Source: a virus. Taken from it: 64,000 bases of DNA. A model generated the notes under the pieces. The model was not told where the DNA came from. It was given only the letters and a program-made list of their open reading frames with translations, and made no database searches. Where the stretch lies: the IMG/VR virus record IMGVR_UViG_3300009408_000003, positions 1-64,000 of that record; one strand, 5' to 3'. Positions 1 through 64,000 of this stretch are shown here, piece by piece. Each line of letters begins with the position of its first letter. The first letter of the stretch is position 1. Both the position numbers and the translations under genes were made by a program.

Positions 1-1755
1 TCTATCTGGCGGTAATATACTATATAATTTAGATAATTTTTCTGCGCTTGGTATTGTTAATAAACTTGGATATATATTTTGTTGTTTAATAGCAGCATAT
101 TCATATCCCGCTGAATTAGGATAATAAGTAGCTCCATCATTTATAACGGTATCCCTGTAATTTGCAATATATGATTCTCCAAATGAAATATTTCTTTGTG
201 ATATTATTAATGTAGATTGCGGTGAAATCTGTTGTAGCGTTACAAATTCATTAGGATTTACTGCATCTTGTCCAGATTGAGGTACACTAAAATTATTATC
301 TGTGTCTGTATGAGCTACATTGACCGGTATATTAGTCAAATCTGAATATCCAACTTGATGTGGATTGCCTGATGTTAATTGAGAATGCGCATATCCCGCA
401 TTCCATTCAGTACTACTACCACTTAATGCGGCTATATAACCACTAAATATAGCATCGTTTCCATATAGTGTTCCTGTCAATGCACTTCCAGTACCTACAG
501 TAAGTGGTAAATAATTATTTATGTTTGTTGTTTGAGATGCATCGATTTGTGAACTTCCGCTTACAATACCAGCTGGAATGCTTACAATATTTGGATAAAT
601 TACTTGTGAACTTCCGCTAAATAAAGTTGGTAGATTAGATATGTTAGAATAATCAATATCAGCTGCAGTTACGCCAGTTACTTGTGAACCATCTCCTTTA
701 AATCCTATCGACGATGAAACTTGATAATTTAATAAAATAGTTTGTGATGCGTGTTCCCAAACTAATGATGGATTTGCTTGACTTAAAATATCAATCTCAA
801 TACCGCCACCATCAGCAGTAGCTGAATTTATTGAACCACTTGCAACTGTAATTAATTTATCTGTTATTTTTAGTGCACTTGTTTTAATTTCTGTAGCAGC
901 GCCTAATACAACTAAATCACCATTTATTGTTAAATCGCCAGTAAACGAGCCAGTATTAAATGTTACATTAGATATACTATTTATATCTTGGTTTAAGTTA
1001 CCGACATAACCCCATTGCACACTAGAAATTGTACTTGAATCAATATTTGCAAGTTGAGTGATTTCACTCGGTGTTAAACTATTTAATAAAGATTGAGATA
1101 CTACTCCATCTATATCTAGTTTGTTCTTTATACCGTTTGTAAAGTGGTTCGAACCAGTATCTAACGTTATTGTTTTTGAAGTAACAAGTGTACCACCACC
1201 ACTTAATCCGTTACCTGCAGTTATTATTAGTGTTGAATGGTCTATATGTTGATTTAAAACATAGTTTGTAGTTAAGTTATGATCAATTTGAGCAGAACCA
1301 CTAACTAATGTTGGGTTGTTTATAATATTAGGCCAATCAACTATAATTGAACCACTAATATTAATGGCGTCAATTGTATCTGCATATATTTTATTCCATT
1401 GTTTAGCAGGAGAACCTAAATCATATGTAGCATCAATTTCTGGAATTAAAGAGCCTGATAAAGGAGCTCCTACAATAATTGTATCATTGCTACCACTACC
1501 AAGTGTAATACTACCGCCTATAAATAAATTACCTTCTAAATCTATGTTCCCAGAAAAAATTGCTGATGATGCAGTTATGTTACCAATTAAATTTAAATCA
1601 CCTGTATTTGATCCATCTAATTTAATTAATGTTATATAACTACCAAATTCATCAATTCCAATATTAAAAGTAGTATTAGTAGTTTCTAAAAAAGGTTCTG
1701 CAGTGACTAAACTTTCTATTGTTGTGTTATTTCTTAATTGTAATATTGCAGCCAT
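1..1755 (-). CDS. Tail fibre / structural protein, partial (3' end runs off the window; absent from the ORF track)
   Basis: ATG at 1755 (MAAILQLRNNTTIESL). The frame is open where I read it and at the window edge (...KLSKLYSILPPDR). It is G/S/T-rich with fibre-type motifs LIPEIDATYDLGSPAKQWNKIY and ITAGNGLSGGG, and has an ATATTTATA motif 28 nt upstream. Confidence 0.7.
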   Translation of the reverse strand, partial: MAAILQLRNNTTIESLVTAEPFLETTNTTFNIGIDEFGSYITLIKLDGSNTGDLNLIGNITASSAIFSGNIDLEGNLFIGGSITLGSGSNDTIIVGAPLSGSLIPEIDATYDLGSPAKQWNKIYADTIDAINISGSIIVDWPNIINNPTLVSGSAQIDHNLTTNYVLNQHIDHSTLIITAGNGLSGGGTLVTSKTITLDTGSNHFTNGIKNKLDIDGVVSQSLLNSLTPSEITQLANIDSSTISSVQWGYVGNLNQDINSISNVTFNTGSFTGDLTINGDLVVLGAATEIKTSALKITDKLITVASGSINSATADGGGIEIDILSQANPSLVWEHASQTILLNYQVSSSIGFKGDGSQVTGVTAADIDYSNISNLPTLFSGSSQVIYPNIVSIPAGIVSGSSQIDASQTTNINNYLPLTVGTGSALTGTLYGNDAIFSGYIAALSGSSTEWNAGYAHSQLTSGNPHQVGYSDLTNIPVNVAHTDTDNNFSVPQSGQDAVNPNEFVTLQQISPQSTLIISQRNISFGESYIANYRDTVINDGATYYPNSAGYEYAAIKQQNIYPSLLTIPSAEKLSKLYSILPPDR

Positions 1756-1806
1756 TTATTTGTATTCTATCTCTTATCTTTATATAAATATAACTAATTA
1801 ATAATT

Positions 1807-1846
1807 GTGAACTACCCATCCACGTAAAAAGCGATGAATGGGTTTT
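1807..1846 (+). mobile_element. Orphan IS200/IS605-family end-like hairpin (possible MITE-like remnant)
   Basis: GTGAACTACCCATCCACGTAAAAAGCGATGAATGGGTTTT resembles the GTxAACTACCC...hairpin ends of IS200/IS605 elements. It is intergenic, with no tnpA/tnpB/iscB nearby. Confidence 0.4.
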
Positions 1847-1872
1847 ACACTCATTCTATAAAAATTAACCAT

Positions 1873-2613
1873 TTATAATGTTGTTTCGGAATTCCATATT
1901 ACTTTTTTTATTGTTAACGCTTTTTGAGTAGTTGGTTGATTTGCAAATTTTTCGGGTAATAAATATGCATTCACTACCATACTAAAATTTGTTTTAACAA
2001 CACGTTGCGCACCATCAGTAACCTCCGTTGTATTATCAAATGAATCTATTTTTGTTCTAAATTTAAATCCATTTTTATTACCCCAATAATCATCGGTTGC
2101 ATATTGAAATGCTTCTACTATTGTATTCATTTGTTCTATAAAATCAGTCCAAATAATCACTTCGTATGTTAATGTTACATAATCTGGCATTGTAATATTA
2201 TATTGTATAACTGGTCTAGTAGTATTTATCATGCTAGAAAATAAATCATACTTATGTTTTGCAGAATATCTTGACACAGCTGGATATGTAACATGACGGT
2301 TCATCATACTTTGTAAATTTTCATCACGATCAACAGATGTTCGTTTAAATATTACCAACGGTATTTGCACTTGACCTTTTTTATCACGTAAAAATCCCTC
2401 TTTTTGTATAGATGTCCAACGTTCTAATCCAGCATATAAAACGGGTACTTTTACGGAATCGCCCAAAATTTCAAGAGTTGGCATAATGTTATCAATCATG
2501 TGTTCCGCTATTGTTGAATCAATATCGTATAATTTAATACCAGCATTAAATTGTTTTTCAGTTTTTAGTTGAGTTGCTCGGTTTAAATCTTTTTTTAGTG
2601 GATCAGTTGCCAT
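1873..2613 (-). CDS. Tail completion / sheath stabiliser (T4 gp15-like)
   Basis: PVLYAGLERW...QIPLVIFKRTS and the TYEVIIWTDFIEQMNTIVE pattern; third gene of the neck cluster. Confidence 0.6.
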   Translation of the reverse strand: MATDPLKKDLNRATQLKTEKQFNAGIKLYDIDSTIAEHMIDNIMPTLEILGDSVKVPVLYAGLERWTSIQKEGFLRDKKGQVQIPLVIFKRTSVDRDENLQSMMNRHVTYPAVSRYSAKHKYDLFSSMINTTRPVIQYNITMPDYVTLTYEVIIWTDFIEQMNTIVEAFQYATDDYWGNKNGFKFRTKIDSFDNTTEVTDGAQRVVKTNFSMVVNAYLLPEKFANQPTTQKALTIKKVIWNSETTL

Positions 2614-3167
2614 TAGTATATCCTATCTTCTATTTGTATTTGTGATCTTCTTACCATAAATCCAGCTACTATTAATTCCATTCTTGCATCTTGAAATGAA
2701 TTTGTTTTTTCATCATAAATTGTTGGTGAACCACCTACTAATTTATGTTCTCGTGTATGATTAATTTCATAATACGCACTATCAAATTTAATAATATCAC
2801 CGATTTGTGGATAACCATAAATACTGTTTTGAATAGCACCTGCTGGAATTTGTACTCCGTTTATATCATGTAATTGTGGTATTTGATGAGTTCGTAATCT
2901 ATGTCTCATAAATCTAAATTCTACTAATTGTGTTTTATCTGGCCCAAATCCTTCATAAATTACGTTTTGCGGTTCTCTATCCACAATACACATTAGATTT
3001 GTTGGCATATGATATATTTTACCTAGTGATTCTCCATATAAATTTGTTTTACTTTCGCCTACTGACATTTTAAATAATGTAATACTTTGCTCTGTTACAT
3101 AATCTACAACTTCTTCTGAAATTGTCTTTATAAACGTTAAATCTTTATTATTAAAAAACTTTGGCAT
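2613..3167 (-). CDS. Neck / head-closure protein (T4 gp14-like)
   Basis: SKTNLYGESLGK and PQIGDIIKFDSAYYEI motifs; lies between the gp13-like and gp15-like genes. Confidence 0.6.
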   Translation of the reverse strand: MPKFFNNKDLTFIKTISEEVVDYVTEQSITLFKMSVGESKTNLYGESLGKIYHMPTNLMCIVDREPQNVIYEGFGPDKTQLVEFRFMRHRLRTHQIPQLHDINGVQIPAGAIQNSIYGYPQIGDIIKFDSAYYEINHTREHKLVGGSPTIYDEKTNSFQDARMELIVAGFMVRRSQIQIEDRIY

Positions 3168-3183
3168 ATTTTATAGTTTTATA

Positions 3184-4335
3184 TTATGCGATATATATTG
3201 GTAATGGGACTCTACCCATTATAGCTTCTTGCTGTTCACTTATTGCTGCTTCGTTTTCCATTCGTTGTTTTCTACTTACCTCATTTAAATTTTCGCGAAG
3301 TTGAGCGATTAATGTATCCTTTTCAGTTTGCGCTTCAGAACGAAGTGCAGCACCATCTAAAGATACTTCTGAACCTGGAATTGGTACTTGCGAATATTTT
3401 TCTCTAATCGCTCCTAGTAATTCTTTGGATAATGCCAAGGTATATTTTCGTATCCATTGAATACCCACATCATTAATTGTAGAATAATTTGCAAAATCGT
3501 ATCCGATATTTGAATAATCCGAAATCACTCCTGGCGTAACTGTTGTACTTCCACTTACAAATTCACTTTGTACTATATATTCGAACCATAATTTATCCTT
3601 TTTTAATGGTGACGGAAATACTTGTATTTTATTATTAACTATATTAAATGTAAATGCTGATTTTCTAATTTGATCATTTAATTCAATAGCTTGCATTCTT
3701 TGTAAATCTTCGTAGATAGGCATCAAAATAAATTGAGAAGCAGGTGAGAACGAACCAAACCCAAATTCATCTATTAAATTTAATGTTCCTTGTCCACTTA
3801 CTGAATATGGATCAAAAAAACGTTGTATAGCTGGAATTGCTTCATAAAATACTCGTGTTATATCAATACGTTCACCGCTTTCACTTACGTCTCCCCACAT
3901 AGCCTGTAAATCATAAGATTGTGTTCCAGGATATATAATTATTGAACCCTTTTTAACATCAGTTTTACCGCCAACATTAGTATATGTTCCGTATGTATCT
4001 GCTATTCTAAAAATGTTATTTAATTCTACTCCATTAACTGATTGACCAGTATAATTTGTAGTAGTTGCGTGTCCTTGCAACATTCCAAGATTATTTCTGA
4101 TATTAAATTGATTTACTTGAGCAGAATATTCAGATACAGCTTCTTCAAAACACGCAAAAATATTATCGCCGCCTAGTTCAACATCAATAATAGGATATCC
4201 TAATCTTGTTGCAACCCAACCAGCAACAGCCGGTGCATCTGTTTGAAACGTTGTATCTGAATCATACGTTCCAAACGGAGTTGAACTTCCAGATACAAAA
4301 TCTGCTGAGCCTGTCCATACAATATTTAATGACAT
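3184..4335 (-). CDS. Neck protein / head-tail adaptor (T4 gp13-like)
   Basis: LGYPIIDVEL N-terminal motif, WIRKYTLALSKELLG..R.KY and a C-terminal PLPIYIA. Confidence 0.7.
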   Translation of the reverse strand: MSLNIVWTGSADFVSGSSTPFGTYDSDTTFQTDAPAVAGWVATRLGYPIIDVELGGDNIFACFEEAVSEYSAQVNQFNIRNNLGMLQGHATTTNYTGQSVNGVELNNIFRIADTYGTYTNVGGKTDVKKGSIIIYPGTQSYDLQAMWGDVSESGERIDITRVFYEAIPAIQRFFDPYSVSGQGTLNLIDEFGFGSFSPASQFILMPIYEDLQRMQAIELNDQIRKSAFTFNIVNNKIQVFPSPLKKDKLWFEYIVQSEFVSGSTTVTPGVISDYSNIGYDFANYSTINDVGIQWIRKYTLALSKELLGAIREKYSQVPIPGSEVSLDGAALRSEAQTEKDTLIAQLRENLNEVSRKQRMENEAAISEQQEAIMGRVPLPIYIA

Positions 4336-4410
4336 ATTTAGTTCCTTTGTTTATATAGTTTACTATTATAAATATAGGTTTTTGAAAAACAAAAGAAAAA
4401 ATATAGACAT

Positions 4411-4442
4411 AAAAAAAATAGACCGATTAAAGTCTATTTTTT
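4411..4442. terminator. Bidirectional rho-independent terminator
   Basis: AAAATAGAC-CGATTAAA-GTCTATTTT hairpin flanked by A and T tracts, just downstream of ORF 4468..4713. Confidence 0.6.
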
Positions 4443-4467
4443 AAAAAAAAGAATAAATAAAGAAATA

Positions 4468-4713
4468 CTAACTTATTCGTTCATGTACTGTATGAATATC
4501 ACCACATTTATTACAGATACATATATTGTTATCTTTAAAACCTTCTGAATCTTCATAATCAAAAATGCTACTTACATTTTTCATTTTATAATTATTGAGT
4601 TCATAACATCTAGGACATCTAAGATGTTTTTTATTATATATTTCAATGAAATCTTCATATTGTTTACGATTAATCTTCCAATTTTTTCGTAAATTATTTA
4701 TGTGATTTTTCAT
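4468..4713 (-). CDS. Small Zn-ribbon protein (paralog of 45136..45426)
   Basis: CPRC...CICNKCGDIHTVHERIS. Confidence 0.65.
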   Translation of the reverse strand: MKNHINNLRKNWKINRKQYEDFIEIYNKKHLRCPRCYELNNYKMKNVSSIFDYEDSEGFKDNNICICNKCGDIHTVHERIS

Positions 4714-5359
4714 TATTACGAATTGGATGCCTTTGATATGTTTTTTGTGGTGAATATCGTCTAATTGGTCTTACACTACGTCTTTTATTTCGAGTATATG
4801 GTGTTGGAGTTACATATCTAATTGGGTGTGGTTTACTATTATAATGTTGTCTTGTATATGTATGTGAACGATTGTATCTAGTAGGCTGTTTAATTAGTCT
4901 AGTATTACGATGTATATTGTGAATATATTTATATGTATGTTTTGGATGTTTACGACCAACTGTATTCCATGAATTACGTTGATTCAATTCATTAATGTAA
5001 CGTAATCGTTGCATATAATAATAGTTTTGGTATGGTGGACTCCAATAATTCGTATAGTTGCGGTCATATAATGAAACACCATTCCACATATTGCAGTACT
5101 GCAATCCATTAATATATTGTGAATGTCTAAAATAATAGTAATCGTAAGGATGAATACCATTATATAAGGTATTATAATTCCAATGTGACCAAGGCGAATA
5201 AAAAAGACGGGTTTGATTATAATTATAATAATCAATTGTACGACTAAACGGACAGTTAATTGTCTCAGTATATCCAGATTGAACTGGAGTTTCAATAGAA
5301 CCGCATGATACAAATAAAAATGCGGTTAGTAACAATAATAATTTCAAAAAGTTTTTCAT
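4694..5359 (-). CDS. Lipoprotein with a Tyr/Asn/Arg/Pro/His-rich low-complexity body
   Basis: MKNFLKLLLLLTAFLFVS-C is a signal peptide II with a lipobox Cys. I moved the start to the Met at 5359. Confidence 0.7.
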   Translation of the reverse strand: MKNFLKLLLLLTAFLFVSCGSIETPVQSGYTETINCPFSRTIDYYNYNQTRLFYSPWSHWNYNTLYNGIHPYDYYYFRHSQYINGLQYCNMWNGVSLYDRNYTNYWSPPYQNYYYMQRLRYINELNQRNSWNTVGRKHPKHTYKYIHNIHRNTRLIKQPTRYNRSHTYTRQHYNSKPHPIRYVTPTPYTRNKRRSVRPIRRYSPQKTYQRHPIRNNEKSHK

Positions 5360-5393
5360 ATCTATAAGTATTACAAAAATCATACCAGCTATT

Positions 5394-5612
5394 CTAACTC
5401 AGTAAAAACGCTGATGCTAATAAACCGCCGAACCAATACCACCAACTTATATCAGTTGGAGAAGTCCATGCTAAAAATAATATAATTGTGGCTAATCCAA
5501 AAACAAAATTTAATGCTGAAAATATTCGTTTGTTGCTTTTAACAAGTCCTATAATTGTTGCAATTAAGGTAAACAATATAGTTGTTATGATTATTATTAA
5601 TTTTGGTTTCAT
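5394..5612 (-). CDS. Small membrane protein
   Basis: 72 aa with 2-3 hydrophobic segments. Confidence 0.6.
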   Translation of the reverse strand: MKPKLIIIITTILFTLIATIIGLVKSNKRIFSALNFVFGLATIILFLAWTSPTDISWWYWFGGLLASAFLLS

Positions 5613-5806
5613 TGTTTTAAGTTTAAATATTTAAATATAATTATATTATTATCATTATTAAGTTCAAAATCATAGCAATTTGTATTGTTTACAAACGTAG
5701 TTACATTTGATATTGTATCTGTTTCGAATGTTTCTAATGATAATTTAACATTTAGTTCATTATAATGATTAAGTACATCTTTTTTATTTTGATTATATAA
5801 TCGCAT
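5609..5806 (-). CDS. Hypothetical protein
   Basis: ORF coupled to the next gene by an ATGA overlap. Confidence 0.5.
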   Translation of the reverse strand: MRLYNQNKKDVLNHYNELNVKLSLETFETDTISNVTTFVNNTNCYDFELNNDNNIIIFKYLNLKQ

Positions 5807-5852
5807 TTTGTTGCACCTTGATAATTTTTTCTTTATGAGTTTTTATTTCATA

Positions 5853-6461
5853 TCATTTCATTTTAGGTCTAAATGAACGTTTTTTATCAAATCCATGTGA
5901 TACTATCTTACCAACGTTAGTTTGATTATCTGGTAATGGTGGGTTATCAATTAAAAATCCTAAAAATGTTTCAATATTAATATACATTTTTTTTGCACTC
6001 ATTATTTTATTAAAATCAAAGGTTTTTAATAGTGGAATTACATATTCATCAGCAGTTCCCCAACCGAAATCTTTTATTAGTATTGGTTCTCTATATTTTA
6101 GGTTTACATCAGTCGATACCCCATTTTTGGTATCGTAAAATGTTTGATATGAATTATCCGTAAGTGGATAAAATCTATATGGTATTTGCAAATTAGTATT
6201 ATGTTTAGTTCTTAATAGTGTATCCAACTGTTTTAATTCTTCCGCAGTATGATAAAATTCACCTCTAAAATCAAATATCGTATATAGTACACCACATATA
6301 TGGAATGTAAGTTCAGTTGGAGCTCCAGCTGATTCATTAAAGAATGGATATTGTTTAACATATGCAACAGTATTTCGTCTATCATATGTTTTAGTAGTAT
6401 CTATACCAAATACTCCTTGATAATAATCATAATAATCTTTTTGCTTACGTATAATTCTCAT
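5853..6461 (-). CDS. Conserved phage hypothetical protein
   Basis: 202-aa ORF (MRIIRKQKDYYDY...IVSHGFDKKRSFR) in operon-like spacing. Confidence 0.65.
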   Translation of the reverse strand: MRIIRKQKDYYDYYQGVFGIDTTKTYDRRNTVAYVKQYPFFNESAGAPTELTFHICGVLYTIFDFRGEFYHTAEELKQLDTLLRTKHNTNLQIPYRFYPLTDNSYQTFYDTKNGVSTDVNLKYREPILIKDFGWGTADEYVIPLLKTFDFNKIMSAKKMYINIETFLGFLIDNPPLPDNQTNVGKIVSHGFDKKRSFRPKMK

Positions 6462-6464
6462 AAT

Positions 6465-6936
6465 TTATATTTTATTGATTTTAGTATAACAACATTTTTT
6501 ATATTTCTTTCCACTTCCACACAAACAGTTATCGTTTCTGCCTAATTTATGAAATTTAACTTTAAGTTCTAAATCTTGTTTACGTTTAATTAATTGAGTT
6601 TCTAGTAATTTTTTTATTTTTAATCTATGCAATTCATCAAGTTTTTTTTGTCCTGCATCACTTTCTTGAATTTTAAATTTATAATTTGAAGTTGTAAATG
6701 AACTTAATAAACTCATTCCACTTGTTAAAATACTTGAATATATTTGTAAATGTTCTTTTTTTACTTGTTCTTTGTTTTTCAAGTTTTTCGATTGGAATAG
6801 TAGATAATAATACGGATTCATATTTAGTATCGCATTCATTACAATAATAATCTGATTTAAATATATCATGTTTATCATGAAGTGTAAAATCATTACAATG
6901 TTTGCACCAAATTCGTTTTACTATTTTAGTTGGCAT
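6465..6936 (-). pseudogene. Zn-finger + SEC-C motif protein split by a +1 frameshift
   Basis: The N-part (MPTKIVKRIWCKHC...CNEC, 6679..6936) and the C-part (ESDAGQK...KLGRNDNCLCGSGKKYKKCC, 6465..) overlap in different frames. They join near a 7-A run (T7 at 6756-6762 on +). Confidence 0.55.
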
Positions 6937-7297
6937 TACTTTTAAATTTTAAATAATTATTTAATAATCCATTAATATTCGATTTCGCAACAGTATTTGC
7001 TGATTGGACTTCCCAGTTTGGTAACGGTTTATTGTTATCCATGCAATATTCAACTACATACTTCGCTGCGTCATATCCTTCCATTTTTTCACCCAAATCA
7101 TTATCAAACGCAATTGTATCTGGTAATCCATTTTTTATAATCCAATCACAAAACTCATGATAAGTTTTTACCCATACTACATTGTTTCTATCAGCATTCC
7201 ATTCAGGTACATACATTAATAGCCAATCACATAAAAACGGATTTCTAATATCATCAAGCCAAAGAAGAATTTTTCTATTATTTGTTTGTTGTTTCAT
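6926..7297 (-). CDS. Cyclic-phosphate-processing receiver-like domain protein
   Basis: LWLDDIRNP, WVKTYHEF, IAFDNDLG, GYDAAKY and VQSAN motifs. I placed the start at MKQQ (7297). Confidence 0.65.
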   Translation of the reverse strand: MKQQTNNRKILLWLDDIRNPFLCDWLLMYVPEWNADRNNVVWVKTYHEFCDWIIKNGLPDTIAFDNDLGEKMEGYDAAKYVVEYCMDNNKPLPNWEVQSANTVAKSNINGLLNNYLKFKSNAN

Positions 7298-7328
7298 TTT
7301 CTTATTATTAATAAATATGAAAATAAAA

Positions 7329-7511
7329 TTAGGATATCTCAATTTTATTTTTATATTCTAAAAGTTCCACTAAAACTTCAAGTTTACCTATTAATTTAGC
7401 TTTTTCTGCTATGCTGTCTAATGATACATGTGAGGATATCTTACCAATTAAATCATAGTGTTTATTATTTTCTATAATTTTTTTTTCTAAGTATTCGGAT
7501 GTTATAATCAT
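7329..7511 (-). CDS. Hypothetical protein
   Basis: 60-aa ORF in a tightly packed small-gene run. Confidence 0.5.
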   Translation of the reverse strand: MIITSEYLEKKIIENNKHYDLIGKISSHVSLDSIAEKAKLIGKLEVLVELLEYKNKIEIS

Positions 7512-7672
7512 TTGTTTGAATTTAAAAATTTATATATTTCTCTAATACCACTGTCCATTATTTTAATATAATATGGTTTCCAACTTGTATCAAGCCACCC
7601 TTTTTTATAAAGTGTTTTACATTTTTTTCTGACTGCAGCTTGTAAATCACCCATCAAATAGCTATCTATCAT
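7508..7672 (-). CDS. Hypothetical protein, 54 aa (not in the ORF track)
   Basis: MIDSYLMGDLQAAVRKKCKTLYKKGWLDTSWKPYYIKIMDSGIREIYKFLNSNK*. It fills the gap and its TGA overlaps the next ATG. Confidence 0.6.
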   Translation of the reverse strand: MIDSYLMGDLQAAVRKKCKTLYKKGWLDTSWKPYYIKIMDSGIREIYKFLNSNK

Positions 7673-7676
7673 AATT

Positions 7677-7913
7677 TTATATTTTAGTTCCGTATTTATC
7701 TATTAATTGTTTTGCAATATCTACATCAAATTTCGTTCCCCAAGATAAAATATGTAAAATAGATTCATATTCATCTCTATTATCATATGTTCCAATATAT
7801 GCTTTAGACTCGTTCGAAATAGTATCAATAGCTAATACAACACCAATTCCATCTCGACCAGTAATCCAACAATAGCCAGTTACTTCTACATTGTTATTTA
7901 TAATTTTTTTCAT
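7677..7913 (-). CDS. Hypothetical protein
   Basis: 78-aa ORF, translationally coupled to its upstream neighbour. Confidence 0.6.
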   Translation of the reverse strand: MKKIINNNVEVTGYCWITGRDGIGVVLAIDTISNESKAYIGTYDNRDEYESILHILSWGTKFDVDIAKQLIDKYGTKI

Positions 7914-8272
7914 TTTTTAATATAATTATAGGGTTTATCCCATTTTCCGATAGTGATACTAGTATAAAAGTTTGGTATGTTTCCATAATCGCCATCAACC
8001 GATTCAATAGCGTTATCTTCATCAATTATTTCATAAACTTTAGATAAAAAATCAGATTTTTCTGAAAACTCTTTATAATGACTTTTAATATGAAAACAAT
8101 TTATTTGTTCATATTTTTCATCTATATCTTTTACTAAATCAATAGGGCCGGACAGTATTGATACATTAATACCTGAATAGTTATCTGTTCTTACTGAAAA
8201 CTTAAAATCAGGAAATGCTGATTTTAATAAGTTTCGTTTAATCTTTACACTTTCTTTTGATATATAAGGCAT
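7910..8272 (-). CDS. LPD29-like (large-polyvalent-protein-associated) domain protein
   Basis: LKSAFPDFKFSVRTDNYSGINVSILSGP and a C-terminal FYTSITIGKWDKPY. Confidence 0.5.
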   Translation of the reverse strand: MPYISKESVKIKRNLLKSAFPDFKFSVRTDNYSGINVSILSGPIDLVKDIDEKYEQINCFHIKSHYKEFSEKSDFLSKVYEIIDEDNAIESVDGDYGNIPNFYTSITIGKWDKPYNYIKK

Positions 8273-8315
8273 AATTTATAATTGTTATTGTTTATTTATT
8301 TTTACATAGTAAATA

Positions 8316-8363
8316 TACAAAAAATAAATCAGACTTCCTAATATTTTTGAAATTATTTTGCAT
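8316..8363 (-). promoter_or_regulatory. 48-bp repeated promoter-like element, copy 1
   Basis: Exact match to 9105..9152 (TACAAAAAATAAATCAGACTTCCTAATATTTTTGAAATTATTTTGCAT on +). Both copies lie ~45-50 nt upstream of start codons. Confidence 0.7.
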
Positions 8364-8391
8364 AAAAAAAGGGAATATTAGTATTCCCTTT
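8364..8391 (-). terminator. Rho-independent terminator
   Basis: AAAGGGAATA-TTAG-TATTCCCTTT hairpin with a U-tract on the minus strand. Confidence 0.75.
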
Positions 8392-8414
8392 ACTCTGAAT
8401 GTCAACTGAGTTAA

Positions 8415-8591
8415 TTATTTATCAATTAATTCTTTAATTTTACCGTAATTGAAATGTATAAACAATCCAAAACAAGCTCCAGCTACAAATGACCATCCTA
8501 AAATAAGTGAAACTACAAATCCTGCACCCCAACCTAAATTAGTAATGCCAGTTGTTTTAATCCATTCTTTAATTTTTTCAATAAATTTCAT
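8415..8591 (-). CDS. Small membrane protein
   Basis: MKFIEKIKEW...GWGAGFVVSLILGWSFVAGACFGLF. I moved the start to 8591 to avoid overlap with the DUF6011 gene. Confidence 0.55.
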   Translation of the reverse strand: MKFIEKIKEWIKTTGITNLGWGAGFVVSLILGWSFVAGACFGLFIHFNYGKIKELIDK

Positions 8592-8628
8592 AATATATAG
8601 TTTTAGTTCTACTATAAATATAAAATTT

Positions 8629-9054
8629 TTATTTTTTATGACCGGAACAAACTGGTCCAACTCCTTTTTTTATACTGTTGGCATCTGTTAATGTTTTACC
8701 ACAAACTAAACAATGACCTTCGTGCATTATTTCTACATTTTTATCTAGCCATTCAAATTTACCCTTTTCAACCCAATTCAAAATAAATGCGATTGCGGTT
8801 GCAGCGGGGTTTTTATTTATTAAACCTTTTTTAAAAAGTTTTCCGTTAAAGTATGAACCTAAATAATTAAAATTTAAATATTGATTTTCGCAACGCACAT
8901 GGGTGTACCATTTGTTTTTCCAAAATTTTCTACTTATTTTATACGTATAATCTTTATTAGTTTTTAAAGATTTAATGGTAAAAATTGCACCGTTATTATT
9001 CTTTTCTCGTGTTAACACGTTAGATAACGATTTTGATGAAATTACTACTGTCAT
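8629..9054 (-). CDS. DUF6011-like Zn-binding domain protein
   Basis: C-terminal CLVCGKTLTDANSIKKGVGPVC and N-terminal FTIKSLKTNKDYTYKI. Confidence 0.7.
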   Translation of the reverse strand: MTVVISSKSLSNVLTREKNNNGAIFTIKSLKTNKDYTYKISRKFWKNKWYTHVRCENQYLNFNYLGSYFNGKLFKKGLINKNPAATAIAFILNWVEKGKFEWLDKNVEIMHEGHCLVCGKTLTDANSIKKGVGPVCSGHKK

Positions 9055-9104
9055 ATCTTTTTAAATTTTAAAGGTTTAATTATTTCTTAATTACATAATA
9101 AATG

Positions 9105-9152
9105 TACAAAAAATAAATCAGACTTCCTAATATTTTTGAAATTATTTTGCAT
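9105..9152 (-). promoter_or_regulatory. 48-bp repeated promoter-like element, copy 2
   Basis: Exact match to 8316..8363. Confidence 0.7.
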
Positions 9153-9244
9153 TAAAAACGTTAAAAATATTTTATGTTTTTATTTTTACACCGTTACTAC
9201 TTATAATTATGGTAAAATTACCCAAACGTTAAAAATAAAGTCTA

Positions 9245-10591
9245 CTATATTTTAAATTCATATACAAAGTTACCAGTATTCCATATTCGGTAGTATCCCC
9301 TCTCTGTCATAATTTCATATTCAGTTTTATTTTTATCATATCCTTGTTCAACAAGTTTATGCTTTTGAAATTTATATCTATGATATTTTATATGACTTTT
9401 AACATAAAAATAACCAGGAAGAGTAAATTTTTTAAATTTAAAATTTAATTTTTCATACACATTACCAGTTGCCCAATCTCTATTTGCATATGATATTATA
9501 TAATTAGATTTATAATTTTTAATAAAATATTTAAATAATTTATTAGCTCCTCCTGTAATTTGGGTGTTTAATTTACTACACATTCTGACTAGCTCATATG
9601 AGTTTTCTTTATGATGCAATCCAGTAGCAATTCTCAATTTTCCAAATGTCATTACTTGTACCAATTCACCATCAAAAAATAATCCTAATCTTATATTGGA
9701 AACACTACTTCCTTGCAAATGATTATTATTTAAAAATAATTGTGCATCCTTATTTGATATCTCATTTACAACGCATTTACGTGCCATAATCTTATTAGTT
9801 ATCCCCCCAAGTTTACTAAGTAATATTGATTTTATAATATCTTTACGTTTTATCCAATCAAACATCCAAATATGTATTAAATGTATATGCTGAGCAGTAC
9901 ATTCTTTTGTTTTATTTAAATGATATGATTTTTTCTTAAATAAATCACTATGGAATCTATCTCCATTTAATTCAATTGCGAGGTGTAAATCTGGTAAATA
10001 AATATCTAATTCAAGTCCGCTTAAAATTTCTTTATCGCCAGTTAGGATTTTTCCATTATAATTATTTTTTATAAATTCTAATAAGTTTAATTCTTCTTTT
10101 GATACCCCATTATAAAAATACACTCCCTTTTTATCTTTTATTCTCTTTATAGCAGCTTTTCTCATTCTCATCCGAGTTTCCTTAGTTCGAGCCATACCAA
10201 TATGCATATATACATTATGCCCAGTTTTAAATCGTCTGAAATATGGATAATATCCAAGTACCTTAGTACGTTCACCACAACCACATTCACATACAGGAGG
10301 TACACCGTTAAAAATATATTTTAAAACATATTCTTTTTTCGTAAATCCATGAGTTTTCACATGGAATGACAAATGCCGGTCTGATGCACATTGTTTTTTA
10401 CATATTTTACATTCAAATTGCTGTTTTTTTCTTATTTCGTAATTTAGATATTTTTTGCGATATTCCCCATATTTTGAAATATAGGCATCTACCGTCATAT
10501 CATGTGTATGTTTAATATGTTCAGCAATTCCATTACTCTTTGTAATAAACCCGCATTTTTTACAAACCACTTTTGATAATTCTCGTTTCAT
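9245..10591 (-). CDS. Hef-like homing endonuclease: C2H2 fingers + CxCGC + Vsr/PD-(D/E)XK nuclease + GNAT/Mom-like C-terminal domain
   Basis: CKKC/CKIC fingers, CECGC, ELDIYLPDLHLAIELNGDRFHS and YELVRMCS...GGANKLF...SYANRDW. The likely start is MKRELSK at 10591; the longer ORF-track start runs through a terminator. Confidence 0.7.
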   Translation of the reverse strand: MKRELSKVVCKKCGFITKSNGIAEHIKHTHDMTVDAYISKYGEYRKKYLNYEIRKKQQFECKICKKQCASDRHLSFHVKTHGFTKKEYVLKYIFNGVPPVCECGCGERTKVLGYYPYFRRFKTGHNVYMHIGMARTKETRMRMRKAAIKRIKDKKGVYFYNGVSKEELNLLEFIKNNYNGKILTGDKEILSGLELDIYLPDLHLAIELNGDRFHSDLFKKKSYHLNKTKECTAQHIHLIHIWMFDWIKRKDIIKSILLSKLGGITNKIMARKCVVNEISNKDAQLFLNNNHLQGSSVSNIRLGLFFDGELVQVMTFGKLRIATGLHHKENSYELVRMCSKLNTQITGGANKLFKYFIKNYKSNYIISYANRDWATGNVYEKLNFKFKKFTLPGYFYVKSHIKYHRYKFQKHKLVEQGYDKNKTEYEIMTERGYYRIWNTGNFVYEFKI

Positions 10592-10639
10592 ATATTTACT
10601 AAAAAGTTCACTATACCTATATATATAATACTTTTGGTC

Positions 10640-10695
10640 AAACGTTAAAAATAAAGCATAAAAAAGGGAAGTAAAAACTTCCCTTTGTAAATATA
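10640..10695 (-). repeat. 56-bp direct repeat containing a terminator hairpin, copy 2
   Basis: Identical to 12695..12750; contains AAAGGGAAGT-AAAA-ACTTCCCTTT. Confidence 0.9.
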
Positions 10696-10706
10696 TAAGA
10701 TATATC

Positions 10707-12653
10707 TTAGATTTTTTTAACAATTACTTCATAGTTGTCTGATTTTCCTTTATTAAATGGCGATCTATTACTGTATATTTTACCTACTTCAATAAATTTA
10801 TCATCTAATCTATCTAAAATATTATTATTCATATTAATATATAAATTATCATAGTCTAATAGTTTGCTAATAAATGTTTCTTTCCAAATATCAAACGTAT
10901 CATATTCAAATTTATTATTATAGTTCTCTAAATCAAAATATGGTATAGAAGTAAATCCAAAATCATATGTTATTTTTTCATTAAAATCTTCAATTTTACA
11001 ATTATACAATTTAACATTAGTAAAATTTCCAAGCGTTAGTAATTTATTTAATTCATTAAATGCTTCTATATTAGGTTCTACCCCAATATATGTTCCATTT
11101 GGATATATAGATTTATATCCAAGCAATCTACCTCCGAAACCAGCACATGGATCAAAAACAACAGGAGATTGGGTATTCTTTAGATATTTTTTATAAATAG
11201 CGGCCGCTAACATTGGTTTAAAAAACGAAACTGAATATCGATTTACCGTTATTCCAGTTAATAATTGTTTTAAGCTAAAATCGAATGGATTATTATTAGC
11301 TGCGCCAATTCTATATTTAATAATACGAGTCATTATTCCATCATTATTCCAAGCATCTATTGGAGATAATGAATTTTTATATGATGCTGACCAATATGAT
11401 TTAAATATTGATTTTAAAAATGAAATACCTGTATTATAATATTTATTATTAAAATCGCTGTCATTGATATTAAGTTTATCCAAATTACTATGGTTTATAT
11501 GATGCATAATATCAGATATATTTTCATTATTAGTTATAATTGGAAATTCTGATTGTATGGTTCTGATAAATTTTAGTAATAATGGAATATATCGTTCTAA
11601 TTTCGCAAGTCCTTGCTTTTCTTTGTATTTTTTTAAATACTCTTTAGAAATTATTACATCGTTAAATTTAATATCGTAATTTGGAATATATGCATTTTTT
11701 TTAATACCATCGATATTAATATCATCGGGTAAATCTGAAACGTGTATTCTAATTAAATTATATTTTGATTTTTTTATTATCTCATTTTTTTGATAATCAT
11801 TGATTATTGATGAAATCTGAGTAAATGTTAAATTTGAAATATTGCTGGGATGGAAAAAATCACCATCTACTTCAATTATATTATTATCAATAATTATATC
11901 AAACTCTTTATTTTTATAAAAAAATTTATGTTGTGCATTAAGTTCTTCGCATACATACGTTTCTATTTTAGAAGTTTTTCCATTATATTTTTTTCTGAAA
12001 GCAGGTATCTGTAAATTTGTTTTAAACCCATATTTTTTTAAATTACTATTTGCTGTTTTTACCTTTACACTATTAAGCTTAGCTGGGTTTGTTACTCCAT
12101 ATTTTTTTAAATTATTTTTTTTAATAGTATCTTTCCCTTTTTTAGTGGATGTATATGCATTTGCGCCATATTTTTTCTGATTTGTATTTTTTATTTTATT
12201 AATAGTATTATCTGATTGTAAATGCCAAGCCAATTTTTTAATTTCATCGTTTTTCATTGGATTATCCACTCCATATTTTTTTAGATTTGTTTCTTTTATT
12301 GTTTTCTGTACTTCTTTTAATAAAAAAACATTATCTACACCGTATTTTTTTCGTATAGCTTTTTTTGTATTTTTCTTAATTAATGCTTTTGTTTTTTCTG
12401 AGTGGGGCTTTCTTGGGAAGTGGTTTTTGGTGTAATCTGACCATTGTAGGACATTTTTATAAAATTTAACCGTAACTGGTGTATTACATCCACATTTACA
12501 AGTCGGATGCATCCCATCAAAATATACATTAATTATATAATCATTAAATGAAATTAAATGCGTATTTAAAATATGTAAATTTCTATCTCTAGCTGTCAAA
12601 AATTCCTTTTTACATAATTGACAAATTAAAAAATCTTTTATTTCTCGTTTCAT
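10707..12653 (-). CDS. Homing-endonuclease-like nuclease fused to an amino-DNA-methyltransferase-like domain
   Basis: CQLC and CKCGC, KYGVDNP-type repeats, FDIIIDNNIIEVDGDFFH nuclease motif, VFDPCAGFGGRLLG (SAM binding) and FTSIPY (variant of the SPPY motif). Confidence 0.7.
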   Translation of the reverse strand: MKREIKDFLICQLCKKEFLTARDRNLHILNTHLISFNDYIINVYFDGMHPTCKCGCNTPVTVKFYKNVLQWSDYTKNHFPRKPHSEKTKALIKKNTKKAIRKKYGVDNVFLLKEVQKTIKETNLKKYGVDNPMKNDEIKKLAWHLQSDNTINKIKNTNQKKYGANAYTSTKKGKDTIKKNNLKKYGVTNPAKLNSVKVKTANSNLKKYGFKTNLQIPAFRKKYNGKTSKIETYVCEELNAQHKFFYKNKEFDIIIDNNIIEVDGDFFHPSNISNLTFTQISSIINDYQKNEIIKKSKYNLIRIHVSDLPDDINIDGIKKNAYIPNYDIKFNDVIISKEYLKKYKEKQGLAKLERYIPLLLKFIRTIQSEFPIITNNENISDIMHHINHSNLDKLNINDSDFNNKYYNTGISFLKSIFKSYWSASYKNSLSPIDAWNNDGIMTRIIKYRIGAANNNPFDFSLKQLLTGITVNRYSVSFFKPMLAAAIYKKYLKNTQSPVVFDPCAGFGGRLLGYKSIYPNGTYIGVEPNIEAFNELNKLLTLGNFTNVKLYNCKIEDFNEKITYDFGFTSIPYFDLENYNNKFEYDTFDIWKETFISKLLDYDNLYINMNNNILDRLDDKFIEVGKIYSNRSPFNKGKSDNYEVIVKKI

Positions 12654-12694
12654 AGTTTAATAGTTTCTTTTATATAAGTATTAAGAAACTATAA

Positions 12695-12750
12695 AAACGT
12701 TAAAAATAAAGCATAAAAAAGGGAAGTAAAAACTTCCCTTTGTAAATATA
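12695..12750 (-). terminator. Capsid-gene terminator / 56-bp direct repeat, copy 1
   Basis: Hairpin plus U-tract ~20 nt after the MCP stop; duplicated exactly at 10640..10695. Confidence 0.85.
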
Positions 12751-12770
12751 GTTAATAGTCTAGTATCTTA

Positions 12771-14375
12771 TTAAATAAGAGCTAAATCTTTTACATAAAT
12801 TTTACCATAAAATTCAGGTCTAACCAATTTCTTAGCATATCTCGTCATTACACCGCGTCTAGGAGTAAAATTTGTTGGATCATATACAAGTGGTGTCATA
12901 ATTAATGGTACATATGGTGCATAAACTGCACCACTTTCTAAGAAGTTAGTACCTTTAAATCCTAACAATATTTCATTAGATGTCATATATGGATTTTTAT
13001 ACACTTGGTATCTGTTACTCATAGATCCAATTTGAGTTACACCTGCTGCGAATGTTAATGCATCCTTATCAGCATTTACTGTAAATCCTGGGATTGATTC
13101 AAGGATTGTAGCTACATCAGGAGAACATACTACGAAATTAGCGCCACCCCTTAATGTTAATTGGTGAATCTTATTAGATACTTTATTTATTTTAATACCT
13201 AAAGTTTGATACCATGTATTTTTTTGGTATGCAAATGCTGCGTTAGCACCACTCCATAATCCAGAAGTTGGGTCATATTCTTCTCCAACAGTTGTTGACC
13301 AATAATCAACACTTAAAGCATTAGATTTAAGTAAATCAAGTATTTCTAAGTCAATTTCTAATGAAATATACTCAGATAACATTGATGTTAATTCAGCTTC
13401 TGCATCAATTGAATGATAAGCATTTAAATCTTGAGCCAATTCAGGTGTCCAAACGGCTTTTAATTTACGTGTTTTAGCAACAATTGGTTCAGATTTTAAT
13501 TCTAAATTAACTTCTGGGATACCTATATCAGTTGCTGGTTCTGTTGGTGTTTTATCTTCAAAATCACCTCTGTTAGAAGCAATTGGTTGTTGAGAATATT
13601 TAAATTCATAAGTACCAGCTCCTAATGCTGCTGTTTCTTTTACAAAGAACACAAAATCAGTTGCTGTTTTTTGTGAATGAGCAGGATAGAATGCGTCTGC
13701 TGCAACGAATGCAGAAGATGATACATAGAATGAACGTACCGCATCAACATCAGGTCTTGTGAACGCAGATTGTGCTATAGTTACTTTTTGAATACTTCCA
13801 GCTGCGATAGATGCAGATAATGATGCATCAAAACCTACTTCTGCCCATGATGCAGTTGCAAATGTTAATGAACCAGTTCCAACTCCTGATAATGTTTGAT
13901 CATTTATAGAGTATGCGAATCTACCTTCACCATATAAACCTTTTACGGCTGCGTCAGTTGATCCTAATTTAGTACTGTTACCACCAAATACTGATGTTCC
14001 AGCAAATGCAGGGTTACCTGCTTGGTTTGTGCCATATTTAAAATCAAGATAGAATATTAATCCTGATGGTAAGTTCATTGGTTGAACTGACACGAATTCT
14101 TTAGCTGCGATTTCTCCGAAGATACGTCTTACTAAAGGTAAAGCCACACCACTCCATTCTTCTGAACCTGCAGAAGTACCGGTAGCAGTTGCTTCATCAA
14201 GCAATTGTTTTGCTTGGTTTTCTAACAACACGGCTACTTGTCCTTGTTGTGTTTTTTCTAAACCTTCTAAAAGTCCAGTTTTTTCCCATTTTCCTTTTAA
14301 TCCACGAGTTTCCTCTAGCATTACGGCTTGTGGGTTCTTTCCTTCCATTAATTTAGATAAATCGAAATTTGCCAT
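12771..14375 (-). CDS. Major capsid protein (T4 gp23-like)
   Basis: LPLVRR, VSVQPMNLPSGLIFYLD, AKTRKLKAVWTPELAQDLNAYHSIDAEAEL, YAPYVPL and GVMTRYA. Confidence 0.95.
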   Translation of the reverse strand: MANFDLSKLMEGKNPQAVMLEETRGLKGKWEKTGLLEGLEKTQQGQVAVLLENQAKQLLDEATATGTSAGSEEWSGVALPLVRRIFGEIAAKEFVSVQPMNLPSGLIFYLDFKYGTNQAGNPAFAGTSVFGGNSTKLGSTDAAVKGLYGEGRFAYSINDQTLSGVGTGSLTFATASWAEVGFDASLSASIAAGSIQKVTIAQSAFTRPDVDAVRSFYVSSSAFVAADAFYPAHSQKTATDFVFFVKETAALGAGTYEFKYSQQPIASNRGDFEDKTPTEPATDIGIPEVNLELKSEPIVAKTRKLKAVWTPELAQDLNAYHSIDAEAELTSMLSEYISLEIDLEILDLLKSNALSVDYWSTTVGEEYDPTSGLWSGANAAFAYQKNTWYQTLGIKINKVSNKIHQLTLRGGANFVVCSPDVATILESIPGFTVNADKDALTFAAGVTQIGSMSNRYQVYKNPYMTSNEILLGFKGTNFLESGAVYAPYVPLIMTPLVYDPTNFTPRRGVMTRYAKKLVRPEFYGKIYVKDLALI

Positions 14376-14391
14376 TATTTTTTTTCCTTTG

Positions 14392-15612
14392 TTATTTAAT
14401 GTTAGCTAATTCTTTGAATCTGTCCGCCATAGTATTGCCTTCAGCAATAATTTCTTTTTTCGGTGCGGTACTTGGTACAGCATTCGATGCGAATGATTCA
14501 GTTATTTTTTTTCTTCGTTTAGCAGTACTACCACTTAATTTAAGTGATTCTGCTAATGTAGCGAATACAAGTTTTACTTCTCTCACGTTAATTGTTCTAT
14601 CTAATGTTTCAACCACTTTCATTTTTTGATTGTTGGTTAAATCATAAGAACGGAATAATTTGTTACTATAAAGTAATTTTGCGTTTAATAAGTTAACTTC
14701 ATTGATTGTTCCTTTTAATGAACGAATTGCATTATAAGCTTCTTTAAGTTCATTTTCTTTTTCGTCATTCCAAGGTTTATCGTTGTCATCTGTTTCATCA
14801 GAGCCTTTTTGACTATCATCATCATCGCCATATCCCATTTCTTTTAGGATTTCGTCAAGATCAATATCGTCATCATCATCTGTTTCATCAGTGTCTGCAG
14901 TTGAACTATCATCTTGTCCATCTGCTGCTGGTTCTTTGGTAACGGTGGTATTGACATCATAATCAGCATCAGTATCACCATCTGCATCTGTGTCATTATC
15001 ATTATCGTTATCATCATCAGTAGAATCTTCATTCATACTGTCATCATCATTATCATCTTCAGAGTCATCATCAAGTTCACCTTCTAATTCCGCGATAATA
15101 GATTCTAAATCTAAATCATCATCGGTAGGTGTATCTTCATCTGTATCTGAATCAGCATCCATGTCATCATCTTCTGTTACTGATGCTCCTGTTGGATCAT
15201 CGATTACACCGTCTCCGTAATAATCTTCTCCATCACCTTCTTTAACAACTGATGTGTTGCTATCTTCTGAACCTACTGGTTTAGAGATTTTTGTAGTTTC
15301 TGGGTCAAGTTTAGTATGAACGCCAGTTGGTTGTTCAACACTTGTACCAGGTGCTGCTCCGTCTTTACCTGCTCCTAATTTAGTAGAAGCACCTGTTGGT
15401 GCATCTTCAGCTCCATATTCCTCGTTTTGCATATCATCATCATCTTCCTCATCATCTCCTTCAATTTCTTGTTGAAGTTTTTGTGAAAGAATAGATTGTA
15501 AACGTGGAGTAAAAGCTTCTTCAAGAGCAATTTTAGCATTGGCGATTGCAGTTTCACGTACAGCCTTAGCATCAGCAATTGCTTCTTTTAACAATTTTGA
15601 ATTGTTTTTCAT
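14392..15612 (-). CDS. Prohead scaffolding/core protein (T4 gp22-like), very acidic
   Basis: Directly upstream of MCP; LLKEAIADAKAVRETAIANAK, a D/E-rich centre, EVNLLNAKLLY and a C-terminal RFKELANI. Confidence 0.8.
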   Translation of the reverse strand: MKNNSKLLKEAIADAKAVRETAIANAKIALEEAFTPRLQSILSQKLQQEIEGDDEEDDDDMQNEEYGAEDAPTGASTKLGAGKDGAAPGTSVEQPTGVHTKLDPETTKISKPVGSEDSNTSVVKEGDGEDYYGDGVIDDPTGASVTEDDDMDADSDTDEDTPTDDDLDLESIIAELEGELDDDSEDDNDDDSMNEDSTDDDNDNDNDTDADGDTDADYDVNTTVTKEPAADGQDDSSTADTDETDDDDDIDLDEILKEMGYGDDDDSQKGSDETDDNDKPWNDEKENELKEAYNAIRSLKGTINEVNLLNAKLLYSNKLFRSYDLTNNQKMKVVETLDRTINVREVKLVFATLAESLKLSGSTAKRRKKITESFASNAVPSTAPKKEIIAEGNTMADRFKELANIK

Positions 15613-15803
15613 TGTTAGTTTACCTTTTTGTTTGTTTCTGAAATTATTAGGAATTTCAATATGAAGTTAAATTGATTGTTCGCTAACCTCACATAGTACG
15701 TGGGTATTCATTAATCAACTAATTTAAATTAATCCAATATTACGTGGATTATACATAAATATACATTTTTAAAAGAAAAAGTATAAAAACGATAGTTTTT
15801 ATC

Positions 15804-15834
15804 AAAAAAAAGAGGATTATTGTATTAATCCTCT
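15804..15834 (-). terminator. Terminator after bS21
   Basis: AGAGGATTA-TTGTAT-TAATCCTCT hairpin with a U-tract on the minus strand. Confidence 0.7.
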
Positions 15835-16037
15835 AGTTTTTCTGTTATTATTCTTCTATTATTGGCTCTAATTGCCTGCTGCTTCTTTTTTCGTCTAGCA
15901 GTTGTTGGTTTTACATATGCTTGTCTATCACGTAATTCTTGGAGATGACCGGATTCTATAATACGTCTTTTAAAGATTTTAAGAGCCCTAACAATATCGC
16001 CATTTCTTACTTCTACTTTAATTTTTTCTTTACTCAT
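15825..16037 (-). CDS. rpsU: Phage-encoded ribosomal protein bS21
   Basis: KVEVRNGDIVRALKIFKR...ELRDRQAYVKPTTARRKKK matches the S21 pattern. Confidence 0.85.
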   Translation of the reverse strand: MSKEKIKVEVRNGDIVRALKIFKRRIIESGHLQELRDRQAYVKPTTARRKKKQQAIRANNRRIITEKLED

Positions 16038-16051
16038 TTTATTATTTTTAA

Positions 16052-17926
16052 TTATTTACTTAAAAGGTATAAAGCTTCTTCAGCTTCTTCTCTATTTTTA
16101 ATTTTTGAGTCTTTATACATATCTACTTTATAACCACGTAATGCATTTGATAACCATTTCATATATTTAGGATAACCAATTTTATCTTCTAGTTTTTCTA
16201 GTTCATCATAAAAGTTTCGTTCGTTTCCATTAACTTTTTTAAAAAAATGTTTAGCTAGTTTATATTCATCATTATGACTATTTATATATGTTGCATTAGA
16301 TACATCGTATTCACTTAATTTTTTAGGTTCAACTGATTCTTGTAGTCCACCTGCTATATTGCCTATTACAAAATCTGGATTAGATACATATTTTTTATTT
16401 ATCAATATAAATTTTTGTTTATCATCTTTTTTCTTTTTAAGTATAATATGAGGTGGTATATTATCCATCATTATAAAATCAGAGTTCCAACCTATTTTTT
16501 TAAAAATTGGACTTAAACCTATTAATTTTTTTTCCTTAGATACTATTTTTTTTATTTTATTAATATCATCTGGAGAAAAATTTTCAGTTATTGATTCATT
16601 TGTATTTTTTCTGTATTTTTTATATATATTATAGTATTTTTCTGCTTGTTTCGTAGCATCATTAACAAAATCTATATCTTCTATAATATCACCATCTATA
16701 TATTTTTTTGCTGATAAATCTAATTCTCTACTCCAAAGTTTAATAAAGTTTTCTAAATTGAATTTACTACGTATAACTTCATTATTAAGAAATTTCTTAA
16801 ATACACTTACACTAAATCCATTTTTAAATAAACTGTAAAATTTATTATCGGTTTTTCCGTCATCCATTGAATACAAACTTAGTGCGCCTTTAACATCGCG
16901 TGTATTTACTGTTTCAGTTATTGATTCATTTTGTTTTGTATATTTGTTAATAACATCTTTTGGTGTCATTAAAGCTGATGGTGGTATTTCTGTTATTGTG
17001 TGTGTTGGACTAGTTAATTTTTTCGCATTTACTAATTTATGTGCGCGTGCTAATTTTAATATTAACTCTATTCGTTGAGTATTTGATAATGGCGAATGTT
17101 TAGAATTCATTATATAATCATCAGAAGCCCATCCAGCGCCAGTTACAATATCATGTAGCATATTATTTACAATACTATCTTCTTTTATTGCTACATTCTC
17201 TTTAATAAATTTTTTAGTAAACAAATCTTTAAGATGTTTTAAAGTTAATTTATTTTTTGGTAATTGTGGAAATTCTTGATATGATTTCTTTACAAAAATT
17301 TTAAAACTTGGTGATTCTTGAGCAATTGTGACAAGTGTAGCTGTTACGGACTCTTTTAATATAGATTCAGTTACAACTGATTTAATATATTTAGTTGAAA
17401 TAACTTGGGTACTTGTTGGGTCTGTTCTAACTTTAAGTGGATTAAATGATTCTATTTTACCTTTAATAGTACGTCCATCTTTTAAAGTTATTTTAACAGT
17501 ATCGCCTTTTTTAGCATTAATTGTTTCGGTTTTCAGTCCTAATCGTTTTTTCATTTCGTTTTCGTTAATATCTCCCAACTTATAGTATCGTGATAATATG
17601 TGTCCCATATCTTCATATAATCCAGTTAATCGTTGATCAAGTTTTTTAGATTCAGTTACAACTGTATCAAATTGTCCGCCTAATTTTTTTAATTCACCCA
17701 TGTTTCGTTTAACTGTACGTCTATCAAACCAATCATCTGTTTCATTTATAGCTAATTCTTGAGCGGCTTCAATAATTCCACCAAGTGTTTCAGCAATCTC
17801 TGTAATATCTGATTTTCTATCTAATTGGTCTTGATATTTATTATAGGTAGATACTATTTCTAAAAAATGACGTTTTGTATCATTTGAAAATTGTTTTGGG
17901 GATTCTATGTTATTATTAGTATTCAT
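16052..17926 (-). CDS. Mosaic head-associated protein
   Basis: Helical N-domain (HFLEIVSTYNKY...LYEDMGHILSRYY) followed by several short modules bounded by ILKE/IKE/NESITE/LQES linkers. Confidence 0.7.
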   Translation of the reverse strand: MNTNNNIESPKQFSNDTKRHFLEIVSTYNKYQDQLDRKSDITEIAETLGGIIEAAQELAINETDDWFDRRTVKRNMGELKKLGGQFDTVVTESKKLDQRLTGLYEDMGHILSRYYKLGDINENEMKKRLGLKTETINAKKGDTVKITLKDGRTIKGKIESFNPLKVRTDPTSTQVISTKYIKSVVTESILKESVTATLVTIAQESPSFKIFVKKSYQEFPQLPKNKLTLKHLKDLFTKKFIKENVAIKEDSIVNNMLHDIVTGAGWASDDYIMNSKHSPLSNTQRIELILKLARAHKLVNAKKLTSPTHTITEIPPSALMTPKDVINKYTKQNESITETVNTRDVKGALSLYSMDDGKTDNKFYSLFKNGFSVSVFKKFLNNEVIRSKFNLENFIKLWSRELDLSAKKYIDGDIIEDIDFVNDATKQAEKYYNIYKKYRKNTNESITENFSPDDINKIKKIVSKEKKLIGLSPIFKKIGWNSDFIMMDNIPPHIILKKKKDDKQKFILINKKYVSNPDFVIGNIAGGLQESVEPKKLSEYDVSNATYINSHNDEYKLAKHFFKKVNGNERNFYDELEKLEDKIGYPKYMKWLSNALRGYKVDMYKDSKIKNREEAEEALYLLSK

Positions 17927-17977
17927 TATTAGTTTAAACTTATTTTATATATATATTATATTAAATTAAAACCCATT

Positions 17978-19669
17978 CTATTTTTTTGTGTCATCTATTG
18001 TAGATATTGTAGAAATGATAGATTTTAATGATACAGATTTAATATTTTCTGTAATTGATTGTATTGTATTTGCTAATTTGTTAGACCCGTTCTTTTTTAA
18101 ATCATTCGTGATTGCATCTATAATATCTTTTCCTGTCCATTGAGCTTTAGCAGATATAGTTGTTGCTATTTTTTCTGTTTTTTCGTCTGGATTTACATAA
18201 TCAGATCCAAATACAGATTTTTTTCTCCAATCGTTATAATTTGGACTAGAAACTCCACCTTTAGGACGTGATAACATTGGATCTTTTTCAAATTCTGGGT
18301 TGTTTTCCAATTTAGCTACCATTTTTCTAGCTTCTTCATCAAAATTAGCATCAACTAATGCAGAATATGCAATTTGTGCCATAGTTTTTTCATATTTTTC
18401 TTTGCCAAGTTTTTTTGGAGTAATACCTGTTTTTTGAATTAAAGAACTAGTAAATTTATTAATTTTTGGATTTCCAACACTAACATTATTATTAGTAGTT
18501 GCTGAACCTTGTTTTTTAAGTTGTGTATTAATATCTTTAATACGTTGATTATTAGCATCCATTTTTTGTTTAACCGCTCTTGAACTTGCAGTTTTTCCTG
18601 CTAATATATCTTGTTGTTTTATTAATTTCTTTTTTAATTTTAATAAATCATCGGTACTTTTAGTATCACTACTAGTATCAGCTTTCTTAGTAGCTACACC
18701 AATTTTTTCAGCAAATTTGTTAGCCATTGGAATAATATCTTTTGCATCTCTATCGATTACAATAACTTTCATATTTTTTGGCTTGCCAGTTTGAATTGCT
18801 CGTGATGTTATAGCAGCCCAACGATGATGACCATCTATTATATATCCATCTCTACTCACATATATAGGTGCGGTTATTCCTGAATTATTAGGATCTTTTT
18901 CTAAAGCTTTTGTCATACTTGCAACCTTAGTACCTATTAGTTCGTTTTGAGTGGCTTTTAGTGAGTCTGATGGTAATTCTGTTTGGTATGTTTTTATTCC
19001 GTTTGTTGCCAGCATTTTTCTAAATAATGGTTCAGTATCAACTTCTCCCGATTTATCCTTTTTCATTTTAGCAGCAATCGTGTTTGCTTCTGGTTTACCT
19101 TTAAATTGAGGCATTTCTGAACGAGGAATACCTAAATTGTTATCACAATATAAGTTAGTACCTGGTATAGTTATTTTACATAAATTATAGTTAGGTGCAG
19201 TTTTTCCTTTTGCACGTGCTTCTTTAGCTAGTTCATCAAGTTTATCAATTTTCATTGATATGATGTGTCGTTCTTTAGGTGAAATATCATCAATATCAGA
19301 TTTAGCATCAAATGTTTTTTTGTTAGCTTTAGGTAATAAATCTGTTATTTTAGTGGATGATACTTCTTTAGGTTTTGGAATATTTGTTATAGATTGACTA
19401 CTTTTGTTATCGGTTGAACTTGCGGATGTTGACTTATCAAATATATTTACTTTTGGTTTAGTACTAGTTGATGTAGTTGCTTTTTTATCTGTCTTTGGTT
19501 TATCTACCACGTAGTTACCGTGCTCATCCTTAATAAATGTTGGCGCATTAGCATCTGTTTCTTTACCCGTTTGTTTGTATCGTCCATGACCAACATGAGT
19601 ATATTTAGAGTCATCTGATTCATTTACTAAAAATGGTCGTAATGTTACTAATCCGCCTATTTTTATCAT
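17978..19669 (-). CDS. Mosaic protein with a ParB/Srx-like domain
   Basis: PIYVSRDGYIIDGHHRWAA, with NLGIPRSEMPQF upstream. The N-terminal YTHVGHGRYKQ module is shared with 30021..35762. Confidence 0.7.
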   Translation of the reverse strand: MIKIGGLVTLRPFLVNESDDSKYTHVGHGRYKQTGKETDANAPTFIKDEHGNYVVDKPKTDKKATTSTSTKPKVNIFDKSTSASSTDNKSSQSITNIPKPKEVSSTKITDLLPKANKKTFDAKSDIDDISPKERHIISMKIDKLDELAKEARAKGKTAPNYNLCKITIPGTNLYCDNNLGIPRSEMPQFKGKPEANTIAAKMKKDKSGEVDTEPLFRKMLATNGIKTYQTELPSDSLKATQNELIGTKVASMTKALEKDPNNSGITAPIYVSRDGYIIDGHHRWAAITSRAIQTGKPKNMKVIVIDRDAKDIIPMANKFAEKIGVATKKADTSSDTKSTDDLLKLKKKLIKQQDILAGKTASSRAVKQKMDANNQRIKDINTQLKKQGSATTNNNVSVGNPKINKFTSSLIQKTGITPKKLGKEKYEKTMAQIAYSALVDANFDEEARKMVAKLENNPEFEKDPMLSRPKGGVSSPNYNDWRKKSVFGSDYVNPDEKTEKIATTISAKAQWTGKDIIDAITNDLKKNGSNKLANTIQSITENIKSVSLKSIISTISTIDDTKK

Positions 19670-19707
19670 AATTTATTTTAATTTGTTAAGGTTTAATTTT
19701 ATTATAA

Positions 19708-20355
19708 TTATTTAAACCATTTAATACCTGTTTTATATTTTTTGTCAAATTTTTTTATTTCGTTAATTAAAAAATCTGCAGTTTGTGTTTCAGTTAATTT
19801 TTGTGGTATAAGTTTAGTTATTTTTTGTAAAGAACGTTCATCTCTAATAAAATAAGTTATTCCTTCATAATTACCTCTATAAATACCATTATGTATTGCA
19901 ACTTTTCCCATACGATTATCTACAAATAATTCAATAAGATTACCATATGAGTCTCTATTAACATCATATAATTTTTTTTCCAAAATTGATGCCAATTTTA
20001 TCATATAACCATTAGCTAATTTGTTACCTTGACTTGAAAGTTTTGCACCGATTGAATTATATTTTTGTTGAGCTGCATCTAATTCTTTTTTAGCTTTTAT
20101 TACTTCAGCATCTGTGTTTTTATATGAATCTATAATATCTGCAATTTTAGTTTCATTAAGTGAACTAGGATTGTTTCCTGTTATAATTGCTTTATGAGTA
20201 TATAAATCTAGTTTACCGTTTTCAGTAATTCTAACATCATATTGAGTTTTACGAATATCGGATATTCCTTTTGAAACGTGTGTTCCAACTTCTTTTTTAA
20301 CTGAACCTAGCTCAATTTTATTTTCTGCTAAATATTTTTTTATATCAAATCCCAT
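19708..20355 (-). CDS. Putative internal head protein with an MGFDIKKYLAENKI N-terminal tag
   Basis: First 14 aa are identical to 20359..20688; internal SLNE linker. Confidence 0.65.
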   Translation of the reverse strand: MGFDIKKYLAENKIELGSVKKEVGTHVSKGISDIRKTQYDVRITENGKLDLYTHKAIITGNNPSSLNETKIADIIDSYKNTDAEVIKAKKELDAAQQKYNSIGAKLSSQGNKLANGYMIKLASILEKKLYDVNRDSYGNLIELFVDNRMGKVAIHNGIYRGNYEGITYFIRDERSLQKITKLIPQKLTETQTADFLINEIKKFDKKYKTGIKWFK

Positions 20356-20373
20356 AATTTATTTTATTTTTAT
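20315..20373. repeat. 59-bp exact duplication of a gene start (second copy 20648..20706)
   Basis: ATTTTATTTTCTGCTAAATATTTTTTTATATCAAATCCCATAATTTATTTTATTTTTAT is present twice. Confidence 0.85.
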
Positions 20374-20688
20374 TTTATTAATATGTTGCAATGATGCCTT
20401 TATTTCAGCTAAATCTGATGATAATATTTTTACATATTCTCCGTCAAAATTTTCTTTATTATTTATACGTGCAGTTGTAAAAACTTTTATTAAATATTCA
20501 AGATTTTTTATGGTGTCTTCTTTTGCTAATTTTACGTTACCTATTCCTTTATTATTATCTATATCAGTAGCCGCTATTTGCAAATATGCTTCTTTTGGAA
20601 ATTTACTTCTATCTCCGGCTTCATACATATTATGCATGCCAGTCCTTATTTTATTTTCTGCTAAATATTTTTTTATATCAAATCCCAT
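20359..20688 (-). CDS. Putative internal head protein with an MGFDIKKYLAENKI N-terminal tag
   Basis: Same 14-aa start as the downstream gene; the rest is unrelated. Confidence 0.65.
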   Translation of the reverse strand: MGFDIKKYLAENKIRTGMHNMYEAGDRSKFPKEAYLQIAATDIDNNKGIGNVKLAKEDTIKNLEYLIKVFTTARINNKENFDGEYVKILSSDLAEIKASLQHINKIKIK

Positions 20689-20702
20689 AATTTATTTTAT
20701 TT

Positions 20703-21290
20703 TTATATTAATTCTTCTATTATTTCTCGCATTAATGATTGTGCCTTACAATATTTACTGCATACTATTGGTGTACCAAAAGTTTTTGATTCATTAACCG
20801 GTCTCATAAATGCACCTTGTGTTGACGGATTAGATACAAAATCCCAACTAATTAATTCAAAATCTTCGCCTACTCGTACTCCGCCTTCATTACGAGCAGT
20901 AACTGATCCCATTCCACGAGATGAAATTCCCAATAAAATACCAGCTCTTAATAATTCTTTTAAAATGTTTCCAGATGGGGTTGGTAATACTTCAATTGTA
21001 CCAACTAAATCATTTCCATCCCAATGAATTTCTCTAACGTTGTGTGATACGTTTTTTAGATTAATTACTGAACTGTCCGGGTGATCTAATTCACCTAAAG
21101 CGCGTCGTTCTTTAATTAATTGACCATATTTTACTGCTTCGCGTTCTAATACGCGTTTTGGATATACTCTTTCATTTTGATTTGGAGCATCTGCACGTTG
21201 TAAAACACCGCGAACAATAGTTCTACCGTGCGAATCTTCATTAAGTTGTCCTTTAAACAAACTTGTTTCTATTAGTAATTGTCTTTCCAT
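20703..21290 (-). CDS. Prohead protease (T4 gp21-like)
   Basis: NQNERVYP, ALGELDHP, VSH, GISSRGMGS and FELISWDFVSNPST. Confidence 0.92.
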   Translation of the reverse strand: MERQLLIETSLFKGQLNEDSHGRTIVRGVLQRADAPNQNERVYPKRVLEREAVKYGQLIKERRALGELDHPDSSVINLKNVSHNVREIHWDGNDLVGTIEVLPTPSGNILKELLRAGILLGISSRGMGSVTARNEGGVRVGEDFELISWDFVSNPSTQGAFMRPVNESKTFGTPIVCSKYCKAQSLMREIIEELI

Positions 21291-21346
21291 TTATTATATA
21301 AGTTCTATTTTTAAATTTAAATGAATATTCATTTCTTTTAATAAAA

Positions 21347-21523
21347 TTATCCTCCCCAACTTCTTCTTTTTTTGAATAAATCGAAAAATATTGCTGAAAC
21401 TTCCTTCCTAATTATTGAACGTATTTTTTCAATATCTTCTGAGTCGAGATTTTCATTAACTCTACCCCACTTAACATTTTCAATTTCTTCGTTTATTATT
21501 TTTATTATAGCAGATGTTTTCAT
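21347..21523 (-). CDS. Small head-region protein, 58 aa (not in the ORF track)
   Basis: MKTSAIIKIINEEIENVKWGRVNENLDSEDIEKIRSIIRKEVSAIFFDLFKKRRSWGG*; it accounts for the antisense ORF 21372..21647. Confidence 0.65.
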   Translation of the reverse strand: MKTSAIIKIINEEIENVKWGRVNENLDSEDIEKIRSIIRKEVSAIFFDLFKKRRSWGG

Positions 21524-21685
21524 ACATTACATTTTATTTTGTTGGTCTCGGATATTTCTTTTGCAATTAATTTTTAATTTTATTCCAAATTTCTGGTGTA
21601 AATTTAGGTGGTACTTGATTTTTTTGTCCAATATACAAAACGAATAACATCTGTTTTAGGATAGTTCCATCATTATTTAATACCT

Positions 21686-22588
21686 TTACCGTTTACCAAA
21701 ATCCTTTACAGTTTCATTTATAGGATACCAATTTTTACGACTTGACGGTGCAAGTGATTTCCAGATTTCTACTCCTTGTTTTTTTAATCCTGCTTTATTT
21801 ATTTTACGAATAATATTAGTAATAGTATCAAATTGTGCTTTACCAGCATTATATGCGCGATGATCATCTGAACGTTCATAATACCAATCAAATCGACTTA
21901 ATTCTTTTTTAAGTTGATTTAATAAATCAGAAGATGAATCTTCGTTTATATTTTCATCAATTGCATTAGGATATTTTGTTTTGCTTGCTAAATCTAATAA
22001 TTTCTGTATATCTTGCGGATTATTTCTATTATATTTATTCGCGTTTTTCTTATTTTTAAATATTGCTGCTACTTTTTTTCCATTATCATTAATCATGATA
22101 ATAATACCGTTTTTACCATAATATCGTTCATCAGAAATTGAAAGTTTATTGTTAGTATTTTCATTTATAGATTCGGATGTTCCTTTTGGCCAATGTTGTT
22201 TTGCACGAATTGCAAAAGTAATTTGATGTTCTTTTTTAGTTATTTTATCAGGAACATCTTGACCTTTATCTTGATATGTTTTACTTTGTTTTTTTAACGC
22301 AGTTAATTCAGATTTCAATTGTTCAATAGTTTTAGCAGAATTTTCTCCGGTTGATTTTATATCAGCATCACCTAACCATTTTTCATTAAGTTCATCTTTA
22401 GATTTCCATGCTGCGTTAATTTTATTGAAAAATCTGGGTTTTTCATCTTTACTCATTTCTGGAATACTTTTACCAGTTTTTGCTAAAGCTCGTTTGAAAA
22501 ATTCTTTATACTTATTATCAGAAGTTATAACTTCTCTAACTATTTCTTTTAATTTAGTTCTTGTAATTTTCATATTATTGTTTTCCAA
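21686..22588 (-). CDS. Mosaic head-associated protein
   Basis: MKITRTKLKEIVRE leader; modules separated by LNE, SESINE, DENINE and INE. Confidence 0.65.
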   Translation of the reverse strand: MENNNMKITRTKLKEIVREVITSDNKYKEFFKRALAKTGKSIPEMSKDEKPRFFNKINAAWKSKDELNEKWLGDADIKSTGENSAKTIEQLKSELTALKKQSKTYQDKGQDVPDKITKKEHQITFAIRAKQHWPKGTSESINENTNNKLSISDERYYGKNGIIIMINDNGKKVAAIFKNKKNANKYNRNNPQDIQKLLDLASKTKYPNAIDENINEDSSSDLLNQLKKELSRFDWYYERSDDHRAYNAGKAQFDTITNIIRKINKAGLKKQGVEIWKSLAPSSRKNWYPINETVKDFGKR

Positions 22589-22624
22589 CCTTAATTTTTT
22601 CGTTTATATCTATTGATTTCATAT

Positions 22625-24043
22625 TTATTTTTCAATTTCTTTTAAAGTTCTTGCAATATTTACAAGACGTTCCTTTATTTTATAAATATGTCTATTTGTT
22701 CGTTTCCAATAGGAATCTGATTCTAATTCATTAATATTCTTGATTTTATTATACCAACCTAGAAATTTTTCCACTTCTTGTAATTGGTTTTGTAAACCTT
22801 TTAATCCCATAGCAAGTTTTTTATGTGGAGATATGGATTTATCATTTTTTAAATTTAGCCACCTATTCACTTTAGGTGGTGCAACTTCTTTTATATTTTT
22901 TTTACCTAATTTTTTTAAAATTGAATTTACTGAATCGTTACCTTTAATTGTTAATATTCGTTTACCATTATAATATAAATCTTTATCAACTACATGCCAC
23001 ATTCCTTTTTTATAGATATTAAGTTCATGTCGTAATACAGTTTCTAGTGAAGTTGGTAATTTTGATTTTGGCCAAAACACTCCTTCTTTTATATTTTCAA
23101 AAATTACATTAAATCTATTATTTATTGATTCATCAACATTTGTTTCTTGCGGAACTGCATTAAATTTATATTTCATCCATGATACTGAATGACTGTTGTC
23201 AGACCAATCTAATGTCCATCTATTCGGATTCCATGAATTATGTTTATTTAATATTACAACAGCATCACCTAATTTAAATTCAATTTTATGATTATCAAAT
23301 GTAGTTTCAGCTATTGATTCATCTTCAACAGTTGCAAGTTTTGTATAATATTTTGGATCTTCAAATAAATGATCTAATGTAATTTCTTTAGCAAGATTTA
23401 TATCTGTTGTGTGTTCTATTTCAACTTTAATTCCTCGTTGAAATTCTTTTGTTAACTCATTAATATCATTATTATGCTTGCGTGCAATATCTCCAAGATT
23501 TAATCCTTTAGCTAAACCACCAGGAATTAAATCTTGAATTTCTTTTATTGAATGAGCTGTATTAGATTCATTAGCATTTTCTGCAAATACCAATAAATCT
23601 TTAGTACGTTTTATTAATGTTTCTTTTGAAATACCAAGTGAATCAGCAGTTACACTCAATAAAAAGTTATTTTTAAGAAAAGCTTTTACTTGGGGTTTAG
23701 TTGCGATTGCTGATTTAAAGTAAGTATGTGCTATATTATTAAGTTCTTTTGATGTAAGTTTTCCTTTAAAATACGCAGTCATCGCTTCACTTTTAGTATT
23801 ATAAGTTGCTTCACTTATATTATGTACATCATTACCAATAACTTCATAACCGGCTTGGGTAGAAACCGTTTTAGTTTTATCTTTTGATTTTTTAGAATTA
23901 TCTCCGAATACATTCGGAGTATTATACCCAGCAACAGCGCCTGTAGTTGTTTCTTCTAATTCTTCATCTTTCTTAATTTCAAGAAATACTTCATCGATTA
24001 TTTCATCAATATATTTAGACAGTTTTTTTCTTTTTTGCATCAT
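22625..24043 (-). CDS. Mosaic head-associated protein containing a DUF5661-like module
   Basis: IPGGLAKG...GIKVEIEH...ITLDHLFEDPKYYTKL, with many NES/DES/IKE linkers. Confidence 0.7.
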   Translation of the reverse strand: MMQKRKKLSKYIDEIIDEVFLEIKKDEELEETTTGAVAGYNTPNVFGDNSKKSKDKTKTVSTQAGYEVIGNDVHNISEATYNTKSEAMTAYFKGKLTSKELNNIAHTYFKSAIATKPQVKAFLKNNFLLSVTADSLGISKETLIKRTKDLLVFAENANESNTAHSIKEIQDLIPGGLAKGLNLGDIARKHNNDINELTKEFQRGIKVEIEHTTDINLAKEITLDHLFEDPKYYTKLATVEDESIAETTFDNHKIEFKLGDAVVILNKHNSWNPNRWTLDWSDNSHSVSWMKYKFNAVPQETNVDESINNRFNVIFENIKEGVFWPKSKLPTSLETVLRHELNIYKKGMWHVVDKDLYYNGKRILTIKGNDSVNSILKKLGKKNIKEVAPPKVNRWLNLKNDKSISPHKKLAMGLKGLQNQLQEVEKFLGWYNKIKNINELESDSYWKRTNRHIYKIKERLVNIARTLKEIEK

Positions 24044-24899
24044 TGATTTCCTTAATTAGTTCATACGATAACATTAACGCAGAAACGTATGAATCAGTTA
24101 TTTTTTTACCAATCTTTTGTTTTTTTAATACATTAATAGTTTCTTTTAATTTAATTTTGGTTACTGTATCACTTATGCTAGAATACATATTGTATAATTC
24201 AGTTATTACATTTTTAAGTTGTTTATTATAATATTCTCCGAATTTAGACGTATTATTCACATTATTTATGTATTCACGTAATAATGATTTTTGCAAAACA
24301 TTTAAATTTGTATATTTTTTATTAAAACTTTCAACCAAAATCTTATATGTAAGTAATCTTAAATCTTTTGTTTGGTGTTTATATGTTTCAAACACCATAT
24401 CAGAAATTGGTTTAGCTGATTTAGCAGGGTTAGATGCAATGTGTTCTACTAATGTATATTTTGAATTAAATACATCTTGAATATTTGATATATCATTCTT
24501 TTTTGCTTCAAATAATTTATTAATCGATGCCAATACTTTATAATTTGTTACTGGTGATGATAAAAATTGAGAAATATCAAAATTTTCTTTGATAGCTTTT
24601 ATAAGTTTATATTTTTCCCTTGCCAATTTATCTTCATTTATTTTGCTTCGGGCATCTAATATAGCATCAATAAATTTTTCAGCTTTTGTTTCTGAATTAT
24701 ATTTTTCATTTATTAATAATGTATATAGTTTTAATTCTTTCGCTAGTTGAGTTTTATTACCAAAAAATTCTTGTATTATTTTTTTAGCTTTTTCTTCTGG
24801 ACTATTATTTAAGATTTCTAGTGTGATTTGTCTAGTTAACAATTCAAAAAGAAATCCTGTATTTTTAAATTTCGAATGGCGAATCTTTGATTTTTTCAT
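24015..24899 (-). CDS. Conserved head-region protein (prohead core-like)
   Basis: KHS-type start IRHSKFKNTGFLFELLTRQIT; first gene after the portal. Confidence 0.65.
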   Translation of the reverse strand: MKKSKIRHSKFKNTGFLFELLTRQITLEILNNSPEEKAKKIIQEFFGNKTQLAKELKLYTLLINEKYNSETKAEKFIDAILDARSKINEDKLAREKYKLIKAIKENFDISQFLSSPVTNYKVLASINKLFEAKKNDISNIQDVFNSKYTLVEHIASNPAKSAKPISDMVFETYKHQTKDLRLLTYKILVESFNKKYTNLNVLQKSLLREYINNVNNTSKFGEYYNKQLKNVITELYNMYSSISDTVTKIKLKETINVLKKQKIGKKITDSYVSALMLSYELIKEINDAKKKKTV

Positions 24900-25164
24900 A
24901 TTTGTTTTGTATAAATCTGCGCAATAGAAAATTTTTTGATTTCCTTTGACTAATTATATCTTTTTTTTCTTAATTTAGTGTATTTACAATAATATTTTTT
25001 ACCTTTTTTTATAAACTTCGTATTTTGATATATTCAAAAACTCATATATAAATATAAAGTTAAAAACTTTAAGTTAATTTTTTAGATTATCTAATATTAA
25101 TATGATTTAACATTATAATATATGTATCAATCTTATCTATATTATCATACAACTTAAATATGAT

Positions 25165-26892
25165 TTAATTATCATTAAGAATGTTAGATTCGTCTAGCAT
25201 ATTGTGTTGCTCACGTATAAGTTTAAATTTAGCTGATATTCCATTAATATATTTAGTAACTTGTTGTTCAGATTGGCGACCTGTAACTACTGATTGTCGT
25301 TCTTTGTTGCCCAATGGATCTCTACCGTATGGATGTTTATCTTTTCCATAAGTATTACCTTCGCGTGGGCGACCGCCAGTATCTTTTAACTCTTGACTTA
25401 ATTTATTTAAACTATCTTCTACATCAGTAGGTTTAGCCTGTTTGGCAGGGTCTATTCCATTACTTTGAATTGATTCTTGTCTAAATTTATCTTTTAAATC
25501 TTCGATAACTTTAGCACTTTCTAATTTACGTTCGTCTTTACTTAATTTAAAAATATTATCATATACCCAATCTTTTGAAAGCATATTTAAATCTTTAATA
25601 TCAGATGCTAATCTGATTTTTTCAGACCAAAGATTTACTTTTTCTTGTTCGTAAATTGTTGATGGATTAACTAATTGTAAATCAAAATCAGTTATTTCAT
25701 TACGAGGGATTCCATGTGAAAATAGATGAATTACACCAATTTTTGCTAATTCAGAAACAACTGTTCTTTGTATTCTATCGATTGTTCTTGCAAATCGTAC
25801 ATCTTCTGCAGCTAATGTTGCTTTTCCATTTACTTGTTCTTCATATCCTAAATATGCTTTTGGTATTTTTAATGCTGCAAATAATTTTGCTTTTAAATAA
25901 TCAATATCTTCAACTGCACTATATTCTAATCCACTTATATTTTCAATACTTGTACCACTATCTGAACCACGTACTGGTAAATAAAAATCTTCAGTAATAT
26001 TTTGCATATTATATTTTAAATTATAATCACCTGTATTTTTATCCAAAAATGGAACTTTTTTCATTTTATTAATAATACGTTGCATATAATTATCAACCTC
26101 ATTAGGTGTGATATTACCAATATCTATTTTAAATACACGTTTTTCTGGCGCTCTAATGATACGGTTTATTAACATAGCATCTTCCATTAATGATAATTGT
26201 TTCCATAATCGTCTACCATTTTCAATCATAGCTTTTCCGTATGGTAACCAATTGGTATCTGAAAGCAATCTAAAATGTGCCATTTCTGAATTATCATATT
26301 CACCTTTCATTAAAGGGTCATTTTCAACTTTAAATTTTACTGCGTTTGGAAAGTGTGGATCAAACCCTTCTATTCGTTCAGTATTATATACAGATTGAGG
26401 TATCACATTCACAACTCCTTTACCTTCTGCAATTTCTAAAGCAAGAAATAAATCGCCATATTTACAAAGATTTCGTACCCATGGCCATAAATTAAATTCA
26501 ATATTTAAAACATCATAATATAAATTATTTAATAATTCTCGGATTTTTGGATTATCAGAACGAATAACAAGAGAATCGCCTGCCTCATTTTTTAATGTAG
26601 ATTCATCAGCATATATATCCAATGCAGATGCTATTATTGGATCATTATCCATTGCATCAAAATCTCGAAATACTTCTCTACGTACTTGCTGATAGGCCAT
26701 TGATTGTGCTCCACCAGCTTGTTCATAGAATGATTTTTGAATTTTTGTATATCTATCACGCAACCCTGATAAATTTGTTTGTTGTTTATTATCACTATCA
26801 AAAACATTACGATTACCGTTTTTATCAATCGTTACTACTGCATTTGCTCTAAATAGTTTTCTTAATCTTGTAAAAAAGCCTGTATTTGCCAT
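25165..26892 (-). CDS. Portal protein (T4 gp20-like)
   Basis: IASALDIYADE, LSLMEDAMLINRIIRAPEKRVFKIDIGN, EDFYLPVRG and ALKIPKAYL. Confidence 0.93.
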   Translation of the reverse strand: MANTGFFTRLRKLFRANAVVTIDKNGNRNVFDSDNKQQTNLSGLRDRYTKIQKSFYEQAGGAQSMAYQQVRREVFRDFDAMDNDPIIASALDIYADESTLKNEAGDSLVIRSDNPKIRELLNNLYYDVLNIEFNLWPWVRNLCKYGDLFLALEIAEGKGVVNVIPQSVYNTERIEGFDPHFPNAVKFKVENDPLMKGEYDNSEMAHFRLLSDTNWLPYGKAMIENGRRLWKQLSLMEDAMLINRIIRAPEKRVFKIDIGNITPNEVDNYMQRIINKMKKVPFLDKNTGDYNLKYNMQNITEDFYLPVRGSDSGTSIENISGLEYSAVEDIDYLKAKLFAALKIPKAYLGYEEQVNGKATLAAEDVRFARTIDRIQRTVVSELAKIGVIHLFSHGIPRNEITDFDLQLVNPSTIYEQEKVNLWSEKIRLASDIKDLNMLSKDWVYDNIFKLSKDERKLESAKVIEDLKDKFRQESIQSNGIDPAKQAKPTDVEDSLNKLSQELKDTGGRPREGNTYGKDKHPYGRDPLGNKERQSVVTGRQSEQQVTKYINGISAKFKLIREQHNMLDESNILNDN

Positions 26893-26946
26893 TTTTATTT
26901 GAATTTATTAATATTTTGTGTTATAATTATAAATATATATTTTTTT

Positions 26947-28581
26947 TTATTTGGATGGTTCAGATGGAGGTTGACCAATTAACCACGTTAAATCTTCGGT
27001 TTCTCCGCCCACATTCCATGTCCACGGATTATCATTCATTTGAGTTCCACTATAAAATCCAGATTCTTGTTCAGTTTGTGATATATTACCTAATGCTTTT
27101 TGTGTTAAATCAATACCAGATTGTTTTAATCGTAATGCTGTATCGCGTACCCATAATCCAATTGACAAGGACATAACTAAATCATCATTGTATCCTCTCA
27201 TTGCTTGCGCTCGATTTCCAACCCAAATAAATACAAATAATTCATCAATTAACCTAGTCGAACGTATCGTGATTGATTTTTCTCTGAAATATAAATCTAG
27301 TTTAGAAATAATAAGTGGTCTTGTTCTGGCTGTTGTTGAAAATCCAGCAACCATACCACGTTCTTCAGCTCTATATTTATTATTCATTTGGCGTTGAGTA
27401 TCCACATATTTTAAATCTTTACTCATATAGAATAAATTACCATAATTTCTATCAATCACTTGTTGAATTACTGCCCAACCAATATTTGCGTTTTCTATTA
27501 CTAGTAGTGCATCATTATATTCGGTTGCTAATGATACTAAAAAGTTTCCATAATCTTTTGTAGATAATTTACCTTTATATTCAGCAACTTGTACAGCTGC
27601 TTCAATATCAAGTACATGACATGCCGAAAAATCGACAGAATCACCACGCGAAACATCAGCAACTACCATGTATGATTTAGCTGGGTCAGAATATTCCCAC
27701 CTCCATAAGTTTCCGTCAAAACCAGTCTTTTCTAGTGGTTCTTGACAATAGGTTTCTTTATAAAATGTTAATAATGATGCATCAATAACAGAATTACCAG
27801 AAGAAATAAAATCACAATCACATTCTTGTGCAGCTGCTTTAGGGCCTAATAAAAGTTCTTGTTCATCTCTCCAGTTTTGGTCTCGTTCTGGATGTAATGA
27901 CCAATGTAATCTAATCGGATTGAATTTATTCCAATCATTGCCTGTCAGATGTGCACCTTGCCATGTTTTATGAAAGAAATTACCTACTCCGTTTGGTGTA
28001 GATAATATAATTGCATCACCACCGGTTGATAATGTAGATTGAGCTGATATCCAAATATCATCTATACCATCGATAAATGCTGCTTCATCAAATACCAATA
28101 ATGATAATGATTCTGACCTACCTGCATCACCGCCAGATGATGTAGCTTTAATTTGTGATCCGTTTGTATAACGTAATGATAATTTATTATCTTCCTCTGC
28201 TTTTTGTTTTAGCCAAGACGGAAGATAATCATTCATTACACGTACTTTAGTTACTAAATTTTTTGCAACTTCTTGTTTTGTTGCAATTACTAATATATTA
28301 AAATCTTCATTAAATAGCATTTTCCATAAAGAATATCCGCCTACAAGTGTCGATATACCAGTTTGTCGAGATTTTAATACAATATTGTATCTGTTTTCAT
28401 TAAATTCCTTTAAAGTCTTTGCTTGATATGGATATAAATTAAATGGTATTTTTCCGCGAGTTGGATGCTGAATCATACAGTATTTTTTCATAAAATATAC
28501 AGGATCTACTGCACATTTCTTATACTCTAACTTTATAATATCCTTTAATGATAATTTTTTTTGGGGTTGATTTACTGCCAT
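26947..28581 (-). CDS. terL: Terminase large subunit (T4 gp17-like)
   Basis: IVLKSRQTGIST (Walker A), LLVFDEAAF (Walker B), ILSTPNG, and nuclease motifs VVADVSRG and GYNDDLVMS. Confidence 0.95.
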   Translation of the reverse strand: MAVNQPQKKLSLKDIIKLEYKKCAVDPVYFMKKYCMIQHPTRGKIPFNLYPYQAKTLKEFNENRYNIVLKSRQTGISTLVGGYSLWKMLFNEDFNILVIATKQEVAKNLVTKVRVMNDYLPSWLKQKAEEDNKLSLRYTNGSQIKATSSGGDAGRSESLSLLVFDEAAFIDGIDDIWISAQSTLSTGGDAIILSTPNGVGNFFHKTWQGAHLTGNDWNKFNPIRLHWSLHPERDQNWRDEQELLLGPKAAAQECDCDFISSGNSVIDASLLTFYKETYCQEPLEKTGFDGNLWRWEYSDPAKSYMVVADVSRGDSVDFSACHVLDIEAAVQVAEYKGKLSTKDYGNFLVSLATEYNDALLVIENANIGWAVIQQVIDRNYGNLFYMSKDLKYVDTQRQMNNKYRAEERGMVAGFSTTARTRPLIISKLDLYFREKSITIRSTRLIDELFVFIWVGNRAQAMRGYNDDLVMSLSIGLWVRDTALRLKQSGIDLTQKALGNISQTEQESGFYSGTQMNDNPWTWNVGGETEDLTWLIGQPPSEPSK

Positions 28582-28582
28582 G

Positions 28583-29227
28583 CTATTTTCGTCTTAGTTT
28601 TATCTTCCAATATAATGATATCCCTATATAGGGTGTTATACTTGAACCATTACGATATGAATTAGATAATCCCATATTTAATCCGTATATTTTATCTTGT
28701 TTAGTTTTAAGTAATAATCCAACATTCACATTATTCAAAAATTTACGTTTATCAATACCAACACTACCCCCAAAGAATACTTTGGCTTTTGGTAATGATT
28801 TAATAGTTATGGTTTCTTTTACAATTGGTATGTTTAAATCCCACATAATACTGCGTGATATTATTTTATTTTTACTTATGGTATCATTAATAACGCCGTT
28901 ACCATATTTAGATACTTTAACAGTATCTTTATAGAAATATTTTGCATAATAATCTTTTAATATTGCTAATGTATCTATATTTACTGGAATTGGTTGTGGT
29001 ATAGGGGATATGCTTACAGGAGTTGGAATATAATTAGGTATTTTTACGGTGTCTTGCTTTATCCATAATGTATCTATTTTTTTTGATAATAATTCATATT
29101 TTTTACCGCCAATTTTGATATATTTTTTTAAATCAACTGGTTTAGGTTCAAAAACCTTTAATAATATAATGACACCTATTAATATAAAAATTAATATATT
29201 TTTTATATTTTTATAAATAGCAGTCAT
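28583..29227 (-). CDS. Signal-anchored protein (possible spanin-like)
   Basis: N-terminal TM segment, a Pro-rich linker and a beta-strand-rich C-terminus ending in YWKI. Confidence 0.5.
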   Translation of the reverse strand: MTAIYKNIKNILIFILIGVIILLKVFEPKPVDLKKYIKIGGKKYELLSKKIDTLWIKQDTVKIPNYIPTPVSISPIPQPIPVNIDTLAILKDYYAKYFYKDTVKVSKYGNGVINDTISKNKIISRSIMWDLNIPIVKETITIKSLPKAKVFFGGSVGIDKRKFLNNVNVGLLLKTKQDKIYGLNMGLSNSYRNGSSITPYIGISLYWKIKLRRK

Positions 29228-29867
29228 AATTGTTTTTTTTCAAAATTTCAAAAACTTCATTTCGTTTAGTTTCCAACTCACTAATTTCAGTTGTGCCCTT
29301 TTTTATTAAGTCTTTCATATCAGATTTTACATTTTCTACTGAATCTGGTAATCTCCAATGTTCTAATGTACCATCTTCATTTACATAATCATAAACTTGT
29401 TTTGCGTCATCATGAGCTTGTTTAATTAATTCTAGTTGTGTCTTTCCTTGCTTAATCATTTCTGTCCAAATTCTGTAATTTTGATAATCTTTCCAAAATC
29501 CTTCGGCTTTAATTTTTGTTTCAATTTCTGCCAAACAATCTATACAGTAACCTGTTTTTTTAATTAGTTTTTTATCTGTTTTGGATTTATTAATTCGTTT
29601 ACATTTTGGATTTTTACAAATTGTTGTTTCATTTAAATAATCACGTATTTCTTGAAATACTTCTGAATTTTTAGATGCTTTAACAATATATCCGTCTTTT
29701 TGTTCATATCTGTTATGTTCATCTTCCCAAATATCGCCAATTTTATGAAATTCGGTTGGAGAGCTCCACCCGGATACGGTTGATGTTTCATATTCGCCAG
29801 TATGAACCATATCTGCAAGTCTTCTTCTAGTTTTATGCATAAAACTTCGTTTAAATTCTTTAGCCAT
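29211..29867 (-). CDS. Conserved phage hypothetical protein with a Cys cluster
   Basis: 218 aa with CKNPKC...GYCIDCL. Confidence 0.65.
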   Translation of the reverse strand: MAKEFKRSFMHKTRRRLADMVHTGEYETSTVSGWSSPTEFHKIGDIWEDEHNRYEQKDGYIVKASKNSEVFQEIRDYLNETTICKNPKCKRINKSKTDKKLIKKTGYCIDCLAEIETKIKAEGFWKDYQNYRIWTEMIKQGKTQLELIKQAHDDAKQVYDYVNEDGTLEHWRLPDSVENVKSDMKDLIKKGTTEISELETKRNEVFEILKKNNYDCYL

Positions 29868-30020
29868 AATATTATTTTTTTTATATTGTTATATATTAGT
29901 TACATATCTATGTATATAAGTATTGTCAAAATGAAAAAAGGAATTATAGTAAGGGATTACTCTTTTAATTTAAACTACGAAAATTATGTTTTTTTGAAGT
30001 TTTAGATAAATTTACAGGTA

Positions 30021-33000
30021 CTATTTTTTATAAAAAATACCTAAAAGTTGATTAAGGGCAGCAAAACCGCCGGTCATTTTAATCGTATGATCATTATATA
30101 CAAAAACGATTCCTTCGCTTGGTACAATTCTATCGATACCACCTATTGAATCTAATCGTTTTAATTCTAATTTTAATTTTTCAATTTTTTTAGGATCTTT
30201 TGATTGAGTAACATCTTTAATCGTTTGAGTTATTCTATCTTTTATTTTTTGTAAAGCTTCATCTGGATTAACGGTAAGTACTGATTTTGTAAATTCTAAA
30301 ACATCTGCACCAATACCTAAAAATATATTTTCGAATTTCATTAAATTTTGTTTTGAAATTTTATCGTGATCATTACTATCAATTTGTTTAGCCCAAGTTA
30401 ATGCTTTATCATCTGATATAGTTTTTGTATTTAATCTAAATGATTTATCTGAAAATGCCCATCGTTTAACTAATCCGACTAACGCAGTTTTATCTAATGT
30501 TGTAGGTGAATTTTTTATAATATAGTTTTCCCACCAAGCTTGATGATACGCAGCTACTCCATCAGTATCTTTTAATCCAAATTCTTTTTCTAAATTATTA
30601 ATTTTACTAATATATGCCGGTTTTTTAGCACTTAAATTTTGATTTTTAGGTAACTTAATAATAGGTGGGCCTTGAATAGTATAAGTATTTTGAACATTTT
30701 GATTTATTTGTTTTATCATACCTGCAAGTAGTTTGGCATCGGTTGTAGATTCTCCAATCGGTTTTCCGTCTAATCCATATTCAAACGTACCATGAAATAT
30801 TAATAATGATTGACCATACGCTATTACATTTACTGATTTTGGAAATATAACTTCAAGCTGCATGAATTTTGCACCATTAGCAAATATTTTATCTTTTTGT
30901 TTTTGAGATAATCCACCAATAGCTTTTGTTAAATCTTGCATTGCGAAATTATATGCATCGGTTAATCCACCTCTACCTTTAAATTTAGCCGCTATTCCTT
31001 TAATATCCATTGCATTTTCTCCGTGGTTCTTTAATTGTCCCGTATTTCTTGCAGCTATCAATTTTCCGTTTTTCCAACTAATTGACAGTGCTACGCCATC
31101 TGTTTTTTCGCGTGTAAATTCTAAATTTCCGTCTAAAGCTTTATTAGCAATATCTTTAAGTTGACCAAACGTTAAATTTACATCAATATCGAATGGGTGG
31201 CTCATGTGTCCATAAGTTCCGCCGCATTGTAATAAAATTTTATCGTTATCTTTATAGTTATTATCTGCTAATACAAACTGTTCAAGATTTTCATCCAAAT
31301 CATCTACTAAATCGTGTATAGATTCATGAACTGTGTTCTTAAATTTAGATACTGAAATTTCATTTTTAGATTCTATATGTAATTCTGGCGTTTTATTTTG
31401 GTGCCACGTAGCGGTTCTTAATATAGTTTTTGCAATGAGTTTATTTGCAGTTTTTATAAATGGTATATTAATATTAGTTTTATCATCTTTTACCATTATT
31501 TCGTTATAGTTAGAAAGAAAATCCTTTAATTCTGATTTATGTTTTGATAATCGTGTAAAGAAATCTATTAATTCTTTTTCTGTTATTTCTATCTTGTTTC
31601 TAGGATCATTAACTCTATCAAAAAAATGATTAGTAAATATAATATCTTCTGGCCTCATTTTATTATCTGCAACTTTATCAATCGTATTTAATTGTTGCCA
31701 TCCCATTTCATGCAAACCACCTTTATCCATTTTATCCGAAAACTTTTTTAATTTATCAAATGAACCAAAACTTTTTAATTTTCGTTGTTTAGCTAATCTC
31801 ATATTATCAAAATTTTTCATTCTCATATGATTTTTTACAATAAAAAATATTTTTGATGGTGTTCCTCCTAAATTAATGATAATATTACGATATTTTTTTA
31901 TTAATGCTGCTGATATTTTTTCATGATCATAATGAGTTATACGACCAGTCTTTGGATTAATTCCGCTAGTTTCATCTTTACCGATATCATGAAACAATCC
32001 CGCTATAGCTAAATTAATATCATCTGGACTTTGTTTTAATGCTCGATTAACTACTGTTATTGTATGTTTTAAAACGTTTCCTTCTGGGTGGTGTATTGTA
32101 TCTTGTCTTATGTGTTTTAGATTTAAAACACGTTTCTGTAAATCAGTAGGTAGTTTACTAAAAAGCTCTTTAAACGTTCTTATTTGCAATTTATTATTTA
32201 TATTAGATTCATTTAAATATCGTTTTTCTTCTTCATTATTAATCCAGTTTCCAATTTCTTTACCTTTTATATTAGCCGGTGCATCTTTCCCAGTTACATT
32301 AATACTAAATTTGACAAATTTAGTATAATCTACTTTATTATGATTACCATAATCTATAATTTGTTTATTTGTTAATGTTGTTCGTTTTTGCTGTTTTTTA
32401 TACTCAACAATATCTTTTGGTTTGAATTTATCTAATGATTGTAAAAATATTACATTAATAATATCTTTTGTAGTATATCCTATTTTATTTAAAACATTTT
32501 CTAATAAATCTTTACTATTTTTCTTTAATAATTGAGCCATTACTACAATATAATCTGAATCATCTATGTATGGTTTATTTATTTTTAAATTTGGAAATGT
32601 TAATGATAAAAATTTTAGTTTTTCCATTAAATCTAAATAGGTTTTAGTTGATTTAGCAGATTCTATTGATTTTATAAATTCCATTCTAATTCTATTTGGA
32701 CTGACATCCTTTAATGTAGGATCTTTCTTAATTGCAAGTAAGGTATCTGTATCCATGCTTCCACCTAATTTAGAAGTAAATCTAACAGCTCGTAATTTAC
32801 GTAAATGATCTTCTGCAAACCTATCTGCTGCATTTCCTACTGTTCTAATTTTTTTATCTTTTAAATCTTTTATACCACCAACTAAATCAACAATTTCTTT
32901 ACGATCAATATCATAAAATAGTGCATTAATTGTTAAATCTCTGCGTTTTACATCCCCCTCAATATCAGTATAATCTATTCCAGTTAGTTTACGATTTTTA

Positions 33001-35762
33001 CCTATATCAGTTCTAAATTGTGTTACTTCATCGCCATCTATTATAACTGTTCCATATTTTATACTGATAGTATCACATTTTAATCCTTCTTTTTTACAAA
33101 TATCAACCATTTCATCTGCTTTTGCATCGGTTGATAAATCGAAATCATGTGGCTTTTTGCCTAAAATAGCATCTCTAACTGCTCCACCTACTACATATAA
33201 TTTTTTACCGTGTTTTTTAAATGCTTTATCAATTTTTTTAACACTTGCTGGTAATGCAAGATTTAATGTATGTTTAGCTTCTGTAATTATGGTATTTTCA
33301 GTTACATTTTCTTTATTATAATTAGTAATAATACGTTTCATTATTTCTGGCGGAATTTTCTCCGTACCAAATCGTTTAAGTACTATTTTTAAAAATGTTT
33401 CTAATGCTTTATCATCAGGTTCGACACCGGCAAATAATGCTGCTTTACCAGCCCCTTTTAATATAGTTTCAGCAACTACGTGTGGAATAAATTCTTGTGC
33501 AACATGACCGGCAAATGCTATAAGACCATGACCAATTCCGCCAGTTGCAACGCCAAAAAGAGCTGTTGTAACTACTTTTATAGCTACACCTTTTAACGCA
33601 GATTTTTCTTCATCTGATAGATTTTTTCCAGACATGAAATGTTTTGCTGCTATTCCTGCATATTTAAATTCTTCTATTTCTTCTTTTGCACCGTGTTTTA
33701 TCTTAATTAAACTACCTTTTAATTTATCTTTAATAGTTTCTGCTATGGTTCGTCTTAATTTAGACTCGCCATTATGCATTTCTTGCACAAAAAAATGTTT
33801 TTCTTCATCAGACCATGTTTCTAATTTTTTACGTACATCTGCAAATTTATCAGTCGTTTTTTGTTTTATTGTTCCAGATACATTTGATTTAGATTTATCT
33901 GAGGTTGATTTATCAAAAATATTTGGTGTTGGACTTGCAGTTTTTTTACCTAATTTTTTTGTACTGGTGGTTACATAGTGACCACTAGCGTTTTTAGTAT
34001 ATACAGGTGCTGATTTATCCTTTTCAGAACCAACTTTTTTATATCTACCGTATCCAATATGTGTGAATTTGTCATCTTCACTTTCAATTATAATATTTGA
34101 GGCTAGTTCGTGTATATGTTTAAATGATACGTCATCCCATTTACGAGAAAGTTTTAATAATGGAATAATATCTAAATTTATTCGTACTGCAACTATCTTA
34201 GCTTTGTTATTTAATGCATATAAGGCCAACACTCTATGATGACCATCTAAAATATATCCGCCTTTAGAAACTACAATTGGTTTAGATAAATTAGATACAG
34301 ATTTAGTCATTAATGTTTCTACTTTATCTCTATTAATATTTTTTTGTGTAAGATTTAATTTTGATATTGGTATTTTTTCAATTTTATATGAATAACCATT
34401 AGCTTTAATATATTTTAAATAGTTTTTTAATTTACTAGATTCAATTTGTGGCATATCTTTACGAGGAATACCTAAATTTTTAAATCCTGTTGTTATATCT
34501 TCGGTTACTATACTTTCAAAAACGTTTGGTGCTTTTTTAAATAATCTGAATGTTGTTATGCTTCTACCATTAATAGTAGGCATGCCGTGTGCATCAACTC
34601 CTATATCTTTAACTACTACTTTTTTATTTTTGAATTTTCCCATTAAAATAGTATCGCCAATATCAACTGGTAATGTTATATTTTCATTCATGTATAATTC
34701 AAATTCGAACTCAATTTCCCTGTCAGCATGGGCTATTTCGCCAGATAACGCTTTTATTTGTGCTTCTGCATTTTTTTCAAGTTGAGTTTTTAATAATTCA
34801 TAACCAGCTAATGTAGCTTTTCGTGTTGCATGTGCATACCATTTTGTATATGCATTACTTGAATAAATATCAATTTGGTTATTCGGTGTCATAGCTCCAA
34901 TTACACCTGCAGGATAGAATGATACAGCTGTTACTGGGCCTTTTGGATAAGTCGGATAATTCTGATAATCTTCAACATCTTTAGTCATTATCATATTAAT
35001 AACCTCGTATCCTATTTTTTTAGCTCGTATTGTTGACACTTTAGAAAATGTATCGAACGTTCCAATAAAACTAGATGGCCCATCATCAGCATCAACTGTA
35101 CCGAGCGAGTTTTCATTTAATAACCATTCTTCAATTGTTTCTTTACTAATTTCAACTATTTCATTTAATTTAGATGTAACTAAATTAAAAATTGTTTTAT
35201 TGTAACTAGGAAAAGCTACCGTTTCAAAGAATTTTTTCTTTTCATCTGTTGTTCCTAATGCTAATCCGTTTCTAACGGTTGTACCACTTAATGTACTAAG
35301 TGTTGGCGCGATAAATACATATCCAGCATCTTTATATGGTTCAGTTGGTTTATTATTATCAAGTTTTCTAAAATATTTTCCGCCTAGCCTTGTTGAATCT
35401 TTTTTACCAACTACAGCAACATATGCAGTAGTATTTTCATCAAATTTACTTAAAATTTCAACTGGTTTATATGGATTTCTAATCTGAATTACATTTGATT
35501 TTGGAATATCAAACATAGTAGTTATTATTTTAAATTTTTCTTTAAAATTAAATGGTGATTTATCTTTAGAAACAACATTAGAAGTACCTATATAGATATT
35601 ATTTTTTCCGAATTTTTTAACTAAATATAAATATATTGCATAATGACCATTATGAAATGGCTGAAATCGGCCTGTAAAAATTACAATTGTTCTTTTTATT
35701 TTATCAGGTGTATCTTCTAAAAGTATTTGTTTTACTAAATAATTACTTAATTTTGTATTCAT
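30021..35762 (-). CDS. 1913-aa polyvalent protein: HIGH-motif nucleotidyltransferase, ParB-like, CCA-adding enzyme, HD domain, KxDG ligase-like C-terminal domain
   Basis: TGRFQPFHNGH; YILDGHHR; YVVGGAVRD...DFD...RRDLTINAL...EDHLRKLRAVRF; HHPEG...FHDIGK; GHMSHPFD...EKTDG. Confidence 0.8.
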   Translation of the reverse strand: MNTKLSNYLVKQILLEDTPDKIKRTIVIFTGRFQPFHNGHYAIYLYLVKKFGKNNIYIGTSNVVSKDKSPFNFKEKFKIITTMFDIPKSNVIQIRNPYKPVEILSKFDENTTAYVAVVGKKDSTRLGGKYFRKLDNNKPTEPYKDAGYVFIAPTLSTLSGTTVRNGLALGTTDEKKKFFETVAFPSYNKTIFNLVTSKLNEIVEISKETIEEWLLNENSLGTVDADDGPSSFIGTFDTFSKVSTIRAKKIGYEVINMIMTKDVEDYQNYPTYPKGPVTAVSFYPAGVIGAMTPNNQIDIYSSNAYTKWYAHATRKATLAGYELLKTQLEKNAEAQIKALSGEIAHADREIEFEFELYMNENITLPVDIGDTILMGKFKNKKVVVKDIGVDAHGMPTINGRSITTFRLFKKAPNVFESIVTEDITTGFKNLGIPRKDMPQIESSKLKNYLKYIKANGYSYKIEKIPISKLNLTQKNINRDKVETLMTKSVSNLSKPIVVSKGGYILDGHHRVLALYALNNKAKIVAVRINLDIIPLLKLSRKWDDVSFKHIHELASNIIIESEDDKFTHIGYGRYKKVGSEKDKSAPVYTKNASGHYVTTSTKKLGKKTASPTPNIFDKSTSDKSKSNVSGTIKQKTTDKFADVRKKLETWSDEEKHFFVQEMHNGESKLRRTIAETIKDKLKGSLIKIKHGAKEEIEEFKYAGIAAKHFMSGKNLSDEEKSALKGVAIKVVTTALFGVATGGIGHGLIAFAGHVAQEFIPHVVAETILKGAGKAALFAGVEPDDKALETFLKIVLKRFGTEKIPPEIMKRIITNYNKENVTENTIITEAKHTLNLALPASVKKIDKAFKKHGKKLYVVGGAVRDAILGKKPHDFDLSTDAKADEMVDICKKEGLKCDTISIKYGTVIIDGDEVTQFRTDIGKNRKLTGIDYTDIEGDVKRRDLTINALFYDIDRKEIVDLVGGIKDLKDKKIRTVGNAADRFAEDHLRKLRAVRFTSKLGGSMDTDTLLAIKKDPTLKDVSPNRIRMEFIKSIESAKSTKTYLDLMEKLKFLSLTFPNLKINKPYIDDSDYIVVMAQLLKKNSKDLLENVLNKIGYTTKDIINVIFLQSLDKFKPKDIVEYKKQQKRTTLTNKQIIDYGNHNKVDYTKFVKFSINVTGKDAPANIKGKEIGNWINNEEEKRYLNESNINNKLQIRTFKELFSKLPTDLQKRVLNLKHIRQDTIHHPEGNVLKHTITVVNRALKQSPDDINLAIAGLFHDIGKDETSGINPKTGRITHYDHEKISAALIKKYRNIIINLGGTPSKIFFIVKNHMRMKNFDNMRLAKQRKLKSFGSFDKLKKFSDKMDKGGLHEMGWQQLNTIDKVADNKMRPEDIIFTNHFFDRVNDPRNKIEITEKELIDFFTRLSKHKSELKDFLSNYNEIMVKDDKTNINIPFIKTANKLIAKTILRTATWHQNKTPELHIESKNEISVSKFKNTVHESIHDLVDDLDENLEQFVLADNNYKDNDKILLQCGGTYGHMSHPFDIDVNLTFGQLKDIANKALDGNLEFTREKTDGVALSISWKNGKLIAARNTGQLKNHGENAMDIKGIAAKFKGRGGLTDAYNFAMQDLTKAIGGLSQKQKDKIFANGAKFMQLEVIFPKSVNVIAYGQSLLIFHGTFEYGLDGKPIGESTTDAKLLAGMIKQINQNVQNTYTIQGPPIIKLPKNQNLSAKKPAYISKINNLEKEFGLKDTDGVAAYHQAWWENYIIKNSPTTLDKTALVGLVKRWAFSDKSFRLNTKTISDDKALTWAKQIDSNDHDKISKQNLMKFENIFLGIGADVLEFTKSVLTVNPDEALQKIKDRITQTIKDVTQSKDPKKIEKLKLELKRLDSIGGIDRIVPSEGIVFVYNDHTIKMTGGFAALNQLLGIFYKK

Positions 35763-35800
35763 ATGATATTATATTATATTATCTAATATATAAATATAAC

Positions 35801-35842
35801 AAAAATGAGAACTCGATAAAACTTTACCAAATTCTCATTTTA
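35801..35842 (-). terminator. Possible terminator after groEL
   Basis: AAAATGAGAA...TTCTCATTTT 10-bp stem with a large (20-nt) loop. Confidence 0.4.
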
Positions 35843-35866
35843 AAATTTATTTTTATAAAATATTTT

Positions 35867-37483
35867 TTATCTCATTCCAGGAAGTTGCGGCTGTAATACT
35901 GGTGTTTTTTCTTGTTTAGTAGCAATAACACATGATGTCATTAATAGTAATCCGGCAACAGATGCACTGTGTGTTAATGCAAGTCGTGTTACTTTTGTAG
36001 GATCTATAATTCCAGCTTTTAGCATATTTACATATTCATTTGTTCTTACATTATATCCATAATTTTTTTTAGATGCTTCTATTTTACTAAGAATAACATC
36101 TGGCGATATTCCTGCGTTTTCAATTATTATTCTAAAAGGGGCCTCAATTGCAGTTTGTACAATTTTTACTCCTAGTTGTTCATCTTCGGTTAATGTTTGA
36201 TTTATTTTTAGATTTTTCGATGCGTTTATTAATGCTAAACCACCGCCGATTACAATCCCTTCTTCTACTGCAGCACGTGTTGCATGCAACGCATCATCAA
36301 CTCTATCTTTTTTCTCCTTCATTTCAGTTTCAGTAGATGCTCCAATATAAATTATCGCAACACCACCACTTATTTTAGCTAAACGTTCTTGAAGTTTTTC
36401 TTTATCATATTCTGATGTTGAATTTTCTATTTGTTGTTTTATAACACTTATACGAGATTTAATATCAGTTGATTTACCACCTCCGTTAATAAATGTAGTT
36501 GTATCTTTATCAATATTTATTTTTTCGCAAGTACCCAAGTGTGAAAGTGTTGCATCTTCTAATTTTAATCCAACTTCATCAGATATTACTGTTCCGCCAG
36601 TTAAAACGGCTGTATCTTCTAATATTTCTTTTCTTCTATTTCCAAATGCTGGTGCCTTTATTGCTGCTATTTTTAATGAACCTCTTAATTTGTTTACTAC
36701 GAGTGTTCCAAGTGCTTCACCATCGATATCACTTGCAATTATTAATAATGGTCGACCACTATTAGCAACAGGTTCTAGTAATGGTAATAAATCGTTTATT
36801 GTAGATATTTTTTTATCATACAATAAAATATAAGGATTTTCTAATTCGCATACTAGCGTTTCTTGATTTGTTATAAAATATGGTGAAAGGTAACCTTTAT
36901 CATATTGCATGCCTTCTACCGTTTTTACTTCAATTTCAGTACCTTTAGCTTCTTCTACAGTAATTACTCCGTTTTTACCAACTTTTTCCATAGCATCTCC
37001 AATCATTAATCCAATAGTTTCATCATTATTTGCTGAAATTGTTGCTATTTGTACAATTTCTTCTGGTGATGATACTAATTTTGAATTTTTTCTTAGGTTA
37101 TCTACTATATGATTAACCGCTATATCAATACCACGTTTTAATTCAGTTGGATTTGCGCCTGATGTAACTAGTTTTAATCCTGAATTAAATATTGATTGAG
37201 TTAATACAGTAGCGGTAGTAGTACCATCACCTGCTAAATCATTCGTTTTTGAAGCAACGTCTTTTACAAGCTGAGCTCCCATATTTTCAATTGGATCATC
37301 AAGTTCTACACTTTTTGCAACAGTAACACCATCCTTTGTAATATGAGGAGAAGAAAGTTTTTTACTTAAAACTACATTTCTACCTTTTGGCCCTAATGTA
37401 CAGCTTACTGCAGCTGATAATTTATCAACTCCTTGTTTAAGTTTCATTCTTGATTCGTTACCATGTATTATAATTTTTGTCAT
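35867..37483 (-). CDS. groEL: Chaperonin GroEL
   Basis: [43 protein letters not shown] and [19 protein letters not shown]. Confidence 0.95.
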
Positions 37484-37538
37484 ATTGTATTTAATTAAAT
37501 TTGTAATGTTCTAGTATGTATTTGAATTTTTAATTTTT

Positions 37539-37666
37539 ACATTTTATTTAAGCATAATCTATAATAAATTATATTTTATAATAAAAAATCGCCAGTCTTC
37601 TCTATTATAGTTGAAAATGGAGTTCAACATTTTTAGTTGATAAAATAAATGCTTAAATAAAATGTG
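37539..37666. repeat. 17-bp perfect inverted repeat pair
   Basis: ACATTTTATTTAAGCAT (37539-37555) and ATGCTTAAATAAAATGT (37650-37666). Confidence 0.75.
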
Positions 37667-37707
37667 AAATGTATTTTTTTTAATTACATTATATAGTCTA
37701 TAAGTTT

Positions 37708-37840
37708 TATTATATATTTAAAAAATAGGATAAGTAAGAATTTATACTTGTAGGCTAAGCTTATAAGCTTATAAGCTGTATTATATATATTTAAAAAAAT
37801 AGTATAAGTAAGAATTTATACTTATAAGCTTATAAGCTAG
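37708..37840. repeat. Imperfect ~65-bp tandem duplication with (ATAAGCT)n palindromes
   Basis: TATTATATAT..TTAAAAAA.TAG.ATAAGTAAGAATTTATACTT occurs twice; 20-bp palindrome at 37758-37777 and 16-bp palindrome at 37821-37836. Confidence 0.8.
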
Positions 37841-37984
37841 TCATAAATATATATATAAAAATATATAAAATGTACAAAAAAAATCATTTTTATTGATAAT
37901 TTATTTTTAATACAGTTTTATTACGATATTCTTATTATAGTACAGTATTTTAATAAAAATTAATAAAATACTTTTTGTTTCTTC

Positions 37985-38043
37985 TTTCACCCAGCTACTA
38001 GTGTAGTACTGTCCAGAAGCGTTAATTCGGGACTACTCATCCC
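37985..38043 (-). ncRNA. Candidate small structured RNA
   Basis: GC-richer island GGGATGAGTAGTCCCGAATTAACGCTTCTGGACAGTACTACACTAGTAGCTGGGTGAAAG in very AT-rich intergenic DNA, with several possible stems; family not recognised. Confidence 0.3.
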
Positions 38044-38124
38044 TATTTTATTGTTAATACTTATAATATAAGAAAAAACTACAGATTTTTAATTAAATAA
38101 TATTTTATTGTAGTTTTTTTCATA

Positions 38125-38502
38125 TTATTTAGGCTTTGTTGGGAATATATATGGTTTAGTTTTAGTAATATCACGTAATTGTTGTCTATATGTTGCCCAT
38201 TCTGCTTGTTTATTGGCAGAAATAGGTGAATTTAATAGTTGTGTCCAATCTGATTGTTTTAATAAGTGATTTCTTTTGGCTCTAATTACACTTTTATCTC
38301 TAACTTCTGTTTCAGTTGCAGTTAACGGTTCTTTAGTATGTAATCCATTAACTACTTTACAACGTGTTTCTATTGCATCTAACCACTCTTGTTTAGTTAA
38401 TTCAATAAAAGGTACTGGAATATTTTTAAGTTCCCATACATCTGATGTATAGAACCCTTTATAATAACCGTTTGTTCCGTAATTTCCGTAATATTTTTTC
38501 AT
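38125..38502 (-). CDS. Tail fibre assembly chaperone
   Basis: RAKRNHLLKQSDWTQL...EWATYRQQLRDIT; follows the fibre gene. Confidence 0.8.
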   Translation of the reverse strand: MKKYYGNYGTNGYYKGFYTSDVWELKNIPVPFIELTKQEWLDAIETRCKVVNGLHTKEPLTATETEVRDKSVIRAKRNHLLKQSDWTQLLNSPISANKQAEWATYRQQLRDITKTKPYIFPTKPK

Positions 38503-38518
38503 TTTTTAATCTTTTTTT

Positions 38519-39049
38519 TTAATATCCTAACGCTACCCAATAACAATCGTATGGACTATCAAGTATTACTGTTGCTCCCGTTGTGCTAATTGAAGAAACG
38601 TAATTAAATCCATTTGCACCAGAGCTATTTCTTATTGTGTTAACAGTTACAGCTTTACACTCAATCATAAATGATGTTGGAAATGTAATATTTGTAGTTG
38701 CACTAGTTCCATTAGCTCTTCCCCATTGCATCATAAATCCATTAGGTAATCTTTGATATCCTGTTGTATTATATGTTCCACTATTTCCAAATGTTAAATC
38801 TGAACCGTCTAATGTTAATCCTCCTGCTATGTTTACTAAATTATTTCCTATATTAGCAGTAGAAGTATCTACAGTTACATATCTACTAGTATCACTATTA
38901 ACTAATACACCAGCACCATTAAGAGTTATACCAGGATTAGCAGTTCTAACTGAAATAGTACTTGTATTTGCAACTGTTGTAATATATGCAGCAGGATTAA
39001 GTGTTGGTGAAGATCCGTAATATCTAAATATATGATGCTGTGCGTATTT
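38519..39049 (-). CDS. Tail-fibre C-terminal (receptor-binding/needle-like) segment, out of frame with 39024..44870
   Basis: The frame is open for 176 codons (RYYGSSPTL...GYQRLPNGFMMQWG...ITFPTSF...YWVALGY), with the first ATG only at 38734. Confidence 0.7.
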   Translation of the reverse strand, partial: KYAQHHIFRYYGSSPTLNPAAYITTVANTSTISVRTANPGITLNGAGVLVNSDTSRYVTVDTSTANIGNNLVNIAGGLTLDGSDLTFGNSGTYNTTGYQRLPNGFMMQWGRANGTSATTNITFPTSFMIECKAVTVNTIRNSSGANGFNYVSSISTTGATVILDSPYDCYWVALGY

Positions 39050-42000
39050 CTAATGTTAATCCAATATTAGTAAAACCACCAGAAGGTGATGCTGCATTAA
39101 ATATTAAAGAAGGAATATCCCATACAGCTGAATATAATGTAGTACTTCCAGCCAGTACTGCAGGTGTATCATAATATATATATTGGTTTGCATCAGCATT
39201 AATAAAATATCTAGCTCCATTAAAAAAATAGGATGTATGAATTACATTACTTACAACAACTGATTTATCATGAATTTCGCCAATAGTTGGGTCAGGTAAT
39301 ATTGTATCTGTATTAATTGATAATTTTATAGCATCATTAGAATCTCTAACTATAATAGACTCATTAGATGCATCTAAAGATATTCTATTAAAAGCTGATG
39401 ATAATGTATTTGAATTAAAATCCCAAGAACCTATATTACCACTTGATGCTGAAATACTTCCTATAAATCCAGCATTATTATTATTACTATAAAATACTGG
39501 AGTTGATATTGTGCCATCTGTTAACGTAAATACAGAACCAGTTGCAGCGAAATTACTAGCATTATCAAAAATATAATTTGCTGATTTTAAAACGCCAGTT
39601 GTAATATTATCACCGTTAATTACAGTTGTATTACTACCACTTAATGCAGAGAATGTTGCGATATCTGTAAATTGTAATGAATTGCTTGCGGCAGTAAACG
39701 TTGGGATACCTATATTACCTAAAGCAGTGGTTTCTGTTACATTATAAACCGAAACCCAATACTTACTATCACCCGTAGCAATTGGAGGTGTTTTAGACCA
39801 CTTAGCAGTTAATCCTGAAAATGAGAATGTTGAAAATGTATATGATGTCGCACTTGGAGTTGATGGTTGTGTTAGCGCTGCTAATTGATAGTACACATAA
39901 CCAGTAGTTGACTTTTTAGCATCAGTACCATTTGTACCATTTGTACCATTTGAACCGTTTGAACCTGTTGCACCAGTTCGTGAAACGCCAAATGTAAATG
40001 TTTTTGAAAAGGTTGTGCCTGTCGTATTATCTATTATATTTACAACTACATTACCAGTATCGGCTGTTAATGCACTTTGTGTAAATTTTCGTTGAGATGA
40101 TACGGTGGATTGAGAAGTTGATATTCCACTTGTAGTAACTGTTCCTATACTGTATGTATTAGTACCACTTACAGCATATGTGTATTGAATATTGCCTCTA
40201 AATACTCTAATTTCGAATGAACCGTTTGTATATTGAATGCCACTAAATCCAGATACAGGAGCTGAAAATGTATGACTATCATTTGTTAAAAAAACAGTAA
40301 ACGCATCTGAACCCTCTCGGATACCATTTAAATCTATATTATCAAATGCTAGAACTGCACCGCTTCCGTTCTCTTTAACATTTACAGTCCAATTATCTGC
40401 TGTATTAGATATTGGATATTGAGATGAATTTATTGGAGTATGAGTAGCAGTTGGCGAATATGATTGAACAACAGATGAGCCACTTCTGAATTCATAATAT
40501 GGCGTTGTAAAATTTTGTGCCGTAGCTGTTAATAAAATTGATTGGCCTGCAACTAAATTATCATCACCATCATAATTTACTACATATTTATCACTTGTCA
40601 ATGATACTGCTCGAGCATTATTTCCGTTAGAACCACTAGCACCAAGTTTTGATTTACTAAATGTTTGTATTTTTGAAATATTAAACAAATCGCCACCTGC
40701 GCGCGAACCACTAATTTCATATAATATACTAGCAACATCAGACATCATATTTGATTGATTACTAATCGTTACAAAATCACCAGAATCTATAATAGATCCA
40801 TTTGAGATATTTGTTGGTGTAAGCGATATATTCCATGTACCATTTACTGTGCCAACTCCATCATAACTTAATTCAGTAGTACCTTCATATATATGAATTT
40901 CAGTGCCTGAACCAGCATAGTTACCGTTATTACCGTTATTATCGGTTGGAATTGTATGACTATCATTCGTTAAAATAGATGTTATAGCGTCATATCCATC
41001 TTGACCATCAGAAACAATATAAAATGTTTCATGTGTTTTTGTTATTACATTTGTTTGTGGATCTGTAAAAGTATAAGTTACTTGTACATCTTTTGTTGCT
41101 ATAGCAATATTTTCAGTTAATATATTTCCATCACCGTCATCTACGATTACCGTAATATTTGGATCACTTGTCCCAATATTATATTTATAATAATCTAATG
41201 GATTTACATAGTTTGGTGTAAGTATTAAATCACTTGTATAATTTATATTATCTGTTCCATAAAATGAGCCAGTAACATTTAAAACGGTTGGCGAATATGA
41301 CCAACTTGGATTATCTTTAGTATTTGTATTAACACGGGTTGTATTTAAGGTAGATGATATAATATTTCCGCCTGCTACACCATCGGTTACATCTAATAAT
41401 GTAATTGTATCTAAAACATTTAATGATGCATCTTTTAATGATATAGTTTTAGGTAAATTTAAAGTACCTTGATTATTTTTTAATTGAGTACCGTTAATGG
41501 GTTTAATATAATAAAATTCAGAACTATCACCTGAAGTACCTGGTTTTATTGCCAATAATGTAACTGTATCAAATGCTAATTCTGTTTGATTACCATCTGC
41601 GACACCGACTCTTACATTTATTGGTGAGATAAAATAAGTTGTTGGAATTGTTACTGAAAACTGATCAAAGTTTGAACCCATTCCTGGAGTATAAGATGTT
41701 TCATTGGGTGTTTCAGCTGAATTAGTTGTGAACTTAAAATATGCATTAGTAAAATTTTGAGAAAACGCACTAAAAATAAGTGTTCCACTTGGTGCTGGAG
41801 TATTACCAGCTGCATTATATGTTATGACATAAGTTGCCGCTGATAATTTTACTACTTTTGCATCTATTCCACCAGAACCAGTAATTCCATCAAGTGTTTT
41901 ACTAATAGTAGCAACTAATGTTTGTGTACCTGGCGTACCCTCCGTATCGGTATAATTTATTGGGATATTTATAATTCCATTATTAGCAAACATCACACTT

Positions 42001-44870
42001 GCATCTGAAGTAACAGTTACTATATTTGTCGATTGTGTTGTAGTTATACCTCCAGTAGTTGTAATTGTTCCAATACTAGTAAACACATCAGTCGAACCTT
42101 CTATTGCAGAAACTTCTATACTAGTTGGAACAGTAGAACCACTTCCACTAGAATCAGCTTGAATTACTTGTGATAACGGATTTGCAAATGTGATAACACT
42201 TGGAGTAGCATTTTTAGCTTTACTATATGTAACTATTCTTTGAAAATCCGTTGTTATTCCATTTCCGGCTTTGTATCTTAATGATAATTCTATTGAACCA
42301 CTATCATTAAATAATGTAGATATTCCATAAGTGTTTGTTGATGGATTTATTTGATTTGGTGTACACCCAGAACCGGTTACAGCAATAATATCAAATCTAT
42401 TATTTGTACTTAATCCAGATTCAAAGGATATCGGTGTAAATCCTACGTTTACCGAAATTGCTCCGTCTCCAGTATCGTATGTGTTTGATGATGCATTACC
42501 GGTGGATAATGACGGAAAAACAACACTTTCTTTAGTAAGACTTACAGAAATTGCATCAAAATTAATTAATGGGGTTATTGTTACTGAATCCGAATATTCA
42601 TTTGCAAGCGAATCTGACCCAGTAAATTCATATGTTACACTTCCGACTGAATAATTATAGTTTGAACCTTGTAATTGAAAAACACGTTTTCCACCGTTAT
42701 CTAAAACTAATTCTAATGGTGGTGCTCCACTTCCAGAATTTACTGTTATTGGAGTTGTATTTGAAGCTAAATTTAATCGTTCTACTTGAAAATCTATAAT
42801 TTGGTTACTAGGTCGTATAACCAGTTCGGTTGGTTCGTAATAAAAATTTGTAGAAGTAGATGAAGCTAATAATGATGAAATTCCTAATGCATCTTCAAAT
42901 CGATAAATAGTTTGAAATTTAGTAGTATCTTCAACAGATGCAGAATATATTATTGAACCAACGGTTACTGCTGAATTGCTTCCTGTATAATTTGAGATAG
43001 TTAATGTCGCACCATCATCAGTTACATTTGTTAAAAATCCAGGATATTGTCCACCTGCATATGAAGCTGATGTTAAATATGTACCTACATCATCAAAAGC
43101 TGAAGATGCGTATGTAGTACTACCAGTTAATAAATTTTTAGTTATCGTAAATCCTATTTGTTGAAACACAGGATTTCCACTTGAACCTGATGAAAATCTG
43201 AAAGTTGATGTATCTGTAGTAAACTCTAAAAATTTTGTTAATTGAGATGCATTAGAAGTATTACCGCCTGTAAATGTGTAAGTTGAAGTTACATCAACTG
43301 GAATAAAATTATTATTTATATCATAAAATTCAAATTTAAAATCAAATGTTTCTTCTGGTAGTATTCTTGGTACATTTTGTATCAATGTAATTTCATCAGG
43401 TGAAAATGAAGTTTCTTGTGAATTTCGTAAGCTAACATCAGATATATACCAATCATCACCCATAAATTCGAATACAAGTTTAGCATTTGCATCATTTGTA
43501 GCTATTATATTTTTACTTACGCGTGTTATTTCTAAATTAGAATCACTACTTACAGTATCAAAAAAAGTTTGTTCATAGGTAGATGAACTAAGATATGCTT
43601 TAACTGTCTTAGAACTATCTGGAGTACCGTTTAATATTAGTTTAAATGATAATGTATATTCTACATCATTCGCAACTGCAATTGTATTTACTGTTTCAAC
43701 TTTTTGAACTCCACCAACTCCAACATTATAATCTATAAATAATGAATTTAATAATTCTGTATTGTTTATTGATACTGGATGCGCGTTTGATGATGTTATC
43801 CAATATGTTGGGAAATTAGTTTCAGTAAAGTTACCGTATGAAATATCATTTGCATTTTGAATTGTAACATCTTTTAATAATTCGGTTGATTCTATTCTTG
43901 TATCTTGAATAAATTGATAATCTCCTACATCGTTACGAGATTTACGATACACTTTAACGCGTGCTACATCTCCTACAAAAGTTTTTAGTTGATTTATTTT
44001 AATATTAGCAAATGAGCCTGTTAAAGCTGATGCTGTAAATGACTGATTTTCAATATGTTCAAATGTGGTAGTGTATGATGCAGTAGTAAAAGTTTTTACA
44101 ATATTATTTTCCGTGTATGGAGTTTCAACTAAAACATCACGATTATTTAATACGTCGCGTACTGTTCCTGAATAATTTAATGATGGAACTGAAATTATAT
44201 TTTCATCTACTGAACCTGTCCAAAATGAATCGTCTACGGTATGTAATTTATATAACGTACCAGCACTCCAGTTAGTTAAATCAGTATTTTCGGTTGGAGT
44301 AATAGGAATTCCAACTAAACTTCCGGTTTGAGTAATATTAGGGGTTACAACTGTAAATATCGGTTTGATAAGTTCAACTATTGTTATATTTGGCCGTTTA
44401 TAAAATCGGACTTTATCCTCGTTTAAAAGTAATTTATTTATTTTAAATTCGTGTTCCCATTTTACATTGTATAATCCGCTCCATTCAACTGGAACATCTA
44501 CTGTTGCGCCAACATCATTAACATAAGTTTTTAGTTCGCCTAATATTGTGATTTTTCCTATGCCAATTGGGGTATCATCATACACATGAATAGATACTAA
44601 TATGGAAGTACCTTCATAATAATCAACTGGAATACCATTTCCAGATTCAAAATATACTGGATTACCTGCTACATCTAAAACTTCTATTTTAATTTCAGAT
44701 GTTGCTTGTAAATGAGGTGTACCCTCAATTAAAAATCCGTTTTTACCACCAGTTAATGTATTATTAAACTCGGTAATTCTAAAATAATTAGAATTTGGAT
44801 TAGTATCTTCTAAAAATGTTTGATAATTAGATAAATTTAAAAGAGGCGCGTATTTTTTGATTATTGCCAT
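39024..44870 (-). CDS. Giant tail-fibre / baseplate-attached adhesin-like protein
   Basis: 1948 aa, S/T/G/N-rich, with repeated LTNDSHT and GxDA..V.L motifs and a GATGSNGSNGTNGTNG collagen-like stretch; upstream of a fibre chaperone. Confidence 0.75.
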   Translation of the reverse strand: MAIIKKYAPLLNLSNYQTFLEDTNPNSNYFRITEFNNTLTGGKNGFLIEGTPHLQATSEIKIEVLDVAGNPVYFESGNGIPVDYYEGTSILVSIHVYDDTPIGIGKITILGELKTYVNDVGATVDVPVEWSGLYNVKWEHEFKINKLLLNEDKVRFYKRPNITIVELIKPIFTVVTPNITQTGSLVGIPITPTENTDLTNWSAGTLYKLHTVDDSFWTGSVDENIISVPSLNYSGTVRDVLNNRDVLVETPYTENNIVKTFTTASYTTTFEHIENQSFTASALTGSFANIKINQLKTFVGDVARVKVYRKSRNDVGDYQFIQDTRIESTELLKDVTIQNANDISYGNFTETNFPTYWITSSNAHPVSINNTELLNSLFIDYNVGVGGVQKVETVNTIAVANDVEYTLSFKLILNGTPDSSKTVKAYLSSSTYEQTFFDTVSSDSNLEITRVSKNIIATNDANAKLVFEFMGDDWYISDVSLRNSQETSFSPDEITLIQNVPRILPEETFDFKFEFYDINNNFIPVDVTSTYTFTGGNTSNASQLTKFLEFTTDTSTFRFSSGSSGNPVFQQIGFTITKNLLTGSTTYASSAFDDVGTYLTSASYAGGQYPGFLTNVTDDGATLTISNYTGSNSAVTVGSIIYSASVEDTTKFQTIYRFEDALGISSLLASSTSTNFYYEPTELVIRPSNQIIDFQVERLNLASNTTPITVNSGSGAPPLELVLDNGGKRVFQLQGSNYNYSVGSVTYEFTGSDSLANEYSDSVTITPLINFDAISVSLTKESVVFPSLSTGNASSNTYDTGDGAISVNVGFTPISFESGLSTNNRFDIIAVTGSGCTPNQINPSTNTYGISTLFNDSGSIELSLRYKAGNGITTDFQRIVTYSKAKNATPSVITFANPLSQVIQADSSGSGSTVPTSIEVSAIEGSTDVFTSIGTITTTGGITTTQSTNIVTVTSDASVMFANNGIINIPINYTDTEGTPGTQTLVATISKTLDGITGSGGIDAKVVKLSAATYVITYNAAGNTPAPSGTLIFSAFSQNFTNAYFKFTTNSAETPNETSYTPGMGSNFDQFSVTIPTTYFISPINVRVGVADGNQTELAFDTVTLLAIKPGTSGDSSEFYYIKPINGTQLKNNQGTLNLPKTISLKDASLNVLDTITLLDVTDGVAGGNIISSTLNTTRVNTNTKDNPSWSYSPTVLNVTGSFYGTDNINYTSDLILTPNYVNPLDYYKYNIGTSDPNITVIVDDGDGNILTENIAIATKDVQVTYTFTDPQTNVITKTHETFYIVSDGQDGYDAITSILTNDSHTIPTDNNGNNGNYAGSGTEIHIYEGTTELSYDGVGTVNGTWNISLTPTNISNGSIIDSGDFVTISNQSNMMSDVASILYEISGSRAGGDLFNISKIQTFSKSKLGASGSNGNNARAVSLTSDKYVVNYDGDDNLVAGQSILLTATAQNFTTPYYEFRSGSSVVQSYSPTATHTPINSSQYPISNTADNWTVNVKENGSGAVLAFDNIDLNGIREGSDAFTVFLTNDSHTFSAPVSGFSGIQYTNGSFEIRVFRGNIQYTYAVSGTNTYSIGTVTTSGISTSQSTVSSQRKFTQSALTADTGNVVVNIIDNTTGTTFSKTFTFGVSRTGATGSNGSNGTNGTNGTDAKKSTTGYVYYQLAALTQPSTPSATSYTFSTFSFSGLTAKWSKTPPIATGDSKYWVSVYNVTETTALGNIGIPTFTAASNSLQFTDIATFSALSGSNTTVINGDNITTGVLKSANYIFDNASNFAATGSVFTLTDGTISTPVFYSNNNNAGFIGSISASSGNIGSWDFNSNTLSSAFNRISLDASNESIIVRDSNDAIKLSINTDTILPDPTIGEIHDKSVVVSNVIHTSYFFNGARYFINADANQYIYYDTPAVLAGSTTLYSAVWDIPSLIFNAASPSGGFTNIGLTLEIRTASYI

Positions 44871-44951
44871 AAGAATATTCTGTATATTCTATAAATATAT
44901 CAAAAAATTAAATCCTAATATTTATACTAAAGAAATCTAAAGAAATATCAC

Positions 44952-45149
44952 ATGGAAAAATATAAAATGGTTCAGCTAAATAATAATACCCACTCTCTAT
45001 TACGTCAATACGCAAAAGAAAATGGATATTCTATAAAAGGATTAATTCACAAAATGATTAGTGAACGAATTGGTAATAGAAATATAAAAATTGACCCAAA
45101 TAAAGTTATAAAGTCTCAGCCAAGAATGATAAGTTCTAAGTTTTTGTAG
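44952..45149 (+). CDS. Small ribbon-helix-helix-like DNA-binding protein
   Basis: YKMVQLNNNTHSLLRQYAKENGYSIKGLIHKMI fits a strand-helix-helix pattern; it is the only credible plus-strand gene. Confidence 0.55.
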   Translation: MEKYKMVQLNNNTHSLLRQYAKENGYSIKGLIHKMISERIGNRNIKIDPNKVIKSQPRMISSKFL

Positions 45150-45426
45150 TTGATATTTTATTATGGACTATGTGTGTATCACCACATTTTTCACACTTGC
45201 AAATATTTGCATCTTTATATTTTTCGGGATGTTTTTTATCATAAAGAAAATTTACTAATGTAGATGTATGTTCAGCTGCTCCACATTTTGGACAGCATTC
45301 ATGCTTTTTATGATATTGTTGCATAAATTTTCTACGTTCTTTATCTTGAATTTCACATTTAGCTTTAAATTTTTTTAAAGTTGTATCTGACCAGTTTTGT
45401 GGTTTTGCATATTCGTCTATATTCAT
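45136..45426 (-). CDS. Small Zn-ribbon protein (paralog of 4468..4713)
   Basis: CCPKC...CKCEKCGDTHIVHNKIS. Confidence 0.65.
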   Translation of the reverse strand: MNIDEYAKPQNWSDTTLKKFKAKCEIQDKERRKFMQQYHKKHECCPKCGAAEHTSTLVNFLYDKKHPEKYKDANICKCEKCGDTHIVHNKISTTKT

Positions 45427-45431
45427 GTTTT

Positions 45432-46952
45432 TTAAAATTTTACGTGTGAAAATCCGTTTTCTTTTTTAATTTCAACTAAATTATCTACAGCATCACGCAT
45501 TGTATCTATGTGTGATATTATCATTACAAACTCAAATTGAGTTTTTAGATATATAAATAATCTATATAATGATTGCATATTTTCACTATCTAATGTACCA
45601 AACCCTTCATCAATAATTAAAAAATTTGGCCTTGGTAAATTACAAATATTAATTAATGCAACTCTAATTGCTAAACCTGATACGAACCGTTCCATTCCAC
45701 TCGACATTTCTAAACTCCATTTTTGGTCGCCATATACAAGATTTGCATTTATATTTTTTCCATCTATTTCAAATTGAATACCAAATTCTACTATTTGAGC
45801 AAGTATATTATTTACTTCTCCCTCAATCATCGGTAACGCTTTTTCAATTAATTCATATGAAACACCATCTTTACTTAATGCGTTCAAATAATATTTAAAT
45901 AAATTAGTTTGTTGCTCTAAATCTTTAACTTCTTGAATTCTATCTTTAATAGTTTGTATTTGAGATTTAAGACCAGAATACGTTCCATTAAGACTTAAAA
46001 TTATTTTGTTTAATTTTCGTTCATGCTCCTTAGTGGCAACTAGACTATTACGAATTACTGATAGTTGACCACGTACTATTTTATTTTTATTTATTTGAGC
46101 TTCATTTTTATAGTATTCTTCAATTAATTTAGTTTGAGTATAAAGTTGAGATTCATTTTTAGCTTCGGCCGTTTCATACGTAGCAATTTTATTTATAAGA
46201 TTTGATAGTTCTCTTTCAACTTGTATTTCTTTAGATTGCGTATCTTTTAATATAATATCAGTTTCTTCTATATTTTTTAATTCTAATAATTTATTATCTA
46301 ACCGTAGTTTTTCATTATTATAAGATTCTAATAATTTATTTTGACGTTGTAATTCAAGTTTTGCGCTTTCTTTTGATGCAATTATACTTGTTGAGTTCTC
46401 CATACAAATTTTACAGTTGGGATTATATTTATGCGAGTTTAAATGAGCTAATCTTTGAATTAATGAATCATTTTTAATAATTAATTTATCAATTTCATTT
46501 TTTACAATAATCATTTGATTATTTACTGTATGTAATTTTACTAAATCAATACTTAGTTGTTCTTCATCGATACTATCAAGTATTTCTTCTAATCGTAATT
46601 GTAACCGTTCTAATTCTAATATTCTTGTTTGAGTTTGATTTTTTTGGCGTAATGTTTCTACTGATTGATTTTCCAATAAATGTTTTCGCTTTAATAGTTC
46701 AGTAATACCCACTAAATCAGAATCAAGTCGAACAATTTGACTATTTAATTTAATAATTTTTTTGTTAAATTCATCAAGTTTGTTTCGTTCTTGCTGTAAT
46801 TCAAGATCTTTTGTAGCATATTCGCTTTTTACCTTAATAAGTTCAGTTTCATTTTTAGCTAATTTAGTCGTAAAATCATCTTTATTAAATTTTCTGATAA
46901 TGGTCGCCGTATCACGATTTTCATCACTAGCTAATTGATACAGTTTATCAAA
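45432..46952 (-). CDS. Rad50/SbcC (gp46-like) coiled coil, Zn hook and C-terminal ATPase half; frame open upstream to FDKLYQLASDEN
   Basis: CKIC hook, MSSGMERF signature and FLIIDEGFGTLD Walker B. The frame is open from 46958, well above the annotated GTG at 46712. Confidence 0.8.
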   Translation of the reverse strand, partial: FDKLYQLASDENRDTATIIRKFNKDDFTTKLAKNETELIKVKSEYATKDLELQQERNKLDEFNKKIIKLNSQIVRLDSDLVGITELLKRKHLLENQSVETLRQKNQTQTRILELERLQLRLEEILDSIDEEQLSIDLVKLHTVNNQMIIVKNEIDKLIIKNDSLIQRLAHLNSHKYNPNCKICMENSTSIIASKESAKLELQRQNKLLESYNNEKLRLDNKLLELKNIEETDIILKDTQSKEIQVERELSNLINKIATYETAEAKNESQLYTQTKLIEEYYKNEAQINKNKIVRGQLSVIRNSLVATKEHERKLNKIILSLNGTYSGLKSQIQTIKDRIQEVKDLEQQTNLFKYYLNALSKDGVSYELIEKALPMIEGEVNNILAQIVEFGIQFEIDGKNINANLVYGDQKWSLEMSSGMERFVSGLAIRVALINICNLPRPNFLIIDEGFGTLDSENMQSLYRLFIYLKTQFEFVMIISHIDTMRDAVDNLVEIKKENGFSHVKF

Positions 46953-47869
46953 AGTTGCTCACCATTTAATGATTTAACTACTCCTGCGGTTTCTTTCCAA
47001 AAATTTACATTTACTTTAAGATTAGTTTTTTTACGAGTCCACTTTGCGGTACGTTCAATAAAATATTTAGTTTCATCTATTTCAAATTCAAATTTACAAT
47101 AAAAACTGTCTTTTCTATTATTTAATATATGTTTAGATGAATTACTTCTTGAAGTTTTATCAAATATACAAAATAATAATGCAGAAAATAATGATGATTT
47201 TCCTGCAGTATTTGGAGCAAAAACACCTATCATGCCTCTTGCTTTATCAAAATTTATTATATTGTGTTCACCATATGAAAACATATTATCAAACTCAAAT
47301 TTTATTGGAGTCCAAATTATATTTTCTACTCGGTTAGTATCATTTATTTGTGAATTAATATTTGAATTTATATCAGTTATATAATTTAAATCTGATTCAT
47401 CTAGCAGATATTGTCTTTTTAAATAGTCTCGTATTAATTGATTCTGAAAAGTTACGTCATGTACTTCACCAACAATATTTTTATTTAAGTTTGAGTTTGT
47501 TTTAAGATTACCAATCGTATCAGTACGTGTTACCGTAACTTCTGCAACTTTAAACAGTTTTTTTAATTCTGTGATTCGAAGTTTCATATCTGCAGCTTCT
47601 GTTTTGGTAAATCGCAATCTTAAATGAGGATATTTCGGTAATTTTGTGTTAACTTCATCATACACCCAATCTGGTATTATTCCGTTTATAACATCTATTG
47701 TTAAATATCCATAATCATTGCGAATATTATGTTCGGTAAAGTTTCTTTTTTTGACATCCCATAATAAATATCCATGCTTTTCTAAAAGTTCGCCATGATT
47801 CTGTTGTACCAAACTGCCACAATATGCAACTGCAGGCCGTATTCGTTTAATTTTTATTTTTTTACCCAT
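46931..47869 (-). CDS. Mre11 C-terminal part fused to the Rad50 N-terminal ATPase half
   Basis: AYCGSLVQQNHGE, then FEFDNMFSY and the GVFAPNTAGKSS Walker A; it ends at LNGEQ before a frame break. Confidence 0.8.
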   Translation of the reverse strand: MGKKIKIKRIRPAVAYCGSLVQQNHGELLEKHGYLLWDVKKRNFTEHNIRNDYGYLTIDVINGIIPDWVYDEVNTKLPKYPHLRLRFTKTEAADMKLRITELKKLFKVAEVTVTRTDTIGNLKTNSNLNKNIVGEVHDVTFQNQLIRDYLKRQYLLDESDLNYITDINSNINSQINDTNRVENIIWTPIKFEFDNMFSYGEHNIINFDKARGMIGVFAPNTAGKSSLFSALLFCIFDKTSRSNSSKHILNNRKDSFYCKFEFEIDETKYFIERTAKWTRKKTNLKVNVNFWKETAGVVKSLNGEQLLINCIN

Positions 47870-47884
47870 GTATTTTTTTAATAG

Positions 47885-49516
47885 TTATTTATCAACAATC
47901 CATCCTTTATCTAAATATAATTGCAAATCATCTTCATCTATTTCCATGTATTCTTCGCTAAATTTTTGTAGAAGTTGTCGTTTGTGTATATCTCCAAGCA
48001 TCGAAATTTGAAATCCATCGAACATATCAACTATAAATGAATTCGATGCTACTGTATATCCAATATCGGTTTGAGCTTTATTAACTGGCCCATGAAAACA
48101 ACATATTTTATTTTTCATATTAATATCATACCCATTTGGCCAGTTAATTTTATTGTCCATTATAGAATATACTACCCAATTTAAATTTTTAAATGGATAT
48201 ATCCCAGTTTCTCGTAAATAATGAAGTTTTGGATTATTTAAATTTTCAACTATTGGTGTTAATACATCTAATCGATAATTATTATTTAAGTTGCAATTCC
48301 CTGAAATTGATATTTTATCTTTATACCGTATTAATAAATTATCATTTGGTACTGTTAAACAATATACATCATCATCATAATCAATTAAATTTATTTCTTT
48401 AATTATTGAATTTCTTATTTTATTTGAATCAGTACAACTTGCATGATATTGCTGTTTTGAATTAGTATATTTTCCAACTATAACAGATTTATTTAAACGA
48501 GATGTATACCCAGCTAAACGTGCAATTGTAAATAATATATCAACACTATTTTTATTAATTGATGAAAATCTCCAATAGTTTCCACGAGAAGTATTCCCAT
48601 CACCATGTAAATAGCCATCAATAAATGATCTATAAAAACTTAAATTTTTATTTAATATTTCAATAGGAATTTCTTTTTTACCATCAAAAAAATTATAAAT
48701 ATTTTTAGCTAAAGTTGAATAAATATTAATATAAACAGTCCCATCTGATTGCACGTTTATATTATATGAATAATTTAATTCATCTAATAAATTAGATAAA
48801 TATTTTATTTTACGCTGTTTTTTTAAATGAAATTGTATTCTACAACTTCCTGTTTTTTTATTTTTCAAAACAAACGTACCATCTGCAAATGAAAATCCTA
48901 ATAATTTTGCATATATATTTGGGATATAATTATTTACAATACCATTTAAAGGTATTGGTGTATTAATTTTAATATCTTTAGCCGTTTTTTTGTAAAATTT
49001 ATTAGGATAGTGTGAATATGTATACAAAATATTGTGAGTAGGTGTTACAATTTGCTCAATATCTTTTCCTTTTAAGTGAATTAAATTTACTTTATATCGC
49101 TTTTTAATGTTAGCTATAGGTGTTTGAAATTCAATTTCTGAATTATTTATATTAAATGTTGCAACATCATCTTTTTTAGAATTATTTACATAATCTGCAA
49201 ATGTTATCCACCCAGTTTTTGTTAAAACTTCATGATTAGGTGTAAAACAATCGTGATTGCCGGCAATTATAAAAGTATCTCGTAAATTAGCACATTCGGT
49301 AAAAAACCAACTTATTTCTTGCACTAATTCAGGTGACATTTCAGTTTTAGCATGAGCTATATCACCCGCTATATAAATAACTGAATTTTTGATGTTATCT
49401 GTTTTTACTTGTTTTAAGAATTTTCTAAATACTGCTCTATATTCTTTATGTCTTTGAATATTTCTTATATGCAAATCAGAAATATGATATATATGTGTGA
49501 TATCGGTATTATTCAT
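47885..49516 (-). CDS. Mre11/SbcD (gp47-like) metallophosphoesterase N-terminal part, with intein
   Basis: HISDLH, GDIAH, GNHD, FHG and GDIHKRQ motifs. Confidence 0.85.
   Translation of the reverse strand: MNNTDITHIYHISDLHIRNIQRHKEYRAVFRKFLKQVKTDNIKNSVIYIAGDIAHAKTEMSPELVQEISWFFTECANLRDTFIIAGNHDCFTPNHEVLTKTGWITFADYVNNSKKDDVATFNINNSEIEFQTPIANIKKRYKVNLIHLKGKDIEQIVTPTHNILYTYSHYPNKFYKKTAKDIKINTPIPLNGIVNNYIPNIYAKLLGFSFADGTFVLKNKKTGSCRIQFHLKKQRKIKYLSNLLDELNYSYNINVQSDGTVYINIYSTLAKNIYNFFDGKKEIPIEILNKNLSFYRSFIDGYLHGDGNTSRGNYWRFSSINKNSVDILFTIARLAGYTSRLNKSVIVGKYTNSKQQYHASCTDSNKIRNSIIKEINLIDYDDDVYCLTVPNDNLLIRYKDKISISGNCNLNNNYRLDVLTPIVENLNNPKLHYLRETGIYPFKNLNWVVYSIMDNKINWPNGYDINMKNKICCFHGPVNKAQTDIGYTVASNSFIVDMFDGFQISMLGDIHKRQLLQKFSEEYMEIDEDDLQLYLDKGWIVDK
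48296..49249 (-). mobile_element. 318-aa intein with a LAGLIDADG homing endonuclease
   Basis: Starts CFTPNHEVLT, ends VYCLTVPNDNLLIRYKDKISISGN with a +1 Cys; contains LLGFSFADG and FIDGYLHGDG. Removing it restores AGNHDCNLNN. Confidence 0.9.
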
Positions 49517-49970
49517 TTATTGATATATTATTTTGTATATTAATTTATTATGTTTACAGTATTCTATTGCAGCTTTATTTTTTTCATCTATAATTTCTTG
49601 ATTATATATTCTTCCTTTTAATTCTATTAAATGCAATTCACCATTTGTATATGTAATTAAAAAATCTGGGGAGTATGTATGTAATTTTCCGTTATACGAA
49701 TATTCTATTAAAATTCCATGCTTCTTTGTCCATTTAGCCACACTATCATCTTTATCATATTTTTTCATATATTCAAGTTCAAATCCAGACGAATACTATT
49801 CATCCATACCAGTCTTAATGCTCACATAATGGCCACGTTTATACATCTTGGGCCCACTTTATCTTGATTATTTAATGCCCAGTTTGCAAGAAAATTTTTC
49901 CTCTTAGCGGAGTTCCACACTTCTGATTTTTCTTTTGATTTAGATATCATCGGTGTTTTGCTTAATCATG
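49517..49970 (-). pseudogene. Degraded TnsA/gp4-like PD-(D/E)XK endonuclease gene
   Basis: YSPDFLITY...LIELKG core is intact. Upstream, KRGHYVSIKTGMDE*YSSGFELEYM has an in-frame TAG at 49796-49798, and there is a further frameshift near 49850. Confidence 0.7.
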
Positions 49971-50000
49971 TATGTGAAGTTGTAATCGTTACTATTATAA

Positions 50001-50939
50001 TTACAAATTATTTAATTTTTGTGAAATTATATCGCTATAATTGGTGTGGTCTGTTTCGCGAATTATTTTAGTGGTGGCTGCAAACCCCATTTCTGATGCA
50101 TCCTTATGATTAGGTATTATGTTTTTTACCCTCACTCCTTGCGCTCTAAAGAAATTTGTATAGTACAATGCTTGTGATTGTGCATCTGCATCCAACATTA
50201 TATTAATATCGGTTGTATTAGATACAAATATTTTTTTCATTAATTTTTTAGGTATAAATTTACCAAGTAGCGGTATAGCATTTCGTTTTATACTCATCGC
50301 ATCAAATATTCCTTCGCATAGCGTTAGGGGTTCATTCCAACATATTTGATTTTCTAATGCAATTATATTTTTACTATATAATGGGTTTTTATATTTATAT
50401 TCTTCGTCATCAAATACAGTTCTAGCTACAAAATAATTAAGTTTACCGTTAATATCGTATGATGGAATAATTATTCTACCTGCATATCTACCAGTTTTAC
50501 AATATCCTATATTGTACCGTATAATATCACATTTAGTTATATTTCGATTATTAAGATAATAAATTACACGTTTATATAACGGATTAAATGTTGTGTCCTC
50601 TTTTGCTAACGATATAAATTCTTCTGGTAATAATAATTCAATTTCAGGTTCAGTTGTTGTATGTGCAACTATATAATCATTGCCATATATTTTATTTAAT
50701 GTAGTTAATGTTTTTGGTTCAACATTAAGTTTTTTGAGTAAATTATAAATTTTTAAACCTTTAGCACCGCAAACCCAACATTGCCATTTTTGGGATTCAA
50801 CATGTACTTCAAGTTTTTTCTTATGATGATGACAAAATGGACAATAATATGCTCTGTTATCTTTAGCGGTTGGTGTTCCAACCCCTAATATAATATCAAG
50901 AATTTGTATTACCTTTGTTTTATCGTGTTGTGAAAGCAT
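50001..50939 (-). CDS. DNA primase
   Basis: CPFCHH...WQCWVC Zn finger, GRIIIP, FVAR and TOPRIM LCEGIFDAM...MLDADA. Confidence 0.9.
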   Translation of the reverse strand: MLSQHDKTKVIQILDIILGVGTPTAKDNRAYYCPFCHHHKKKLEVHVESQKWQCWVCGAKGLKIYNLLKKLNVEPKTLTTLNKIYGNDYIVAHTTTEPEIELLLPEEFISLAKEDTTFNPLYKRVIYYLNNRNITKCDIIRYNIGYCKTGRYAGRIIIPSYDINGKLNYFVARTVFDDEEYKYKNPLYSKNIIALENQICWNEPLTLCEGIFDAMSIKRNAIPLLGKFIPKKLMKKIFVSNTTDINIMLDADAQSQALYYTNFFRAQGVRVKNIIPNHKDASEMGFAATTKIIRETDHTNYSDIISQKLNNL

Positions 50940-50957
50940 AATTTATAGTTATAACTA

Positions 50958-50965
50958 CAAATATA
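50958..50965 (-). promoter_or_regulatory. Bacteroidota-type -7 promoter element TAnnTTTG
   Basis: TTTCGTATATTTG on the minus strand, ~19 nt upstream of the primase ATG. Confidence 0.6.
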
Positions 50966-50992
50966 CGAAAAAAAAATGAGAAATCCTAATAA

Positions 50993-51430
50993 TTAAACGT
51001 CTTTTCTGAAATATGTTCCGTTTATGTTTGAATTATAATAATTTGTATGCGGTTCTATAACTTCATTTAAAAATAATTCTTTGGTTTCTAAATAACTTAA
51101 TTGTTTTTTGGTTTTTGCAAAATACAGAATTTTTTTAGTATATTTCATACCGTTTTTTATATCTTCGTTTAATTCTGTATTAGAACCAGTATATACTTTC
51201 CAATTAGATTCTTTTTTTGCCATTTCGTAAAGTTTCAATCGTTTATCAGTAACTAATGCTGCTTCTTTTTTTCCGAATTTTCGTTTTCTAACGGTATATA
51301 AAAGTTTTCTTCCCACATATTTTTTATTAGTTTTAGTAGTAATTTCATATACGAATCCGATTGTATCATCTGGCATATCTGATAAATCAGTTATTAAGAC
51401 GTTATTATATGTCCATATTGGTACTGTCAT
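50993..51430 (-). CDS. GIY-YIG-like endonuclease family protein
   Basis: GFVYEITTKTNKKYVGRK...WKVYTGSN...YLETKE...YYNSNI. Confidence 0.7.
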   Translation of the reverse strand: MTVPIWTYNNVLITDLSDMPDDTIGFVYEITTKTNKKYVGRKLLYTVRKRKFGKKEAALVTDKRLKLYEMAKKESNWKVYTGSNTELNEDIKNGMKYTKKILYFAKTKKQLSYLETKELFLNEVIEPHTNYYNSNINGTYFRKDV

Positions 51431-51578
51431 GTTTTTTAATATTTAAATTAATATAGATAGTTTGTCATTTAAATTATGAAATAATGAATTAGATATATTT
51501 CATTCTTGAACTATCTAATTTTGAAAAATGTTAGATTATTGTTTCGGAGTTATCCCGATTTATTTTTTGGTGAATAAA

Positions 51579-51761
51579 TTATTTATTAACCGTATCAGAA
51601 TATAGAGTGGTTGGTACTACTCCACGACGTGCAGCATCTATAAGACTTTTATCTGCAATTAAATTTTTACCTCCATCATTTGATAATGGGGTTTTATCAC
51701 TTTTAGTTTTGATTTCGTATTGATCTTTATTTTGATTAAATATGTCTATTATTGATGCCAT
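51579..51761 (-). CDS. Small hypothetical (probably virion) protein
   Basis: 60 aa, with an upstream ATACTTATA motif and an AAAGGAG SD. Confidence 0.6.
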   Translation of the reverse strand: MASIIDIFNQNKDQYEIKTKSDKTPLSNDGGKNLIADKSLIDAARRGVVPTTLYSDTVNK

Positions 51762-51882
51762 AGTATGTCTCCTTTATATTATATAAGTATTAAATATTTT
51801 TGTTTGCGATAAATTTGTAATTATTAAAATGATATCGTTTCATATTAGGTAAACCACCTTCTTTATTTCAAAAAACGAACCC

Positions 51883-53016
51883 TTACGTATCTAAACGTAT
51901 AATGAAATTCAAATTATAATCTGGGAGTTTTTTAATTGGTTGAGGTAATTTTGCAACCGCAACCATGTTTTGTTCTGCATCATATAATCCAATAGTAGTA
52001 ACAAATGTAGATATGTATGAACCAGTAGGGTCAGTTGTTCCATAATTATAATAATCATCCCAACTACCAGTTGAACTTCCAACTGAACCAAAAAACTCAG
52101 ATTTTTGTCTTATATCTGCGATTTCATTAATAATAGTTGTTCCAGCTGGTTTTGAATTTGCTATTGCTGTTGTATTAAATTCATACGAGTTAGATACTGT
52201 TATATCAATCGCTGTTGGATTTTGGGATGCGTTAAATTCGCCTTTTGTTGCTGAAACTAATACTTCGGTTTCATACAACGTTTGTGTTGAACGATATGAT
52301 AAATCATAATCAACAACTGAACCAGTATAATTTGTTACTACTATTAATCCGTCTGAATAAAAAACGTTACCTTTTTTAGTTGCTTGTATATCTGTTGCTG
52401 GAAATACTAATTGTTGACTTAACGTCATTATTCCAGTTTCAAAATTTATTTGAGTTATATAATAATTATCGGTATTACCATCAATTGTAAATATTGCTAT
52501 TCCACTATTAACATCAAAAAAAGATACAGTTACTACATAGGTAGTTACACCATCATTAAATGTAATTGTTTGAGCATTATTATCATAATTGGTAAATTCA
52601 TACGTAGGATTTGGTGTAATTAGTTGTCCATATGAATTATCAATAAACGATTCTAATGCTCCACTAATTTGTAATGTGACACTACCTTTTTTTATTTGCT
52701 CACCATACATTGGCTGCGCAATATCAATTATGTGTAATACCGTACTAAAAGGACGTTCTGTTTCATATTCTGCAGGATTTTTCATTACACCATATTGTGT
52801 GATGGTGTTTCCATTTGCTGAATAATATTTTGCTATTATAGAATTATATAATGGATGTACATATAATCCGTTACTTTGAGTAGAAGTCTCTAAATCAAAT
52901 AAACCATCTTCATTATACGCAGTAGTTACTGGTACAACGGTTTGATCCGTAATCCATTCTTTATATACTTTAAATTGTCTTTGCGATATATTTGATTTTG
53001 GTATCTGTTTAAACAT
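51883..53016 (-). CDS. Baseplate/tail structural protein
   Basis: C-terminal TTIGLYDAEQNMVAVAKLPQPIKK motif shared with 53174..54385. Confidence 0.6.
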   Translation of the reverse strand: MFKQIPKSNISQRQFKVYKEWITDQTVVPVTTAYNEDGLFDLETSTQSNGLYVHPLYNSIIAKYYSANGNTITQYGVMKNPAEYETERPFSTVLHIIDIAQPMYGEQIKKGSVTLQISGALESFIDNSYGQLITPNPTYEFTNYDNNAQTITFNDGVTTYVVTVSFFDVNSGIAIFTIDGNTDNYYITQINFETGIMTLSQQLVFPATDIQATKKGNVFYSDGLIVVTNYTGSVVDYDLSYRSTQTLYETEVLVSATKGEFNASQNPTAIDITVSNSYEFNTTAIANSKPAGTTIINEIADIRQKSEFFGSVGSSTGSWDDYYNYGTTDPTGSYISTFVTTIGLYDAEQNMVAVAKLPQPIKKLPDYNLNFIIRLDT

Positions 53017-53173
53017 ACTTAATTTGTGCTACCACTCTCTAAAGAAAGTGTGGTTAGATTAATATCTATAAATATTAAGAAATTAAATTATCAAGTGGTG
53101 TGATACCTTTTTTAATATCATGTTCCAAGACTATTTTTAATTCGCTATTTAACTTAACTTTAATAACTATTTA

Positions 53174-54385
53174 TCAAAAATCAAGTTTTACTTTTATGAG
53201 TATCTCGGTCGCGAATGATTTTGGTATCGGTTGTGATGTTTTAGCAACAGCTAATAATTCGTTTGAATCATTAAATAATCCCACAGTTGTAACATATGCT
53301 TTTGGATCATTTTCAAAACTTGCAATTGCAAATGTACCATCTGAACCAGACACGAATGTTGGATTATTAGAAAAATTGTATTCTCTATTTGTTGCTCGTA
53401 CAAAATAATGAGCTGTAGATATATTTTCAGTACGTCTACCTTGAAAATCACCGCCTAAATTAATTGATTGAAATAATCTTCTATGATTGTATTGTTCTGC
53501 AGTAACTAATAAACTACCATCTAACGAACCGTATGGTACACTTCCTACTAATCCACCTATTGCTGATGGGTTTAGTATAATTATTCCTTGGTCTGGATAA
53601 AATAGTCCATATCCTTCGCCAGTAGTTGTTTCATATGTATTTTCTATCGTTGCAGCAGCTTCTGTTCCTAAATTAAGTGAACCACTTACAATATTAAATA
53701 CTCTGCCTGCTTTTCCAACAGTATCATTGAATTTTTTAGCACTATCATCAATAAGTGTAAAAGAACCGTTTGAACCACTTAACGTTAATGAAATGTTTCC
53801 CGGATCCATCGATTCTTTGTATCTTGCACGTGATACATTTATTGCATAAATATCATCTGAATCATGAGTACCAGCTGCACTTGAAGAACCGAATGTAAAT
53901 AAGTTATCAGATTGGTCTAATAATATTGAACGATATTGAGCATAAGTAGCTTTTGTAGATAATGTTGAATTATCATCATTTGCTAATGATACTGAACCTG
54001 ACCCGTTTTTGTTACCATATGCTATAGCAAATTGTACAGCCGCGGTAGAATCAACTGCAGGGTCTTTATCATATGCATTAATATAATAGCTTTCAGCTGG
54101 TTGAGTTGATGATGAAAATATTGAAGTTAAACTTCCTGTGTCGCCACTCCATATACCAGTTGTTACAACTTCTGTTTTACCAGTTATTTGGTCGAATTCT
54201 CCAAATCGTTTATAAATACCTGTATTTATTGTGCCACCTTGAGCTGTTAGTTTATCTCCACCTGTTAAATATCCATTTAAAATACTAACGATTTGTTCGG
54301 AAGTTAAATTTCCTTGATTTGCTGATAAATATTGAGCAAGTTCGGTTGATAAATTAGTTCCTGCTTGGCCAGTTATATTTGCCAT
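53174..54385 (-). CDS. Baseplate/tail structural protein
   Basis: C-terminal TTVGLFNDSNELLAVAKTSQPIPK; paralogous to 51883..53016. Confidence 0.65.
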   Translation of the reverse strand: MANITGQAGTNLSTELAQYLSANQGNLTSEQIVSILNGYLTGGDKLTAQGGTINTGIYKRFGEFDQITGKTEVVTTGIWSGDTGSLTSIFSSSTQPAESYYINAYDKDPAVDSTAAVQFAIAYGNKNGSGSVSLANDDNSTLSTKATYAQYRSILLDQSDNLFTFGSSSAAGTHDSDDIYAINVSRARYKESMDPGNISLTLSGSNGSFTLIDDSAKKFNDTVGKAGRVFNIVSGSLNLGTEAAATIENTYETTTGEGYGLFYPDQGIIILNPSAIGGLVGSVPYGSLDGSLLVTAEQYNHRRLFQSINLGGDFQGRRTENISTAHYFVRATNREYNFSNNPTFVSGSDGTFAIASFENDPKAYVTTVGLFNDSNELLAVAKTSQPIPKSFATEILIKVKLDF

Positions 54386-54462
54386 TTTATTTTTTTGTTT
54401 TTATATGATTTGTATGTAAATACATTCATTAGTTATATTTATTATTTATTTTTTATTGTGTA

Positions 54463-54774
54463 TTATGCAACTTTAGTTACTTTAATATTCATTAATTTTT
54501 GTACTTCTAACTTTTTACCTTTATTACTAACAAAAAATCCTAAACCGTCATTATGTTTAACAGCACCTTTAAATTTAGTTGGTATATTACTAGCGATATT
54601 GTATGCTATTTCATCTCCCACTTTTGGTTCGTAGTGTCTAGTCGATGTGAAATCATCAGTAATTCGAGCTTCTTCATTCAACGAAATTATAGAGTTCTCA
54701 AAATGTTTTGATACAACTTTGCCTATCGCAAATTTATTTTTAGATATGTATTCTTTATAATTAAATTTTTTCAT
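54463..54774 (-). CDS. Small protein with a head-tag-like N-terminus
   Basis: MKKFNYKEYISKNK resembles MGFDIKKYLAENK; SLNE linker. Confidence 0.5.
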   Translation of the reverse strand: MKKFNYKEYISKNKFAIGKVVSKHFENSIISLNEEARITDDFTSTRHYEPKVGDEIAYNIASNIPTKFKGAVKHNDGLGFFVSNKGKKLEVQKLMNIKVTKVA

Positions 54775-54780
54775 AATTTA

Positions 54781-55410
54781 TTATGTTGGTTGTATATATG
54801 AAACTGTTACTGGTATCGTAGAAGAACCGCCAGTTTCGTTACCATATACTGTAATTGTTGTTTTTATAGTTTGTGTAATATTTGGATTTGGTATAAATGT
54901 AAACGTCATTCCACGTTCAACTTGAGCAGTTGTACTTATTTCGTCACCCAAGAAGATTGGTGCTGTACCACTACCTACTGCAAGACCTGTACCACTAATC
55001 ACACCAGAATTTTTATTAGCTAATACAACTGTATATCCAGAAACGGTGTTTCCGCTTGGTGAAGTTGTTGGTGATAATGATACTTGACCAGATGTTTGAT
55101 TTACTAAAATTGATGGTATACCAAATTCTACTTTAGGTATTTTTTTAGTACCTTTTGGTAACGTTACTAATTTATATCGTAATGTTTGAGTTTCATCTGG
55201 TGATGCTTCTGTAATTGGAATTGCCTTAATTGCTGAATCATAATATGCACTACCTTTTGGATGAGCTGGTTCATATAAGGTATAATCTATTTCATCATCA
55301 CCTAATGCAAATTGTGTAATATTAAGACCAGAGCCTGCTGCTAATTTTTCTCTACCTTTTTTGGTAAGAATTGCATCTACGGTAATCTCTGTATTGTTCA
55401 AGTAAGCCAT
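54781..55410 (-). CDS. Virion structural protein (tail-collar-like N-terminus)
   Basis: MAYLNN..VDAILTKKGREKLA...ITQFALGDDEIDY. Confidence 0.65.
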   Translation of the reverse strand: MAYLNNTEITVDAILTKKGREKLAAGSGLNITQFALGDDEIDYTLYEPAHPKGSAYYDSAIKAIPITEASPDETQTLRYKLVTLPKGTKKIPKVEFGIPSILVNQTSGQVSLSPTTSPSGNTVSGYTVVLANKNSGVISGTGLAVGSGTAPIFLGDEISTTAQVERGMTFTFIPNPNITQTIKTTITVYGNETGGSSTIPVTVSYIQPT

Positions 55411-55483
55411 TTTTATTATATTTTTTTAATTATTTTGTTAGTTTATACATGTATAAATATAAGTTTTTTATTTTTCGGTTATT

Positions 55484-55828
55484 TTACTTACTTCCGTTAT
55501 AGTGTTTACCATTAAGTGCTTTACTTATAATTTTATTATGTAACCAATCCACAATATCTTTATAATATGGTTCGCCTCTGTGTTGTCCTACATGATGCAC
55601 CATAGCTGTTCCATCATTTACAGCTTTTTCATTATTTGTCATTACAAAATGTGTACTATCACCATGCTTTTTTAAATACCATGGATAACCATTAATGAAT
55701 ATTTTTATCGTATCATTATTATCAGTTGGTTTATTCATTGAATTTTTTGATACTGCTTCTGTTAACAGATTATCCATTCGGATTTCGTATTTATATTTTT
55801 TTTTCATACTGTATTTATTTTCATGCAT
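55484..55828 (-). CDS. Hypothetical protein
   Basis: 114-aa ORF with an LLTE motif near the N-terminus. Confidence 0.5.
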   Translation of the reverse strand: MHENKYSMKKKYKYEIRMDNLLTEAVSKNSMNKPTDNNDTIKIFINGYPWYLKKHGDSTHFVMTNNEKAVNDGTAMVHHVGQHRGEPYYKDIVDWLHNKIISKALNGKHYNGSK

Positions 55829-55860
55829 TTTATATAATATAATCGATTTCTAAAAACGGT

Positions 55861-58800
55861 TTACGATACGTCAAGGATAGGTTCGCCTGAGCCTCTGCCT
55901 GTATTAGATACTTTAAGTATATTAGGGTTAGTAATAAATGTTTCTACTGCAGGGCCACCATCTAATGTTGTTGCCGATGTTTGTTTTGAACCATTAAAAA
56001 ATGCATTTGCTAATCCACTAGTTAAATCGTTTGTATATCTGTAATGACTTGGTAAATAGCCATCTAATGCTACTACTTCTGTAATATTACCGGTTATAAT
56101 TGGTGCGGGTTGGTCAAAATTTAAAAAAGTAACTTTATAATCATAAAAAGTGGTAGGAACTAAGTGTGTTCCAACCGTAGGATCATTAGGATCAATATTT
56201 TCTGGTATTAATTTTATATTACTCTCTTGTATTCTGTATACCTTTTTCCTATCTTGTACTCGATTACCATCTTTATCAATATATGTTCTAATAGTGTTAC
56301 CATTAGTTGCCCATATACCAAATCCAGCAACTGTAACAGAATTTGGATTAATTCCTATTGTTTCTAAACTAATACCAAAAAATGCGCCAGTAAGTGTACC
56401 CTCTATTTTAGCATCTATTGATACCTCGTGATTACTATAATTATCTGATATTAAAACTAAATCATCTGATACTGGGATTATTCCATTATAAAATGGAGTT
56501 GTACCCGCAAGCGATAAATCCGTTTCCGTATTAAGTGTACCATTATATTGGTCATTATTTGCTATTAGTTCAATATCTTCTTGCGTATTTAATATTCCAG
56601 TTTTACCAACCGTTGAAGCTTCTAATTCGCTATAATTATCTACATCTATTGAACTTTCTTTATATAGTTCTTTTGCTATTGGTTTTGTATGTTTATATTT
56701 GTTACGTTCTAATAAATGAGGTTCAATCAATAATCCACTAGCAACTTTAGCTCTAGCAGGTATTAATGATTCTAGTGTTGTAAATAAAGTTTGGTCTATA
56801 TATCGTACTAATTGAATATATTCATAAATATTTAAATTAAAACGAGTAAAATAATATTTTCTTAATGAATCTAGTTCAGAATAATTATTTTTATAAATAT
56901 CAGCTGGATTACCAATATAATTATCAATATTAAATTGTCCTAATGAACGTAATATATTCATATTGATTTCGCGAGTTGGCGAAAAGAATAACCCTAGTTT
57001 GTTAGAATCATCAGCGTTATCAAAACTTGTTACATTCGAAGTTGAACCGAAATTTAAATAATTTTCTAATGTTTGCGATTCAAATCTTACTTTATTACTA
57101 TATCCTATACCAGTTGCAGGAACATTAGCAGTTACAGTTCTTTCATATGATACGTATTGGTATGGATATGAAGTTATTGATGGAAATCCAACTGCAGTAG
57201 CAACCGGTTCACCATAAAAGGTATTAATAGCCACATTTTTAATATTTGGGTCAGCATTTCTATCTTTTGGATATTCAAAATCTAATCTAAATATTAAATC
57301 TTCTGTTGATGAAGAAACGTGGTTTCCATCTATCGCATCTGGCAATAATGTATGGTTTGTAATTCTTGATTCATCTAATGCTATTGACCATAGTCTAAAT
57401 TCATCAATTGAACCAGATAATGTTGTACCAATTGAAATATTAGTGTCCCATCCCCAACTTTGACTTCCGGTTGGAACAATAAGTGAGCCAGTTCCCTCAT
57501 TTCTAATACGTTCATTAAATCCTTCTTTTCCATAAATATCAAATACATAATCGCTACCACTCAATGTACGGTTAACTACAATTTGTGTGTATTCATCATT
57601 AAATACTGGAAAATATGTAGTTGATCCACTTACGATGTTACCACCACTTCCTGATAAACTTAATTCTACGGATGCTAATGAGCCTGTTCCTGCTAATAAT
57701 TTTAATGACCAAGCATCACTTGAAACTAAAGTTTGATCATATCGATATTCGGTATTAATTCGCATTTCTACTGAATTTGGATACTTGTAATCATCTGGAG
57801 TTATAATAGAACTTGACTCATATTTTTTCCACGGAACAATAACTGATGCTGTTTGATCAAAATTAAGAGCTGATGTTCTATCATCAAATGTAAATTTAGT
57901 TACACCAGATTGTGTAGGATCTACTGGCCCACCAAATTCTAATATAGATAGCATTGAAGTTGGAATTCCATAACAGGCCATTGCAGCATGCAAAGCTCGT
58001 TTTGTACCTTTATGTTTGTATAAATATGGTAAATTGTTTAATAAACGTCTCCAAATTTCTTGCTGACGTTCCTTTCCAGTCATAGCCGAAGCGTTTGTAC
58101 CATCTTTATTTTTACCGAATGCATATTCCCAAAGATACTGAGAACGAACCCCCATATCTGCATCCCAACCAAGCGATTCTAACATATGATAAATTAAATC
58201 ATTGGTAATTCCTTCGGTATTTGAATGGGTGAGTGTTTTAGATGTAGCAACACCTTTTATATAACTTGAAAGTACGTCAAAGTGTTGTCCTATCATGTGA
58301 AAAAACAGAACAAAATCTTGACCGTTTGGATCATTTAAAATATGTTGTGGTATATTATTTACTAATAAGTTTTTATTATTAGTATCATACAAATCTGCAG
58401 AAGATATTATATTATTGTACCATGTTTGAGTATCTAAATCGGTAGAACCACTTAAAGTGTTTTGTTCAGCACCAGGATATGATAGTGAACCACTTTTAGT
58501 ATATAATAATTTTTCGAAAGCGTCAAAACCTTTTTTAACATTACTAATTTGTTCTTCAACTCTTGCTATTTGGTTAAGTATCGAAATAGAACCACTTGCA
58601 AGTGAAGTATCTGTTAATGAATTTAATGCAGTTTCATGAAATTCTATTAATTTTACTTTATAAAAGAAATTCTCAGCTCGTTCTGTAGCTGATGAATACT
58701 TTACAAAATTATCCCAGCGATATTCACTACCACTTATATAATTAATATTTAATTTAGCTAAACTAAATTCGTTGTTACCAACATATTCATTTAATAATTC

Positions 58801-60783
58801 AGTTGATGTTACTGAACCACTAGCTACTAAATCATCAAGTATTTGATATCCAATATCATCACCCATTTCTAAATTAAAATTTGGTGTTAACGAAATACAA
58901 TCAGTTATTTCTTCATTAATTAATGATAATTGATCAATAATAGAAAGAGATTGAATCTTAGATATCCATAACTGCTGATTTGGTTGTATTTTATTTGATA
59001 ATGGTTCATATAATTTTAAAACTAATGATTTTACTTCATTTGTTTTTCGTATTTTGCTAGTTTCTTTGTTTTCTGTATATGTGGAGAATGTTTCAGTATC
59101 AATTGCCCATGCTGCAATCAATTTGTTATTTCCATCTCCTAAATGAGCATAATGAGTTAAATATTGTGAAGTTTCATTTTTAAATATATTTGTATTAAGT
59201 TCAGATTCAAATGCAGATTTAATATCTTGAATTACTTGAGCACGTTTTAAACGTAAATTACCTTTATCAAATAAAATAGTAATTTTTTCTTCTTTTCCAC
59301 TTGTTAATTTATCACCTTCTGCATTAAATGGAATTAAAATTAAATCAAATGATATTTTATCTGTATTTTTATTTACAGTTTTTTTAGATATTTTTAATAT
59401 ATTTTCTATCGATAACGTAATTGCGCCAGTTTCGCTTCCTTTTGTTATAAAAAACTCTTTATCATGTTTTGTTACATAAATTTCTATGTAATTTGTATTA
59501 ATTGATTGCCAACTAATTTTAAAATGCTCTTTAAACCCTTTAAAATCTGCACCTTTAATATTGTATGGATAATTTATTTTAGTAATATCAGGCCCGTCTA
59601 AATATGTTTTATTTACTACATTAATATGTACTCGTTTAAGTGGGCCACTACCAAATGCAGTAGATACTGGTTGTAAATATAATGTATATTGGCCTATACC
59701 GTTTCTGAAATCAGCTGATTTTAATCGTATTATTCCATTTGGGTCTAATGTACGTGTGGTTGTTCCAAGTGTATATAATACTAATTGTGAATTATGCGAG
59801 TTGTAGACAACATTTAATGGATTTGCTGAAGATATGTTGTATTCTAAATTATCATTTTCTACCTCAACGTCTGGTGTATTTATACTATCGGTTGCAGCTA
59901 TTTTATTAGCTATTACAATAATTCGAGTTAAGCCAGGTAATAATTCTTTTCTAAAATCATTTGATAATTGAGTTGGATTAGCATCGTTTGGATTATAAAT
60001 TTTATAATTAACCGAATGTGTAAAGTTTGAAATACCAGATTTTTCAAATTGAATCCATGCTATATCTGCATTATTATAATTATTAACGGTTATTGTAGTT
60101 GGAATATCATCTTCTACAAATGCAGTACTTCCATCAGAAGTTATATATTTAATAATGTTATTTTCACTTACATCACCAACTATTTCAACTTTGTATTCTG
60201 TTTTGGTACTAGTTGCATTATCAGGCGGTCTAATTACATTATTAGTTATATCGAATTTTAAATTAAGGTTAGTAACTGATGAGTTTGATAAATCAACTTC
60301 TAATGGTTTCCATTCATTATTAACTAATTTTGCTAATTCAATTATATAAATTTTAAATCCTGCAGAATTAATTTTGGTTTTTGAAGTAACTTTATATTGT
60401 ACATTATCAGTATTATCGCTTTGGCCTGCTTTAAATATTTTTGTTTCTAATAATTCTTTAGCATTAAAGGTTAGTGTCCATGGACAATGAAATTGTGTTA
60501 CTTTATCATCTATTATAATTCCAGTATTAGTTGGTATTGATGTTAGATGTATATAAACTGTGTTTTCAATTATAACATTCGTACTAGTATCAACTGGTAT
60601 TGGTTTGAATTTACAAGAACCATCATCAATTGTAGCTAATGAATTATAATTTATTGCTTTTGAATTAGTGCATCCTCGTACTAAATTAATCGTATTGTCG
60701 CCACTATCGGTATTACTACCGCCACCGCCACCGCCACCATTATTTAAATAAAAATCTGCATTTATGAATTTATCAACTGACAT
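55861..60783 (-). CDS. Large baseplate wedge-like structural protein
   Basis: 1640 aa. FHMIGQHFD...LESLGW...YLYKHKGT resembles baseplate wedge/tail-protein-I cores; it has a LamG-like segment (IDEFRLW) and a GCT..DDGSC repeat. Confidence 0.65.
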   Translation of the reverse strand: MSVDKFINADFYLNNGGGGGGGSNTDSGDNTINLVRGCTNSKAINYNSLATIDDGSCKFKPIPVDTSTNVIIENTVYIHLTSIPTNTGIIIDDKVTQFHCPWTLTFNAKELLETKIFKAGQSDNTDNVQYKVTSKTKINSAGFKIYIIELAKLVNNEWKPLEVDLSNSSVTNLNLKFDITNNVIRPPDNATSTKTEYKVEIVGDVSENNIIKYITSDGSTAFVEDDIPTTITVNNYNNADIAWIQFEKSGISNFTHSVNYKIYNPNDANPTQLSNDFRKELLPGLTRIIVIANKIAATDSINTPDVEVENDNLEYNISSANPLNVVYNSHNSQLVLYTLGTTTRTLDPNGIIRLKSADFRNGIGQYTLYLQPVSTAFGSGPLKRVHINVVNKTYLDGPDITKINYPYNIKGADFKGFKEHFKISWQSINTNYIEIYVTKHDKEFFITKGSETGAITLSIENILKISKKTVNKNTDKISFDLILIPFNAEGDKLTSGKEEKITILFDKGNLRLKRAQVIQDIKSAFESELNTNIFKNETSQYLTHYAHLGDGNNKLIAAWAIDTETFSTYTENKETSKIRKTNEVKSLVLKLYEPLSNKIQPNQQLWISKIQSLSIIDQLSLINEEITDCISLTPNFNLEMGDDIGYQILDDLVASGSVTSTELLNEYVGNNEFSLAKLNINYISGSEYRWDNFVKYSSATERAENFFYKVKLIEFHETALNSLTDTSLASGSISILNQIARVEEQISNVKKGFDAFEKLLYTKSGSLSYPGAEQNTLSGSTDLDTQTWYNNIISSADLYDTNNKNLLVNNIPQHILNDPNGQDFVLFFHMIGQHFDVLSSYIKGVATSKTLTHSNTEGITNDLIYHMLESLGWDADMGVRSQYLWEYAFGKNKDGTNASAMTGKERQQEIWRRLLNNLPYLYKHKGTKRALHAAMACYGIPTSMLSILEFGGPVDPTQSGVTKFTFDDRTSALNFDQTASVIVPWKKYESSSIITPDDYKYPNSVEMRINTEYRYDQTLVSSDAWSLKLLAGTGSLASVELSLSGSGGNIVSGSTTYFPVFNDEYTQIVVNRTLSGSDYVFDIYGKEGFNERIRNEGTGSLIVPTGSQSWGWDTNISIGTTLSGSIDEFRLWSIALDESRITNHTLLPDAIDGNHVSSSTEDLIFRLDFEYPKDRNADPNIKNVAINTFYGEPVATAVGFPSITSYPYQYVSYERTVTANVPATGIGYSNKVRFESQTLENYLNFGSTSNVTSFDNADDSNKLGLFFSPTREINMNILRSLGQFNIDNYIGNPADIYKNNYSELDSLRKYYFTRFNLNIYEYIQLVRYIDQTLFTTLESLIPARAKVASGLLIEPHLLERNKYKHTKPIAKELYKESSIDVDNYSELEASTVGKTGILNTQEDIELIANNDQYNGTLNTETDLSLAGTTPFYNGIIPVSDDLVLISDNYSNHEVSIDAKIEGTLTGAFFGISLETIGINPNSVTVAGFGIWATNGNTIRTYIDKDGNRVQDRKKVYRIQESNIKLIPENIDPNDPTVGTHLVPTTFYDYKVTFLNFDQPAPIITGNITEVVALDGYLPSHYRYTNDLTSGLANAFFNGSKQTSATTLDGGPAVETFITNPNILKVSNTGRGSGEPILDVS

Positions 60784-60808
60784 AAATTATTCTAACTGTT
60801 TTTCTTAC

Positions 60809-60817
60809 TATAAATAT
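60809..60817 (-). promoter_or_regulatory. Representative of a recurrent ATA(T/C)TTAT(A/G) motif (putative late promoter)
   Basis: Other copies upstream of genes at 1783, 4367, 5363, 12673, 15754, 25047, 26928, 29915, 35789, 44890, 51782, 53067 and 55452 (+ strand start positions). Confidence 0.6.
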
Positions 60818-60824
60818 TAGTATT

Positions 60825-62423
60825 TTAAATATTAAGATTATTACCAGAAATAGTTACAATAGGACTACTTCCACCATGTAATAATTCACCTTCCGAATAT
60901 GTAGTGACAGTTGGGTCAATAAGAGGAACTGGATTATAAATACATTTACCAGCTTTACCGTAATTTAATGCGTTACGGTCACTGCATATAGGAAGATCCA
61001 CTTGAATTTTTGCGTATTCTCTAACATCGCCAGTAATTTTAAAATATTTTGATGGATTATATGATATTGTTGTTGACTGATATTCGTTACCATGCCAATT
61101 ATGTAATCCAGTTTTATTCGTATATTGAATTACACCAGTGGTCGACCATACATAAAATGTTTTAAATGTGCTAGTTTTATTTTGAGAATTATCTGAAATT
61201 ACGCAGCTTCCGTCATCAATTGTGGCTAATGGGTTATAATTAGTAGCTGCAGGATTTGTGCAACCACGTACATCTGTATTTGTAATTACTTCTATATCTG
61301 AACCGTTATCCTCATTTAGATAAGTACAACTTCCGTCATCCTTAATAGCTAATGCATTGTAGTTTAATGCGTGAGGATCAGTACAACCACTAATAACAGC
61401 AGCAACACTTTCGGGTATTGTTGTTTCATAATTAGAATCTTCAGTAGTAGTTTTTAAAATTTTACTTATAGGATCAAATGTTATTTGATCCTCTTTAGAT
61501 AATACGCTATCCTTAATGATTGTTCGTTGATATAAATAAAAATCAATAATAGTTTGTAATGTAGTTACCGCAGTTGTTTTAATAGTATCTATTGATAACT
61601 CGACTGATGGTTCAGTTGATATTGAATTACCATATATTAAAGAATTAATATCATATACTTTATTTTCCACAAAATAGTTCATTGCTTCGACATATTTTGT
61701 TTTTATTTGTTCTAAAAATGCATCAAAATTGGGTATTTTAAATTCATCTTTTAATAACTTAATATATTCTTTACCTTCAACTGTAATCCCTTTTATTTTT
61801 AAGAAGTTTTCAACAACTCGATGAATATCAACATTATCAATAAATTGTTTGACAAACGATATTGTATCATCTCTAAATTCTCCATTATCTGTATATACTT
61901 TGTATCGTTCTGCTAAATCTGTTAATACTTCATCATCACCATTTTTAACTGGTAATACTCTAATTTCTGTACGTGATGGTGATATTTCATGTATCCATAA
62001 TTTATCAAATTTACGGTTTTCTGAGCCAACTCGTCTATTTAATAGAGTTATTTGTGTTTTGAAAATACCATTAGTATAACCGGCTTCATTTATCAATTTT
62101 TCAGTATCTACCATATACTGACGAGCTTCGTTTGTTTTAGTAGTATCTGGATTATTATTAATTAAAAAATACTTAGAAATATTAGCATCATCTAAATAAA
62201 TATAGCGAACTAGCATATTAGTATCGCCTTGTGGTAGTTGATTATTATTAGAATCATATAGAATAAATTCAATAACATCAGTTTTTCCATGACGAAACCA
62301 TTGTGTACCATCTAGCCCAAATAAAGATTTACTAAAATCTCTTTCGAAAATTTTTCTATCTTTAGAAGTTATAGCGAATCCTTTATTTCCTATTATATCT
62401 TTAAATTGATTTATATTGCTCAT
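60825..62423 (-). CDS. Virion structural protein with Cys repeats
   Basis: IHEISPSRTEIR; two full GCT(D/N)P.A.NYN..A..DDGSC repeats plus one degenerate copy. Confidence 0.6.
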   Translation of the reverse strand: MSNINQFKDIIGNKGFAITSKDRKIFERDFSKSLFGLDGTQWFRHGKTDVIEFILYDSNNNQLPQGDTNMLVRYIYLDDANISKYFLINNNPDTTKTNEARQYMVDTEKLINEAGYTNGIFKTQITLLNRRVGSENRKFDKLWIHEISPSRTEIRVLPVKNGDDEVLTDLAERYKVYTDNGEFRDDTISFVKQFIDNVDIHRVVENFLKIKGITVEGKEYIKLLKDEFKIPNFDAFLEQIKTKYVEAMNYFVENKVYDINSLIYGNSISTEPSVELSIDTIKTTAVTTLQTIIDFYLYQRTIIKDSVLSKEDQITFDPISKILKTTTEDSNYETTIPESVAAVISGCTDPHALNYNALAIKDDGSCTYLNEDNGSDIEVITNTDVRGCTNPAATNYNPLATIDDGSCVISDNSQNKTSTFKTFYVWSTTGVIQYTNKTGLHNWHGNEYQSTTISYNPSKYFKITGDVREYAKIQVDLPICSDRNALNYGKAGKCIYNPVPLIDPTVTTYSEGELLHGGSSPIVTISGNNLNI

Positions 62424-62429
62424 AATTTA

Positions 62430-63704
62430 TTAATTTCCACTACCGCCTTTACGTAATTTTCGCCACATTCTAGCTTTTATTGCGAATGTATCGCCTAACG
62501 AGGTTGTTACTGATATTGTATCATCAAAATTTTTACCCCTACCTTTTGGACTATTTATATTACGGATTTTAGTAAAATTAGCAGTTACTTTTCCTGCCAC
62601 TTTTCCAACTCTAGGGTCTATACTCAATGAAGTTGGGCCACCTATCCATGGTGAATTATGTCCGCCCGTATCTACTGCATAACTAAATGTAATTGTTATG
62701 CTTTGGTCTGATTTTAAATTATAAAAATCAATTACATTACCATTAGGCCATATGTGGAATGTTCTCCAACTTTCAAATTTTAAAACATTACCATTTAATA
62801 ATTCTTTAGGTTTTGTAATATTTGATTCTGGTATTTTCCAACCAACATTTGTAGTTTGACGGAACGAACCAGGTGGGCCCGTTAATATTAAAGCAGCAGC
62901 AGCCGCTTCATCTTTAGATTGTATTGTTTGTAATAATTCAGTTTGTGTTAACTGTAAATTTTTCACTACTGTTTCTAAATCTTTTAATTGTTGTTGCAAC
63001 ACTTCTTTTTGAGCTTGTAATCCTCTTACTTGTGCTTCTAGCGAAACTCGTTCAATTGCTTCTTCTATTCCTTTTGTTAATGCAGTTTGAAAATCTGATA
63101 ATAACGATGAATATCTATCATTAGATGCTTGTGTTTCATTATTCGCAACTGATGTTAAAATTTTTTCGGAATCTACTGTTTGGTTTAATGTTTCAATTTG
63201 ACTTTTTAATTGATCTATTAAACTCAATGTCTTATTCAGAGCTTCAGTTTGCTTTGCTAATTCATCAATTTTTATACCAAGTTCTTTAACTTTTGCATCA
63301 TATTTTGATTTAGCAATAGTTTCTAATTTTTCTGTTGGTGGAGTTTTAATAAGTTCATCTACTATTACATCAACCGCTTTTGTTAATTCATCCTCAATAT
63401 AAATTGGTTTTTCAATATTACCAACTGTGCCGCCTTTTGTCGTATTAAGTGTGAATCCATTTTTATTTACTTTACTTTTGGAAATACCAATTTTTTCATT
63501 TTTAGTAGAATCACCTGCATATAAAGTAGATACATTTTCAGTTATACTAGTAGTTACTTGAATATTATTTAAATCAGTCCAACCTAAATAATCTCGTATC
63601 ATTTCTTTATACGTTTCAGTATATTGATCTGACGCTAGAATTATAGCAACACCCTGCTGCATTATTTCTGAATTTTCATATTTAGTTTTAAAATCTATAT
63701 TCAT
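62430..63704 (-). CDS. Coiled-coil structural protein
   Basis: Long heptad-rich centre within the baseplate cluster. Confidence 0.6.
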   Translation of the reverse strand: MNIDFKTKYENSEIMQQGVAIILASDQYTETYKEMIRDYLGWTDLNNIQVTTSITENVSTLYAGDSTKNEKIGISKSKVNKNGFTLNTTKGGTVGNIEKPIYIEDELTKAVDVIVDELIKTPPTEKLETIAKSKYDAKVKELGIKIDELAKQTEALNKTLSLIDQLKSQIETLNQTVDSEKILTSVANNETQASNDRYSSLLSDFQTALTKGIEEAIERVSLEAQVRGLQAQKEVLQQQLKDLETVVKNLQLTQTELLQTIQSKDEAAAAALILTGPPGSFRQTTNVGWKIPESNITKPKELLNGNVLKFESWRTFHIWPNGNVIDFYNLKSDQSITITFSYAVDTGGHNSPWIGGPTSLSIDPRVGKVAGKVTANFTKIRNINSPKGRGKNFDDTISVTTSLGDTFAIKARMWRKLRKGGSGN

Positions 63705-64000
63705 TATGTTTCGACAGTAAATGTTAAATTATCATCTGTAAAATATTCAATGATTCCGTTACGTTCTGTTTTTATTTCTATATAATAACTTCTATTAGTA
63801 TTCCAACTTTTTAAATTTAAATTAAAATAATTACCATTTTCATCACAGCTTACTTTACTATATTCTCCAAATGGTATTACAATTTCATTTGTAATTGCAT
63901 CTCTAATTTGATAATAAGTAGTAATTGGTAAAAATTTTATATCATTATATGAATATAAATTTGTATAAGTTTTTAATGGATATTTTTCTCTACCGAAAAC
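63704..64000 (-). CDS. Structural protein, partial (5' end outside the window)
   Basis: Open frame VFGREKYPLKTY...IPFGEYSKVSCDENGNYF...FTVET*; its TAA overlaps the next ATG. Confidence 0.7.
   Translation of the reverse strand, partial: VFGREKYPLKTYTNLYSYNDIKFLPITTYYQIRDAITNEIVIPFGEYSKVSCDENGNYFNLNLKSWNTNRSYYIEIKTERNGIIEYFTDDNLTFTVET

What the first reader, a model, noticed from the sequence alone, without database searches (positions are those of the whole stretch)
16052..24043. Candidate new system: head-cargo polyproteins built from swappable modules joined by prohead-protease-type linkers
Seen: the ORFs between portal and scaffold consist of 40-120-aa unrelated segments separated by (I/L/V)-(N/T/K/Q)-E motifs, often doubled. 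Examples: VVTESILKES, FIKENVAIKED, KQNESITET, NTNESITEN and GLQES (624 aa); ELEET, ISEAT, ANESN..SIKEI, EDESIAET, VDESI and IKEG (472 aa); LNEK, SESINEN, DENINED and INET (300 aa). The same motifs occur in MCP (KLME, MLEE), scaffold (LLKE, ITES) and the protease itself (LNED, VNES). Established: T4 gp21 cleaves after Glu in (I/L/F)-x-E and processes packaged internal proteins. Inference: core-binding carrier proteins pull variable cargo into the prohead, the protease frees each module, and a cocktail of effectors (anti-defence, DNA-binding) is injected. New modules could be added by in-frame insertion between E-linkers.
Basis: partly seen in the sequence, partly recalled or inferred. Interest (0 to 1): 0.85.

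Follow-up and report, generated by a model that had tools for sequence, protein, structure and literature searches.

The report
Phage head-cargo polyproteins with protease linkers
An uncultured aquatic relative of phage T4 has small conserved head-core proteins carrying strings of swappable protein modules, joined by a short peptide that fits the cutting rule of its own head protease, so the modules are probably loaded into the capsid and cut apart there, although no cut has been measured.

Summary
They are enriched (z 3-5 against shuffles) only in the genes between portal and capsid protein. No enrichment is seen in GroEL, terminase, the fibre-size proteins or the rest of the 120-kb record.

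- Portal, the 294-aa protein, protease, scaffold C-part and capsid protein are collinear.
- The 472-, 300-, 624-, 215- and 563-aa proteins keep only short "carrier" parts.
- In 179 orthologues of the 472-aa protein, 0 to about 700 aa are inserted at one (V/I/L)-x-Glu site of a 157-aa minimal form.
- 176 of these 179 keep the site, and the same modules recur in different carriers.
- The linker is two tandem T4-gp21-type sites: hydrophobic-x-E|S-(V/I/L)-N-E|(A/G/S). In relatives its DNA is fixed even at silent positions.
- AlphaFold models place the sites in low-confidence linkers between folded domains.

Cleavage, packaging and injection are inferred, not shown, and most modules have no known function.

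I class this as a new variant of a known kind: T4 capsid-targeting and internal proteins combined with polyvalent proteins. The same scan has noted this theme in many other phage genomes.

The parts
22625..24043 (-). 472-aa carrier-plus-cargo protein. Conserved N part is residues 1-78 (nt 23810-24043) and conserved C part is residues 387-472 (nt 22628-22885). Between them lies a 308-aa cargo insert (nt 22886-23809) of about 4-5 modules: 79-168, 169-246 (DUF5661), 247-305, 306-320 and 321-386.
   Evidence: orthologues of 147-887 aa share only the N and C parts, and inserts sit at one (V/I/L)-x-E site of the 157-aa minimal form. DUF5661, 3e-14; low-pLDDT linkers at 159-174, from 242 on, and 382-392 hold E168, E246 and E386.
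21686..22588 (-). 300-aa protein with a conserved carrier up to LNE69 followed by three basic modules (70-143, 144-216, 217-292). The true start is probably the ATG at 22573, because orthologues begin at residue 6.
   Evidence: orthologues of 63-449 aa share only residues 6-69, and the minimal forms stop there; module 135-216 recurs inside other carriers in L002 and L045.
16052..17926 (-). 624-aa protein. The conserved acidic N domain is residues 1-134 (nt 17525-17926). It is followed by about 6-7 modules cut at E192, E243/E249, E338, E416, E448 and E530/E539. The last module (540-624) recurs at the C end of many other proteins.
   Evidence: 833 representative clusters match. The N domain occurs in proteins of 98-1039 aa. 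HSP boundaries peak at 122, 132, 193, 247, 338, 443 and 540; the short low-pLDDT linkers coincide with the sites.
17978..19669 (-). 563-aa basic protein with a possible leader ending at LVNE17|S, a ParB-like nuclease-type module (about 178-340), a conserved part at 398-541 and a SITE541|N site near the C end.
   Evidence: ParB-like PHROGs, 1e-5; only 398-541 is widely conserved; two of its modules recur, in the opposite order, in the 1913-aa protein.
19708..20355 (-). 215-aa protein starting with the tag MGFDIKKYLAE|NKI. Only residues 1-60 are conserved in relatives.
   Evidence: the 63-nt duplication is shown.
20359..20688 (-). 109-aa protein with the same 14-aa N-terminal tag and an otherwise unrelated body. 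It has no homologue in the 80 loci.
20315..20377 (.). First copy of a 63-nt direct repeat that carries the translation start and the tag codons. The second copy is at 20648-20710 (98% identical).
   Evidence: family D1.
20703..21290 (-). Prohead protease of the T4 gp21 (S77) type. H70 and S123 align with the two alanine positions of the solved gp21 chain (residues 85 and 140 by my count, which I take to be the mutated His and Ser). The C-terminal VNE167|S aligns with T4 ITE|S.
   Evidence: Peptidase_S77, 8e-29; phrog_207, 5.5e-50. PDB 5JBL, 4e-20, with alignment.
24015..24899 (-). 294-aa basic (+22) protein, conserved and full-length in all relatives, with 14 hydrophobic-x-E sites. Probably a core or scaffold-like substrate.
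   Evidence: (z 4.1-4.3).
14392..15612 (-). Acidic scaffold protein (net charge -73) with 17 hydrophobic-x-E sites.
   Evidence: Its position before the capsid gene matches T4 gp22.
12771..14375 (-). Major capsid protein (Gp23 family). Five conserved sites lie in its first 61 residues, consistent with a propeptide that may end at LLDE61|A.
   Evidence: the Gp23 match starts at residue 72; the sites are kept in 19 of 19 orthologues.
25165..26892 (-). T4-type portal protein, the upstream border of the variable region.
   Evidence: Portal_T4, 1e-63.
16583..16597 (-). Double linker NESITE|N. Its DNA is identical over 20 nt to the linker at 16913-16927 (NESITE|T).
   Evidence: (family D2).
16913..16927 (-). 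Double linker NESITE|T.
23306..23320 (-). Double linker DESIAE|T at the end of the DUF5661 module.
22160..22174 (-). Double linker SESINE|N in the 300-aa protein. A second one (DENINE|D) lies at 21941-21955.

Best explanation
The region is the head-core gene cluster of an uncultured, AT-rich aquatic T4-type phage.

Several small lineage-specific proteins serve as carriers:
- a 157-aa protein, split here into the N and C parts of the 472-aa protein;
- a 65-aa protein, which is the start of the 300-aa protein;
- a roughly 130-aa acidic domain, which is the start of the 624-aa protein;
- an 11-aa tag on the 215- and 109-aa proteins.

These carriers have unrelated, mostly basic modules of 6-15 kDa fused to them in frame. 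Each module is bounded by the peptide hydrophobic-x-Glu|Ser-(Val/Ile/Leu)-Asn-Glu|(Ala/Gly/Ser), which is two adjacent sites of the T4 gp21 rule.

Proposed mechanism (inferred):
1. The carriers co-assemble with the acidic scaffold into the prohead core.
2. The S77 protease encoded in the middle of the cluster cuts after the Glu residues.
3. The modules are freed as separate internal proteins.
4. Some modules stay with the DNA and enter the host, as T4 IPI-III and Alt do.

Shown here: the motif enrichment, the carrier-plus-cargo architecture, insertion and exchange of modules exactly at the linkers, and the presence of the protease.
For: Site specificity to the head module:
- Motif enrichment is confined to head-module genes.

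Insertion at a single site:
- 179 distinct orthologues of the 472-aa protein range from 147 to 887 aa.
- 176 keep [ILVM]-x-E within 16 aa of the C-domain anchor, and 121 keep the double site.
- The logo is E .72, S .59, V/I/L, N .72, E 1.0, A .61, K (examples).
- The minimal forms have exactly one such site where the others carry inserts.

Other carriers:
- Minimal orthologues of the 300- and 624-aa proteins end where the window's cargo begins. Longer ones continue through hydrophobic-x-E|S.

Module exchange:
- The same modules sit in different carriers or stand alone in relatives.
- The portal-to-scaffold distance varies from 4.1 to 11.0 kb between collinear flanks.

Fit to the protease rule:
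- In 296 distinct double sites, the residue two before the first Glu is hydrophobic in 69% against a 28% background. The search pattern did not impose this, so both Glu fit the rule.
- The protease is of the gp21 type and has the catalytic His and Ser.
- gp21 cuts after L/I-x-E and processes core and internal proteins (PMC9026906).

Structure and charge:
- AlphaFold places the sites in low-confidence linkers between confident domains.
- Modal homology boundaries coincide with the sites.
- Modules are basic like the T4 internal proteins, and the scaffold is very acidic.
Against: - There are no proteomic, expression or structural data for any member, so cleavage, packaging and ejection are inferred from sequence alone.
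- The generic [IL]-x-E motif is only 1.3-fold enriched across relatives.
- Pooled BLAST endpoints are only 1.2-1.8-fold closer to sites than chance.
- The junction after the 624-aa N domain is L-K-T-E here, which is not canonical.
- The start of the conserved part of the 563-aa protein (about 398) has no site.
- The carriers show no homology to T4 gp67 or gp68.
- Fold searches gave no function for any module.
- The silent-site conservation of the linker DNA shows that something besides protease recognition shapes the linker.
Confidence: 0.68

Rival explanations
1. The linker is mainly a DNA-level junction. On this view a fixed 15-nt sequence acts as microhomology for recombination that swaps modules. 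The proteins then work as uncut multidomain (polyvalent) proteins, and the likeness to a protease site is secondary.
For: - In relatives, 27 of 39 non-redundant ESVNE contexts use the identical GAATCAGTAAACGAA, against about 7% expected from codon usage.
- In the window, two linkers are identical over 20 nt.
- Modules swap exactly at linkers.
Against: - The minimal carriers keep a single V/I/L-x-E site with varied sequence (VSE, VNE, INE, LKE, ITE) and without the fixed DNA.
- The first Glu of the double linker also has a hydrophobic residue two positions before it.
- Sites of the same type mark the capsid propeptide, the scaffold and the protease C end.
- The two roles do not exclude each other.
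Confidence: 0.12
2. The proteins are disposable core or scaffold mass. They are cut into peptides that leave the head, as T4 gp22, gp67 and gp68 are, and the variable modules serve only to fill or size the core. No module acts in the host.
For: - T4 core proteins are cut at many sites and expelled (PMC9026906).
- Most modules have no recognisable function.
- The 294-aa protein and the scaffold are equally rich in sites.
Against: - Several modules are confidently folded domains (pLDDT above 90).
- Cargo positions in the window and relatives hold ParB-like nuclease, DNA methylase, I-TevI-type and MC1 DNA-binding domains.
- Modules are shared with the 1913-aa enzyme chain next to the terminase.
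- The rapid turnover looks like arms-race cargo rather than a structural requirement.
Confidence: 0.15
3. The motifs are a compositional or helical artefact of AT-rich, Lys/Glu/Ile/Asn-rich proteins, and the 'modules' are ordinary fast-evolving regions.
For: - The genome is 28% G+C.
- Generic x-x-E motifs are common everywhere.
Against: - Shuffles that keep each protein's composition give z 3-5 only in the head genes.
- The double motif is 11.8-fold enriched.
- The P1 Glu is kept in 176 of 179 junctions next to unrelated inserts.
Confidence: 0.03

Closest known systems
Phage T4 internal proteins IPI, IPII, IPIII and Alt: capsid-targeting sequence plus gp21 processing (PMC9026906; Mullaney and Black 1996, cited there)
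   Same: - A gp21-type protease is present.
- Cutting would occur after Glu in L/I-x-E.
- A short shared N-terminal tag ends in such a site on unrelated proteins (215- and 109-aa proteins).
- The products would be small and basic.
- The cargo set varies between relatives.
   Different: - Here most cargo is not one protein per gene behind a 10-aa tag. It is strings of 3-7 modules fused to whole conserved domains of 65-136 aa, or inserted inside a 157-aa protein.
- The linker is a tandem double site, with DNA fixed at silent positions in relatives.
- No sequence homology to T4 IPs was seen, and none to gp67 or gp68 when tested.
Polyvalent proteins of phages and conjugative elements (Iyer, Burroughs, Anand, de Souza, Aravind 2017, PMC5512222)
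   Same: - Many unrelated domains sit in one polypeptide.
- The genes lie next to virion and packaging genes.
- Delivery with the DNA is predicted.
- A ParB-like domain is among the modules.
- Domain shuffling is extensive.
   Different: - That paper proposes release by peptidase domains embedded in the protein. No peptidase domain was found in these proteins.
- Here the seams match the separate head-maturation protease.
- The modules are much smaller and mostly of unknown family.
Inner-body and ejection proteins of giant phages phiKZ, 201phi2-1 and SPN3US, cut at many sites by a gp21-related protease (PMC10052503, PMC9026906)
   Same: - The protease is homologous.
- Several cuts after Glu occur within one head protein.
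- The proteins are packaged with the DNA and ejected.
   Different: - Those proteases prefer a small residue at P3 (A/S/G-x-E). [SAG]-x-E is not enriched here.
- Their multiple cuts lie in long propeptides that are removed, not between exchangeable folded modules.

Membership tests
T4-type prohead maturation system (gp21/S77 protease and its substrates) | An S77 (gp21-like) serine protease with catalytic His and Ser, encoded between portal and scaffold | tested here: met
   Peptidase_S77 at 8e-29. PDB 5JBL at 4e-20, with H70 and S123 aligned to the two alanine positions of that chain, which I take to be the mutated catalytic His and Ser. Gene order is portal, protease, scaffold, Gp23.
T4-type prohead maturation system (gp21/S77 protease and its substrates) | Substrates carry L/I-x-E sites, and the capsid protein has an N-terminal propeptide ending in one | tested here: met
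   Enrichment at z 2.4-4.3 for [IL]-x-E in head genes only. Five conserved sites lie in capsid residues 1-61, before the Gp23 match that starts at 72.
T4-type prohead maturation system (gp21/S77 protease and its substrates) | Substrates are actually cleaved in proheads | not testable with these tools
   No cultured member of this clade and no virion proteome was found.
T4 internal proteins with capsid-targeting sequence | A short N-terminal leader of about 10 aa, shared between otherwise unrelated proteins and ending in a gp21 site | tested here: met
   The 215- and 109-aa proteins share MGFDIKKYLAE|NKI through a 63-nt duplication and are otherwise unrelated. This does not hold for the 472-, 300- and 624-aa proteins, whose conserved parts are 65-136 aa.
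T4 internal proteins with capsid-targeting sequence | Sequence homology of the carriers to T4 core proteins gp67 or gp68 | tested here: not met
   hhalign of the minimal carrier alignment A4 against T4 gp68 and gp67 gives probability below 1%.
T4 internal proteins with capsid-targeting sequence | Packaged in the head and ejected with the DNA | not testable with these tools
   Needs virion proteomics and infection assays.
Polyvalent proteins (PMC5512222) | Two or more unrelated conflict-type domains in one polypeptide, encoded beside virion or packaging genes | tested here: inconclusive
   The multi-module build and the virion context are clear. Only ParB-like and DUF5661 could be named in the window, and MTase, DUF3008, MC1 and I-TevI DNA-binding in relatives. 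Most modules are unassigned.
Polyvalent proteins (PMC5512222) | An embedded peptidase domain proposed to release the domains | tested here: not met
   No peptidase family was found in the six window proteins or in 70 cargo proteins of relatives.
phiKZ/SPN3US-type head protein processing | Cleavage motif with a small residue at P3 (A/S/G-x-E) | tested here: not met
   [SAG]-x-E is not enriched in any head protein (z -2.3 to +0.4). P3 at the junctions is V/I/L/M.

The most novel reading that the evidence does not exclude
The linker has two roles at once. As a peptide it is a tandem cut site for the head protease. As a fixed 15-nt DNA word (GAATCAGTAAACGAA in relatives, GAATCAATA.CTGAA here) it is the crossover point at which co-infecting phages exchange cargo modules in frame. 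That would amount to a cassette system for capsid cargo spread through a very abundant clade of aquatic T4-type phages.
Probability: 0.3. Interest if true: 0.8.

Novelty: new variant of a known kind. Interest (0 to 1): 0.62.

Why it matters
What phages carry into the cell along with their DNA decides the first minutes of infection, yet it is known for only a handful of model phages.

If this reading holds, a very common group of aquatic T4-type phages loads a changeable set of small proteins. More than 599 related contigs and 833 protein clusters were found for one carrier alone. The loading rule would be simple and readable from sequence: a conserved carrier, a tandem protease site, and then a module.

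This would have three uses:
- It would let the injected proteome be predicted from metagenomes.
- It would point to hundreds of unknown small protein families as candidate early-acting factors.
- It would offer a natural design rule for loading foreign proteins into T4-type capsids.

Tried and rejected
- Megablast of the region against cultured phages found no match.
- Foldseek of both whole-chain AlphaFold models against the PDB found nothing at E <= 0.001.
- The ESM Atlas gave only DUF5661 again and a weak DUF7696 structural lead for module 540-624 of the 624-aa protein. Module functions therefore stay unknown.
- hhalign of the minimal carrier against T4 gp67 and gp68 found no relation.
- Conservation of individual sites in the collinear proteins (capsid, portal, protease, 294-aa) did not discriminate, because these proteins are about 70% identical throughout.
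- The pooled BLAST-endpoint test across 269 cargo proteins gave only 1.2-1.8-fold enrichment, because endpoints are fuzzy. The anchored junction counts and modal boundaries are the better measures.
- My first N-anchor pattern for the 472-aa orthologues caught only 45 of 179, so left-junction counts rest on that subset.
- The phiKZ-type motif [SAG]-x-E was considered and rejected.
- Literature searches found no description of this arrangement. They cover open-access papers only.
- Complex prediction, sequencing-run searches and read mapping were not used.
Full report
**What is there**

The window is AT-rich (about 28% G+C). It belongs to a 120-kb IMG/VR virus record estimated to be 71% complete. 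All genes of the region lie on the minus strand. In transcription order they are:
- terminase large subunit, 26947-28581;
- T4-type portal, 25165-26892;
- a 294-aa protein;
- a 472-aa protein;
- a 300-aa protein;
- S77 prohead protease, 20703-21290;
- 109-, 215-, 563- and 624-aa proteins;
- a ribosomal bS21 homologue;
- an acidic scaffold, 14392-15612;
- a Gp23-family capsid protein, 12771-14375.

The nearest cultured phages by capsid protein are Microcystis phage Mel-JY01 (52%), Flavobacterium phage vB_FspM_immuto (51%) and Rhodothermus phage RM378 (46%). There is no nucleotide-level match to any cultured phage.

I shuffled each of 43 ORFs to keep its composition. GroEL, terminase, portal, the 1640-, 1913- and 1948-aa proteins and all the others are at chance.

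Over the whole 120-kb record the generic motif occurs 16.0 times per 1000 aa in the head module against 4.2 elsewhere.

In the window, six of its nine occurrences fall in the 472-, 300- and 624-aa proteins. In 80 related loci it occurs 2.49 times per 1000 aa in the variable head genes against 0.21 in flanking genes, which is 11.8-fold. The generic [IL]-x-E is only 1.3-fold enriched there.

**Comparative anatomy**

The protease finds more than 599 related contigs in IMG/VR at 72-80% identity, and I analysed 80 loci. Terminase, portal, the 294-aa protein, protease, the C part of the scaffold, and the capsid protein are collinear and full-length. The proteins in question are not:
- The 472-aa protein keeps only residues 1-78 and 387-472.
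- The 300-aa protein keeps only residues 6-69.
- The 624-aa protein keeps only residues 4-134.
- The 215-aa protein keeps only residues 1-60.
- The 563-aa protein mainly keeps residues 398-541.

Orthologue lengths run 147-887, 63-449 and 154-874 aa for the first three. The portal-to-scaffold distance varies from 4.1 to 11.0 kb in 28 relatives and is 9.55 kb here.

The minimal 157-aa form of the 472-aa protein reads ...GY-x-V-x(5-7)-INE|AKVKRPVNRW..., or ...GYKRVSE|NRW... in a second subclade. Longer orthologues carry 0 to about 700 extra residues at exactly that site, with a site on both sides, for example ...DNISE|A[insert]...ESINE|AKVKRPVNRW. Among 179 distinct orthologues, 176 have [ILVM]-x-E within 16 residues upstream of the NRW anchor and 121 have the double form. 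The junction logo is E .72, S .59, V/I/L 1.0, N .72, E 1.0, A .61, K .77, while the sequence upstream of it is highly diverse.

Minimal orthologues of the 300- and 624-aa proteins simply stop where the window's cargo starts. Longer ones read on through ...RLG(I/M)xE|S... or ...KKTNESINE|D....

**Module exchange**

Internal modules of the window's proteins recur elsewhere:
- Residues 81-166 of the 472-aa protein occur at the N terminus of separate proteins in L002, L003 and L005, and internally in L007 and L010.
- Its DUF5661 module occurs in a 179-aa protein of L028 and in the giant proteins upstream of the terminase in L033, L034, L063 and L079.
- Residues 135-216 of the 300-aa protein occur inside an orthologue of the 472-aa protein in L045.
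- Two modules of the 563-aa protein recur in reverse order in the window's 1913-aa protein.

A full HMMER search with the 624-aa protein found 833 representative clusters. Its N domain sits in proteins of 98-1039 aa. Its last module (540-624) lies at the C end of proteins of 74-1039 aa and also occurs alone. The modal ends and starts of homology lie at 122, 132, 193, 247, 338, 443 and 540 in the 624-aa protein, and at 75-79, 160, 169, 246 and 392 in the 472-aa protein. Each is within a few residues of a site. A cruder pooled endpoint test gave only 1.2-1.8-fold enrichment.

**Do the linkers fit the protease?**

The protease matches Peptidase_S77 (8e-29) and the solved T4 gp21 (5JBL, 4e-20). 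His70 and Ser123 align with the two alanines of that chain, at residues 85 and 140 by my count, which I take to be the mutated catalytic His and Ser. Its VNE167|S aligns with T4's ITE|S near the C end.

T4 gp21 cuts after Glu in L/I-x-E. It dices the core proteins gp22, gp67 and gp68, and it removes the targeting leaders of IPI-III and Alt (PMC9026906).

In 296 distinct double linkers from this clade, the residue two before the first Glu is hydrophobic in 69% of cases against a 28% background. My search pattern did not demand this. The linker is therefore two tandem sites, hydrophobic-x-E|S-(V/I/L)-N-E|(A/G/S). The phiKZ/SPN3US-type rule with a small residue at P3 (PMC10052503) is not enriched.

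**Structure**

AlphaFold2 models built on patchwork alignments are of moderate quality (mean pLDDT 63.7 and 65.6).
- In the 472-aa protein, confident blocks at 79-158, 175-242 (pLDDT about 96), 330-381 and 393-472 are separated by low-confidence stretches at 159-174, from 242 on, and at 382-392. These stretches hold E168, E246 and E386.
- In the 624-aa protein, the short low-confidence stretches 135-138, 245-249, 412-416 and 438-450 coincide with E134, E243/E249, E416 and E448. The pLDDT-97 domain 540-624 starts right after E539.
- Two low-confidence stretches (161-168 and 172-180) hold no site, so the agreement is good but not perfect.

**Nature of the modules**

Cut at the sites, the window's proteins would give pieces of about 15-175 aa, most with pI 8-10. 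The carrier N domains are acidic and the scaffold carries a net charge of -73. This resembles the small basic T4 internal proteins.

Named domains are few. In the window there are a ParB-like module and DUF5661. Among 70 cargo proteins of relatives there are DUF3008 (6 proteins), DUF5661 (1 relative, plus the window's own 472-aa protein), N6/N4 DNA methylase (2), SAM methyltransferase (2), and single hits to I-TevI-type and MC1 DNA-binding domains, among others. Fold and atlas searches added nothing. 'Effector cocktail' is therefore an inference.

**A second layer: the DNA of the linker**

In the window, two linkers of the 624-aa gene are identical over 20 nt and a third, in the 472-aa gene, is 90% identical. 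In relatives, 27 of 39 ESVNE linkers with unrelated flanks use the identical GAATCAGTAAACGAA. Codon usage predicts about 7%. Val is GTA in 60 of 61 cases against 48% elsewhere, and Asn is AAC in 77% against 35%.

The linkers are therefore either copies of one DNA element or under selection at the nucleotide level. Either fits module exchange by recombination at the linker. Another agent's note on a different genome (e1-5339016) gave me this lead, and the test here is my own.

**The short tag**

The 215- and 109-aa proteins share MGFDIKKYLAE|NKI through a 63-nt duplication that includes the start codon (20315-20377 and 20648-20710), and they are otherwise unrelated. From memory, this resembles the 10-aa T4 targeting leader, which also ends in a hydrophobic-Ala-Glu site.

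**Comparison with what is known**

The arrangement works like T4's capsid-targeting and internal-protein system and like the polyvalent proteins of Iyer et al. (PMC5512222). It differs from both in several ways:
- The carriers are whole small proteins with no detectable homology to T4 gp67 or gp68.
- Cargo is concatenated and can sit inside a carrier.
- The linker is a tandem site with fixed DNA.
- No embedded peptidase is present.

The cultured relative immuto has only a compact version of the cluster, with a 73-aa homologue of the N part of the 472-aa protein. I found no paper describing this arrangement. The same scan has noted similar polyproteins with protease-type linkers in many other phage genomes. 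Those are unchecked AI notes and I do not count them as evidence.

**Verdict**

- The biochemical part (loading, cutting, injection and effector function) remains inference.
- I class it as a new variant of a known kind, with confidence 0.68 in the cut-cargo reading and interest 0.62.

Noticed in passing
window 15825-16037 (-): A 70-aa ribosomal protein bS21 homologue (Pfam Ribosomal_S21, 1.3e-14) sits inside the head module, directly before the scaffold gene. It is conserved at this position in most relatives.
   Followed up: partly
window 30021-35762 (-): A 1913-aa multi-enzyme protein next to the terminase carries cytidylyltransferase-like, CCA-adding/poly(A) polymerase and HD domains. It shares two modules with the 563-aa head protein. 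In relatives its positional counterparts carry the DUF5661 module of the 472-aa protein. Its generic site count is at chance (z about 0), with two double sites.
   Followed up: partly
window 35867-37483 (-): A phage-encoded GroEL-type chaperonin (Cpn60_TCP1, 4e-80).
   Followed up: no
L002:11779-12537, L026:12075-12809, L021:8916-9986 and others: Many cargo strings in relatives contain a short Cys-Gly repeat module (for example SKSDCGCGCGGTTVGGC) right after a linker. It may bind metal.
   Followed up: no
window 21686-22588 (-): The listed TTG start of the 300-aa ORF is probably wrong. All orthologues begin at its residue 6, an ATG at 22573.
   Followed up: partly
window 12771-14375 (-), residues 1-11: The capsid protein starts MANFDLSKLME|GK. 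This resembles the shared tag MGFDIKKYLAE|NK of the 215- and 109-aa proteins in length, in the FD(I/L)xK pattern and in the closing hydrophobic-x-E.
   Followed up: no
window 9245-12653 (-): Two large genes behind the capsid gene (648 aa with DUF7487, and 492 aa) share a 98-aa region at 27% identity. They have no counterpart at that position in the relatives examined, so they look like insertions.
   Followed up: no
L082 (Flavobacterium phage vB_FspM_immuto_3-5A) 11731-12972: The gene annotated 'DNA polymerase phi-like protein' sits between the protease and the capsid gene. By position it is the scaffold protein, so the annotation is probably an artefact of its acidic low-complexity sequence.
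   Followed up: no

Follow-up and report, generated by a model that had tools for sequence, protein, structure and literature searches.

A multidomain ORF next to terL

The window, that is, the whole stretch of 64,000 nucleotides that was analysed, comes from an uncultured T4-like phage, and the features given below with window coordinates lie on its minus strand. It contains, in DNA of 28% G+C, a single unbroken ORF (30021-35762) for a protein of 1913 amino acids, a chain of about ten enzyme modules with a precursor mass of 218 kDa. All domains that a sequence-only reading of this DNA had named are present with coordinates that agree within a few codons, and the position of the gene before terL was likewise confirmed, with two small ORFs in between. 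The ORF adjoins terL outside the head module, and the genes for a fibre, a fibre chaperone and GroEL are located directly upstream. P0122 (96% identity) is not a variant; it is the same 1913-aa protein with a truncated gene call. Because the record is about 71% complete, the genome-wide absences given below, which refer to 120 kb of sequence, are weak.

A promoter-like motif, TATATTTATA (35789..35798), is located 27 nt upstream of the start codon, where a putative late motif had been proposed. This motif occurs 12 times in the window compared to 3.7 expected copies, with nine of the 12 on the coding strand, and is also found upstream of the portal and giant-fibre genes. In coding orientation it is not the T4 late promoter TATAAATA. 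The T4 late promoter TATAAATA itself is not enriched in the window (41 copies, 32.7 expected), and upstream of the gene no copy in coding orientation is present. The TATATTTATA copy is directly preceded by a terminator-like hairpin that belongs to the GroEL gene.

Both ends of the protein are conserved

The first 16 residues form a peptide ending in ILLE (35715..35762), which is a candidate capsid-targeting propeptide. It is kept as MNELSxYLVEQILLE in at least 24 full-length orthologues. LR756508 has a ParB-like domain between the peptide and the transferase, so that the peptide is a separate element. The transferase (residues 17-204; 35151..35714) was identified by Pfam, a PDB profile search and its motifs as an NMNAT-like HIGH-motif nucleotidyltransferase. 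It matches Pfam CTP_transf_like (PF01467) at residues 28-107 with 27 bits (cut-off 21), and its motifs GRFQPFHNGH (31-40) and SGTTVR (159-164) are intact, so that both the (H/T)xGH and ISxTxxR motifs and the superfamily profile of HIGH nucleotidyltransferases are found. The best PDB matches of the domain profile are the archaeal NMNAT MJ0541 (2e-6) and NadM (2.6e-6). Scores below the NMNAT equivalog cut-offs (NF002243, 28.6 bits vs 127; TIGR01527, 22.7 bits vs 181) limit the prediction to the superfamily level, at which the N-domain is NMNAT-like. The 'NMNAT' of phage immuto, gp088, lacks BLAST similarity to the N-domain and was dismissed as a relative. Nampt was not found in the 120 kb of genome.

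The opposite end of the protein (residues 1514-1913; 30024..31223) had been suspected to be a ligase-type domain from its KTDG motif, and the structural data bear this out. Its AF2 model is confident (pLDDT 86.7, pTM 0.82), and VIA matched it to eight RNA ligases with Z-scores of 8.3 to 6.5, while DNA ligases and capping enzymes scored 5-6. The Z-scores over 170-200 residues (REL1 8.3, NgrRnl 8.2, T4 Rnl2 7.8, Trl1 7.6, T4 Rnl1 7.5) are middling and the list is homogeneous; the top rows of the Foldseek search are RNA ligases throughout. The structural comparison does not single out one Rnl family. Motif I reads EKTDG (1552-1556), and across 24 stand-alone and 35 long relatives K1553, D1555 and G1556 never vary. 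The same holds for motifs III, IIIa, IV and V, which were assigned by pattern and order and appear in the order E (LEV), H (FHG), EG (EGIVF) and K (K(L/M)TG). Between motifs IIIa and IV there is a helical insertion of about 210 residues, and a conserved GGxxGHMxHPFD element precedes motif I. Model and motifs together indicate an RNA-ligase nucleotidyltransferase fold, and the domain is predicted to be a covalent nucleotidyltransferase.

Sequence searches alone did not reveal this relationship. The domain has no Pfam match even at an E-value of 10, does not match the RNA_ligase or RNA_lig_T4_1 profiles, and in the PDB profile search retrieved no ligase by sequence, only LigA at an E-value of 2. 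Because no profile of a named RNA ligase family matches, the domain probably represents a new family of the covalent nucleotidyltransferase superfamily. Hits to plant eS6 (2e-4) were dismissed as spurious; they lie in the helical insert, which is rich in K and E. A match in the BFVD points to a possible remote ligase-like region in an S-PM2 protein of 591 residues (E 1e-4, TM 0.39). No match to the Rnl1 or Rnl2 profiles was obtained in the 120 kb of genome.

The ligase domain is present in at least 1636 metagenomic clusters (50% identity), almost always at the C-terminus, and in only three of 50,697 deposited phage genomes. When the module content of orthologues was compared, as had been suggested, all 26 distinct full-length viral ORFs showed the NMNAT-like N-domain at the beginning and the ligase at the end with mosaic cargo between them, that is, fixed ends and a swappable middle; the genomic context of metagenomic relatives was drawn from IMG/VR loci only. 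Transferase and ligase-like domain are the conserved N- and C-terminal bookends of the family.

T4 Rnl1 (gp63) has a dual role, acting as RNA ligase and in tail-fibre attachment. The ligase-like bookend might act in virion assembly in a comparable way, with the cargo riding along, and this would fit both the conservation of the domain (60-69% identity while the cargo varies) and the fibre, fibre-chaperone and GroEL genes directly upstream. We consider such a role very improbable, as the catalytic motifs are all invariant, the fibre neighbourhood of the gene is not kept in Mel-JY01, and the structural match points to no particular Rnl family. In the reading that we prefer, this previously unrecognised RNA-ligase-fold enzyme and the NMNAT-like nucleotidyltransferase would instead be the family-wide payload of a packaged polyprotein.

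Module junctions carry the motif of the head protease

The genome encodes a head of the T4 type, with a prohead protease of the T4 gp21 type (20703..21290; Pfam Peptidase_S77, 8e-29) and a Gp23-type capsid protein. According to published work, the specificity of gp21 is L/I-x-E, the targeting peptide has 10 residues, and propeptides contain redundant sites (PMC9026906; PMC3012670). Such sites are found in the phage's own head proteins: the N-terminus of the protease contains LIE at residues 6-8, and the capsid protein has LDE at residues 59-61, followed by A, just ahead of the Gp23 match.

The sequence-only reading had placed the module boundaries on linkers and had suggested protease release there. 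The first point holds, though only for position. The motif [LIVM]xE shows no overall enrichment, with 26 occurrences in the protein compared to 25.1 +/- 4.1 in shuffled sequences, but its Glu sits at the homology breakpoints. Of these breakpoints (n=15), which were derived objectively, seven have such a Glu no more than five residues away, where the null gives 1.9 on average (P about 0.0006), and several have no canonical site. Family-wide, the cutting motif is enriched 4-fold at breakpoints. The idea of protease linkers holds up, since Peptidase_S77 and Gp23 are both encoded and the junctions carry the published gp21 motif L/I-x-E (PMC9026906), in this protein as well as in the family.

Before the ligase domain, the motif is found in nearly all members of the family. 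In the 1913-aa protein, a disordered linker (residues 1481-1513; 31224..31322; pLDDT below 50) contains LDE and ends with LLQC, a variant of the L-L-x-E of the family. Among 231 distinct family junctions at this position, P3 is L or I in 226 of the 230 that were scored (98%), and P1 is E in 200 (87%) and C in 15; the junction is often doubled. Stand-alone ligase genes begin with a 15-residue peptide ending in LLKE, which is followed by GG. A candidate N-terminal propeptide ending in L/I-x-E and sites at module boundaries, two features of T4-type head-internal proteins, are both found here.

Two further observations speak for packaging. The head module encodes a protein (17978..19669; phrog_2859, 5.7e-19) that contains the THIGYGRY and ParB-like modules of the 1913-aa protein in opposite order, and its N-terminus ends with VNE, followed by S, directly before the THVGHGRY module. 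In addition, two cyanophages each have a single gene that matches the profile of the N-domain, S-SZBM1_140 (3.5e-10) and S-CREM2 gp154 (2.2e-6; hhalign 85%), and both proteins were detected in virions by mass spectrometry. They begin with the targeting-type peptides MRFRQFIIE and MKNFSSFLTE, respectively, each followed by A. This homology is distant and restricted to the N-domain; neither S-SZBM1 nor S-CREM2 gave a match to the ligase profile. S-SZBM1_139, a virion protein encoded next to the cytidylyltransferase gene, also has no ligase-profile match and was discarded as a ligase homologue.

Virion delivery, which the sequence-only reading had assumed, is thus supported indirectly by the virion proteins of S-CREM2 and S-SZBM1. 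Packaging of the 1913-aa protein into the virion is well supported but unproven. On the opposite side, the cutting motif is short, the 1913-aa protein has LLQC in place of LLxE just ahead of its ligase domain, the 218-kDa precursor is large for a scaffolding core, and the gene is located beside terL rather than inside the head module.

Since the modules are joined by sites that match the motif of the head protease, the protein is probably packed, cut and injected. With slightly better than even confidence, we propose that the product of the ORF is a polyprotein which serves the gp21-type prohead protease of this phage as a substrate and is packaged, cut and ejected with the DNA. The short N-terminal peptide would target the chain to the prohead scaffolding core, where the protease would cut after the Glu of [L/I/V]-x-E at the module junctions. 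About ten separate proteins, too large to leave the shell, would be released; they would remain with the DNA inside the capsid and be carried along into the next host, as happens with Alt and the internal proteins of T4. Besides the two family-wide enzymes, the phage-specific cargo would comprise a CCA-adding enzyme with an HD phosphoesterase, a ParB-like module and five further modules.

The variable middle and the tRNA context

Several of the middle modules recur in other viral loci. The module at residues 218-360 (34683..35111) is common to 24 viral loci; it matches neither Pfam nor PDB entries, and the PDB profile search gave nothing meaningful. It is followed by a mobile mini-module of approximately 55 residues (361-421; 34500..34682) between MNE and VFE/VTE, which 50 of the 82 viral loci contain, not always in the same place. 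The putative ParB/Srx-like module (residues 422-560; 34083..34499) was assigned from phrog profiles (phrog_2859 at 406-553, 7e-27; phrog_620, ParB-like, 2e-4) and contains DGHHR at 506-510; Pfam ParBc_2 scores 14.8 bits, below its cut-off of 23.6. The THIGYGRY module (residues 561-641; 33840..34082) is common to the ORF at 17978-19669 and 14 viral loci. A helical module (residues 642-828; 33279..33839), present in 25 loci, has a conserved glycine-rich hydrophobic stretch at 722-775 (Kyte-Doolittle hydropathy 1.59 over 19 residues) and no meaningful match in the PDB profile search.

Residues 829-1185 (32208..33278) encode a class II tRNA nucleotidyltransferase of the CCA type with intact motifs A, B and D. 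It consists of a PolyA_pol head (855-973; PF01743, 91.7 bits, cut-off 23; 5.8e-26) and an RNA-binding domain (1003-1059; PF12627, 25.6 bits, cut-off 22), and matches phrog_2244 with 4.9e-55. The class II signature GGxVRD, DxD, RRD and EDxxR is found in the head domain as GGAVRD..DFD (859-875), RRD (940-942) and EDHLR (984-988). Profiles do not discriminate between CCA addition and polyadenylation: PDB CCA enzymes and poly(A) polymerase match alike at approximately 1e-30, and the scores of TIGR02692 (160.7 bits) and pcnB (159 bits) are both under their cut-offs. The adjacent HD/HDIG phosphohydrolase module (residues 1186-1352; 31707..32207) matches Pfam HD (PF01966) at 1231-1317 with 30.6 bits (cut-off 22) and TIGR00277 (HDIG) with 28.9 bits (cut-off 27.6), and the metal-site residues H...HD...D are present (HHP at 1224, HDIGK at 1258). 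HD adjoins CCA in every orthologue that has CCA, in most of them in the order HD-CCA, whereas the 1913-aa protein has CCA-HD. This neighbourhood and the CCA-less phage tRNAs favour a CCA-adding over a poly(A) specificity.

The last of the middle modules, FTNHFFDR (residues 1353-1480; 31323..31706), occurs in 50 of 82 loci; Flavobacterium phage immuto and Methylophilales phage Melnitz have a separate gene for it alone. Faint, non-significant matches to RegB and phrog_14518 are located at residues 1365-1439; the predicted fold failed (pLDDT 43.8), and the PDB profile search and the ESM Atlas search gave nothing, so that the idea of an RNase is based only on the non-significant RegB hits. Were the CCA-type module a poly(A) polymerase, as its profile scores would equally allow, a packaged and processed chain could also be offensive: host RNA would be polyadenylated for decay, and the FTNHFFDR module as RNase and the ParB-like module as nuclease or NTPase would disable host nucleic acids. 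ParB and RNase domains are indeed typical of polyvalent proteins (PMC5512222). We judge this to be quite unlikely in view of the constant association of CCA with HD, as in multifunctional Cca, the need of the phage tRNAs for CCA addition and the weak footing of the RegB matches and the FTNHFFDR fold.

The phage has 31 tRNA genes, 28-29 of which do not encode CCA, and apart from the 1913-aa ORF the record contains no gene of the PolyA_pol family. Maturation of the phage's own tRNAs is for this reason an equal candidate for the role of the CCA module. This leads to another explanation, in which the protein would stay outside the virion as a multi-enzyme of the cytoplasm, whether cleaved or intact, and would mainly mature and maintain the 31 tRNAs during infection, with junctions that only reflect linker composition. 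The lack of overall motif enrichment and the position of the gene outside the head module would agree with it. Four points make it rather unlikely: the motif is concentrated at the junctions, with L or I at P3 in 98% before the ligase; CCA and HD are carried by only about six of 26 full-length orthologues (about a quarter); the N-domain homologues are virion proteins; and the promoter-like motif is common to the portal and fibre genes. We therefore retain the packaged polyprotein as the preferred reading, in which CCA and HD together would clean and rebuild tRNA 3′ ends, both of the phage's CCA-less tRNAs and of damaged host tRNAs.

The sequence-only reading had gone further and had seen the purpose of the protein in a counter-defence that restores tRNAs. 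Such a purpose is no more than a candidate: the CCA and HD modules are optional, the phage's own CCA-less tRNAs explain CCA equally well, a separate RtcB ligase is encoded elsewhere in the genome, and a 5′ kinase is absent from the 1913-aa protein, with no AAA_33 kinase in the 120 kb of genome. Lacking this kinase, the protein would carry out classical healing and sealing only in part.

Comparison with known systems

Polyvalent proteins of phages and conjugative elements (Iyer et al., 2017, PMC5512222) are mosaic polypeptides made up of 2-15 unrelated conflict-type domains, and the 1913-aa protein fits this description. Both have unrelated catalytic domains in one chain, fast mosaic change, a ParB-like domain and predicted delivery with the DNA. 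Unlike in polyvalent proteins, processing by the prohead protease is proposed here, and the fixed N- and C-terminal bookends are distinctive. A MuF or portal anchor or a built-in peptidase was not found in the 1913-aa protein, and SprT-like occurs in one of 35 relatives. In the polyvalent protein study, CCA-adding enzymes are unmentioned and no RNA ligase association was found (PMC5512222). As far as can be judged from its sequence, the 1913-aa protein would work like a polyvalent protein with a different anchoring and processing logic.

The bacterial multifunctional CCA protein likewise combines an HD/HDIG domain with the head motifs A, B and D; in the phage chain, a cleavage-type junction divides CCA and HD into two modules, and all equivalog cut-offs are missed. 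ATP-dependent RNA ligases (Rnl1, Rnl2/REL1, Rnl3, Rnl5, Trl1) have the same fold, the KxDG lysine and motifs III, IIIa, IV and V, but the helical part of the phage domain (approximately 210 residues) is inserted between IIIa and IV and not appended. This new RNA-ligase-fold family, with more than 1600 clusters, escapes Pfam and sequence searches of solved structures. Giant phages of the phiKZ/SPN3US type also cut many head-internal proteins after Glu at redundant short sites (PMC9026906); however, their motif is S/A-x-E, their lineage is unrelated, and they have no modular enzyme chains of this kind.

The closest parallel is provided by IPI-III and Alt of T4, which share the Peptidase_S77/Gp23 head type and a short N-terminal peptide ending in L/I-x-E. 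They are a diverse, fast-evolving payload delivered at time zero (PMC3012670, PMC9026906), as would be the case here. The T4 proteins are small and separately encoded, whereas approximately ten modules are joined here in one 1913-residue precursor with internal cleavage-type junctions, and T4 head proteins offer no counterpart to the NMNAT-like, RNA-ligase-like, CCA and HD enzymes. We tentatively suggest, as a possibility that falls somewhat short of an even chance, that the T4-like phages of an abundant aquatic clade, of which hardly any are in culture, follow a genuine polyprotein strategy. Their cassette would have fixed ends, formed by a targeting peptide plus an NMNAT-like enzyme on one side and by a new RNA-ligase family on the other, and would take up swappable modules between head-protease sites. 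Every virion would thus inject its own selection of enzymes ahead of phage gene expression, here including tRNA 3′-end repair. RNA-end repair and NMNAT-like chemistry would then join the virion-delivered time-zero functions, which bears on tRNA-targeting and NAD-depleting defences, and the layout of fixed ends and swappable middle is a natural design for loading foreign proteins into T4-like capsids. Mel-JY01, in which the core protein has 639 residues, is a cultured Microcystis phage in which the idea is directly testable. If it is correct, the internal-protein principle of T4 extends from small single proteins to a modular, protease-released enzyme chain.

Locus and domains

The open reading frame at 30021-35762 on the minus strand encodes 1913 residues without interruption, in a window of 28% G+C in which this strand carries nearly all genes. 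The IMG/VR record is a viral contig of 120,327 bp with an estimated completeness of 71%. Located 5′ of the ORF are a 1948-residue ORF, a tail-fibre assembly protein and a phage GroEL; 3′ of it follow two small ORFs, terL and portal, and beyond these lies a head module of the T4 type, which encodes a gp21-type prohead protease (Peptidase_S77), a scaffold-like protein and a major capsid protein of the Gp23 type. The nearest deposited phages according to TerL are Microcystis phage Mel-JY01 (59%), Flavobacterium phage immuto (54%) and a 484-kb metagenomic phage. The GroEL-type chaperonin directly upstream is full-length (35867-37483; phrog_5725, 3e-175) and is followed by a terminator-like hairpin. 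A candidate promoter motif is TATATTTATA, which is enriched in the window with 12 occurrences versus 3.7 expected (e.g. 26928, 35789, 44890, 55452), among others 5′ of the portal gene, the 1913-residue ORF and the giant fibre gene. Two large homing-endonuclease-like ORFs are located directly behind the capsid gene (9245-12653; phrog_3339, phrog_559).

The sequence-only reading had described a 1913-residue polyvalent protein with a series of domains; this observation was confirmed as a whole, and every domain named was found where it had been placed. Residues 17-204 are a HIGH-motif nucleotidyltransferase with intact GRFQPFHNGH and SGTTVR motifs, whose family profile matches archaeal NMNAT and NadM best (2e-6). 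Scores are under the NMNAT equivalog cut-offs, therefore we label this domain only NMNAT-like. Further along are a ParB/Srx-like domain (residues 422-560, DGHHR), a class II tRNA nucleotidyltransferase (residues 829-1185, motifs A, B and D), for which profile scores do not tell CCA addition from poly(A) polymerase activity, and an HD/HDIG domain (residues 1186-1352). Five other modules received no functional assignment.

The C-terminal domain has a ligase fold

The C-terminal domain (residues 1514-1913) has no Pfam match even at an E-value of 10, and no ligase in the PDB was reached with a sequence profile. A confident AlphaFold2 model built with 24 stand-alone relatives (pLDDT 86.7, pTM 0.82) retrieved RNA ligases throughout the top rows of a Foldseek search against the PDB, with weak E-values. 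In an exhaustive VIA search the best scores were REL1 (Z 8.3), Naegleria Rnl (8.2), T4 Rnl2 (7.8), Trl1 (7.6), T4 Rnl1 (7.5) and archaeal Rnl3 (6.8), and DNA ligases and capping enzymes were lower (Z 5-6). Invariant residues can be read as ligase motifs I (EKTDG), III (LEV), IIIa (FHG), IV (EGIVF) and V (K-L/M-TG); a helical insert of ~210 residues splits the fold between motifs IIIa and IV, and a conserved GGxxGHMxHPFD element stands ahead of it. Since fold and motifs match ligases but the Pfam and PDB sequence searches do not, the domain as modelled is a new family of the ligase superfamily. The ligase-type C-terminus proposed from the sequence thus stands.

Constant ends and variable cargo

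The ligase-fold family is very large and almost uncultured: it comprises 1636 clusters at 50% identity, in which the domain is almost always at the extreme C-terminus after 0-1500 variable residues, and occurs in just 3 of 50,697 deposited phage records. Among IMG/VR contigs that extend far enough upstream, there are 26 distinct full-length ORFs of 823-2106 residues. All 26 have the same starting peptide followed by the NMNAT-like domain, and the ligase domain is last in each, with mosaic cargo in between. Mel-JY01 has the minimal form, 639 residues with both end domains directly fused, likewise upstream of terL. At two related viral loci (L070, 6213-11221, and L052) the polyprotein is split and the ligase domain is a 414-residue gene of its own, with a 4-base overlap between its start and the stop of the preceding 1255-residue ORF; either a true split or a frameshift site would account for this.

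Across 35 long relatives, only a small part of the cargo has Pfam matches: DUF5661 (10), PolyA_pol (4), HD (3), P-loop kinase (3) and SprT-like (1). The CCA module invariably adjoins HD, mostly in the order HD-CCA (CCA-HD in the window protein), and HD is also present without CCA in some orthologues. Thus, RNA-end repair is one cargo option and not a family constant. The 915-residue orthologue of the 484-kb phage (LR756508, locus L002, 7950-10697) has a ParB-like domain inserted between N-terminal peptide and transferase. In immuto (locus L084, 7716-11059), gp080 is a stand-alone protein of 252 residues that carries the FTNHFFDR module; the adjacent gp079 (841 residues), near terL, has doubled MNES-VNEG and LKES-LNED sites and is possibly another polyprotein.

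Protease-type motifs are concentrated at module boundaries

T4 gp21 cuts after the Glu of L/I-x-E, and its substrates enter the prohead via short N-terminal peptides (PMC9026906, PMC3012670). The domain boundaries had been proposed to fall on such linkers. [LIVM]xE is not enriched overall in the 1913-residue protein (26 sites versus 25.1), so the linker list could have been cherry-picked; therefore, module boundaries were derived independently of the motif, as BLAST breakpoints against about 300 relatives. At seven of 15 breakpoints a motif Glu is no more than 5 residues away (null mean 1.9, P about 0.0006), and two more have near-variants (LHIE/S and LLQC/GG, the slash marking the predicted cut). 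The linker claim holds only as regards position. Family-wide, breakpoints have a motif density of about 0.06 per position, up from 0.014, and the share of Glu with L/I/V/M at P3 is twice as high there. The junction preceding the ligase domain has L or I at P3 in 226 of 230 and E at P1 in 200 of 231 distinct sequences, usually with a second site 4-5 residues upstream (INES-xLLxE/GG). Propeptides are described as having redundant sites like this doubled junction (PMC9026906, PMC3012670). The window protein belongs to the minority with Cys at P1, and has LDE and VHE sites 22-33 residues upstream.

Links to the phage head

The phage's own capsid protein has LDE/A at residues 59-61, and its prohead protease LIE near the N-terminal start. 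The head-module ORF 17978-19669 shares THIGYGRY and ParB-like modules with the 1913-residue protein in reversed order, behind a 17-residue N-terminal peptide ending VNE/S. DUF5661, the commonest Pfam-visible cargo, is also found in the head-module ORF 22625-24043 (3e-14), which has 16 [LIVM]xE sites in 472 residues. Two adjacent, otherwise unrelated head-module ORFs (19708-20688) share the start MGFDIKKYLAE/N, a candidate capsid-targeting tag.

In published virion proteomes of two T4-like cyanophages, S-CREM2 ORF154 and S-SZBM1_140 are each listed as a 'cytidylyltransferase' among the enzymes associated with the virion (PMC10665884, PMC9146016). These proteins are the single match per genome of our N-domain profile (2.2e-6 and 3.5e-10; hhalign 85%). 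They start with MKNFSSFLTE/A and MRFRQFIIE/A, respectively, both very similar to the T4 targeting peptide. The homology is distant and confined to the N-domain, but these proteomes are the sole experimental evidence. The reading we favour, with moderate confidence, is that the 1913-residue protein is a head-targeted enzyme set released by the protease.

tRNA context

The record carries 31 tRNA genes outside the window, all on the minus strand (93711-105224); two of the calls have odd anticodon loops. The CCA end is encoded in 2-3 of the 31, clearly only in the two Met tRNAs, and the 1913-residue ORF is the record's only carrier of a PolyA_pol-family domain. A CCA-adding enzyme that entered with the DNA would be at work on the phage's own tRNAs within the first minutes. 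Restoring 3′ ends cut off by host nucleases would be an equally possible role, and immunity by cleavage of tRNA tails is documented (PMC12851939). Prior removal of a terminal phosphate fits as the role of the HD module. An RtcB-family RNA ligase is encoded at 115579-116661, outside the window, in a single 389-residue open frame that matches the profile over two separate stretches (positions 1-86 and 135-426). For anticodon breaks, the classical healing-and-sealing route requires a 5′ kinase, and none was found in the 1913-residue protein or in the 120 kb of the record (estimated 71% complete). The proposed interpretation, a protease-released kit restoring tRNAs against host defence, is supported in part: the placement of protease-type junctions and the ligase fold speak for it, but for the CCA/HD pair tRNA counter-defence is about as likely as service to the phage's own tRNAs.

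Comparison with known systems

A full-text literature search gave no account of such a polyprotein. In a survey of polyvalent proteins, CCA enzymes are absent from the text and a ligase association is not reported (PMC5512222). The 1913-residue protein brings together a modular polyprotein with fixed ends, a new ligase family and a new payload chemistry, which sets it apart as a variant from T4 internal proteins, polyvalent proteins and phiKZ-type ejection proteins.
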